A stretch of 64,000 bases of DNA, taken from NCBI GenBank assembly GCA_051294905.1, contig CM119379.1, positions 3,658,001 through 3,722,000 of the forward strand. The letters run 5' to 3'. The DNA is from Botryllus schlosseri. Taxonomy: Eukaryota. Shown here piece by piece: positions 1 through 64,000 of the stretch. The notes beneath the pieces were generated by a model. That model made no database searches, was not told the origin of the DNA, and saw nothing but the letters and a program-made list of their open reading frames with translations. The translations under genes and the position numbers were made by a program. The first letter of the stretch is position 1. Every line of letters begins with the position of its first letter.

Positions 1-1
1 C

Positions 2-145
2 GACAGATTTCGCGTCATCGGGAGGGGCCGCTCACACTTTCACTTGTGTGCCTTGGAGTCGACCTTTATGAAAATGAACAAGCCCAGGCTTTGTCGACAA
101 AAGGAGTTCATGGATCATCTTAAAATAGTACATTCGATGGTTTTT
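2..145 (+). pseudogene. Penelope-like element GIY-YIG endonuclease C-terminal fragment
   Basis: Frame 2 reads DRFRVIGRGRSHFHLCALESTFMKMNKPRLCRQKEFMDHLKIVH. This aligns with the C-terminus of the GIY-YIG ORF at 43437-44033 (SRFSILARGRSLFHLKVLESTIIKLEQPILCRQKD). Confidence 0.8.
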
Positions 146-616
146 TATTCACCACGAGTACACAACGGGCCATCTACAACAGTTGGACTAAAAACGCTAC
201 ACAGTGGTTCGGAACCTTTTTCGACACATCGTCTCCTTATCAATCTCGAAATTTTCGCCCCCCCCCCTCCCACATTTAAGGATCCAAAAATTGGATATAT
301 TGCCTAAACGGGCAATCACTGGTAATTTTACTACTAAAATAGCCATTTTTCCGAAGTAGGAACACCGGTTTCCGCGTCTAATTTTCGTTGATTTCACATT
401 TTTTTCGCGTCATATGCAGAATAAGCCGTTCTAAAATGTTCGTGTCCTAGTATCCTTTGGTATTTTCGTCCTCTTGTTCCTCAAAATTGCCCACTGGGCC
501 CGATATCGTCCACGTTGGGAACCACTGGTCTAAACTATCTATGCATACCAAACTCTTTGAATTCCAGTGGAATCGACAGACTGCTCTGCTGAGATCAATA
601 ACAATCCGCCGGCGTA

Positions 617-688
617 TCCCAGATGGTCTAGGGGTCAGGATTCCTGGCTTTCACCCAGGCGGCCCGGGTTCGATTCCCGGTCTGGGAA
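617..688 (+). tRNA. trnE: tRNA-Glu(TTC), intact cloverleaf, no adjacent oligo-T terminator
   Basis: Acceptor TCCCAGA/TCTGGGA, anticodon arm CCTGG-CTTTCAC-CCAGG, T-loop GGTTCGATTCC. Confidence 0.92.
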
Positions 689-1816
689 CTCTTATTCAAC
701 TTGAATTCGAAAACGGTAATACCATTCACAGACCCGTGATTCAAGATATTATTTCGTCCGGTCCGCGGACAGTTTCCCGTTTGTAATGATAATGTAGCCT
801 GCGGCCCCAGTCTACCGAGATTCCCCACTACTTGCCTACTACGTCAAATTCTAGTGAATGTATGTTATCATATACGTGTGTGCGCAGCGTGCGAGAGTGA
901 AGCTTACGTGTAAGTTCGTCGAAGCGAGAAGACTTGAATTATCGGCATTTAAAATGCAGGCCTACTCAACTCTAATGACTTGATATCTTGGTAAATTTGG
1001 GGTTCCGCGGGCTTATCGATAGCATTGAAATCTTAATTAAGGAATGGACCATGTGTTAATTAATCTGAGAGAAGCAAATATGGCGGCGCCTGTATGACAA
1101 TGCTGTTCTCTAATCCACATTGTCTTCGGCATTATCGGCGAGAAATGTCTTTGAAGTGACATTGCGGTCGTTAAAATACATTCATTAATACGATTTATTC
1201 CTTGTATGTGTGGATAAATGGGCGAATAATGTATCGATTCAGCAATCCGGCCCGCCTAGTTCCTAATTTTCATATATCAGGCCCGCCGAATGGAGAAGTT
1301 GCCCGCTCCTGCTTCAAAATATCAAACCATATTTTGAGATCCTAAAAAGAAGATCTGAAAGCTTCAAAAAAGGGTGATTTTGAAAATTTTTCGATCGAGC
1401 GTATTGTGTTGACTAAAATAACGGTCATCACTTTGACTCACCCCCCGATTTTTTACGAAACTCTGACGTTCGTTGCGTCGGAGTCGCAGTTTTCGTGGCA
1501 TTGAAATCCTTTTCAGCGGAGAAGAGGACAAATCCCTCTAAAAGAGGACATTTGAGCGTCCTCCGAGGACACTTTCAATTTTTTTTTTTTTATACATTCC
1601 GGCAATCGCGCTTGAGTGTCCGTAAATATGTAGACTACCCTGTATGTTAAACAAATACGCCTATTCCCCAGTGGAAACCATTGAATTTCCCACCAGTGGG
1701 GAATTCCCCACCGGTTGGGAACCCCAGGTCTAAACTATCTATGCATGCCAAACTCTTTGGATTAAAGTGGAACCACCAGATTGGTTTCGTGAGATGAACA
1801 GCTCCGTGTCAAGGTC

Positions 1817-1888
1817 TCCCAGATGGTCTAGGGGTCCGGATTCCTGGCTCTCACCCAGGCGGCCCGGGATCGATTTCCGGTCTGGCAA
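1817..1888 (+). pseudogene. trnE: tRNA-Glu(CTC) pseudogene
   Basis: Anticodon CTC. B box altered (GGGATCGATTTCC) and acceptor 3' strand mismatched (TCTGGCA). Confidence 0.8.
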
Positions 1889-2126
1889 CACTCTTTCTCG
1901 AAAACGGCAATACAATTCACAGACTTTATTACCCGTAATTTCAGATGTCTTACATAAATAGACAAACATCGAAAGTCCTTGAAAGGATTGTCAGGCGATT
2001 GTAATCTTAGAATTTAGCTATATTAAGTCTAAACTACACTATCTATGCATGCACATTGCGCACTCTTTGAACTTAAATGGAACCGCCATATTCATTCGAT
2101 GGGATCAATAGCGCTGCTTTGCCGTC

Positions 2127-2198
2127 TCCCAGATGGTCTAGGGGTCAGGATTCCTGGCTTTCACCCAGGCGGCCCGGGTTCGAATCCCGGTCTGGGAA
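2127..2198 (+). tRNA. trnE: tRNA-Glu(TTC), intact
   Basis: Full cloverleaf, GGTTCGAATCC B box, TTTTT terminator at 2202-2206. Confidence 0.95.
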
Positions 2199-2369
2199 CG
2201 CTTTTTCAACTTGCATTTAAAAACGGCAATACCATTCACAAACTTTATACCATTAATTTCATACGCATAACATCAATAGAGAAACTGTATACGACTCGCG
2301 CTCCCATAAACGACAAAATATGGTACCTTATCGTGTCATATTTTCGGTAGTCGATAAAGTTTTGTATGG

Positions 2370-4061
2370 TGTGGGAGCTCTAGCCCCCTCTCTCCTATCT
2401 GTAGGAAGAAATACTACATCACGTGACTTATCGCATAGTTATAACCGAGCGCATATCGCATATTAGTCCCTTTTGATATGAGACTCACGTACGCCGTATA
2501 ACCTACTGCTTGAAGTGACCATCCGTCCAATACATATGGAAAAGGCAATTGTCGTCTATTGAACTACCAGTCAAGAGCTACACGCAGGACGCTCGTATCC
2601 GCTACTGCCAGCTAAGGGTATTGTAAGCCGCTATCCGCAACATACGGACTTGCGGCATATGCCATCGCAGAATATCGGACAGACAGCTCCTTTCACCGCA
2701 TGATGCCCACGAGTGAATGACTTAGTTCAAACGAAAAGACTCTTCGCTACTCCATCAACGGACCATTGATACTCACCTGCGACGATACGGAAACTCACTG
2801 AGAACACCAGGGCTGCAAGACACATCCGGTATTTACCCTTCTATACCATTTCTGGAATTGTTTGTCGGTCAGCAGTTCGCACATACCTTTCAGTTTAATT
2901 TTCCGTGTTATTTATTCCGCGCTTTGCCTATTACCATTTTCGTACATTTATTACGATATATATTAATATGGCAACCAGCAGCGAAACAGACGCAAGTGAA
3001 GCTCAAAATAAATTGCATAATTACGATCTTAGAAACCGCAGGGATGAACCTGCTACGGGATCCGGCCTATCCGATGATAATGTTCAAGTCAACATAGGCC
3101 TACTTCGTGAAAATCAAAATGTCGATGTCATAACTGCCGAAATTAACGGGCCTGTCACTCAGACGGACGCCGAGGATAATGATGAGGTATCCCGGGGCGC
3201 GAGTAGTGAGATTCCCCGGAATGCACCGCCTACCCGTGATCCGGTTCGCATGAACTTAGTTGTTGAACCACACCATCAATACGCTTCTCGCCCACGCGAG
3301 AACCGGCAAATTCGCTCATTCGGCTTGACAAAGGAATATCGTGACATGTGTATTGAGGAAGCTGGACGCGCTATTATTTCGTTTAAAGGTGCATCTTTTG
3401 ATCGAAACGCGCCCGCTTTATACTTCATTAACTAGTACGCATGGCCACAATGATTTCAGACGCTAAAGCCACCGATAATTCTTTACAACACTAATGCCTA
3501 GCCTAACCTAATGCCTCCTATTTGCTGTTTGTTTTTGACTACGGAACTAAACATGTATTTTTAAATTACTCGGGAAGTGAAAAGAGCTTCATAAAAGCCC
3601 TGACTGATTCATCGGGTAGTCCTTCCGTCGCGTTCCGTTGTCCCAATGACACGATACTTCTCGGCTATGGTCAATCGCAATTGACGCTTTCAATCGGTTC
3701 TTCGGTCGAATATACGTTCAGTTTTGAGATCGCATCGCTGCCCTATTGCATAATTGGCTCGGACTTCCTTCGCCATTTTGGTTGGACTGTAAACATGCGC
3801 GAGCGCACGATTAGGGATGAGCACAATCATATAACGATCTCAGCCGTTTCGGACGTTCAGAAGGCAGGTTTGGTATCTAACGTGACATCATGTTGTACAA
3901 ATGACCACATCGCAGCACTGCTGTCACGCTGCCAATCACTTTTTGATTCTGAACTCGACAGACCGCCTCTACATGAATTTGAATTTGATATACAGTTAAC
4001 ACATTACGCGTCATTTGTTGGATCGTTTAATCTGTCGATTCGCTTTACGCTATTGTACTAA
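2370..4061 (+). mobile_element. Decayed Ty3/Gypsy-like LTR retrotransposon fragment (gag-like ORF plus retropepsin)
   Basis: Begins TGT exactly where homology with the inverted duplicate ends (2369). ORF 3522-4061 resembles a degenerate retroviral-type protease (FVFDYGTKHVFLNYSG..., IIGSDFLRHFGWTVNMRERTI). ORF 2905-3435 is a low-complexity gag-like N-terminus (HNYDLRNRR). No second LTR or RT found. Confidence 0.55.
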
Positions 4062-5918
4062 ACGTGTTACCTGAATAAAACTAAGGATGACTGTTGTACA
4101 CAAAATTTCGACTTCCGGACGACGCTTGACGGCGCCTCGGAATTTGCAAGAATATGATCTGTCATTCATTTTCGCAGAAAACTAGCTGCACATTTTATAT
4201 CAATTTTGCCTCAATGACTTCGCCATTGTCTTGATGACAATAGCGTGGTCTCGGTTTTCTTTCATCTTTTGTTCTAAGTCTATATTCATTATTAGACTAC
4301 CTTGCTTGATTTTTCATTGTGCAGATATGGTCGCCATGCGATTTTAGTGCATGGCTACTGATTTCTGGTCACAGATATCCGTGAAACATTTTTGTATACT
4401 CACGATTCTCTTAACATCACCTATGCCCATTACAGCTACTTGGAAAACTTGCGAATTTGGGGTACGGTTGAAGTACGGGGTCTGTAGGTCTTCGCTTTCG
4501 CTCCCGGGTCGTATATGTAATGCCGTGAGCACGGGGAACTTATGCTTCCAAGTAATTTTCCTTGTACTGGCTGTGATATCTCGCCAAACTGTTTTTAGAT
4601 ATGGGGACTGCTGGTGCGCGATTCAGCAATTCTAATGCGCATGGAATTTATGATTTGCAACCCCCCAGTTTAAACTCATACTATTTACTTTCACGATTGC
4701 ATAACGAAGCAGAAGTAGGGTTCCGCCGACTCGCGTCTCGCCCGTGCGCCATTTTCTCGAAATGATCCACTGACCGGACATTATCATACGGTTTTTGGAT
4801 GAAATAATTATCCAACGTTTAGGCGAATTATACCTATCACACCGTTATTAAGGCGTATTCCACCGGTCGATACGCCATTATTATTATTAATCAGCCTTCG
4901 AAGCACACGAAAGTAGCTGGGCGCACGTTTACATTTGCGATATGTTAGGTGTGCGTGCTGTGATTATTACTTATTTGTTATTCCTAATCTTTCGATTCGT
5001 TAACTGACCGAGTTATTGATTAGCCCGCGTCGACATGGCGATTTCATACCGACACTCGATTTAGTTCGCCAGCACAACGCACGTGTTTCGACATGCCTTG
5101 TTGACCAGTTTGACTTCTATTTCTATTCTACGTCATGATTATGACGTCACCACTACAAGTAGACGTAATTGCAACATATAGCAGTGCTAGGATTCCCCAT
5201 ACAGAGCTGAGCCATCTGCTTCGCTGCTTGCCATATGTGCATTTCCCAATTTTGTGTATACGTTTGCTTGCTACCAGTGTGTTTACCATATTATTTTGCT
5301 CGCCTGTTGTTCCCCTTCGTCATTTTCGCCCCCTAGACCGCCAAATCGCTCACGTTGGCAACCACTGGGCTAATCTACCATTCGACGTGAAAAACCAGTC
5401 ATATAACCATAACTTTAAAATTGATTAAGACATATTCCTGCAATTTGGAGCCAAGTGGCATGGTAAATACCATAACGTAGGTGACCGTTTTTCAACCACT
5501 TTCATTTATACTGCGATACCCAATGCGTATCGAATAGATCGGCTTGGGCGATAATCGCACATCCAAAGCGCATCATGGTAAAATTTGATTTGACGAGCCC
5601 GACTAGGACGGGGCTCGCGTACTTTCGGTTTTTAATGTTATTTTCTCCGTATAGCTGTAGTGACTATGGTCCGAAAGTGCATGATCCCCGCAGGTCCGTC
5701 GGTTTGTCTGTCCGTCGCCAGAACACACTTATCCGATCATCAAAAGGTTTAGGTGCAGGGAATATGACATCAAACAGAACAAATATCAAAAACAAATAAT
5801 TTTTGAAAGTCTTGCCGTTCGAGGGGTAGTTTATCCCCGTAACATGAGCAAGAGCATGTTTACTCAGTAAACTGTATGTGTGTGTATGCAATAAACCAGT
5901 AACTTCATTTTATGTGAG

Positions 5919-6920
5919 TTAAAACACATTCAACTGATCCGGCCCGCGAGACGTTTGGAGGTCTGAATCCGGCCCGCGACCCGAATTGAAATTGACACCC
6001 CTGTTGTAAAGTATACCGTCCATTGTTGTAACCCTGACTGTGTTATCACAAGCATTTATCGTGCAGTATCCGTAGCAGCAGAACCTTATTTTTTTAGATA
6101 CAGTGTTGAAGCGATGACGCTTAAAGGCAAAGGAACACCATGGATTACTTGCACTGAGGTACTTTGCAATGACATCAGTCCATCCTGAATATGTGATGGT
6201 ATTGCCTCGAGCGCTTCTTTTGAATCTCTCCCATGTACCAAAATCCATATGAAACGAAGAGCTTTCGGGTAGAGGAGTAGGGGGCCGCCAGGTGTGAACA
6301 GTCGTAAGAAACTCAAATACCTGTCCAGCGTTTGGAGTAGTATCATTCTCGTGTATTGTTTGTTCCAGGCTTGATTTCCAAGCATCTACATGTAGTCCAT
6401 CAGAGCTTTCCATTCGGATATTGGAATCGATGTCGGGAGGCGTCGCAAGACACTCAAATTCCTGTCCAGCGTCTGGGGCAGTATCAATCTCGTGCATAGT
6501 CTGTCCCAGGCTTGATTTACAAGCATCTACATGCATTCCATCAAAGTTTTTCATTCGGATATTGGAATCGATGTCGGGAGGCGTCGCAAGACCCGCAAAT
6601 TCCTGTTCAGCGTCTGGAGTATTAACATTCTCGTGCGTTGTAGATTTTGTCGTTGCTATATTGGAATCCATGCCATCGTATGTACTTTTCCACATGTCTC
6701 TACATTTTCTCTTGGCATTTCGTATATTCTCTTTCGATTTGGAAAGAACCGACGGAAAAAGTTTACTGACAAGAAATAACCATATTTCCGTCGGGGGATC
6801 TCGTGAGAAGTTGAGTTCATTTAATTTGAAAAATTCTTCAGCAGCTTGTTCAAATTTATTCCGATCAATCGTCACGACACTGCCAAATCTGCCTCCAGAC
6901 AACATTTTTCCATCAGACAA
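5919..6920 (-). CDS. Transposon-derived ORF with ~40-aa tandem repeats and a Cys/His-rich domain reminiscent of NOF/Foldback-type proteins; C-terminus replaced by a hAT MITE end
   Basis: 333 codons open. TPDAxQEFxxLATPPDIDSNIRM repeated. Motif WTDVIAKYLSASNPWCSFAFKRH...CCYGYC...C. The last ~27 codons come from a CAGGGGTGTCAA...GCGGGCCGGAT MITE end. Family assignment is recall-based. Confidence 0.45.
   Translation of the reverse strand: MSDGKMLSGGRFGSVVTIDRNKFEQAAEEFFKLNELNFSRDPPTEIWLFLVSKLFPSVLSKSKENIRNAKRKCRDMWKSTYDGMDSNIATTKSTTHENVNTPDAEQEFAGLATPPDIDSNIRMKNFDGMHVDACKSSLGQTMHEIDTAPDAGQEFECLATPPDIDSNIRMESSDGLHVDAWKSSLEQTIHENDTTPNAGQVFEFLTTVHTWRPPTPLPESSSFHMDFGTWERFKRSARGNTITYSGWTDVIAKYLSASNPWCSFAFKRHRFNTVSKKIRFCCYGYCTINACDNTVRVTTMDGILYNRGVNFNSGRGPDSDLQTSRGPDQLNVF
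6345..6680. repeat. 120-bp coding tandem repeat, ~2.7 copies
   Basis: TGTCCCAGGCTTGATTT.CAAGCATCTACATG and CGGATATTGGAATCGATGTCGGGAGGCGTCGCAAGAC recur at 120-bp spacing (e.g. 6416 and 6536-6556 regions). Confidence 0.9.
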
Positions 6921-7423
6921 CTTGACCTGACTGATACGACGGACATACGACGTTAACTGCCTCCTTCAAATGTACATATTACAAAATTGAAGAGCACGTG
7001 AGTCGGAATGGAATAGGGGCCCATTATATACAGGCACGAGTGCACATGCCAGCGGGGTGTCCGTTGTTTTGACGGAATATGACGCCATTCGAGGAATCGC
7101 GCAAAGCTTCCGCAAAACTGATTTCACGCAATGTCGATGTTTCTTTTAAATCACTGAGATATTTTGCTACATCTCTTCGTTCATATAATGGCACCCGTAT
7201 AATTACGAGACGTCTTCATTCGGTTACGCCATTGTTTTGTTTACCGCTAATTATGTTAAGTGGCCCCTTAAGAAAGCTGAGTATGCATCACATTTGGACA
7301 ACTAGATAATTATAGTTGTCTAATTTCGCTAAAATCGAGCAAAATGCCAAGTAATCTGATTCCAATCTAATTTTTTAAATGTTGTTATGCTCTAATTCTA
7401 ATTCTAATCCAATTGTGATATTT

Positions 7424-9200
7424 TTTAAAGGTGTTCCATCATAAAATCTGTTACGAAATTTGGTATATGTTGCATTGTCACAATGTCTGACAACTTCGTA
7501 CCAAATTTCGAGTTGGGGGAATGGCAAATTTCGATATTAATGTTGACTTTCCCGTCGCTGATGATAAACTTTTCCCAGTCGTGTTCCACTCTTAAGTCAA
7601 TCTTCTCCATAGAAGCACAAGCCATTCTCCACGCTCTAAAATGGATCTGCCAGAATGGCTCATACCAACAAACATATCTGATTCTATCGGACAGTCTGAG
7701 CGTGCTATCCGCTATGACCAACCTGCAGGCACCGCAAACGCAGAATGTTATATTTGAATGTGGTCGCTTGCTGAATCAAGTGGTTCAGAAAGGCGCCATT
7801 GTTGTCCTGGTCTGGGTACCGGGGCATGCTGATATCGGTGGTAATGAATTAGCTGATAAATTGGCTTGGCAAGCTGCCAGGACCAATATCGAAAATACCC
7901 CTTCTCAGACGCTTCCAGAAAAAATTAGCCACGCTGAGGCGAAAGCCGAAGTACGTCAATACTGTAGAGCGACCTGGAACGCCGAATATCAACGAAATGA
8001 GCGTGGAGGACACTATCGAAATTTCCATAGATCATTGACTGATGGCCACTTTCCATCGATGCATCGACATAGGCTTTACGAACGAATAATATTTCGGCTT
8101 CGTTCAGGCCATTGCCGCCTGAAAGCGCATTTATATAAAATTGGATGTAGCGACACCGACCTATGCGACCATTGTACAGTACCTGATACAGTCGAGCATT
8201 TTTTGCTGCACTGCAATCGATATGATTTTCATCGGAACTTTTTAATCGACAGGGCGCGCGAGCTCAAAATCACTGCAACACTCGAAAATCTACTGATCAT
8301 CCCCGAAATGTTATCCCATGTTGCAGAATTTGTTATATCTTGTGGTACTTACTTGTAAATCGGTTATTGACCATATTTTGGTAAATCGCTCATTCTAGTC
8401 CGTGATGCACCTGGCCTTACAGGCGAAAAGCGTCACTCATCTTTTCATCAATAATAATAATAATAACATAAAATATGTTACGAAAATTGGTATGTTGCAT
8501 TGTCATAATGTCCTACAACTTCGTACCAAATTTCGAGTTGGGGGAATGGCAAATTTCGATATTAAAGTTGACTTTGTATAGGTGCGTGCTACAGTCCCGT
8601 AACGATATTGAAGTTGACTGTGTATATGTGCGTGCTATGCTACCGTAAAATAGATTAACGCAACGCAAAAGTCGGTATAGAACTGCGTTAGTTTTAAAGG
8701 TGTTCCATCATAAAATATGTTACGAAATTTGGTATGTTGCATTGTCATAATGTCCTACAACTTCGTACCAAATTTCGAGTTGGGGGAATGGCAAATTTCG
8801 ATATTAAAGTTGACTATGTATAGGTGCGTGCTACAGTCCCGTAACGATATTAAAGTTGACTGTGTATATGTGCGACGTGCGTGCTACGCTCCCGTAAAAT
8901 AGATTAACGCAAAAGTCGGTATAGAACTGCGTTAGTTTTAAAGGTGTTCCATCATAAAATATGTTACGAAATTTGGTATGTTGCATTGTCATAATGTCCC
9001 ACAACTGCGTACCAAATTTCGAGTTGGGGAAATGGCAAATTTCGATATTAAAGTTGATTATGTATAGGTGCGAGCTACGCTACCGCAAACAGATGTAACG
9101 GAAAAGTCGATGTTGGACGGCGTTGGTTTTGAAGGCGTTTCATCCTAAAATGGTTGACGAAATTTGGTATGCTACACCTTAATGATGTTGGCTAACACTG
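7424..9200. repeat. ~240-bp tandem repeat array (3-4 units) interrupted by a LINE
   Basis: CATAAAATATGTTACGAAATTTGGTATGTTGCATTGTC...ACCAAATTTCGAGTTGGGG recurs near 7440, 8467, 8709 and 8952, then decays. Confidence 0.9.
7551..8466 (+). mobile_element. 5'-truncated I-group (I/Nimb-like) non-LTR retrotransposon 3' end: RNase H plus zinc knuckle
   Basis: RNase H motifs IFSIEAQAI, ILSDSLSVL, WVPGHADIGGNELADKLA; RLRSGH; CDHCTVPDTVEHFLLHC; stop at 8358; (AAT)n tail 8450-8466. The ORF-track start at 7483 lies in the host repeat. Confidence 0.9.
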
Positions 9201-10149
9201 TTATGAGTTTCGTGATTGGGTCTCAATTAGCGGAGTAGTAATTCGTTATCAAAATCGAGTATCTAATAATGTCGCGGTGAACTGGCATCTAGCCTGCGCG
9301 TGAGTGTGTACGCGTGCATTCACCGATTCGAGGCTCGGATCCCCCGTCATTTTCCGAGGCTGGATTTCCGAGGCTGTGATCCCCTTTGGTGTACAGGCAG
9401 GCCAAAGCTACACGGTCAGTGCACAAGTAAAAGCTGAGCGGCTGAACGTATATAATAAAGTTAATAACTTGAAAATGCGACTTTCAGAGCAATGCGTCCT
9501 GGATTTTTTCTGTGGCGAATCAGGAAAATGACTTTGTCTCAAATCCAACTAGGAGAATGGCAAGAGTGCCGATGCACGCGCGCACACAAATAAATGGAAT
9601 CAAAATATATATAGGTATATTATTTGGATTTGGTAAGTATCGAGAATAAAAAACTTCAAGTAAATTTCCGCAGATGAATTGAATGGATATGAACGCTGTC
9701 TATTAATTCAAGACGACCGCAAATAGAATAAAAAACCATCCGCTGATTTCAATCGTCTGTAGTATACGAAGAAGGCGTAAAGAATAGCAAATCCTTCCAA
9801 GCATGTTCCCATGAGCCCTGTTATGACTCCGTGTTCTTTATATTTCACCACATTAATGATGAAAAGCACGAAGTTGGTCGTCACCATAATAACGTAAATC
9901 ACTGAAAAGTAAGAAAGGATTCACATTCAATAGCGTTCTTGTAAGGGATATATTGGCAAACATTTTTGTAGAAAGGAAAGGTATATTTAGGGCAGGGTTT
10001 CCCAACCTGTAGGCCATGGTCCGTTGCGGGCCACGAGACCGTCAGAGGAGCACGCAAATATTTTATCATCCACAAGTCTATAGTCCACGATAACAAACGA
10101 AATAAATTAAAACTTATCCGCTTAAGCTTGACGCTGAGCGTTCAAAGCC

Positions 10150-10350
10150 ATAATTTCTGCCATTGGCGAATATCTGTTGGATGATCCCGCCTGTGCGAAA
10201 AATTATCGAGACGACAGACTTTGCGTCATCAAGAGGGGCCGCTCACACTTTCACTTGTGTGCCTTGAAGTCGACCTTTATCAAAATGCACCAGCCCAAGT
10301 TTTGTCGACAAAAGGAGTTCATGGACCATCTTAAAATAATACATTCGATG
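10150..10350 (+). pseudogene. Penelope GIY-YIG C-terminal fragment (copy 2)
   Basis: SAIGEYLLDDPACAKNYRDDRLCVIKRGRSHFHLCALKSTFIKMHQPKFCRQKE matches SAIGQHLLTHPECAKSFKDSRFSILARGRS of 43437-44033. Confidence 0.8.
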
Positions 10351-10830
10351 GTTTTTGATTCACCATGAGTAGACAACGGGCCATCTACAACAGTTGGACT
10401 AAACGGGCTACACAGTGGTTCGGAACCTTTTTCGACACATCGCCTCCTTATCAATCTCGAAATTTTCGCCCCCTCCCCCCCACCCATATTTAAGGATCCG
10501 AAAATATGACATATTACCTAAACGGGCAATCACTGGTAATTTTACTACTAAAATAGACATTTTCCGAAGTAGGAACACCGGTTTCCGCGTCTAATTTTCG
10601 TTGATTCGGCATTTTTTTCGCGTCATATGCAGAATAAGCAGTTCTAAAATGTTCGTGTCCTAGTATCATTTGGTATTTTCGCCCTCTTGTTTCTCAAAAT
10701 TGCCCACTGGGCCCGATATCGTCCACGTTGGGAACCACTGGTCTAATCTATCTGTGCATGCCAAACTCTTTGGATTCAAGTGGAACCACCAGATTGGTTT
10801 CCTGAGATGAACAGCTCCCGTGTCAACGTC

Positions 10831-10902
10831 TACCAGATGGTCTAGGGGTCAGGATTCCTGGCTCTCACCCAGGCGGCCCCGGTTTGATTCCCGGTCTGGG
10901 AA
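10831..10902 (+). pseudogene. trnE: tRNA-Glu(CTC) pseudogene
   Basis: Acceptor 5' TACCAGA mismatched and T-arm GGCCCCGGTTTGATTCC altered. Confidence 0.8.
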
Positions 10903-11147
10903 CACTTTTTCAACTTGAATTCGAAAACGGCAATACAATTCAGACTTTATTACCCGTAATTTCAGATGTCTAACATAAATAGATAAACATCGAAAATCCT
11001 TGAAAGGATTGTCAGTCGATTGTAATCTTAGAATTTAGCTATATTAAGTCTAAACTAAACTATCTATGCATGCACATTGCGCACTCTTTGAACTTAAATG
11101 GAACCGCCAAATTGATTCAGTGAGATCAATAGCGATCCTCCGCCGTC

Positions 11148-11219
11148 TCGCAGATGGTCTCGGGGTCAGGATTCCTGGCTTTCACCCAGGCAGCCCGGGT
11201 TCGAATCCCGGTCTGGGAA
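11148..11219 (+). tRNA. trnE: tRNA-Glu(TTC) variant, probably impaired
   Basis: Glu cloverleaf with acceptor mismatch (TCGCAGA) and A14>C in the A box; TTTTT terminator follows. Confidence 0.7.
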
Positions 11220-11356
11220 CGCTTTTTCAAGAAGTCATTTTCCGCAGATGAATTGAATGGATATAAACGCTGCCTATTAATTCAAGACGACCGCAAATAG
11301 AATAGAAAACCATCCGCTGATTTCAATCGTCCGTAGTATACGAAGAAGGCGTAAAG

Positions 11357-12656
11357 CAGTGGTTCCCAACCTTTATTGTCTTCATTCCCCACTTCAGATT
11401 TATTCCGAGCCGTCATTCCCCACCAGGACTTTGAGCGCACGAAACGCGAAAAATTTATATAGGCTAATTCATGTTTGAATCGGTCAATATGATCGGGAAT
11501 TGCATATATTTTGCTATCAATTTTTTATCCCCTCTCTGCTCACGTAATCAGATTTACCTGTAGAGCTGCGTGAGGTGTTTTGGAAAAGGTAGGACCCCTA
11601 AATATGAATTTAACATCTTCGGGCAGACCCCTTGATATATTGACTTCGTTACATCATGCTATTTCGTGACCTCCAATATCTGCTATGTCAAAAGACATGG
11701 AAATCGCCAAAGCTAAAAGGCACACACGATTTCAAATTGGTATTGCTTTACTGGCAAATAATTTTTTCCCTGCGGGATGACATTTTTCCTGTGGGGTTCA
11801 GATCGCCAGGCCAGGAACATTCGGCACCAGCCATATAGCCGCCTACGGATAATTGAACATATCAAAATTTTCGGTCAACACATGGGCATTCCTTCTCGGC
11901 CAAGGTCTTCTTGCTGCTGATCGTTCTGGCACACTTCTCGGAGCCCCATGTTACATGGCCTTTAACTTCATACATGTCTTGGTACGTCGTGGCGCAGTAT
12001 TGGCCGACGCCGAAGTCTATATTTCTGTAAATTCTACATATTTTCGTGGGGGAAGGGTACCCAATAATCAAAATATGAGGCAATATTAAATCTCGCGCCC
12101 ACTGAAAAAAAATTTGAATAAGTGACATAAATTCCCAAAAATATATTCTATAATTTATGTTAATTCACGAAATCATTTTGGGCCCCTTCGAGCTCCCCCC
12201 CCCCTCCCAATTGGGGTTAAGGTCCTGTTCGCCACTACCCAACACTTTTGTCATCACAGAACAGCTATTTGCTGTTTGACTAAACAAGACACGCAATCAC
12301 ACCAATACGCAAGACAATCGTAAATATAACTGCAACGTAAAACGTTTTGTGAACCGATACCAGTAACGCTCAAAATTTCGCGAAAGCATTATTTCACGTC
12401 AAACTAGTCGTGCTGGATGCGTTTGTGACGTCATCATTGGCCATCCAAAGTTAAAAAATGAGGTTTTGTGAACACCGCGCAATATAATTTTCGATACATA
12501 CATTCCAGAGCAGTTAACTGGTAGCGGTAATTGCGCATATGTCTACATGAATATGAAGACTGTCCTGTAGATAATTCTGAGCAACGCGTCTATTCCCCAC
12601 CAGAAACCATTGAATTCCCCACTAGTGGGGAATTCCCCACCGTTTGGGAACCACTG
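11357..12656 (+). mobile_element. Non-autonomous hAT (Buster/Charlie-type) element, copy X
   Basis: TIRs CAGTGGTTCCCAAC / GTTTGGGAACCACTG. Near-identical in reverse complement to 18459-19714 and 24159-25905. Flanks GCGTAAAG and GTCTAGAG do not match each other. Confidence 0.9.
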
Positions 12657-13472
12657 GTCTAGAGGCCCCGCTGGGTGTCTGATTTCAATGACTACTCAAT
12701 TTCATTTCGACAGCAGCTTCTTCATTGTATCGCAGTCTTGTGGTGTTTTGCATTAATGAAAATTATTAACAAACTGAATCGAGTAAACTGAACTATACAT
12801 AAGGCTAATCAACATTTTACTGGATTCACCATGTAAAAAATAACTGAAACCGCTGCGGGGGGGGGGGGGGGGGGGGGGGTCAGTAACGAAGTACTTCTAC
12901 TTGTCGCAGTAGGCTACTTCAAGTATATTTTGCGCACTTTCATTACTTTCTCAAGTGATTTTGATATTAAACTACTTCTACTTGACAGTTTTCGGCATTT
13001 CAGGCAAAACTGGGCCCGATATAGTTATGCTTCATTAGGCCTACTTGTAAATCGCTAGTTCTACATTTGTAGAAATTATGTGCGTTACACTCTACTTGAG
13101 TGAGACGATGGCTACATTAACCATACCTCTGTGTGAATATACCATCCAATTACAAAGTCACAGTATGTATAAATGGGTATATCAAAACAGCATAGTAGAA
13201 ATTTATTTAACTTGGCAAAAATAGAATGGATGAAAGGGTTGATTTTTCAAAATTTTAGATCCTTGCCGGTAGATCTTCGGCGGCGTGTAAAAGAGACTCA
13301 CACTTGCTGGTTTCACGTGCGTAGCGTAGATGATGTGTAATTCTATCATGCTTTACTCTGTTTCATGAATTCCCTAGCAGTCATGAATTGCGTATCACTA
13401 TGACGCTTTGAAACTGGGAGACTGAATGTGAACAGCATACTAAGCTACTAGTACATCGAAAATGTCTGGAGT

Positions 13473-13869
13473 TCGGGTTGCATTTAAAACAAACGTTGTT
13501 TTAAAGTACTTTATTTAAACAGTGTTTTAAAAAAGGTCCTTTTAAAAATGTTTTTTTTTTAAGTTGTAAATTATGCCATAATTGTGTAAATACTTTACAA
13601 AAACATATTGTATGAGCCTATGGACATGGACAATTACCACCCGATATAGTCTGTTCAACAGCAATAGTATATATTATTTCATCAAAGGAGCTATTTTTAC
13701 CCTATATTTTCAATTGTCAATGTCAATCCCCTATGACGTCAGAATCGAATATTTGTGACGTCATGGCTTTAAAAAAACGTAAAAAACAATAATAGCATGT
13801 TTTAAATTAGGGCCTTATTGTTTTAAACACGTTTGTTTGAAATTGATTTTAGTTTTAAATGCAACCCTA
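13473..13869. mobile_element. hAT-type MITE
   Basis: TIRs TCGGGTTGCATTTAAAAC / GTTTTAAATGCAACCCTA; 8-bp flanks TCTGGAGT / TTTGGAGT (1 mismatch). Confidence 0.75.
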
Positions 13870-14386
13870 TTTGGAGTCGTAGTAAATGAAGTGGATCGAC
13901 TCCACTGCCCTGGTCACGGGATTGTATTGTGGAATTCGACATTGTGTCATTCTCATTCCAAATCCTATTGAATTAACTGATGGCATCTTATTGGAAGAAA
14001 GTAGATGAAATTGCGGAGCGCTAAAATGCTTATGTCACCAATACTTGACATAGCTGAATTGTCCATATACATAAGAATGTACCTCACAACTGTTGGATTG
14101 GATGCGCGCATACAGGATACAGCTAGACCTGTTCAAAAAATGCTACAACGGTGTCGCCACTCGTTAGGCTAGTCACTACGAGACCACGATGAGACGACAT
14201 GTTGACGGTAGGCCTACTCGACAAAAATTTCGTATTTTAAACCACAAATAAACTTCGTTCTGATTATGATTTTGCAGTTTTGCATTATGGTTTTGTTTAT
14301 AAATGACGGAAATGTACAAAACTTGTGATCGGTTGTAGCGAGGCACCATGCATTTGAATATCATGAAATAAATTGTCATAACATAC

Positions 14387-14580
14387 AGTCCATCCTCAAG
14401 ATTACCGGACCACGACTGACCTATCGATCTCGCTTCCCATGACATGCCGCCCTATTTCTTGTCGCTTTCTTTTTCTATACTGTATTCTTTACTTTCATTC
14501 AGTGTGCATGCCTCCTCTTTACTACGCCTAGGCCAAGGTGGGTGTCCGATTCCATTGACAAATCCAAGTCGCTTCGACAT
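14387..14580 (+). mobile_element. 3' UTR fragment of an L2/Crack-like LINE
   Basis: Reverse-complement homologue of 28480-28780. Confidence 0.65.
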
Positions 14581-15086
14581 CTTATAGATAGATATAGATA
14601 GATAGTCTTTTATTCGTCACATCAATAAATAAAGAAGTATACGAAACAAATATTGCAGTATAGACTGGGAGACGACGAGGGGCCGTTAGGCCTTCAGAGT
14701 CAGTCGCCACCCGTTTGGAGTGTTTGATGCGTGTAACATATATATTAAATCACACACATATACGTAGAGTCAACATTCAGTAAATATACGACTAACGACA
14801 CGATATTAAGCTTTAATAAAAGTGTAATAAAGGATAACATTAGAACAAGCTTCCTGTCTATTCATTGTATCGCATTTTTTGTGGTGTATTGAACTGATAA
14901 AATTGCTAATAAACCAATGATGATGAACTACGCAAGGACGATAGTTTGTGAATACGAACGCCTAAACAAGCCAACCATCACTGTTAACGATCAAATTTGG
15001 ATAGCGTAGAAACTGTAAATACGGCACGAATGTACGTTCGCAGGTAAACGGAATCTGATCATTACTTGGCTTGCCAGCCTTTCGAC

Positions 15087-15168
15087 GACGAGGTGGCCGA
15101 GTGGTTAAGGCGATGGACTGCTAATCCATTGTGCTCTGCACGCGTGGGTTCGAATCCCATCCTCGTCG
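15087..15168 (+). tRNA. trnS: tRNA-Ser(GCT)
   Basis: 82 nt; acceptor GACGAGG/CCTCGTC+G, anticodon arm ATGGA-CTGCTAA-TCCAT, long variable arm, GGTTCGAATCC. Confidence 0.97.
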
Positions 15169-15171
15169 CGT

Positions 15172-15243
15172 GGGGACGTAGCTCAGTGGTAGAGCGCACG
15201 CTTCGCATGTGTGAGGTCCCGGGTTCAATCCCCGGCGTCTCCA
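15172..15243 (+). tRNA. trnA: tRNA-Ala(CGC)
   Basis: 72 nt; acceptor GGGGACG/CGTCTCC+A with G3:U70, anticodon arm CACGC-TTCGCAT-GTGTG, GGTTCAATCC. Confidence 0.97.
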
Positions 15244-15246
15244 AAC

Positions 15247-15251
15247 TTTTT
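15247..15251 (+). terminator. Pol III oligo-T terminator after tRNA-Ala (the only one for the Ser-Ala pair)
   Basis: TTTTT 4 nt after the Ala discriminator. Confidence 0.8.
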
Positions 15252-15651
15252 CGATCGGATGATGCTAAATCGTTTCACATTTATAATTTAATTGGCTAGA
15301 TGTTTTGAGAAGTCAATTGCGCCGTAGGATTGTTATTATGATCAATAGCATGTAGATTGTCAACACTATTGTTGCAATTGTTATTTGTCTGGCTAATTTT
15401 GGCTAAACGCAGTTTGAATGTTGCTGCTCAACGATATGATGTGATTTGACGCAAACGATATATTCTAACCAAGTTTGCAAGCAAGCAAAAATTAAAACTG
15501 TAGTTTTAAAAATAGAAAATCATGACACTACCGGGAAGCGAACCCATCCGCTGTGATTTTGTTAGCAAGCCATGCTGCTTTGTTATCTGTAATGCTAAAC
15601 CACGGCCGACTCCAGAATTCCTACCAGGTGTTTGAGGTTTATCTAGGCCCC

Positions 15652-16110
15652 TCAATCAATCAGGTTTATTATTATTTTCATCGTTTCAAAACATTACAAG
15701 ACTGCGACACAATGAAAAGATAGGAAGGTGTCGAAACAACTTGGAGTAGCCGTTATTATCAGACACTCACCTTAGCCTAGGCGAAGTAAAGAAGAGGCGT
15801 GCGCACTGCACAGGCACACTGAATGAAAAGTAATGCAGAGAATATAAGACGCAAGCGATAAAATGAGGTGGCATGTGGCGGAGGGCGAGGTCGATGTTAG
15901 GTCGTGGTCCGGTAATCCTGAAGACTGGCTAGTATTCATTTAGAAGAAATTGCTTGTATTTCGACTTGAATGGGGACATGCTCGACGACCGTCGGATAGC
16001 CGGCGAGATGCTGTTCCACAATTGGGGTCCGGCATACTTGATAGAGCAATGCGTTTTATCTTGTATTCAGTCCTGATCATGGTAGTTGTTCTTCGTTGCC
16101 GCGCGACGGA
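15652..16110 (-). mobile_element. 3' end of L2/Crack-like LINE
   Basis: Minus strand encodes HCSIKYAGPQLWNSISPAIRRSSSMSPFKSKYKQFLLNEY*, homologous to the C-terminus of the RT ORF at 51152-52594. Confidence 0.75.
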
Positions 16111-18458
16111 AAATACCAGCAATTGAAGGTTTTTCCTATTTTCTTTTACTCTTCATGACGCCAGGTGAGGCACTGCCCCATTTGCCTCCCCCGCAGCCAC
16201 CCGCCAATGCTGCATTTCGTTCTTGATGTTGTGTCATTGCGGGTAACTCAAAGCAGAGAGTCACTAAATATTCACAAAGCGAAAGCTGAATATTTTGAGC
16301 AAACTTCTAACAAAGAAATTAAAATTTTTGAAAAGGGTAAAATTGCAGAGGTTTGAAGTTTGAATGGAAATAATTCCAGCCGCAAAGATAGCGTGTGAAA
16401 ATGTAATACATGAAAATGGTCCACAGTGCAGAACATACCAAGGTTCGTTTGTGAACGCGGTCCTCCAGCTTTATGAGGTTCACACACCGAATGCGAACGT
16501 GAACTTCACGTTCACACCATCCCTAGTAAATAGGTTAAGTATAGGCGCAATAATACTCTTCTAGATAATCTGTCTTTGACCAGCATCCACGTAAAACGAA
16601 CGAATACGACCCCAAGAAAAGGAAAAGTCGCTTACGAAAATTACTATTTTATGAAAAGTATTCGTTCAATCCAGCCAATGGATCGGAGTGGTTCTCAACC
16701 TTTTTCACCTTGCGGACCGGTAAAATGTCAAAAATATTTGGCGGACCGGTGGATTTCCAAAAATTGAAATTAAACCAAAATTAAAAGTATGCCACCGTTT
16801 TCTTGTAGGTATATGGTGATAGCAAGTGACATTTTGAGGGTTTTGATCGTAATTAATTATATTCAAGCTGGCAACCATGTGATTTTACGGTAGCGAATCT
16901 GCTTAGTCGATGTAATAGGCTATCACCTTGCCCGGAGCAACGTGCTACCGCCTAGAGTCGTTCACAGTCTTACGCCTCCGAAGACCGCGGATTTAACCGA
17001 CCATGATAACTCGACAATATCGTAAGAAGAAGCGTTTCGGAGTTTAACCAAGCACCTTATCGTGCTAACTTACTCATTGCCCACTACGACCAGACGTAAG
17101 CTATTCTGGCTACTACGAATACAATGCGCCGCACGAAAACAACTGACAACAGCTATACCTATAGCCACCAACATAGTCAGGGCCGATTAAGCACTTCCTC
17201 AGCTCACCCCCAACACACCATATAGTCTTCCCCCCAGGGTGATAAACCAAAGCTCTCCTGGCCCCACGTTTGCATGGATGTTTTCACCAGTACTGTAGGG
17301 AAAGAGTAAATGTGGCGTAATCGTGTGTGAGTACTTTCTAATTCATGGCTGAATCAGTCAGTATTATTGATAACACTGGTCAACAAAATGAAAAAAAAAA
17401 ATTTAGGCAGAACATCTGAGAGCCGTTTCTGGGGTTTTTGAGGTTGCTGATTACGAATATCACATCAGTTTTGTCAGATTGGCTCTTTGTCAGAAGATAT
17501 TTATACCCCTAAAAAAAGCCCAAAATTACTGTATGTAGGCCTACCCTTAAATATTTCACTTGGTATGAAGAAAATCGTCGTTTTTTGCTAATTTAATACT
17601 GCGCATGAATACATAATTGACTAAGAAGAACCCTCATGTTATTCTCACTTATTCTATCAATATTAACATGACATGATGCAAAATATTTGTTTGTTAAAAT
17701 AGAAGTTTATCAAGCCCACGAATTGTAGCCTACTTTTGCACAACAGAAACGCATCAATCCTGTATCAATTGATAATTCTACCAAGATTAAAGAGAAGTAT
17801 AAAACTATAAAATTTGCCCTTGAAGAGCTTAACTACCGTATGAGTCTCATTTTTTTGATTGTTAAATGGATAATTTTCCGCTGAGTCAACAAAGTGGGTA
17901 TACCTAGTAACCCTATCAAACGTGAAGCTTAAATCTGGTATCTGGTATAGGCGTATTCGTATACCGAATGAAAGATTCCAATTTCACATTAGGAATGAGT
18001 TCACTGTATGTAATTTCTCCTGAGATGTAGTAAATAAAACTTTTTAGATGATCGCGAAGCACTCAACTACAAACAAACCGTCCGAAAATTCGTATCTGCA
18101 TATCGAAAACTTGAGCACAAACATGAGCATAAAAGTTCACTTCCTGTTCAGTCGTCTTGATATATATATTTCCTGATCATCTTGTTGATTAGCAAGGGGA
18201 GAGGTTCTATCAAGACATCATAACAACAAAAGACAGATATTAAGGCCGATGAGATGAACAATTGAACATATTATGGCAGACCATTGCCGGAACCTTTCGA
18301 GAAACTGCACTAAATAGCTTACAGGTGAAATCGTACAAAAAAAGTTGTTCTTTAAAATAAATTCATAATATTATGTTCCAACTGATTATTTCGAATTTAC
18401 AATGGGTTGCTGACGTAAAATTGATTAAATTAATGTCACGTTATTTGACTATCTAGGC

Positions 18459-19714
18459 CAGTGGTTCCCAAACGGTGGGGAATTCCCCACTAGTGGGGAA
18501 TTCAATGGTTTCTGGTGGGGAATAGACGCGTTTGCTCAAAATTATCTACAGGACAGTCTTCATATTCACGTAGACATATGCGCAATTACCGCTACCAGTT
18601 AACTGCTCTGGAATGTATGTATCGAAAATTATATTGCGCGGTGTTCACAAAACCTCATTTTTAACTCTGGATGGCCAATGATGACGTCACAAACGCATCC
18701 AGCACGACTAGTTTGACGTGAAATAATGCTTTCGCGAAATTTTGAGCGTTACTGGTATCGGTTCACAAAACGTTTTACGTTGCAGTTATTTACGATTGTC
18801 TTGCGTACTGGTGTGGTTGCGTGTCTTGTTTAGTCAAACAGCAAATAGCTGTTCTGTGATGACAAAAGTCTTGGGTAGTGGCGAACAGGACCTTAACCCC
18901 AATTGGGGGGGGGAGCTCGAAGGGGCCCAAAATGATTTCGTGAATTAACATAAATTATAGAATATATTTTTGGGAATTTATGTCACTTATTCAAATTTTT
19001 TTTCAGTGGGCGCGAGATGTAATATTGCCTAATATTTTGATTATTGGGTACCCTTCCCCCACGAAAATATGTAGAATTTACAGAAATATAGACTTCGGCG
19101 TCGGCCAATACTGCGCCATGACGTACCAAGACATATATGAAGTTATAGGCCATGAAACATGGGGCTCCGAGAAGTGTGCCAGAACGATCAGGAGCAAGAA
19201 GACCTTGGCCGAGAAGGAATGCCCATGTGTTGACCGAAAATTTTGATATGTTTAATTATCCGTAGGCGGCTATATGGCTGGCGCCGAATGTTCCTGGCCT
19301 GGCGATCTGAACCCCACAGGAATAATGTCATCCCGCAGGGAATCGTGTGTGCCTTTTAGCTTTGGCGATTTCCATGTCTTTTGACATAGCAGATATTGGA
19401 GGTCACGAAATAGCATGATGTAACGAAGTCAATATATCAACGGGTCTGCCCGAAGATGTTAAATTCATATTTAGGGGTCCTACCTTTTCCAACACACCTC
19501 ACTCAGCTCTACAGGTAAATCTGATTACGTGAGCAGAGAGGGGATAAAAAATTGATAGTAAAATATATGCAATTCCCGATCATATTGACCGATTCAAACA
19601 CGAATTAGCCTATATAAATTTTACGCGCTTTGTGCGCTCAAATTCCTGGTGGGGAATGACGGCTCGGAATAAATCTGAAGTGGGGAATGAAGACAAAAAG
19701 GTTGGGAACCACTG
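18459..19714 (-). mobile_element. hAT element copy Y
   Basis: TIRs CAGTGGTTCCCAAAC / GGTTGGGAACCACTG. Shares the GCGTAAAG junction with copy X and has a small internal deletion relative to X and Z. Confidence 0.9.
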
Positions 19715-20433
19715 CTTTACGCCTTCTTCGTATACTACAGACGATTGAAATCAGCGGATGGTTTTTTATTCTATTTGCGGTCGTCTTGAATTAATAGGCA
19801 GCGTTTATATCCATTCAATTCATCTGCGGAAATTGACTTGAAGTTTTTTATTCTCGATACTTACCAAATCCGAATAATATACCTATATATATTTTGATTC
19901 CATTTATTCGTGTGCGCGCGTACATCGGCACTCTTGCCATTCTCATAGTTGGATTTTAGACGAAGTCATTTTCCTGATTCGTCACAGAAAAAATCCAGGA
20001 CGCATTGTTCTGAAAGTCGTATTTTCAAGTTATTAACTTTATTATATACGTTCAGCCACTCAGCTTTTACTTGTGCACTGACCGTGTAGCTTTGGCCTGC
20101 CTGTACATTAAGGCGATAAAACTGTCTGTACTGAATGACACTTCGTAGCGTTATTTGTACTTTATCAGCCTTAGCGACTACGTTGCCCTCTTCAGTGAAG
20201 ACTTATTGGCCCTTTCTTTGGCTTTTCTTTTAGTATCTGTAATAGCTTATTACTTTTGTTTGCCATACAAAACTTTATCGACTACCAAAAATATGACACG
20301 ATAAGGTACCGTATTTTGTCGTTTATGGGGGCAAATGTCGTATACAGTTTCTCTATCGATGTTAGGCGTCTGAAATTACTGGTATAAAGTTTGTGAATGG
20401 TATCGCCGTTTTCAAATACAAGTTGAAAAAGCG

Positions 20434-20505
20434 TTCCCAGACCGGGAATCGAACCCGGGCCGCCTGGGTGAAAGCCAGGAATCCTGACCCCTAGACCATC
20501 TGGGA
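20434..20505 (-). tRNA. trnE: tRNA-Glu(TTC), intact, carried in the composite
   Basis: Reverse complement is a full cloverleaf followed by a TTTTT terminator. Confidence 0.95.
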
Positions 20506-20750
20506 GGCGGCGGAGGATCGCTATTGATCTCACCGAATCAATTTGGCGGTTCCATTTAAGTTCAAAGAGTGCGCAATGTGCATGCATAGATAGTTTAGTT
20601 TAGACTTAATATAGATAAATTCTAAGATTACAATCGACTGACAATCCTTTCAAGGATTTTCGATGTTTATCTATTTATGTTAGACATCTGAAATTACGGG
20701 TAATAAAGTCTGAATTGTATTGCCGTTTTCGAATTCAAGTTGAAAAAGTG

Positions 20751-20822
20751 TTCCCAGACCGGGAATCAAACCCGGGCCGCCTGGGTGAGAGCCAGGAATC
20801 CTGACCCCTAGACCACCTGGTA
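20751..20822 (-). pseudogene. trnE: tRNA-Glu(CTC) pseudogene
   Basis: TACCAGG acceptor mismatches and T-loop TTTGA. Confidence 0.78.
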
Positions 20823-21309
20823 GACGTTGATAGGGGAGCTGTTCATCTCAGGAAACCAATCTGGTGGTTCCACTTGAATCCAAAGAGTTTGGCATGCACA
20901 GATAGATTAGACCAGTGGTTCCCAACGTGGACGATATCGGGCCCAGTGGGCAATTTTGAGAAACAAGAGGGCGAAAATACCAAAGTATACTAGGACACGA
21001 ACATTTTAGAACGGCTTATTCTGCATATGACGCGAAAAAAATGTCGAATCAACGAAAATTAGACACGGAAACCGGTGTTGCTACCTCGGAAAATTGGCTA
21101 TTTTAGTACTAAAATTACCAGTGATTGCCCGTTTAGGTAATATGTCCTATTTTCGGATCCTTAAATATGGGTGGGGGAGGGGGCGAAAATTTCGAGATTG
21201 ATAAGGAGGCGATGTGTCGAAAAAGGTTCCGAACCACTGTGTAGCCCGTTTAGTCCAAATGTTGTAGATGGCCCGTTGTCTACTCATGGTGAATCAAATA
21301 CCATCGAAT

Positions 21310-21520
21310 GTATTATTTTAAGATGGTCCATGATGATGTCCTTTTGTCGACAAAACTTGGGCTGGTGCATTTTGATAAAGGTCGACTTCAAGGCACACAA
21401 GTGAAAGTGTGAGCGGCCCCTCTTGATGACGCAAAGTCTGTCGTCTCGATAATTTTTCGCACAGGCGGGATCATCCAACAAATATTCGCCAATGGCAGAA
21501 ATTATGGCTTTGAACGCTCA
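21310..21520 (-). pseudogene. Penelope GIY-YIG fragment (copy 3, inverted)
   Basis: Reverse complement of 10150-10350; ORF 21284-21481. Confidence 0.8.
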
Positions 21521-22597
21521 GCGTCAAGCTTAAGTGGATAAGTTTTAATTTATGTCGTTTGTTATCGTGGACTATAGACTTAGAGATGATAAAATATTTG
21601 CGTGCTCCTCTGACGGTCTCGTGGCCCGCAACGGACCATGGCCTACAGGTTGAGAAACCCTGCCCTAAATATACCTTTCCTTTCTACAAAAATGTTTGCC
21701 AATATATCCCTTACAAGAACGCTATTGAATTTGAATCCTTTCTTACTTTTCAGTGATTTACGTTATTATGGTGACGACCAACTTCGTGCTTTTCATCATT
21801 AATGTGGTGAAATATAAAGAACACGGAGTCATAACAGGGCTCATGGGAACATGCTTGGAAGGATTTGCTATTCTTTACGCCTTCTTCGTATACTACAGAC
21901 GATTGAAATCAGCGGATGGTTTTTTATTCTATTTGCGGTCGTCTTGAATTAATAGACAGCGTTCACATCCATTCAATTCATCTGCGGAAATTTACTTGAA
22001 GTTTTTTATTCTCGATACTTACCAAATCCAAATAATATACCTCTATATATTTTGACGCCATTTATTTGTGTGCGCGCGTGCATCGGCACTCTTGCCATTC
22101 TCATAGTTGGATTTGAGACAAAGTACATTTTCCTGATTCGTCACAGAAAAAATCCAGGACGCATTGCTCTGAAAGTCGCATTTTCAAGTTATTAACTTTA
22201 TTATATACGTTCAGCCACTCAGCTTTTACTTGTGCACTGACCGTGTAGCTTAATTTGGGCCTGCCTGTACATTACGGCGATAAAACTGTTTGTACTGAAC
22301 GGCACTTTGCAGCGTTATTTGTACTTTATCAGCCTTAGCGACTACGTTGCCCTCTTCAGTGAAGACTTATTGGCCCTTTCTTTGGCTTATGTTTTAGTAT
22401 CTGTAGTAGCTTATTAATTTTGTTTGCCATACAAAACTTTATCGACTACCGAAAATACGACACGATAAGGTACCGTATTTTGTCGTTTGTGGGAGCGCGA
22501 GTCGTATACAGTTTCTCTATTGATGTTAAGCGTCTGAAATTAATGGTATAAAGTTTGTGAATGGTATTGCCGTTTTTAAATGCAAGTTGAAAAAGCG

Positions 22598-22669
22598 CTC
22601 CCAGACCGGGAATCGAACCCCGGCCGCCTGGGTGAAAGCCAGGAATCCTGACCCCTAGACCATCTGGGA
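22598..22669 (-). tRNA. trnE: tRNA-Glu(TTC) variant
   Basis: Cloverleaf with one T-stem mismatch and a G discriminator; terminator present. Confidence 0.7.
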
Positions 22670-22907
22670 GACGGCGAAGGTGCGCTATTGATCCCATCGA
22701 ATGAATATGGCGGTTCCATTTAAGTTCAAAGAGTGCGCAATGTGCATGCATAGATAGTTTAGTTCAGACTTAATGTAGCTAAATTCTAAGATTACAATCG
22801 ACTGACAATCCTTTCAAGGACTTTCGATGTTTGTCTATTTATGTAAGACATCTGAAATTACGGGTAATACAGTCTGTGAATTGTATCGCCGTTTTCGAGA
22901 AAGAGTG

Positions 22908-22979
22908 TTGCTAGACCGGGAATCGATCCCGATCCGCCTGGGTGAGAGCCAGGAATCCGGACCCCTAGACCATCTGGGA
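22908..22979 (-). pseudogene. trnE: tRNA-Glu(CTC) pseudogene
   Basis: Mirror of 1817-1888; B box GGGATCGA, acceptor disrupted. Confidence 0.8.
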
Positions 22980-24095
22980 GACCTTGACACGGAGCTGTTC
23001 ATCTCACGAAACCAATCTGGTGGTTCCACTTTAATCCAAAGAGTTTGGCATGCATAGATAGTTTAGACCTGGGGTTCCCAACCGGTGGGGAATTCCCCAC
23101 TGGTGGGAAATTCAATGGTTTCCACTGGGGAATTGACGTATTTGTTTAACATACAGGGTAGTCTACATATTTACGGACGCTCATGCGCGATTGCCGGAAT
23201 GTATAAAAAAATATATAAATTGAAAATGTCCTCGGAGGACGCTCAAATGTCCTCTTTTAGAGGGATTTGTCCTCTTCTCCGCTGAAAAGGATTTCAATGC
23301 CACGAAAACTGCGACTCGTTTCGTAAAAAATCGGGGGTTGAGTAAAAGTGATGACCGTTATTTTAGTCAACACAATACGCTCGATCGAAAAAATTTCAAA
23401 ATCACCCTTTTTTGAAGCTTTCAGATCTTCTTTTTAGGATCTCAAAATATGGTTTGATATTTTGAAGCAGGAGCGGGCAACTTCGCTCTCCAATCGGCAG
23501 GCCTGATATATGAAAATTAGGAACTAGGCGGGCCGGATTGCTGAATCGATACATTATTCGCCCATTTATCCACACATACAAGGAATAAATCGTATTTAAT
23601 GAATGTATTTTAACGACCGCAATGTCACTTCAAAGACATTTCTCGCCGATAATGCCGAAGACAATGTGGATTAGAGAACAGCATTGTCATACAGGCGCCG
23701 CCATATTTGCTTCTCTCAGATTAATTAACACATGGTCCATTCCTTAATTAAGATTTCAATGCGTTCGATAAGCCCGCGGAACTGCAAATTTACCAAGATA
23801 TCAAGTCATTAGAGTTGAGTAGGCCTGCATTTTAAATGTCGATAATTCAAGTCTTCTCGCTTCGACGAACTTACACGTAAGCTTCACTCTCGCACGCTGC
23901 GCACACACGTATATAATAACATACATTCAATAGAATTTGACGTAGTAGGCAAGTAGTGGGGAATCTCGGTAGACTGGGGCCGCAGGCTACATTATCATTA
24001 CAAACGGGAGACTGTCCGCGGACCGGACGAAATAACATCTTGAATCACGGGTCTGTGAATGGTATTACCGTTTTCGAATTCAAGTTGAATAAGAG

Positions 24096-24158
24096 TTCCC
24101 AGACCGGGAATCGAATCCGGGCCGCATGGGTGAAAGCCAGGAATCCGGACCCCTAGAC
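24096..24158 (-). pseudogene. trnE: tRNA-Glu(TTC) truncated in the D-arm by the hAT end
   Basis: Mirror of tRNA nt ~627-688. The 5' ~9 nt are replaced by the TIR of copy Z starting at 24159. Confidence 0.88.
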
Positions 24159-25905
24159 CAGTGGTTCCCAAACGGTGGGGAATTCCCCACTAATGGGGAA
24201 TTCAATGGTTTCCGGTGGGGAATAGACGCGTTTGCTCAAAATTGTCTACAGGACAGTCTTCATATTCACGTAGACATATGCGCAATTACCGCTACCAGTT
24301 AACTGCTGTGGAATGTATGTATCGAAAATTATATTGCGCGGTGTTCACAAAACCTCATTTTTAACTCTGGGTGGCCAATGATGGCGTCACAAACGCATCC
24401 AGCACGACTGGTTTGACGTGAAATAATACTTTCGCGAAATTTTGAGCGTTACTGGTATCGGTTCACATAACGTTTTACGTTGCAGTTATTAGCGATTGTT
24501 TTGCGTGCTGGTGTGGTTGCGTGTCTTGTTTAGTCAAACCAGCAATTAGCTGTTCTGTGATGACAAAAGTGTTGAGTAGTGGCGAACAGGACCTAAACCC
24601 CAATTGGGGGGGGGGAGCTCGAAGGGGCCCAAAATGATTTCGTGAATTAACATAAATTATAGAATATATTTTTGGGAATTTAAGTCACTTATTCAATTTT
24701 TTTTTCGGTGGGCGCGAGATTTAATATTGCCTAATATTTTAGGCTTACCATATTTTGGAAATGTAAAAAGAGGACACTTTTTCAGAAATTTCAGACATGC
24801 AAAACTGGAGAAGAATTCTCAAAAACCGGTAAATTTCTCTCACTTCGTGATCGGTTGACTAAAAAAAAAAGGTCATCACTTCCGCTCAGAGCTCAAAATA
24901 ACGTTTTTCTCTCTACATTGCCAATTGCCAGGTGGATGACTGAAAAAAAAAGGTCTTCTTTTCGCTCAGAGCTTAAATCACCACTTTTCCCTCCGAAATA
25001 CCTGCCGGAGCTTCACTTCTGCGGTAATTTAGGGCATATCACTCGCGATTTCCTCTAAATCTGACCTAAATTTTCAAAAAAGAGGACAAAATCTCAAAAA
25101 AGAGGACAAAAGGGCGTCCTCCGAGGACACTTTCAAAAAAGTCAAAAAAGAGGACAAATCATCTTAAAAGAGGACGTATGGTAAGCCTATAATATTTTGA
25201 TTATTGGGTACCCTTCCCCAACGAAAATATGTAGAATTTACAGAAATATGGACTTCGGCGTCGGCCAATACTGCGCCACGACTCACCAAGACATATATGA
25301 AGTTATAGGCCATGTAACATAGGGCTCCGAGAAGTGTGCCAGAACGATCAGCAGCAAGAAGACCTTGGCCGAGAAGGAATGCCCATGTGTTGACCGAAAA
25401 TTTTGATTTGTTTAATTATCCATAGGCGGCTATATGGCTGGCGCCGAATGTTCCTGGCCTGGCGATCTGAACCCCACAGGAAAAATGTCATCCCGCAGGG
25501 AAAAAATTATTAGCCAGTAAAGCAATACCAATTTGAAATCGTGTGTGCCTTTTAGCTTTGGCGATTTCCATGTCTTTTGACATAGCAGATATTGGAGGTC
25601 ACGAAATAGCATGATGTAACGAAGTCAATATACCAACGGGTCTGCCCGAAGATGTTAAATTCATATTTAGGGGTCCTACCTTTTCCAACACACCTCACTC
25701 AGCTCTACCGGTAAATCTGATTACGTGAGCAGAGAGGGGATAAAAAATTGATAGCAAAATATATGCAATTCCCGATCATATTGACCGATTCAAACATGAA
25801 TTATATAAATTTTTCGCGCTTCGCTCGCTCAAAGTCCTGGTGGGGAATGACGGCTCGGAATAAATCTGAAGTGGGGAATGAAGACAAAAAGGTTGGGAAC
25901 CACTG
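24159..25905 (-). mobile_element. hAT element copy Z (contains nested MITE)
   Basis: Same TIRs and internal sequence as X and Y. Confidence 0.9.
24740..25189. mobile_element. hAT MITE nested in copy Z
   Basis: TIRs TAGGCTTACCATA / TATGGTAAGCCTA, exact TSD TAATATTT, subterminal AAGAGGACA repeats. Absent from X and Y. Confidence 0.9.
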
Positions 25906-28467
25906 ATCTAGGCAAATACTTATATAGGCCTACGTGACTGGAGTTTATTTATGTAGGCCTACATGATATCCGTGAAAGTCTGTAACTATGATAGATCTAT
26001 TAATCCTAACTATAGTGTTGTTGCTGTATTTTGATTGAAAAGAGTCTTCGGTGTGTAAAAATAACAAGTAGATTGAATTTCTAAAGTTTATAGTACAACT
26101 GAGCCGATTTTATATCTACTCTCTACCGTGAAAATGTGAGATTTTTGTCCAAATAGCCCCATGGGTTATCTCCACAACAAGAGCCAATTTGAAAAAACTA
26201 CGGTCATATTCGGAATCAGTGCCCTTCAGAACCCTCAAAACCACTCTTACTTTTTCTGCCTAAAAATATGTGTTGACCAGTGTATTAGGATATATATATT
26301 GCTATTAATTTACGATTCTAAATTGGTATTTCTTCACTGGGAAATAATTTTTCTGCTGGTAAGGCATTTGTCCTGTGGGGTACAGATTGCTAGGACAGCG
26401 GGATTCGTCGCCAGCCATTTAGGCGCCTATATGGACAATTAGACATACATATATATCGAAGTTTTCGGTCAACAAAGAGCAGTCCTTTTCGGCCAAGGTT
26501 TTCTCGCTGCCGAATGCTTGGCACACTTTTCGGAATCCCATGTTAGCCTCAACTTGATTATGTGTTAGTACGTCATACGCGCGGTGATGGCTCACGCCGA
26601 AATGCCTATTTGTATATATCATGCGTATTTCTTGGGGAAAGGGCACCAAATATTCTAGACATTTAGTGACACTAAATCACACAGAGCACGAAAAAAATTG
26701 AAACAGTTGGATGAAGTTTAAAAAATACTCTATAATTTATGCTAATAATTCATAAAGTAATTTTTGGCTCCTTCAAGCTCGGCCCGCTCCAAACTGCGTG
26801 ATTTAGCGGGTCAGTTTTTACATGTCGCTCGCATGTCGCCAAATGACACGTCTTGAACTTCAAGTCATATCGAATATGTAACCTCACGAAGTTCTGAATC
26901 TGTTTAAAATTGTAATATACCTGGCGGACCGGCAGGAAAGTCGTCGCTGACCTGCACCGGTCCGCGGACCGGCGATTGAGAACCCTTGATTTATGTACCG
27001 GATTGCTTGGTTCCGCTCACACCACATTGTCGCCCATATCAAATATTTCATCACAGTAAATATGTCCCACCATGACATTTGAAACTGCCGTTTCGCAATC
27101 TATCATTTACCTTATCATATCGTAATCTAGCAGCCCATGACATGTCCTGCTAATATGGAAAATCCGGGTTTTATAACGTTGCACCTGTTTTCTCAGATCA
27201 CCTTTGAAGCTTTATGGACAAAAGAGATGAATAAATTTTCCGCTTTTAGAAGTGGTATTTGTATTTCACGTTCAATTCCGAGTTTCAAACTTTGAGTTCT
27301 AATAACTTTCAGTTCGTTTGTCTGCAGAACATACATATGTTGAATCGTATAAAGCAAGTGTAGTAATGCCTCTATTTTCCGAAAATAAAGCTACGCTAAA
27401 TATAAATTTTACGATCCACAATATTTCTTATTACCGTATAATAATCGCGCAAAGTGTTGGAACCGTATCCGATATAACTTCTCCCTATTATTATTCGCCT
27501 AAACTTGGGGTCTTATAATATGGGGTAGGGCGTCATGCCATGATGTTCTCTAAAACGGGGTCTCTAGTAGAGAAATCGCATTTTCATATCAATACTATAA
27601 TTTGCATCACATGATGCGAAAGAATGCATATTCTGTCGAAAATTGATACCTCTTGGGATGAGTCAATACGAATCAAAGCTCTCTGCACCTTCTGCATAGC
27701 CCAATTTGCAGCTTTTGACAGTCCATGCGAACGAATTAAGACCGTTTTCAAACTACTTACTTATAGTTGAGTAGATTTAAAAGTCAGTCAAATCTACTTC
27801 TACTTAAAGTAGTTTTAGGGGGCTCGTGTAAGAAGTACTTATACTCGTACTTGAGTAGATTTTTTCGACACTACTTCTACTTCTACTTGAGTAGCTTTCA
27901 TGACTACATTGACCATCCCTGCGTACAGCTTGCAAATCGCGCATAGAGCGAAGAAATTTTGAAATGTATGGAATCTGCCACAAAATACTCTATAATTTTG
28001 TTGATTTGCGTAATAATTTTGGGGCCTCTTCGAGCTCGCCTCCTCCCAATTGGAGCGTTTGGGTGTGCGGCAGTTAGTTAGGGCTTACGGCCCTGTCTAC
28101 ATGTAGTTTGCTTCTCAAAGCTACGATGAAGAGCTGCTTGATGCTCCGGAGCTGCCATAGAAAATATATAGACCTTCATATGCTGTTCATGTGGCGTATT
28201 TAGGCCTACTAAATTAGGAATGTAAGAGAATGAAAGAGTGAAAATTGTCAAAGAACATATAAAAATTGGGCGTGCTATTATTTAATATCAATTCGAGATG
28301 ATTAATCGTATAGGCATTAATATTTGCATCGCTCAAGACATCTACAATACAATGCCATACACAAGAGACAATAATGGATCGGTACGAGTATTTTGAAATG
28401 ACTAAATAAGGCCTAACGCCGATGTGTCCGACCTTGACCTTTCGGCTGCGTTTTCTTTAGACGCCCT

Positions 28468-28853
28468 TCATCATCATCATCATCGGTTTATTAGCAATTT
28501 CATCAGTTCAATACACGACAAAAATACGATAGGCCTACAATGAAAAGATATAAGAAGGTGTCGAAGTGACTTGGGGTAGTCCATGGAATCAGACACCCAC
28601 CTTGGCCTAGCAGGCGATGTAAAGAGGAGGCATGCACATTGCACGCACACTGAATGAAAAGTAAAGAAGATAGTTTAGAAAAAAGCAAGCGACAAAAATG
28701 GGATGGCATGTCATGGAAGGCGAGACCGATAGGTCAGTCGTGGTCCGGTAATCTTGAGGATGGACTAGCATTGATTTAGTAGTAATTGCTTGTATTTCGA
28801 CTTGAATGTGGACATGCTCGTCGACTGTCGGATAGTCGGCGGGATACTGTTCT
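28468..28853 (-). mobile_element. 3' end of L2/Crack-like LINE with (ATG)n tail
   Basis: Homologous to 15652-16110; CATCATCAT run at 28468-28484. Confidence 0.75.
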
Positions 28854-29561
28854 TCCTTGCCCTTTTCGTTCGATTTATTGTATACGTCCTTCATCGGACT
28901 TTTTGACGCCATACGAACGAGAGACACATGGGAAGAGGAGAAAATAAACCTCCGATGCTTCAACTGTCCTTCACCGATCTTTAACTGGGCACCGTAAGAA
29001 CAGCAGCGTGAGGATGGAGGAGCCCAGATAAACACCTGACACTTAGAAGCATGACCACATGTACCATATGACGCTGGATTTACCAACTAGGCAAACTATC
29101 AGTATTAGCCAGTATCAGTTTATTAGTAATTCGCATTAGATCAAAACAACACAAATATATGCGTTATATTCTGCAATGGAAAGATAGGAATGTGTCGAAA
29201 CGACGTGGAGTATAGTTCTTCAAATCAGACACCCACCTGGGCCTGTTTCGGCATTCTCGATCATTTTGTTGTATTTTGTCGCTTTCGTAACCTAGTAAAA
29301 TCAGCAAAATTTGAATAAACGCAGTTAGCAGTGCACAATGTTGTGTTGCATCCCATATTCAAAATTTCTGTGACTCCAACAACGTTTCCTGCTTCTCGGG
29401 CTATTTAGAAGACCATGCCACTTGTCACGGTTAGTTGATTTTCATTTCAATGCTTATTTTTGTATGATGAAGAAGGGTACGGACGGTAGAAAAGCTTTAG
29501 CGGTAATCTTTTAGTGGTCATAAAACTACAGGTAGTTGGAATTCGAATTTGACGATACACA

Positions 29562-41766
<12,205 letters not shown>

Positions 41767-43227
41767 GAGAATGCTCCGTTGCCGGCCGACTGCTGGAATC
41801 GCGGCGCCTCGCATTGATGTGAAGGAGTGGGATATCATGTGACGTGCGGACCATTTTGATAACTGACAAGATCTGATGCTCGTACTTCGTTTGCAATAGA
41901 TTTGCCAGCTTACGGTAGTAAAAAATGAATGAAAATTCACAGAACACATGATATTACTGACGGAAAAGTGCGCCTGTGTTCAGGCACGTGTGCTGTCTTC
42001 GTTGACGGTATTTTTCTGGTCATTTCCGAAAATGAATTTGCAATTAAAAATTGCGATCGATGAATGACTGCTAGGTGTGCAGCTGATTTTTGTCTCTCGT
42101 CGCAGTTCGGTGATGAATCGTAAACGGAGGTTGTCAAAGTCGCCAGCTTGCTTTGGTACTCGAGAAGAAATAATGTAGTGAATTGATATTTAAATTACAA
42201 GTTAAAGTAGAGATAAGATATATCAACATTTAATAAGAAGTTGGAAAGTAGAAGACTTCACAGAATGGATTGATTATTATCCAGTACCGAAGACTAGGAC
42301 TTGCCGTCTTTCTTAATTATTTGTTCACCCGAAGAAGCTAAGCTACAAATGTTTTAAATTTTTTTCAAGTGTTTGGTTATATTAGCATCAATTTTACATC
42401 CAGACGATACGTTGACTCGGTCACAAATATTATTTGGCGTTTTAGACAGCAATATCGACGGTTTCGGTAAAACTGACTAACTGACTGTGTCATTTTGTGC
42501 AAATGTTTCATCGCCGACAATCTCGCTTCGAGCGCACGAGCGAAGTCGCATGCCGGACGACACGTTATCTCCTAATTGCGAGTATAAAGTTGGATCAAAG
42601 TCTGTAAATTATTCGTATTTATACTTTCCACTTTCCAGGATGATTTACAATACTAAATGCAAAAAATGTGACAATAAATCATGCAAGGTTGGCCTAATAA
42701 GAAAAATTTCAAGTAAAATAAATCTGCTACGGAATATTCTACTGTGGGTGATATAAGAAGATCTGCGATGAATGTGGCTGGCCCATGGACGAAATTGATG
42801 TTTTAGTCATCATCAAATTTCGCGGTCAGGGTAATCAAATTTTGGATGGCCTTGCAATTTTGCCTGATGTTATATTATTATTATTATAATCACACACAAC
42901 AACGACAGTGGCGCTTATCGCCTGTTTAGGCCTTGTGCGCCACGACAATGCATTCGTAAAGTTCAGTTTCTTTGCTTTTGTATACCTGATGTTATATCTA
43001 ATTACGAGAATTACCTCGCAAGCCACACAAAACCTTCTCGCGGGCCACATTTGGCCTGCGGGACACGGTCTGGTCGCCCTTGATCTGTACGTTATAATGA
43101 TAACAGTGATTGGTGGTATATAAAAATCTTATTACAGTTATTATTAGTAATTTGAATAGGTTCCTTGTGGTAGGCCTACAGAATTTGAATATTGCAACGA
43201 ACAACACATTCATATTCGCAATTTATT

Positions 43228-43263
43228 CACTATAAGCTTTTCAACTGAGCCTCGTCGGTAATG
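43228..43263 (-). ncRNA. Degenerate minimal type I hammerhead ribozyme motif of the Penelope element
   Basis: Minus strand CATTA-CCGACGA-GGC(TCA)GTT-GAAA-AGCT-TA-TAGTG. Core has U4>C, helix III is the palindromic AGCT, and an AATAAA follows. Confidence 0.5.
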
Positions 43264-43436
43264 GCCGTCTGTATAATGCGGAGATTGCAATTCGAAATAT
43301 AAAGATGAAATATGTAGTGTGACGCGAGAATGGTATAACAACAACAACGAAAGAAATCTCAAAACGAGAGCGTTAAGCAAAAATGCAATTACTGCAATAC
43401 AAATTGGCTATAATATATCTAGCCAGAGACGCAACA

Positions 43437-44033
43437 CTAATGAAATACACGGAGAGAATAGAGTCGGTCCTTTTGCCGACAGAGAATCGGTTGCTCGAGT
43501 TTTATTATAGTCGATTCGAGAACCTTTAAATGGAACAGACTACGTCCACGAGCAAGAATTGAAAATCTGCTATCTTTAAACGATTTTGCACACTCTGGAT
43601 GCGTAAGAAGGTGTTGACCTATTGCAGAGTTATATGCCATGGTCTGGTCATAGTCGCGCAAGAAAGGGTTGCTTGTCTGCGATAGACTGTCTGAAATAGC
43701 ATTGACGTCAGCTTTTCTAATCCGCTTGGGCACATGTTGGTTGATTCTTTGTTGCAAACGAAGTGAAGTACGACCCACATACCGACTGTCGCAGTGGCAC
43801 GTATAATTGTATATAATACTACTCTGTTTTGTGGCAGGTAGTACATCCTTCTGTGTTGCAGGAAAGAGAGATTTTGTGGTGAAAACAATCCTAGGTTGTA
43901 CCCACATGAAACATTGACTAACAGACGACATGATGTGCTTCTCAAATCTACCAGAAACTTTACCAATCCATGGTAAATTAAAAATATACTGGACATTTAC
44001 TGGGTCCAATGAATTTTGTGGCTCTGAAGTCAA
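43437..44033 (-). mobile_element. 5'-truncated Penelope-like element, GIY-YIG endonuclease ORF
   Basis: NLPWIGKVS linker, IIYNYTCHCDSRYVGRTSLRLQQRINQH, SAIGQHL, LESTIIKLEQPILCRQ. Confidence 0.9.
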
Positions 44034-44492
44034 TTAGTTTTTTGTCAATGGTGGACTTCACAATGTGATCAGGGTATCCATTAGACTGGAAGATTTTCCG
44101 TATGAAATCTAATTCAGATTCAAGTTCCGATTTACTACAAATCATTAGAGCCCTGTGAACAAGCGTTCGTATGAGATTAGTTTTGCGCTTTGTCGGACAA
44201 AATGAATTCCAAGCGATGTATTGGCCAGTGACTTAAATGTATCTTTGAAAGAAATTGTTTTTATGATAAAGAAGTTGGAGTCGGAGTCGAAGTCAGGGTG
44301 ATTTTCACAAACTCCTACTCCGACTCCATGCAGTCAGTAATTTTTCCACGACTCCGAATCCCGCCACTACAGTTTTCCCGACTCCGACTCCATCAAGCGA
44401 AAATTAGCCAAACTCCGACTCCACCGACTCCTACTCCACAGCCCTGCTTGTAGCATACGGCCAACATCCTTTTTGTGAGACACCGCTTACGC

Positions 44493-45923
44493 TAGTGGTT
44501 CTCAACCTTTTTGACCTCGCGGCACCCTTCGGAAAAGCAAAATAGTTCGCGGCACAGCAGGAAAGTGATGGCTCGGAACATTTTTGGCTTACGGCACCAG
44601 AATACTACCAGAATACTTACTTCACTAGTAACGCTGACTAATGTGACCATCTCTGCAGTCAATCCCAAATGTTTCTGTATTAAGTTAATCAGTTCTAGCG
44701 AAAACAAAGCAAATTCTTTAATTTTGACGCAAATAAAAATCAGTACGAAATTTGGCTCGATTTCTAGCGCATATATCGATGTCTGTGCGCACATTTGGTA
44801 CTGCTACTCTCATCTCATCTTCAACAGCAAGTAACTTCTCTCTTTTTTGGTTTTTACGTTGATCAAAACGGAAATCCGATCTGGCACAGATCCGACGTGG
44901 AAATTTGCAGTAAAATCATAATTGCCTCTTCTCCAATGCAAGGATTTTGCGTCTGGATTTTAATCCAAAATTCGTATCCAGCCATCTTTGTACCATCACT
45001 TCAAGTTTTCGTCACTACTAGGGTCACCATACGTCTTCTTTTAAGGGGATTTGTCCTCTTTTTTAAAACTTTTTTGAAAGTGTCCTCGGAGGACGCCCAA
45101 ATGTCTTCTTTTTGAGACGTGTCCACTTTTTTGAGAATTTTGGTTAAATATAGGGCAAAATTCGACTGAGATACAGTAAATCAACACTGAAGTAACGTTC
45201 TGGTGGCTATTTCGGGAGCTGAGCCGGAAAGTTGACCTTTTTTTAGTCAACAGACCATGAAGTGCAAAAAATTTACCATTTTCCGGATTTTCCTCCGATA
45301 TTGCGAGTATGAAAATTTTGAAAAAGTGTCCTATTTTAAAATTTCCAAAATATGGCAACCCTAGTCACTACGGATGTCAATCAGCTCTTCCTCCTCTTTG
45401 AGATCTAAAGTAAAATGGGTTTCCTGCGGCAAAAATGTTTTTTTTTTACCCATGCATAGTCTTGGAATATAAGTGTTTAATTTTGCATGCAAACATTTTA
45501 GATGCCCAACAACTAATGGCAAGATTTCCCTGTTATTCGTTTCCGAGAAACCAGAGGGCATGCTACAAGTTCCTGCTTCTGCTCCTTCTGACCACACTTT
45601 TAATTTCTCTTGCAATGCTTAAATTTTGTCTGTTGAAGATAAGAGATTTCATTCTTGCGTTGCATACTGAATCCAGCCGTCAAGGCATGCGATATATCGG
45701 GTGAAACGAATTCGCAGGAGATGTTGATTGTGGGGATAAAATCAATTTTGATTTATCAAAATTACAAACTTCACATGAAGTTCGATTAAGATTATTGATC
45801 GTTTGCCATGAAGTAGAATTATTTTGCGCATAATTTCACAATTTAGAAGAAATCGCTCGCGGCACACTGGCGAGACGTAAATGGCACACTAGTGTGCCGC
45901 GGCACACCGGTTGGGAACCACTG
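44493..45923 (-). mobile_element. Internally deleted Buster-type hAT transposon with transposase remnant
   Basis: TIRs TAGTGGTTCTCAAC / GTTGGGAACCACTG; flanks GCTTACGC / GCTGACGC. Minus-strand remnants KLKVWSEG...LDLKEEEELIDIRSD and EFWIKIQTQNPCIGEEAIMILLQISTSDLCQIGF (hATC-like). Confidence 0.8.
45019..45363. mobile_element. hAT MITE nested in the Buster remnant
   Basis: TIRs TAGGGTCACCATA / TATGGCAACCCTA; exact TSD GTCACTAC. Confidence 0.9.
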
Positions 45924-46320
45924 GCTGACGCGGATGAGATGGCGAGGAGGAACACCATGGGTGTCAAACGCAACTTGGTAGCGGGCCAGATTCAAAAATG
46001 ATTCAGATCGCTCGTAGGCCGGACCAAAATGTTACCCCAAATTCATGACCTAGTTTTTCATTGAATACTTTATCATCAAGCCTGTGTTAGTATATTACAC
46101 TATATTACGGACCATAGATGTTCAATTGTTCAATACTATAGCAACACCTTTATTCGCAAACAACGTAATTGCTAAAAGAAATACGGGGGCTGGTCATTTA
46201 AACACCAACATATATCTTTAAATCGCGATTCGGCTTTCTCAAGAGGTCGGGGGACCTTGTGATACAAAAATAGATACAGCATTGCGACGACAGATTTATG
46301 CTGCTGTGTAGCTGTTAACA

Positions 46321-46480
46321 GGGAAGATAGCGTAATGGTAACGATAAGCGCCCACCAATCTGACGGATCCGTTTCGATTCCCGTCGGAGGTTCATCTGGG
46401 CTCCTCTGCCCCCCGCCGTTGCCATTCTTACGGCGACAAAAAAAAACAGTAAAAGACCCGACGATGGAGAGCACTCGCAA
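46321..46480 (+). mobile_element. tRNA-derived SINE-like sequence
   Basis: A box TAGCGTAATGG and B-box-like GTTTCGATTCC; no complete cloverleaf. Confidence 0.5.
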
Positions 46481-47308
46481 GCAATTGAAAGAACTATAGT
46501 AGTAAGGGTAGCAGCTCCAAAAATATCAACATCGAAAAGAACTGTGACACGGGCACTCTCGGCCGAGGTGGATGTTAGAATAAAGGATCGCTAATGATGT
46601 GTGTCGTTCGACATCCTCCTATCTGTTCATGACATCGCATTGTACATTGTGTGTGACTTGTTCAGATGAAAAATATAACCATCGACCTTATTGTTATTAT
46701 TAACTATGATATTTTCCATGTATCTTGCATATACCCAACGGTTTCACATTGGCGTTTTCGCTTAGGTCAGGGCCGGCCAACCCATGGCCCGCGAGGAAAT
46801 TTCCGAAATTAGTAATATTATCAAAAATGGATTGCACAGATTGTGAACTTGCAAGGCCAACCAAATTTGATTAGTCTGGCCGCAACACTTGAGATGTGAT
46901 GACTGAAATAGCAGTTCAGACGCATTGGCATATCCAAGAGCCAGTCACATTTTGGTAGATCTTCGTACACTATAATAAAGCAGAATAATTTGCAATAGAT
47001 TTATCAAAAGTAAAAATTTTGTAAACGCTTCGCGCTACGTGTTGTCACTCGATTTCTTGCTTTTAATATTGTTACCCATTTGTGAAAATACAAGAACGCC
47101 TAATGTATCAGATTGAGTCCAACCATGTTCGCGATTACGAGACGAAGTGTCGTTCAACCTATGCGACCTTGCGTTTGCGCTCGCAGAAAGACCCTCGACT
47201 ATGAAACCTTGGCACAAAATGATGGACGCATGTTGGTCGAAGCTTTCGATATCGATATGTCCAGGCGCCGAATAGTCCACTCCTTCTAAACCAGGGGTTC
47301 TCAACCTG

Positions 47309-47570
47309 GGAGAGAGAGACAGAGAGAGATATGATATTCTTTTTCGCCTGCACCATCGAGATGCTTTGACGGCGGAGTTGCGATACGGCCCCATGAGGTC
47401 ATCTAGTCTGCGCCCCCGTTTTTTTCTCCTCCATACTATCCGGGATTGCTGAGCGCCTAACAGGATAGCTGCGGATACCAATTTTCGAGTCTTTGGTATG
47501 ACCCGGCCGGGGTTCGAACCCACGACCTACCGCTCGAGAAGCCGGACGCATAACCATTACACTATCTCGC
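47309..47570 (-). mobile_element. tRNA-derived SINE with (CT)n tail
   Basis: Minus strand GCGAGATAGTGTAATGG (A box)...GGTTCGAACCCC (B box), unrelated body, CT-rich tail. Confidence 0.75.
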
Positions 47571-49416
47571 TCGGGGGGCGCGAGAAATTTTTGTCAATTT
47601 TGTCAATGTCTGTATAAATTGTGACTAAACATATGTTTCACAACCATTCTGAAGATACGATTATTGAAGATTAAACTTAATTCGTATTCTAGAAAGCTTG
47701 ACAAACTCAAACTCCTGCAGTCGCGCTCAACGGAGTATAGGCTGACTTCAACTTCATTTGACCAAATTTTTGATATTCTTTGAAGATTTAGAGAAATTCC
47801 TACGTGCAGGTCATTCATTACTTTACAGCTTTGGCAGTAGCCTAAATATCTGTGCGCTAGGTAGCTGTTGTTGATAGCTGGCGAACTGCACTGCCTAAGA
47901 CGACTTAGATGCAATATAGGTTGCCCGGTTTTGTCCTCAATTTGGCTATAAATCAACACAATCTAATACATTTCCAAAACTGATCAAATTTAGCATGGCA
48001 GGACAGAACGATACCGTGCTCTCTGTATAGTCACTTCCAGCATCAGGATTAGTCTCAATGCCACCTACCTTGAAATTAATTGATGCTCTTTTCAATGTTT
48101 TTTTTTGTTATTTTCAAACAAGTTTGGGGAAGTTTGTCAGCAATGTAAAAGACTAAACAACTGTAATGCGAATTTAAAATTAGCGTAATATATACCTTAT
48201 GTATACTATTATATCATTAGTGGGCAGCCCATGCGGCCGCATGCGGCCGTAGAAGGGAATTTGCGCGGCCGTCGACGCCTAATTCAATTAGTATGTGTTG
48301 GCAGCCGTAGACATGCAAATTGCAATTATGAATTCACTCCCGAATTTCCGAGAGATTTTATTTAATCTTGAAATTTTCTTCGCGCTCCGCGCAATTCAAC
48401 AAGACTTCATTTTTCGATTTTAATGCAGTAGCGCCCTACTTAATTGGAGCAGGAATGGGAATCCTCCAGAAATGACAATTCATTCGCGGCTCTGAAAAAT
48501 TTTCGCGCTCCGCGCGACAATATGCACTTCCAGCAACTATTCATAACATTACCACTCGCGATTTCGGTGCGTACAATAGGCCGTTGTGAAAAGTAGAATA
48601 GTCCGGAGCTCAGCGGGAATAGATATGCACAGTTTATCATAGGCATTTTGCGTCCAGGTCGTTCATTGCGGCTATATGCCCTGGAATGCGGCCTTAGGCT
48701 ACATAAGTAATCGAAATGCGGCCATGATTAGCAGGAAGGTTGCCCACCTCTGCATTAGATGATGTGCTCTTTTTGACATGACGATAAATGTAAGGGGGGT
48801 CAGGGGGTGCGATTTTTTTGACCATCGCCAAGGGGGCGCCAGTCAAAAAAGGTTGAGAACCGCTGTTCGAAACCGAGCCCAGCGATATACAGCAGGCCTG
48901 CAATATAGTCAAGTGAAAATATTATTGACCTATGAGCATCGAAAAAGTTTCGCGATTGGCGTGGCTAGTAGCCCGCGCAATAGTTCGTCAATCAAATGTC
49001 GCCCTTTAGCTGAAAAGGTTGGCCACCCCTGCCCCTGGCTTAGGTTTTGGTCCCTTTTTCCACAACACTCAGTGCGTGCATTTTTGCTCGTGTATTTTGC
49101 CTTCTCGGCAATGTGTCAATGCCAGCGACTTGTTCCAAATAGCAACTATAGGGAGAAACCACAAGTTCGATGTCGGGTGGTCAATGTCGCCTACGACGAA
49201 CAATATTGAACAAAACATACTCGACATTTGCTGTATTGAGGGAGTATATAATGGAAGTATTTCTTACAAAAAATGTAATAATTTGTTAGAAATATACTGG
49301 ATAATATAGGCATTTTGGCACTCTCTAATATAAACACTCAGAATTGCTTCGCGGACCGGATATGATCGTCTGGCGGGCCGGATGTTTGACAACCCTATCC
49401 AACACCAAGGTAGGAA

Positions 49417-49497
49417 TTCTGGAGAGACCTCAGTCGGACTCGAATCCACAATCCATTGGTGTTATAGCTGTGGATTATACCACTATGCTATCTCGCC
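49417..49497 (-). mobile_element. Degenerate tRNA-like SINE head
   Basis: GCGAGATAGCATAGTGG...GATTCGAGTCC; shares its 5' end with 47570. Confidence 0.45.
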
Positions 49498-49699
49498 ACT
49501 AATGCGTTTTAGCTAGTTAGTTGCGGATTTTTAAAGGTGTCTGCTGTCTAGTTTTAGTCGCGCATTTTAACAAACCAGCAGTTTGTCGAGTACAGGTATA
49601 TGCTCGGTTTCGGTATGAAATGAGTATGGTGGGGCAATTCGCTATAGATTTTATTTAACGCGAAGTTCATATTATTCTCTCAAGCACCAGCGCGAAAAT

Positions 49700-50060
49700 C
49701 CCGCTGTGATTACGGCGTAAATGTAAAGCGACCCGCATAATTTCAACGTCAATACTGCAACCGACAACGTTATGACGCGAGTATTCGATACGCAACGTAC
49801 GTGCTATCGATCGCAAAACCCCGACATCAACAACGGCACGAGAGAGAGGCGGCAACTGCCGCTCCCTTGCAACCTTTCCGAGCTAACTTGCCTTTTTCGT
49901 ACGCGTCTCGTGACGGTTTCTCTATTCGCAACATACGACGTGACTTTGATGGCGAAACCGACTGAGTGTGTGCAGCTATTCGTGAAATATTCGTCGGGTT
50001 TGCGTTGGTGCTTTGTCGTTGTGGCAGGTTGGGTTTGTAAATACGGTATCGTTAAGTTAG
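49700..50060. promoter_or_regulatory. CpG-rich island; candidate promoter or 5'UTR exon of the downstream gene
   Basis: Abrupt CpG-rich non-repeat block immediately before a long CpG-poor domain. Function is inferred. Confidence 0.35.
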
Positions 50061-50835
50061 CGAGTTACTTAGTAACCTGTGAAGGTCTAGCTCTTGAATT
50101 ATGTCTGATACGGCCGGTATCTTTAATACTAGCTTTGAAGGTATGGTAGAGTAACAGGTCAGGCAAAGGCGTCCTTGGTCGAATAGGATTTTATGATTAT
50201 TGTGTTTGATTGCGCACATCAGATCTTGATAATGGCGTGTCAAATGATAATCTCAGTATCTTATTTTCATCCGTCGAAGTAGCCCGCTGTACAGTTGTTA
50301 AATAGTTTGTTGGATGAAGTGTTTTCCTATCTTGGTTTGGCTCCTGTTACTGTAACAATAATGTTTTGCATCATGTAGCTGATTACGTTTGAGACAGGCT
50401 GCAGTCACTTGAAGTTTTGTATCCTAAATCGTGTAGCCTAATATTCAGTTGTTGGTTGGTTTGTAGGCTGATGTTTTAGTCTATTTTGGTTTGCCTGCTG
50501 TTTGTCCTGTTACTAATACTGTATGCTGTAAGATGACTGTTTGTATCTTGTAACTGATCATGTTCGAAACATGCAGTTAGCCCTTGAAATTGTGCAACAA
50601 CTTTTTGATTACCGTATAACATAGAATCCAATCACTGCTTGCTAATTGTTTTTGTGCTTATGCTGCTGTCAATAGACCTACGAACTCCTTCATCCCTCTT
50701 GCTTGAACTGTTTCCAACTGAAGAAAATCCTCTTGTGAAATTGACTTGATGTGGTGCTTTGTTTTTGAAGTGTCTGATTTCATGGCTGTGTCTGTGTTGG
50801 TTCAACTGTCAGGTAGGTAGGCTAATACTTTTCAA

Positions 50836-52650
50836 GACAGACAGACAGACAGACAGACATTTATTGCTTCGTCAAACAAAAAAAGTTGACTGGAGGTGAC
50901 GATATGGCCTATAAAGGCCTTATTACTCGTCACCTCCATGGCAGTGAAATAATCAAGTGCACTCATCCCAATAAATATAACAGTGGACAGTCTGCAACAT
51001 GAAAGAGAATAATAATCACAAATAGAAGACAATAATACACACAAATATATAACAAAGACAGTAGCCATGGCAACATACTAGGTAAAGCAATATGTAGTCA
51101 CTAAATAGATGTATAATTTATAAATCAACGGGTACTAGATAGTAGATACTCTCATTTCTGATTATAATTTGAAAAAAGGTAATCCTGGTATTGGGTTTTA
51201 AATTCCTGCTGAGGTAGCTCTTTGATACTGTCGGGCACGTCATTCCAAATATTTGGGCCCATATATTCAATGGACTGTTGGGTCAGTCTGGAGTTCATAC
51301 GGTGAACATAAAGATGACCAGATTCCGATGATCTAGTAGAATACCCATGCACAGTGGAAGATTGCTCAAACAAGCTATTAAAGTAAGGGGAGATATTACC
51401 GTTTGCGAATTTATGCATCAGGTTGGCTATTTCATAATTATACAAATCGGGTAGCTTAAGTATCCTGAGAGCTAAATAACCGGGACTAGCAGATGACCTA
51501 GAATCTATGCCACATATATTTCTTATGGCTCGATTTTGGATGACACAGATTCTGTTTAAATCCGTCTGATTGGCCTTCCCCCATACACATAATCCATAAA
51601 GCAGATGAGGGTGAAATAATGAGAAATAAATGGTTCTCAAGGTCTGTCTAGGGAGAGAATGTCTCAGTCTCGCTAGAATTCCGGCCGTAGCAGATAGCTT
51701 TTTACATAGATTGAAAATGTGGGTCTTCCATTTAAGATTGGAGTCAATGATAATTCCCAGATATCTTGTATGGGTTGAGGGTGCAATAATGACATCAGAT
51801 ACCCTTAGTGAAAAAGTTGAGGTAGCTTTACAATTGAAGACCAGTACCTGAGTCTTAATTGGATTAATGGTTAGTCGGTTGGTTTTCATCCAAGCAGTCA
51901 TCTTACAAATCTCGGAATTAGCTTTGGTTTGTAGAGAGGTCAAGTCTGCAGCAGATATAAGTACACAAGTATCATCAGCAAATAGGACCGAGGTCTCCGA
52001 GATACATGCAGCAACATCATTGATATAAAGACTGAATAATAGGGGTCCTAAAACGGAGCCCTGTGGTACACCACACAATATGTCACCCTTTTCAGAAGGT
52101 AGGTGATCCTTACTGTAAACATATTGACATCGATTGGTAAGATAGCTTGTAATCAAATCCAAGGCTACACCTCTGATTCCACAACACGAGAGTTTACTTA
52201 TAAGTATTGCATGATTGACAGTGTCGAAAGCTTTTTTTATATCAAGAAAAACAACACATGAAATCATACCAGAGTTGTGTCTCTGATAAATTTTGGAAGT
52301 AAGGGCAAGAATTGCTTGATTAGTGTCAAGATTTTGTCGGAAGCCAAACTGGTTGTCTAGTATGACAGAGTGAGCATCGAGGAAGCTGGTAAGTCGTCGA
52401 TGCAGTAGCTTTTCAAAAATTGTTGACAAGGATGGTAGGATAGATATGGGGCGGTAGTTGTTGACATTGTTTTTATCACCTGACTTGAAAATAGTGACAA
52501 CCTTGGCAACCTTCAATGCATCTGGAAATATCCCTAATGAAATAGAACTGTTGAAAAAATGGACCAGGTGTCTAGAGACCAAAGGAAAAATCAATTTTAG
52601 TAGTTTAATAGGAATTCGATCACATCCTTCTGTGCCGACTTTAGATTAGT
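50836..52650 (-). mobile_element. 5'-truncated L2/Crack-like LINE: reverse transcriptase ORF, AATAAA and (TGTC)6 tail
   Basis: ORF 51152-52594 with NYRPISIL, QFGFR, VFLDIKKAFDTV, GVPQGSVLGP, FADD, YLG motifs. RT homology extends to about 52645. GACA x6 at 50836-50859. Confidence 0.93.
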
Positions 52651-55389
52651 TGTTGGAATTATAGGCTACTATGCTGTATCAGCGTACCCTGTCCCAATGA
52701 GTAAAGTTTAGAGCAGCTTGATCAAAAAAAGAATAGGCCTTTAACATATTTATGCCAAATTATATTGGATGCCTTTCAGTTAAGACCCACATCATTTTTG
52801 AATTCAATGACAGAATGTAGCGCTATAGTTGGGCTCAATGTTTCGAGCACTTAAATCTTAATCAAGTATAAATTCTAATGACTGACTTAAGCAGTTGAAG
52901 AGATGATTTTTTGAATACTCTGTTTATTCGCTGCTTGGCTCAACGTGCTAATTTATCAAAGAAGTTATAATTTCGGTATACTTTCCAATGTGGAAGCCTT
53001 GAAACCTTGATTGGTCGTATCGCAGCTTACGAAACGCATAATGTAAAGCTATGCACATTAGTGGACATGAATTGCCCGTGAAGTTTTGATCAACCCACAG
53101 AATTGTCTCAAAGTCTAATGAAATAGGTATGGTAAAAAAAACTGAAACAAATCTTTGATGTGATGTTAAACTGACATTATATGATCTAAGCATAGGACGA
53201 GAAACTTTTAATTCTGCACTGAACGTAAAGCCAATTCTGCACGTCATTTTATGACTTTCACACTTGGGAAATGACTTTCATTGATACTGCCATGCATTGA
53301 TAATGCTGATGAATGCATAATTCAACACTATCAACGGTCTGGCGTTTCTAAATGAGCTGGTAGTGAAGCTCACCATTTGCTGTATGTATTGATCGCCCAC
53401 ATGGATGCCAAATGTTCTTTCATTGGGATCTGCTGATTAGTAGGGATGGCTGAAGTAATCCACATACTGGTGTATTGATTGCCATCTGTTACATCTGTGT
53501 GGTGTGGAAAATGAATTTTATTTTGAACTGTGCCGGTGATTATTTAGTAATACCATATGTGATTCATGCTGACATAAACGTAGGGTAGACTGTGTGCCAT
53601 AAGGTCATGTGTTTGCTGGACTTACCCCCAGTAGAGTTTCGACATGCAATTCTTCTTCCAAGCCTTTTAGGATGCAAATATTAGGCTACATGTGGACATT
53701 TATTTATTTATCTTGTATCCGACCCTGTAGACTCTGAACTGTGACAGCGTGACAGTATATTACATCCAACACCGTTTTCTGGTCCGTTGATTTTCGTCTT
53801 GCCCACAAAAGTGTTTTTATTATGTGTTACTCTCATGCTAATTGAATTTTGCAAGTATAGGCTACCTTACCTACGATGGTTTGTACCATTCAAAAGTATG
53901 TTACGGATACTAATCTGTCTTTGAATTACTGCGGTAGTACTCACTGAAACGCACTGTTCTGAGAATTGAGATATGCAGACTCGTTTGGCTTATCAACCGC
54001 ACAACAGCTTGGGGCTATGTATAGACGATCTATATCTGGTAGGTGATACAGCACTCTTCCGCTGTACTTTAATATTGTAGAGTTCAGTGCCAATTCCAAC
54101 ATAGGCTACTCACTTTATGCTGTTGGATATATGCAACTTTTGACAACTACTTTTTGATAGTGTTGATATTTTGAAATGGTTGCGGATTTAGTACTGGTAT
54201 CCGCCATATGCTTAATTCAAACATTTTCCAATCAATCGCTGTTTTATTTGACCTGAAAGCTTACATTTACCATAATCCTGTCTGTCAATATTTAAAATTA
54301 GACCACATGCTGCCCCTTCATGCATTCCTTTAAAATTTTCCGCTGGGTGCACTTACTAGATCGCTATTATCTATTGGAAGCCAGTGTTGATCATGGTAAC
54401 CCAAATCCATTTTGAAATTCTCGAACATTTTTCATGGAAGTGTTCAGGTAGAAATTCATGATAGAATATTTCAATCTTTGTTGTGTAAAACGTATCTTTG
54501 ATTGAAAGTTATTGATATCATTAATCATCACTTTGTCGTCAAAAATGGGAAAGTTGTCTAATGTCAATCGGGGTACACATTTTACTCATTTCTTGTGTCC
54601 TCATCTTTCCGATAGAGCGGGCTCGTCTATTGTCAACTGTTTCCGACCTTTTGTTGTGTGTAAATATGTAAATGCACTTTGAGTTGTAGTCAGGTGCACT
54701 GGTGCAGTTCTTGATTATGTTGAGTTGCGAATTCGATAGGAGTGTTCCATGACACTTTATGTTTCATCTTGTGATCTCGCAAGGTCTCCAAAATGACGAA
54801 TGTCTTGTATTGTAGTCATTTTCATTTTTGCTTTGACCATTGGTTTTCGACTGTCAATTTTCCTATCGGTTCACCTTACAGCCTATATTGTAATTTGGTC
54901 TCTCAATTGCAAAATGTAAGGAATTGGAAGATTTTTCCATTATGAAACATCAAATTTTGATTTAATTTAGAAGTTTGAAACATAATTTTTTACATGATGT
55001 CATAATATAGAGTTCCTGGTCTACTTTGACTTGGTTTATATCACAATGCGTAAATATTGTATCTGTACCAACCTGTTCTAAAAGTAGCCTACGACGCTTT
55101 CAGGACCAACTATTTGTGAAATCTTGCAAGACTTTTTAAAACATTTCGATAGCACAATTTAGAGACATTTGACAGTATAATAGAGGTTAGCAAGTTGCAG
55201 TTTTCTCAATAGATTGAAATTTGTGTACATGTTTTTGAGCTGAATATATTTGTTGCAATTATATTTCAAGACTTAAGATTGATTTTTGAAAATGGACCGG
55301 TCTACAATTTTTTAAAAACTTTTGCCAGTCCAGCTATAAACGGTTGAGAACTACTGGTTAAGACCATTTCCTTAAGATTAGCCGTTTTT

Positions 55390-55680
55390 TTTACTATTTC
55401 TAACTGGGAGATGGTAAAAGACAACAATGCGAGACTTTATAATTATTAACTTTGCATACGATACCATTCAATGTTCATTGATGATAAATACTGGTGTTGT
55501 GTACTCGCAGGACTGTAAATCTTGACCGTTTATTTATACTATTTCTAACTGGGAGATTGTAAAACACAGCAATGTTGGGCTTCATAATTATTAACTTTGC
55601 ATACCAATACCATTCAATGTTCATTGATGATCAATGTGGATGTTGTGTGGGTCTAGTTGCGATACTGTAAATCTTGTAAC
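55390..55680 (+). repeat. ~145-bp diverged direct duplication
   Basis: TACTATTTCTAACTGGGAGAT...ATAATTATTAACTTTGCATAC...ATACCATTCAATGTTCATTGATGAT occurs twice. Confidence 0.8.
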
Positions 55681-58600
55681 TGACTTTCTACGATCCTGTT
55701 AATGATTTATCAAACTTTTATGGCTACTTTATATTTCATGGGATTGTATTTCGGAATACTCTACTGTTGATTACAGTCTGTTCATCCTATGAAAATTTCT
55801 CAATATCTGAACGGAAATTGGTCTATTTGGTCATGGCATTTCGAACTTTGAAAAGAAGCAATGTCAGCACTTGAGACTTGTTCTTGTATGTGTGATACTT
55901 TATATATTATATGTTATTCATCTTGAACCAGTAGGCCTGTGTATAATATTGTTGTTTGATTTTGGGTGTGGTGCTTGCACGCACTGCAAACTATCGGTAC
56001 AAGTCTAAGTGACATTTCGTAAAACTCCAGTAATAACCTTAAGTAGTTCCCGATTTCGTGATTGAGCAATATCATACTATGGTTAGCTGTATATTTTGGT
56101 ACTACGGTATGATGGTAGTTTTTGTAAATTAAATTTTAACTGCAAATCTTATCAAACACCACTGTACATCTCATCTTAAAGATCACCACGGTCACAGGTA
56201 GGCCTACTGCAAATCTCAGCCAGGTCCCGAGATTTGTTTGTATGATTTGACTTCAATATCAAACTACGCAGGGTTGTCCATACGTTTTTGACTAATATTT
56301 CACTTTGATTTCTATTGTACATTTATGCAACTATCCTTTCACTGGTTCAAAGCTCTATCATTGTGGCAATCGAATTACAGGACTTTGCAAACCTGTTGGA
56401 CTTCCCAATGGACAATTGTGAACTGCGTTATAGTGGATTAGTTTATGTAATTTGATCACAGCCAATCTCTCGTTCCGATAAAATCTCGGTTGTAAGAATT
56501 TAGTGAACACATCACTAGATTAATAGTCATCAATTTTGACCTAGTTTAGCTATGTTTGCAGTACAGTTCTTACTGGAATGTTTAATATGTTATGCTGTAC
56601 CAAAGTAATGGCAAATGAAAAATTTAGTGTATAGTTTCATGATATTGAGATTCTATTCCGCAGTGGCATGGCAACATTTCAACAACATGGTAAACGCTGT
56701 GCCAGCCCACAAATACATAAAGATACAAATACATTGCCATTCTGTGTAAATTTGTGAGAGACAGTAATCGTTTTGCCGTGTTTATCTTCATGATATGTCA
56801 TGTATCCAATTTTCGAGATATGGCTGCATGTTGTCATTCTGTCCACATTCTCGTGCCGGTTGGTACTTGCTTCGACTGGTCAATGAAAAACGACTCCCGA
56901 ACCACAGGGCTTGTTCATGAAATATGCATAACTCTGCAAATTGAAAAGGACTGCGACCGGGACTGTACTTTTCCGAAATTTCTAGATGGTTGGGGGAGTT
57001 TTCAATGTCATCCACTGTCATTATTTAGACATCTTCTTGAAATCATAGTCTTGTCTGAATGGTCTGACAGCTCAAGCTTGGTATGGGCAGCAATTAGTGT
57101 AGTGTTGCATCGATCGTTGTCTTATCTAGTTATCCTATCCCTCGTCACACTCATCATATCCTTGTTCCTTGACTCAACTTTTATCAGATCGAAAGTGACA
57201 TTTGGAACGTCACTTCATTTTCTTGTCATATATTCATATTAGACAAGAGCCAGGTAGTACCATGAGTTCCTAACGTCACTTGACCTCCCTATTTGGCGAT
57301 TGCACAATGCACAGTTGCACACCCCCATGGCTGTCATATATATATATATTTAAGTGTTCAACTGTCTTTTGGTGGACCACAAGCAGAGGTGTCAAACTCA
57401 ACTGCGCCGCGGCCCGGATGCAAACCTTCAGATGCCAACCTCAAAACTCATTCCATTGTTTTTAATTTGAATATTTCATTATTAAGCCTATAGACACGAT
57501 AGCAGGCCTATGTCACATCATATTACGGATCATAGGGGTTCTATTCTATCTACACTATAAACGGCTACAACGGAGGTTCTTACGATGATATGGGTAGTCA
57601 TATTTCTATGCACCCTTTGATTTAATCGTATCCTGGCGTCAGCCATACGTCTATGTTTTGATTGATACAAGGGCTGACCACATATATTTGAATTATATTT
57701 CTGTGTAACTAATATATTCTCCATGTAACCCGCATTACAAAGGTTTCGCATCGGCATTTTCGCTTCTGTGAATAACTAGTAGTTTTGGGTCCCTTTAACC
57801 ATAAAACTCGAAACTCTGTGTGCACTTTTTTGCCTTCTCGAAATTGGGTGTCAACGTAAATCACTTGTTCCTTGCGGTGACTGAAGTGAAATTGCCTTTG
57901 AATACCATTGAATACCTTCATGTCGTTCAAACCTGTCTGAATGTTGACACCACGAGATTTGCTCCAGAGGTCAACCTTTCAGTACAACCATGTTATCAGG
58001 AAAATTTGTTAGTAGTTCATTGTGACAATGTGTGTGCGACTTGTATATTCATGCGTTAGTGGTGGAGCGTCACAAGCATGGTTATTTATAGGAAAATATT
58101 GATGAATGAATCCATACTCCATAGGAATGAATCCGTGAATTATAGCAATCCTGCCCTGGTTCACTCTTTTATTATTACAAGTTGTGTTATACTTATGATA
58201 AGTTGCATGTTTTGCGATAAGATGATATTGATCCAAAATGATGGGTTATGTTGTACTTGGTGTACCGTAGGCCTACTGGAGCTTACGATAACTTAACTCG
58301 GGCCTGCCAATAATTACTCTAGCAAGTGCCGGTTATTGTTTATGTAAAGTTTTGCCTGTTTCCTGGGACGTGATTTATGATTGATAATTTTGCTCTGTAA
58401 TCCATGCGATGTAGGTTTACGATAATTTGTACCATCCAAAAGCTGTATTGGTCAATTGTCAAAATAAACATACTTCTGTAACCATTGTGTATGAGAGTAA
58501 TGAAGGGAAACCAGGGACTGTTATGGACAGTTCTTTTTGATGAATTTGTGGCAACACTTGATGAATGCTACATTTTTCTGTATGTCCATTGTCCAATTTA

Positions 58601-61600
58601 GTATTATGTCTTTCCAATGTCCCTTCGTGAGCCAACTCGCATCTCGCAACGTGACAGAATGACATAATGTACTGTGCTACTATGAAAACGATGCAAAACT
58701 GACTGCTATGAGTGCTATCGTTGGTACTTTCCATTGTAAGATGTTGAATTTTCTGTCAAATTTCGGTACATGCTTGGAAATGTAACTGTATTTAGAAGAT
58801 AAATCGGTACTCTCATCTGTTACGTGATAAATTGTTTGCATGAAAACAATATCTTGTGATGTTTTTTTCTAATGCCAAATTCCAATTTCTTTCCAATGTC
58901 TAATATATTAGTATCACACTATCACTGTATTACTGTATTAGACACATTTACAAAGTTTTGGACTTGATAGACTACTTGATTATACAGATTGTATTAATTC
59001 ATCAAAACTAAACCCCACATACTGAGTATGTTATTATAGTTACAAATTTTTAGTCGGAGCAATTGATAAAATCTCACTTGGATGGATCCCACAAAAGTCA
59101 AGCTTACCGGCCAGCTGGTGTTATTGTCACAGAGAATTTGTGACGCTAATAATCCATTTCGTGATGTGGTTGTGCAATTGGATGGAAAATTTTGAATGCA
59201 TCTATTGTGCGTACTCATATCCGTGGTTACTGGCATCTGTTCAATGATTGTTACGGACAAGATCGAAAACTTTATGATAGAACTGTACTTCCTCTGTGTC
59301 CTTCACCTGGCATCATTTGAGTAGTCATAAAGTTTCTCGCAAAATTAAATTTTCAGAAGTCAAGTTTGACAGGCACTATTGCAAGCATGTCAACAATCGT
59401 TCAGTGCACAATTTGTTTTTGATTCAATTGGTGTTATTTTGAAAATGAATTCCTGCATATTTCTGCAAGATTGTAATCACAATATTTGTAGTAGTTACTG
59501 ATAAATTGTTGGTTAGTCAAGTTCTACATTGGAATAGTACACAGTACTATACAGTTACTGCAAAACATACATGTTTTACTTGTGTAAATTATACATAAAA
59601 CTGACATCCGACCCTTCAATTTTCAAGGAATCTCTTATCTGTAACCCCTTCATAGTAATAACATAGCTGGAGGTGTGAAGGATAATAATTTTGCCTCGGG
59701 GATTGTAGGTGTTGTGTCGGGAATTGTTTCTTCAATATTGGATGCATAATTTTCACTATTTTATAGATTAGGTTTGAAAATTCATTCAGTTTCCGCACTC
59801 AAATAGCACTTCTTATAAGAACAATTGAACTGAATTGCTCTGCTCTTGTACTGGGGATTGGAATAAAAACCATATCTTAGATGTCGCTCATCTCTGTACA
59901 TCGCATAATTATTAGTTTTACTTAGCCTACTGCTACTATGTTGTAAGTAATGAATATTATTCAAGATTACCAAATTTTTTTTGTGATTCTCACACCAGCT
60001 ACTTGCATTTCTGTAATCATCTTAAAAATTGAGATATTACCGTAGCTGTAGGATTTATATATACATGATAGTTGGTTATTATAGGTACTGAATATGATTA
60101 CTGACTTGACAATGTTCAATTTATCTCTTCTACTTCCCAGATTGTAGTTTTTCTCTTCAATATAGTCGTATACTCATAATGTGAGAAGGTTGCTGTGATT
60201 TTCTGCACAATGTTGCTGTAAATTTTACTTGTTGATTCGATCTGATGTGAATATAATAACTGAAGTAGTTTGACCAAGATTCCCACGAGGATTACATTAT
60301 GTCCTAGATTGGTATGAAAGGTTTGATATTTACCAGAACTATGACCTGTTCCAGGCTCCTATAGTGTCCTTACAACATTGTTGGTTGTATAGACTGTTGT
60401 AAAATGATGTATTGGTTAGTTTGGAAAGACAATCACTTGTGTTTTTAAACCCTAGCCTATTCATTGAGGATATGATGTTGCTAGGTGGCTTTAAGCTAAC
60501 ACTGATAATCAGATTTGACATATCACAGTCAATTCAGACACATGCCAGTGGTAAAATGACAGAGAGTGTAATAAAATTAGGCTATGGAGACTATCAGAAC
60601 TTGCATCACACTAAGGCCTAGCTGTACAACAATTTGAGTGTTTATGTTATGCCCCTTGAGACTATGCACTGTTTTAAACCCTTGGATAGACCATCTCCAC
60701 AACCTATGCTACACACAAGTTCAAGGTTTTTCTGATAGGAACAGTGAATGGAGCGACCAGGGGGTGTATGGGAGGCCTGTCACCCTTTTGAAATTTGATG
60801 CCTCAAATATAGATTAATTAGCAAACTATCTGGGCGGCAGCAGGATATTTGTTCTCGGTGTGATTGTGTCTCGTCGGTTTTAATTCGGACATGCTCTCAT
60901 CTTGGAGTTGGATTACTAATGTTTTGGGAAAGTTTTTCAGTTGATTGATATTGCGTTGTGTATTTGCACAGATTATCTAGTCGATTTTTCAGTGCTTTTG
61001 AGGGACAGCAATGCGCCCTCGTTTGATGCATGGCCAGGAGAGAAATAATTTTAACTGTGCTTCTAATTGTGATGGATATATATATATTCAATTGAACTGT
61101 TGGAACACAAATTATCCTCGCCTATTTTAAGTTGAAACATTGCGTTCAAGAAATGGAAAAGGTAGTCACTCGAACTCGAACATCCTTTGCCGCAATGATG
61201 CTCTGTGACTATTCCATCATTGTTACATAACAATGTGATATTCTGATATGGTACTTCCTTCTAGTATGCTTGGAGCCTTCAACACAGCGCATATGCCGTA
61301 TCGTATGCCCAACGTTCGCCTTTGAAGTGATGGACTGACGGCTTTGCGTTGATTTACACTAATGCTTGTTGTTAACGGTGTATCGGTGTATGTAGCCTAT
61401 TGCGGAATCAGGTGCATATCCATTCTGAAGATAATAATAACCGCGCGTGTCACGTGTTACATTAAAATATAAATATATTATTTAAATGGTGTACAGTACA
61501 CTGCCTATATGCACCAGGGCAATAATATGTTTGGAAACCAGGGTTCCAACTCATCAACTGGATGCGTGTAATGGGGTTGTAATGGGTATTTATATTTCGT

Positions 61601-61757
61601 CCTTGCTCAATGCTCATCCCCTTGAATTTTTTTGTAATTATGCCTCTGGGAACAGCATATTCTTTTCAACACAAATTCATATTTTACAGTATAGTATGCT
61701 AAGCATCCAGAAATAAGCTGCTGCGGTGCATTTTTAATTGTTATGTGCTCCCGCTAA

Positions 61758-62168
<411 letters not shown>

Positions 62169-63588
62169 TAAATCATTGTCTCTCAACCGAGGTTCAAATG
62201 AATCCTAGAGGTTCGCTGAGCATTGAGCAAGTCTCAGGGTTTATCGGAGGTGAAGACACACACTCAACTCATACAGCATTAAATGTTCATCATAATCCTT
62301 CAGTTTAGTTTGGAGATAATGTTTTAATGATTTTTTTCTTTAACGCTGTTGTTGATACACAATTCATTTTGAAGGGTATTCATTTTGTAGGTACAAAACT
62401 TCAATATACAATTGAATACTATGTTCATATTGCAATGCAATGAACCCGAATATTTTCGGCTGACACTAGTCAGGGGTGTAATCATCAGCAACTCGTAGAT
62501 ATTTCAAAAGAATATTTGTATATCAACTATCGTATCACAAAATATGATGTCACTGGCATGAAATTTTACTGGCTTGTAGTTCCAATTCTCACAAGTTGCC
62601 GGCGATTACCACTGACGAGTGTCAGCCAAAAATGCTCTGGCTCATTTCAATACGTATATACTATTCAACAGTTCATTATGTCCACCAGTATTCTGTCAGC
62701 ATTGTATGATATGTGTATTGTGGTATCGCCGAAGACTTGCAGATTAACGAAAGGGTTTGCCAAATTAGTGAAGGTGATTATTGCACACAAAATTTCCGGC
62801 GGATGCTGTATGCTTGTTAGTTGTTGGTTGCTCAGTCTGAATCTGAACCATTTTCATAATGTCAGCGTTATCACTAGGGCTGGGCAGAACTCCATACCTG
62901 ATCGATTCTATTGTGTATCAAGTATTAAGTTTCGAGTCTCGTAAAGTTTCAAATTATAACTCGGATCCTAATGGTTAGATCACTACTATGCCGTTTTCAT
63001 GAATGCTTTGCACTTGCCTTGTCACTTGTTTTGGCTTCTGTGTTGATGAGCAATTACCAAAGTATCCTTTTTCCGTAAGAGACATATAGATTCAGTAGTA
63101 AAAAAGTGACTGGTGATGCGCGACCTTAGCCCATAAAATCAATACACGACTCGGATTCTAGTAGTATAATATTGGGCCCAGTACTAGTTATCACCTTGAA
63201 TCTTTTGTTTTCCTTAGCACACCGCCAGTCGAGATATCGGAAGATTCATGTGATGAGCTTCCAATCTATCGATCTAGTTTGATTTCAATTGCATGCTATT
63301 CAAATCATTGCTCATTCCTGGAAAAAGGTGGTTAGACTATTTTTCGATCATCTTCATGGCTACACACCACATAGATATAGAATCTCTTTCTTCCAAACTA
63401 CTATTTCTGGAATATATATGGTAATTAAACGATATGTCAGCATTGTCAGGCAGGAGTGATTTCTTGTGTGTCATCTTGATTAAGAACTGAAGCGAAGAGT
63501 GGTGTTAACCTCTTTGCGATCAGATGGGCTAGTTTTAGGACGCTAATTGAAATGGCCTGTTGCGATTCGGATGATTAAATGTAGTGAA

Positions 63589-63965
63589 AGGGGCACTGCA
63601 CTCTAAAAATGATGTGGTCTCAAATGATGTGGTCTCCACAAGAACTTTATGCTCCAGCAGTCACACAGAGATCGAACTTTATATAGTTGTCAGCCGATGT
63701 TATCATGGAAGTATGTCGTACATGCCGATTTTGACATAAATCTCCTGACTGAACATCTTCCGTTGAACGCGGTATCTAAACCACGTTGTCGTGTATGACA
63801 TATTTCCTTCATAACATCGGCTGACAACTGTATAAAGTTATAGAAAATTCAATAAATTGCCGCTCCAGTACGGTGGCGTTCGGAAGAAAACGCCTGCGGC
63901 CAAATTTTTCTCTTCGTTTTGCCCTTCAATTGGAGACCACATCATTTTTAGAGTGCAGTACCCCT
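63589..63965. mobile_element. Second copy of the Kolobok-like palindromic MITE (intronic)
   Basis: AGGGGCACTGCACTCTAAAAATGATGTGGTCTC / GAGACCACATCATTTTTAGAGTGCAGTACCCCT+TTAA. Confidence 0.7.
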
Positions 63966-64000
63966 TTAAAACAGTATCATTATGCAGGTCATAATCAATT

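Follow-up and report, generated by a model that had tools for sequence, protein, structure and literature searches.

Tandem tRNA-Ser and tRNA-Ala genes at positions 15087–15251

The window analyzed here, a stretch of 64,000 nucleotides corresponding to G000:C9:3658001–3722000 in an assembly of 495.5 Mb, contains two complete tRNA genes that share a strand and follow each other head to tail across a gap of 3 nt. The upstream member, tRNA-Ser(GCT) (15087–15168, plus strand), is a class II tRNA of 82 nt with a long variable arm (ARAGORN; Rfam RF00005, 66.3 bits), and direct reading places its discriminator base at G15168. The downstream member, tRNA-Ala(CGC) (15172–15243, plus strand), is 72 nt long and carries the G3:U70 identity pair (ARAGORN; Rfam RF00005, 66.8 bits). 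Both genes extend over the full length of the RF00005 model, for which the gathering score is 29. The spacer between them, CGT (15169–15171, plus strand), was delimited by direct reading and by alignment of the copies described below. The 172-nt stretch 15080–15251 is predicted to fold into two domains, with a separate acceptor stem closing each of them.

Consensus-type internal A and B boxes are present in each of the two genes. The A box of the Ser gene, TGGCCGAGTGG (15094–15104, plus strand; by direct reading), fits the A-box consensus TRGCNNAGTGG and is the presumed promoter element of the whole unit, and the Ser B box, GGTTCGAATCC (15147–15157, plus strand), ends 14 bp upstream of position +1 of the Ala gene. 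The latter box was located by a B-box/A-box pattern match starting at G000:C9:3673147, that is, at window position 15147; the match to this pattern ends at 15189, with the Ala A box, TAGCTCAGTGG (15179–15189, plus strand). The Ala B box, GGTTCAATCCC (15222–15232, plus strand), was read directly, and the gene body around it is shared with standalone Ala(TGC) genes. Counting from the start of the Ser gene, the first T run of the Pol III terminator type is a T5 (TTTTT) at 15247–15251 (plus strand; direct reading), just 3′ of the Ala gene; there is no oligo-T between Ser and Ala, and a T4 is absent from the entire segment 15087–15246. The description given in the earlier note, of two intact tRNAs, a CGT spacer, and a T run only after Ala, is exact, with ARAGORN, Rfam, and direct reading in agreement. 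Two additional Rfam matches over the tRNAs, to YrlA (25 bits) and to a plastid 3′UTR (31 bits), are far under their gathering scores and were taken as chance, and a scan of the region for bacterial-type promoters and terminators was set aside as irrelevant to Pol III.

The tRNA pair is flanked by diverged copies of a dispersed repeat (71–77% identity), with the copies at 14393–14583 and 14850–14915 inverted relative to that at 15663–15924; members of the same repeat family are found near other tRNA loci, namely, L005, L007, L008, L015, L026, and L029. Elsewhere in the window, ARAGORN identified nine tRNA-Glu genes with TTC or CTC anticodons (617–689, 1817–1889, 2127–2199, 10831–10903, 11148–11220, 20433–20505, 20750–20822, 22597–22669, and 22907–22979), eight of which form four TTC/CTC pairs ∼240 nt apart, two per strand, with the TTC gene at 617–689 standing alone. 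Retroelement open frames are located at 51152–52594 (minus strand), 7483–8358 (plus strand), and 43437–44033 (minus strand), and the matches of these frames are to reverse transcriptase (E 1.8e-32), RNase H (E 7.9e-09), and, weakly, GIY-YIG. On the same contig, at 15.07 and 15.03 Mb (G000:C9; L045 1489–1872 and L046 1489–1800), we detected paralogous exons matching glycoside hydrolase family 6 (31.8 and 28.1 bits; cut-off 27). Among animals, a GH6-like domain is typical of tunicate cellulose synthase, and this exon pair would fit a tunicate gene pair of the cellulose-synthase type.

Copies of the pair in the genome and in a second organism

A search of the genome with the 165-nt stretch as the query yielded 46 matches, of which ∼25 covered both tRNAs. 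The pairs, at ∼25 loci distributed over contigs C5, C6, C8, and C9 and with spacers of 2–4 nt, make up a family of which the earlier note had no knowledge. We aligned 24 copies together with 40-nt flanks. In seven copies (L001–L004 and L006–L008), both tRNAs are identical to those of the window copy, the flanks are unalignable from the first base beyond the tRNAs, and the spacers read CGT, CG, or TG (that of L002 being 2 nt long). In L005 and L009, two Ala bases are not those of the window copy, and the other copies show progressive decay, such that more than half of the copies are degenerate, with 73–96% identity. The decayed copies are mostly clustered, at 4.10–4.13 Mb and 12.63–12.70 Mb of C8 and at 7.42–7.55 Mb of C6; several hundred bases of flank are common within the clusters, indicating that the cluster members are segmental duplicates. 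In one decayed pair (L012 1502–1573; G000:C6:7473575–7473732), the Ala anticodon has become CAC, and ARAGORN calls a tRNA-Val.

Across all copies, the spacer measures 2–4 nt, with its letters free to vary (CGT, CG, TG, CTT, TA, CT, CTC, GTC, AT, and others). At C6:25.64 Mb (L015), a perfect Ser(GCT) is joined through the spacer AT to Ala(TGC), with T7 directly after. The combination of identical tRNAs, unrelated flanks, and differing spacers points to selection or gene conversion acting on the tRNAs and on the length of the spacer rather than on its letters, and the aligned copies argue for purifying selection on both tRNAs of the pair. Chance is excluded by the occurrence of the pair at ∼25 loci along with the zero count in the reversed-pattern control described below.

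We then took a census of the tRNA genes concerned. In a genome-wide search with a pattern built on the D-stem and anticodon arm of Ala(CGC), the CGC anticodon was found solely at pair loci, all other matches having AGC or TGC; a seemingly lone Ala(CGC) at C8:12696621 is preceded by a decayed 3′ remnant of Ser, and a looser pattern with the anticodon stem left free gave 14 matches, all at pair loci. Every detectable Ala(CGC) gene is a member of a pair or of a pair remnant. Perfect 3′ halves of Ser(GCT) number 13, of which 11 are in pairs and two belong to standalone genes that have a T4 or T5 of their own at +11/+12. A run of T4 or longer lies 1–7 nt past Ala in eight of nine near-perfect pairs and at 34 nt in the ninth, L008. 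A cluster at C6:27.6 Mb contains Ala(TGC) genes that stand alone, with flanks of their own and a body like that of the pair Ala. Using a generic pattern that takes in common box forms only (B box, 17–30 nt, A box), we obtained 21 matches, 17 of them Ser–Ala pairs, and none in the reversed-pattern control; ARAGORN found no tRNA at two of the pattern sites that are not Ser–Ala pairs. Within the reach of this pattern, Ser–Ala is the sole type of tight tRNA–tRNA pair in the genome. Two further observations concern tRNA genes outside the pairs. A standalone Ser(GCT) variant (L029 1502–1583; G000:C8:12635503–12635585, minus strand) has a compensatory change in the acceptor stem, A5:U68 to G5:C68, and shares the G5 base with L010, L022, and L027. 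On C10, at G000:C10:15355342–15358003, tRNA-Ala(AGC) forms a tandem array with a period of ∼150 bp and at least 17 pattern matches.

We scanned JGI metagenome contigs for the Ser–Ala junction and recovered ten contigs from five datasets. Individual loci recur between the samples at 99.8–99.9% identity, so that the ten contigs represent no fewer than five loci, all of one organism. The metagenome pairs join Ser(GCT) to Ala(CGC) or to Ala(TGC) through a spacer of 3 nt, GTT or AAT, and in most cases have a T run directly after Ala. The letters of the window tRNA-Ser are identical in L031–L040, and the metagenome Ala differs from the window Ala in the acceptor stem, where a compensatory change has turned C6:G67 into T6:A67, and in one base of the variable loop. 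In three of these contigs (L035, L039, and L040), Ser–Ala(CGC) is located in tandem repeat units of ∼1.36 kb, and some Ser halves are truncated. The one flank of the metagenome organism that was compared, of 8.6 kb, had no DNA match in the present genome, a Pfam search with nine open frames from the metagenome organism gave no domain, and viral contigs scanned for the junction yielded no match. The pairs in the metagenome organism, taken together with the unmatched flank, mean that two lineages without a close relationship have the arrangement in common. The pair type recurs both within its own genome and in another organism.

The number of copies, the degeneracy of more than half of them, and the transposon-rich character of the region are the features that could be expected if the copies were a tRNA-derived retroposon, in the manner of a dimeric SINE, or dead pseudogenes. 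A precedent is Twin of Culex, a SINE with a dimeric tRNA precursor as its presumed source, which consists of degenerate tRNA-Arg-like units with a longer spacer and a retroposon tail. Twin and the family described here are alike in their tandem tRNA-related units and many copies, but the tRNAs of the present family are perfect, the similarity does not reach beyond them, and a tail is absent. Indeed, the copies resemble one another precisely from Ser +1 to the 3′ end of Ala, with neither a tRNA-unrelated body nor an A-rich or repeat tail, and most copies reside in local clusters that arose by segmental duplication, the copies that share flanks being such local duplicates. Death of the genes is hard to reconcile with seven perfect cloverleaf pairs of identical mature sequence and with the fact that the pairs provide the only Ala(CGC) genes and most Ser(GCT) genes of the genome. 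We accordingly regard a retroposon or pseudogene origin as very improbable. An even more remote explanation, to which we assign next to no weight, is an artefact of assembly or collapse that joined separate tRNA genes: no point in its support was found, and the junction is present at many loci, on four contigs, and with differing spacers, as well as in contigs that were assembled independently from five metagenome datasets. Both explanations were rejected on the evidence against each.

A probable common transcript and the decay of the upstream gene

Pol III stops only at T runs. With 11 of the 13 perfect Ser genes located in pairs, Ser must be expressed from the pairs, and with no terminator between Ser and Ala, the anatomy of the unit and the established behavior of Pol III imply that any Ser transcript initiated at a pair runs through Ala. 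We consider it likely that the locus belongs to a family of dimeric Ser(GCU)–Ala(CGC) genes present in many copies, each a dicistronic Pol III unit; the single transcript and its dependence on the Ser promoter are what we infer from the sequence.

Under the proposed mechanism, TFIIIC would bind the A and B boxes of Ser, and TFIIIB would assemble upstream of 15087. Pol III would start a few bases before 15087, proceed through Ser, the 3-nt spacer, and Ala, and stop at the T5 at 15247–15251, giving a precursor of ∼170 nt predicted to fold into two cloverleaves. RNase P (or MRP) would then cut at 15171/15172, the 5′ end of Ala, leaving Ser with a trailer of 2–3 nt, and tRNase Z or an exonuclease would take the CGU trailer off after G15168. 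The outer ends would be formed by a cut at the Ser 5′ end and by trimming after A15243, followed by CCA addition. The order favored in the earlier note, with RNase Z cutting first and RNase P then acting on a 3-nt leader, is possible.

The decay of the copies is asymmetric and bears on how the downstream gene is transcribed. In two copies, Ser has been kept and Ala lost (1 versus 11 differences in Ser and Ala, respectively, in L018, and 3 versus 18 in L021), which fits the expectation if Ser works alone. In three others, Ser has been lost and Ala kept (11 versus 0 in L014, 27 versus 1 in L024, and 9 versus 1 in L013), and these copies may indicate that Ala can be expressed without a working Ser gene. 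Consensus-type A and B boxes are still recognizable in the Ser remnants of L024 and L013, as fits the retention of these remnants as promoter and leader. In L014, the B box of Ser is damaged (GGTTTGGATCC), and this copy seems a better fit to initiation at Ala only or to recent gene conversion.

These copies lend some weight to an alternative under which Ser and Ala are abutting independent units, with Ala transcribed from its own boxes, TFIIIB placed on the 3′ part of Ser, and the pairing being a historical accident amplified by duplication. The intactness of Ala behind a decayed Ser in L014, L024, and L013 would be accounted for, as would the identity of the Ala body, complete with its internal promoter, to that of standalone Ala(TGC) genes that have flanks of their own. 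Against independence, TFIIIB for Ala would have to sit at ∼15120–15155, on the variable arm and B box of Ser, where TFIIIC binds for Ser, and the transcripts of Ser, which has no terminator of its own, would enter Ala anyway. Furthermore, the spacer has been kept at 2–4 nt in ∼25 copies and in a second organism, no Ala(CGC) gene away from Ser was found genome-wide, the consensus-type boxes persist in the Ser remnants of L024 and L013, and, in yeast, transcription that starts from the downstream gene is penalized in vivo (PMC2566860). On this evidence, two independent units are unlikely, although the asymmetric decay, including the damaged B box of L014, leaves them some probability. The dicistronic reading put forward in the earlier note is strongly favored by the comparative evidence, namely, the multiple copies, the purifying selection on both tRNAs, the maintained length of a spacer with variable letters, the terminator after Ala alone in contrast to the separate terminators of standalone Ser genes, the position of all Ala(CGC) genes downstream of Ser, and the second organism. 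The three copies with decayed Ser, of which the note was unaware, leave some room for Ala-only initiation.

Relationship to known dicistronic tRNA genes

Several dicistronic systems offer points of comparison. In Schizosaccharomyces pombe, tRNA-Ser and tRNA-Met(i) are made from one dimeric precursor, and mutations in the A box or B box of Ser drastically cut transcription of the dimer in vivo (PMC2566860). Purified RNase MRP converts this Ser–Met dimer to pre-tRNA-Ser plus trailer and tRNA-Met (PMC4234475), products which indicate that the first cut in S. pombe falls at the 5′ end of the downstream tRNA. The S. pombe genes and those described here are alike in having a class II Ser gene upstream, a head-to-tail arrangement, a spacer of a few nucleotides, and a lone terminator after the second gene. 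They differ in that the partner here is Ala(CGC) or Ala(UGC) rather than initiator Met, with spacers of 2–4 nt, and in that the host is an animal, probably an ascidian, with ∼25 copies, many of them decayed.

Spacers as short as 3 nt separate the tandem tRNA genes of hemiascomycete yeasts, in which a terminator follows the second gene; examples are Arg–Asp of Saccharomyces cerevisiae and 17 tandems in Debaryomyces hansenii, and the same pair types occur in neighboring genomes (PMC2566860). The short spacer, the recurrent pair type, and the terminator after the second gene are all shared with the Ser–Ala pairs, which are distinguished by the identity of the pair, by their occurrence in another kingdom, and by an isoacceptor, Ala(CGC), that is encoded only as the downstream member. 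Heterologous dicistronic Pol III genes are also known, including tRNA–snoRNA genes in plants, tRNA–5S rRNA and tRNA–RUF70 genes in Yarrowia, where the spacers are 4–7 nt, and tRNA–miRNA genes in MHV68 (PMC2566860). As is proposed here, the leading tRNA gene supplies the promoter in these cases; however, the downstream gene of the heterologous dicistrons is not a tRNA gene and often is without a promoter of its own, whereas the downstream Ala of the present pairs has complete A and B boxes.

The unit described here has every anatomical feature of fungal tandem tRNA genes. It combines these with three uncommon traits: an animal host, one isoacceptor encoded exclusively in the downstream position, and decay of the upstream gene in some of the copies. 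Full-text searches of the literature returned dimeric tRNA genes in yeasts only and none for tunicates or other animals, within a coverage that most subscription papers fall outside, so that a prior description is possible. As far as the searched literature shows, what the sequence comparisons most likely reveal is a conserved dicistronic unit of the yeast tandem-tRNA kind that is new for an animal. A broader proposal, toward which we lean with considerably more reserve, is that the pairs constitute the first tRNA–tRNA Pol III operon to be described in an animal lineage, the tunicates, that this operon predates the split of at least two lineages and is the sole genomic source of Ala(CGC), and that, in some copies, Ser has decayed to a mere promoter and leader for Ala.

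The usual teaching is that each eukaryotic tRNA gene forms a Pol III unit by itself, and the tRNA–tRNA exceptions accepted in the searched literature are fungal. If the dicistronic reading is correct, dicistronic Pol III transcription would extend to animals, and the supply of one alanine isoacceptor would be tied to a serine tRNA gene. The copies with decayed Ser would then represent a natural intermediate on the way from a dimeric tRNA gene to an external promoter provided by a tRNA. The spacers of 2–4 nt would serve as natural substrates for studying how a single junction is shared between RNase P and tRNase Z in animals, and, in annotation and expression work, Pol III occupancy and precursor reads would have to be taken per pair rather than per gene.

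Follow-up and report, generated by a model that had tools for sequence, protein, structure and literature searches.

An inverted tRNA-Glu array copy between two direct hAT elements in Botryllus schlosseri and its possible origin by macrotransposition

Structure of the unit and its termini

The DNA analysed, referred to below as the window, is a 64,000-nt stretch of the Botryllus schlosseri genome (GCA_051294905.1, CM119379.1, positions 3,658,001-3,722,000 of the forward strand), and all positions given here are counted from its first letter. It contains a 7,447-bp unit, composed of an element (E1), a cargo and a second element (E2), which lies between two exact copies of the 8-mer ATCTAGGC (Table 1). 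The first-pass annotation described the unit as a direct pair of hAT elements bracketing an inverted copy of a tRNA-Glu array, and the coordinates, the element ends and the alignments all agree with that description. It had also reported an exact 8-bp duplication at the outer ends and differing inner flanks, which is likewise what is found: ATCTAGGC stands on both outer sides, while inside the unit E1 is followed by CTTTACGC and E2 is preceded by the unlike sequence CCCTAGAC. A third copy of the element, E3, which the first reading overlooked, is found where the source array ends.

Table 1. Features of the composite unit and of its donor locus (window coordinates)
Feature	Coordinates	Strand	Details
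Left 8-bp target-site duplication ATCTAGGC	18451-18458	+	identical to 25906-25913
E1, non-autonomous hAT element, 1,256 bp, sister copy of E3	18459-19714	+	1.99% substitutions vs E3
Cargo, 4,444 bp, inverted tRNA-Glu array copy	19715-24158	-	2.2-2.6% substitutions vs 626-2369 and 9390-11356
tRNA-Glu(TTC), intact, then T5 run	20434-20505	-	61.7 bits; sequence identical to 617-688; 3' flank gcTTTTTc
tRNA-Glu(CTC), weakened, acceptor-stem mismatch	20751-20822	-	45.8 bits
tRNA-Glu(TTC), slightly degenerate	22598-22669	-	52.5 bits
tRNA-Glu(CTC), degenerate, probably a pseudogene	22908-22979	-	34.7 bits
tRNA-Glu lacking its first 9 nt, adjoining the E2 left end at GTCTAGGG	24095-24158	-	X1 unitig across junction
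E2, family and orientation of E1, other source copy, 1,747 bp	24159-25905	+	3.28%/3.50% vs E1/E3
MITE nested in E2, 450 bp	24740-25189		TIR TAGGCTTACCATA; TSD TAATATTT at 24732-24739 and 25190-25197
Right 8-bp target-site duplication ATCTAGGC	25906-25913	+	identical to 18451-18458
tRNA-Glu(TTC), intact, ortholog of the truncated copy	617-689	+	61.7 bits; no element, no footprint
Source array, distal part	626-2369	+	matches 24158-22427
Source array, proximal part	9390-11356	+	matches 22271-20423 and 19839-19715; lacks 583 bp of the copy
E3, donor-side element at the source-array end	11357-12656	-	right-end junction is that of E1; no target duplication of its own

The assignment of the elements to the hAT superfamily follows from their ends and from their target duplications. 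E1 and E2 run from CAGTGGTTCCCAAAC to GGTTGGGAACCACTG, and in E1 the terminal inverted repeats are identical at 13/13 bases (14/15 over a longer stretch), with both ends reading CAGTG... and with subterminal repeats (GTGGGGAA/ATTCCCCAC). Elements of this superfamily have short terminal inverted repeats carrying the terminal motif YARNG (PMC3014272), and the ends of the E1/E2 family have both features. E2 is longer than E1 only because of the nested MITE, whose empty site is present in both E1 and E3. The 7,447-bp unit contains no open reading frame longer than 101 aa, and, since the elements are non-autonomous, transposase would have to be supplied from elsewhere. An 8-bp target-site duplication is the signature of hAT insertion, and duplications of this length are found at the nested MITE, at the composite unit and at other family members, among which the copy at 35551-36820 has a perfect one (CACTATAC) and those at 44493-45923 and 47292-48865 have duplications with one mismatch apiece. 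When E1, E2 and E3 were each tested as simple insertions, that explanation was rejected, as the flanks of each element match at only 5/8 positions; the 8-bp duplication exists at the outer ends of the unit and for none of the three elements taken singly.

It is highly improbable that the outer 8-mers are alike by chance, and that the structure is an inverted segmental duplication or a product of recombination among family copies with no joint integration. The family does have very many copies (word depth 1e4-1e5, against about 35 in unique stretches, and up to 4e5 for the MITE), its targets are biased to nnCTAGnC, and the region is dense in transposons, with 26 end-like matches against 1.5 expected. 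However, a position-weight model of the target bias, based on 24 (or 10) further junction flanks of the window, still gives a chance of only about 1e-4 to 5e-4 for a perfect 8/8 outer match, and the duplication borders coincide exactly with the element termini on both sides.

It is extremely improbable that the arrangement is an assembly artefact produced by the misjoining of repeats of 96-98% identity. Within 26 kb there are indeed three copies of the element and two arms of the array, and the read check rests on short unitigs, but the arms are 2-3.5% apart, with many diagnostic sites and indels, and a misjoin would not yield a perfect 8-bp duplication. In addition, a unitig from the assembly's own sample (X1, matching 24080-24177 exactly) spans the junction at which the truncated tRNA meets E2's left end, reaching 19 nt beyond it on one side; this is the one junction of the four that is seen in reads. 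In runs from other samples, which also yield short unitigs, only repeats are shared with the locus. No paralogous empty site (TTATTTGACT-ATCTAGGC-AAATACTT) was found within the window, and metagenome scans, one per target flank, gave no matches.

The cargo, its ancestry and the donor locus

The cargo consists of two units of 2,158 bp each and a further 128 bp, and its internal units at 19715-20926 and 21873-23082 are 6.3% different from each other. It aligns to the source array as the reverse complement, with 19715-19839 corresponding to 11232-11356, 20423-22271 to 9390-11230 (2.23% substitutions) and 22427-24158 to 626-2369 (2.61% substitutions). In each unit of the tRNA-Glu array, a hAT end precedes a tRNA by about 90 bp. 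Five added tRNA-Glu copies had been claimed initially; the count obtained here is four full-length genes and one without its first 9 nt. That at least one of them is intact and followed by a terminator is borne out by the gene at 20434-20505, which alone among the cargo tRNAs equals the 61.7 bits of the best source copy. The proposed gain in tRNA gene dosage is smaller than claimed, with one gene clearly intact, three of the others weaker and one truncated. The promoters of tRNA genes lie inside the gene, so that a relocated copy can function at once, and the carried tRNA genes may be active.

E1 and the cargo are collinear with the reverse complement of the array and E3 across the junction between element and cargo (19341-19839 corresponding to 11731-11232), the inner junction of E3 (CCACTG followed by CTTTACGC) is that of E1, and the two arms cease to be homologous where E1 and E3 end on the outer side. 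Because the divergence between E1 and E3 (1.99%) is about that of the cargo from its source (2.23-2.61%), E1 and the cargo must have been copied together from the array and E3. E2 is the outlier, at 3.3-3.5% from E1 and E3, and the site patterns (30 E2-odd, 11 E1-odd and 14 E3-odd; chi-square against a star tree 11.4, 2 df) argue that it is not a simultaneous copy of E3, as would be expected if it derives from a second element. Single-element sister-chromatid models, in which E2 is a simultaneous copy of E3, were rejected on these counts and on nine outgroup-polarised sites shared by E1 and E3, although gene conversion between E1 and E3 at a later date may be an alternative source of the sharing. 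E1 resembles E3 at all informative sites from nt 35 onward, nt 35 being the first position at which E1 and E2 differ, and the first outgroup-polarised site derived in E1 and E3 is at about nt 226. A template switch in the middle of the element was rejected, since E1 has no chimeric pattern.

The donor locus has a history of its own. E3 is flanked by GCGTAAAG (11349-11356) and GTCTAGAG (12657-12664); the preferred target CTCTAGAC is present on one flank, and in the paralogous unit the other flank, GCGTAAAG, has its continuation at another place. The uninterrupted paralog of the E3 site lies between 9782 and 9783, and an ordinary insertion of E3 into the array was rejected because that paralog continues with AATAGCAAATCC, which is absent beyond E3. 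As no target duplication flanks E3 itself, the locus must have undergone other end-mediated or break-mediated rearrangements. A segment of 583 bp which the cargo keeps at 19840-20422 has been deleted from the source arm, and 7 kb are present in that arm where the cargo and a paralogous unit keep 155 bp; the source arm has thus been altered since the copying, which makes further change there plausible. At 617-625, the donor position corresponding to the left end of E2, neither an element nor an excision footprint was found, and the tRNA at 617-689 is intact, so that joint transposition from this locus needs an additional loss event or a heterozygous or differing donor haplotype.

Possible routes to the present structure

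The reading that we prefer, and to which we give about an even chance, is hAT macrotransposition over 5.8 kb, with a second donor element that was later lost or was never on this haplotype. The starting point would have been a part of the tRNA-Glu array bracketed by two directly oriented, non-autonomous elements of the same family. With hAT transposase provided in trans, one element's right end and its partner's left end would have served together as the termini of one transposon, and the resulting 7.4-kb unit would have entered ATCTAGGC, 5.8 kb away from the donor locus, in inverted orientation, duplicating the 8-mer. The donor would have been kept or restored, by way of the sister chromatid or of gap repair from the homolog, to give today's array and E3, and the partner element, E0, whose position would have been within the D-arm of the 617-689 tRNA, would have been lost later or would have been absent from the haplotype that served as repair template. 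The joint integration, the former presence of E0 and the manner of its loss are all three events that we infer.

Joint transposition, as the first-pass annotation had proposed, stands in part. It agrees with a direct pair of elements whose outer ends are intact, with a target duplication confined to those ends and accompanied by unrelated inner flanks, and with a donor 5.8 kb off in which E3 is present with an identical junction; on the other side, the donor has no counterpart of E2, and break-induced copying next to a resident E2, described below, accounts equally for the sequence. The inner flank of E2, CCCTAGAC, holds the top-scoring target motif nnCTAGAC, which recurs at other left-end junctions.

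The main alternative, itself rather unlikely, is that E2 alone was resident at ATCTAGGC and made the duplication, and that a break at its left end, caused by a transposase cut or nick or by a collapsed replication fork, was repaired by copying E3 and the array. Synthesis would have begun on the sister copy, switched within the first tens of bases to the inverted paralog E3, 5.8 kb away, and gone on to copy 5.7 kb across E3 and into the tRNA array, to be rejoined at the left end of E2 through the microhomology CTAG[A/G]CCA, which is common to the tRNA D-arm and to the junction between target and E2. Such a repair would work without a second element in the donor, in keeping with the intact tRNA at 617-689, and a single point, the left terminus of E2, holds both of the new junctions. 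The tRNA D-arm CTAGACCA matches the junction of ATCTAGGC with CA at 7/8 positions. Together with E3, the resident E2 would make up an inverted repeat of 1.3 kb, and template switching is known to occur at such repeats; a switch near the end is possible because E1 and E2 first differ at nt 35 and polarised evidence of derivation with E3 begins only at about nt 226. The same observation is also restrictive, since the E3-like character of E1 from nt 35 confines the switch to the first 3-18% of the element. In addition, 5.7 kb would have to be synthesised with two changes of template, the left junction is perfect and without a footprint, and, had the flank primed synthesis directly, a mismatched base would have lain 2 nt from the 3' end (ATCTAGGC against CTCTAGAC).

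A very unlikely possibility is another form of alternative transposition, in which the outer ends were co-integrated with an insert that was initially different or larger, either as a composite insertion formed by re-replication or as a macrotransposon with its second donor element to the left of the window, after which an adjacent deletion made by transposase joined the left end of E2 to the tRNA. The mismatched flanks of E3 (CTCTAGAC/GCGTAAAG) are a signature of adjacent rearrangement, a preferred target motif is present at the tRNA junction, and maize provides documented composite insertions that have 8-bp duplications and are joined at microhomology (PMC4270019). Against this, at least two events are required, the window contains no sign of a formerly longer insert, and a standard composite insertion has donor flank beside both elements, so that an element beside the tRNA would again be needed.

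If joint transposition is the correct reading, the locus is a rare natural animal case of a macrotransposon lying beside its donor, only about 2% diverged from it and including at least one intact Pol III gene in its cargo, and it would provide a direct route from MITE activity to a change in tRNA copy number. The mismatched flanks of E3 indicate that element ends at the locus also took part in other rearrangements. The broader proposition, that in the Botryllus genome pairs of high-copy hAT MITEs, mobilised jointly, recurrently copy and disperse working tRNA genes and that end-pair reactions may have built and reshaped the tRNA-Glu array, so that gene dosage is partly driven by transposase, is decidedly unlikely.

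Comparison with known systems

Macrotransposition is already established as a mechanism in maize Ac/Ds, so on the preferred reading the Botryllus locus is a new natural example of it. For maize Ac, macrotransposons have been documented in which the donor copy is retained and the new insertion is close by, in the account that PMC9910405 gives of the work it cites (Huang and Dooner 2008; Wang et al. 2022). The resemblance lies in direct hAT elements or ends moving with the intervening DNA, in an 8-bp duplication at the outer ends only, and in linked reinsertion with possible retention of the donor, which raises copy number. The Botryllus case differs in being natural and in a marine animal genome, while the Ac/Ds cases come from a genetic screen; in addition, both of its elements are non-autonomous members, about 1.3 kb long, of a very high-copy family, its cargo consists of tRNA genes, and the present-day donor lacks the second element.

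At the maize p1 locus, transposition of reversed ends with re-replication produces composite insertions whose internal joints are at 0-4 bp of microhomology (PMC4270019). As in those insertions, transposon ends flank segmental copies of neighbouring DNA and the whole is bounded by an 8-bp duplication. In a composite insertion, however, each end carries its own donor flank and the flanks are joined internally, whereas in Botryllus E1 alone carries donor flank: E1 is followed by the flank of E3, and the inner flank of E2 is array sequence which has no adjacent element in the donor. The internal joint in Botryllus falls exactly at the E2 terminus and at a preferred target motif, and the locus shows neither a tandem duplication nor a deletion partner.

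Bacterial composite transposons are similar in that a simple element, present twice, moves the DNA between its two copies by means of their outer ends, but they are built from IS pairs, while the Botryllus elements are non-autonomous and belong to the eukaryotic hAT superfamily, which transposes by cut-and-paste with hairpin flanks. In DUP-TRP/INV-DUP template switching, an inverted copy is placed beside one member of an inverted repeat and a second joint forms at microhomology. The Botryllus inverted copy likewise adjoins one inverted-repeat partner and has a second joint at microhomology; the element is normally chimeric in such rearrangements, whereas E1 has no E2-like part after nt 34.

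The element pair and its family

The self-comparison of the first 27 kb and the reading of the ends uphold the structure proposed in the first-pass annotation: E1 and E2, the two hAT elements that bracket the cargo, are direct copies of one element, with termini CAGTGGTTCCCAAAC ... GGTTGGGAACCACTG, an inverted repeat in which 13 of 13 bases match (14 of 15), and GTGGGGAA/ATTCCCCAC motifs repeated within the subterminal 250 nt. The exact 8-mer ATCTAGGC, at 18451-18458 and 25906-25913, encloses a unit of 7,447 bp, and the inner flanks are unlike each other (CTTTACGC 3' of E1, CCCTAGAC before E2). A search for open reading frames across the unit found none above 101 aa, and the elements are therefore non-autonomous. 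The extra length of E2 is due solely to a nested MITE, whose site is unfilled in both E1 and E3, a third copy which borders the source tRNA-Glu array on its right and was overlooked in the first pass.

Both hAT features described in PMC3014272, the 8-bp duplication and the YARNG terminal motif, are found in this family, and the window contains 26 end-like matches where 1.5 are expected by chance. The flanks adjoining these ends have a target bias of approximately nnCTAGnC with a central TA, and under a chance model with position weights taken from them, a perfect 8/8 match of one left with one right flank has a probability of 1.2e-4 to 5e-4; a chance match combined with an ordinary duplication, or an artefact, receives the small remainder of probability left by the readings weighed below. 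To the right of the target site, the DNA at 25954-26517 is itself high-copy (word depth 1e4) from near TAGGCCTAC at 25954, and the older element at 26312-26780 has a similarity of about 73% to E1-E3.

Features of the locus and its surroundings (window positions; bits are Rfam scores)
Feature	Position	Length (bp)	Remarks
E1	18459-19714	1,256	
E2	24159-25905	1,747	
E3	11357-12656		opposite orientation
Nested MITE in E2	24740-25189	450	ends TAGGCTTACCATA (TIR); own 8-bp duplication TAATATTT; block with duplications 24732-25197
Other family member	35551-36820		perfect 8-bp duplication
Other family member	44493-45923		8-bp duplication, one mismatch
Other family member	47292-48865		8-bp duplication, one mismatch
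Cargo	19715-24158	4,444	
Cargo segment	19715-19839		source 11232-11356; substitutions 2.40% (3/125)
Cargo segment	20423-22271		source 9390-11230; substitutions 2.23%
Cargo segment	22427-24158		source 626-2369; substitutions 2.61%
tRNA-Glu (TTC)	20434-20505		61.7 bits; sequence equals 617-688; T5 run follows
tRNA-Glu (TTC)	22598-22669		52.5 bits; slightly degenerate
tRNA-Glu (CTC)	20751-20822		45.8 bits; weakened
tRNA-Glu (CTC)	22908-22979		34.7 bits; degenerate
Fifth tRNA-Glu copy	24095-24158		lacks first 9 nt
Source tRNA	11148-11219		49.4 bits; decayed; transposed counterpart 20434-20505 intact
hAT-type ends, array	513-527, 1713-1727, 10726-10740		about 90 bp upstream of tRNA-Glu gene, every unit
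hAT-type ends, cargo	20913-20927, 23069-23083		copies of the array ends
tRNA-Ser(GCT) + tRNA-Ala(CGC)	15087-15244		spacer between arms; same strand, 1-3 nt apart, 66-67 bits each

Searches of sequencing runs returned one sample (X1-X4, X12), probably the assembled one, and a few others that contain 4-10% of the flank words. Placing reads on 22900-26900 at 97% likeness yielded short unitigs only. None of the depth of the other samples falls on the unique stretch 26518-26651, and what they have in common with this DNA is thus the repeats, not the locus. An exact X1 unitig (24080-24177), probably from the assembly's own sample and not independent, crosses the tRNA/E2 junction, reaching 19 nt into the element, and lends it weak support. 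In the unitigs, the element and nested MITE reach word depths of 1e4 to 4e5, compared to about 35 in unique stretches; part of the MITE block stands at about 4e5, which places it among the most abundant repeats of the genome. Cargo-specific stretches have single-copy depth, and the unit has thus not multiplied further. Metagenome scans with both target flanks found nothing.

The cargo and its source array

The cargo corresponds in reverse complement to the tRNA-Glu array, as previously described, and consists of two 2,158-bp array units, which differ by 6.3%, plus 128 bp. ARAGORN and Rfam identify four full-length tRNA-Glu genes in it, of which the one at 20434-20505, already singled out as fully intact with its terminator, is the only clearly intact gene; the fifth of the copies originally counted is a dead fragment, truncated because E2 starts there. 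The hAT-type end in each array unit indicates that old hAT remnants belong to the repeated unit.

The source arm has been altered since the copying: it lacks 583 bp (gap at 11230-11232) that are present in the transposed copy (19840-20422) and in a paralogous unit, and it holds 7,020 bp (2370-9389) at a place taken up by 155 bp in the copy and in a paralogous unit. Within the 7,020-bp block, the ORF at 7483-8358 has an RNase H domain, and tandem repeats occur at 6301-6636 (141 bp) and 8467-9078 (244 bp); no terminal repeats are apparent. Elsewhere, the ORFs at 51152-52594 and 43437-44033, one with a reverse-transcriptase domain (E 1.8e-32) and another whose match to GIY-YIG is weak (E 5e-4, short of the Pfam cut-off), are probably retroelement remnants.

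Kinship of the three elements

E1 and E3 have a common right-end junction, CCACTG joined to CTTTACGC and then array sequence, which a single alignment spans (19341-19839 against 11731-11232), and the homology of E1 plus cargo with the source ends where the element does, at its outer terminus. Substitutions between E1 and E3 amount to 1.99%, the same as in the cargo, while E2 differs by 3.28% from E1 and 3.50% from E3. In the three-way alignment E2 is the odd copy at 30 sites, E1 at 11 and E3 at 14 (chi-square against equal thirds 11.4, 2 df); E1 resembles E3 at all informative sites from nt 35 to the end, and at 9 of the 16 E2-odd sites that can be polarised by the 80% identical copy at 35551-36820, E1 and E3 share derived states. 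From the shared junction, the equal divergence and these site patterns, we conclude that E1 and the cargo are one inverted copy of the array with E3, and that E2 derives from a different source copy.

E3 has no target duplication of its own, its flanks being the mismatched GCGTAAAG and GTCTAGAG (element with flanks, 11349-12664), and AATAGCAAATCC, with which the paralogous uninterrupted site at 9782|9783 runs on, is absent beyond it. This suggests an element-adjacent deletion or other end-mediated rearrangement at E3, before or along with the copying.

Proposed joint transposition and its alternatives

The joint transposition of the outer ends originally proposed is favoured by the direct orientation of the elements, the perfect outer duplication, and a donor 5.8 kb away that keeps one element with the same junction, all of which fit a macrotransposon; we give macrotransposition proper about an even chance. 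Its weak point is the second donor element. The inner flank of E2 is a tRNA D-arm (tRNA sense GTCTAGGG), which reads towards the element as CCCTAGAC, the best-scoring target motif under the position-weight model. A donor element is expected in the orthologous source tRNA at 617-689, but this gene is intact, with neither element nor footprint. The missing element might have been excised later and its site repaired from a paralog or homolog; the donor gap might have been repaired from a homolog that never carried it; a crossover with a haplotype lacking it might have removed it; or it might sit left of the window, the present junction of E2 having arisen by later adjacent deletion, as at E3.

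No missing element is needed if E2 was first a simple insertion at ATCTAGGC and the rest arose by break-induced copying, in which a break at its left end would be followed by extension on the sister copy, a switch into the inverted paralog E3 within the first tens of bases, synthesis through E3 and on into the array for 4.4 kb, and rejoining of the E2 end at CTAG[A/G]CCA, common to the tRNA D-arm and the target/E2 junction at 7 of 8 positions. This route requires two switches, the early one within the first 3-18% of the element, as well as synthesis over a long tract, and we consider it unlikely, if the most serious competitor. Other variants of joint integration appear improbable. Composite insertions by re-replication (PMC4270019) are a further relative, but their standard form also needs an element beside the tRNA in the donor.

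Macrotransposition has a close parallel in the Ac macrotransposons of maize, in which the unit lands close by and the donor copy may stay in place (PMC9910405). As in maize, two outer ends in direct orientation are accompanied by a perfect duplication; the linked donor here holds one of the two elements. Read in this way, the locus is a natural example of a known mechanism, with tRNA genes as its cargo.
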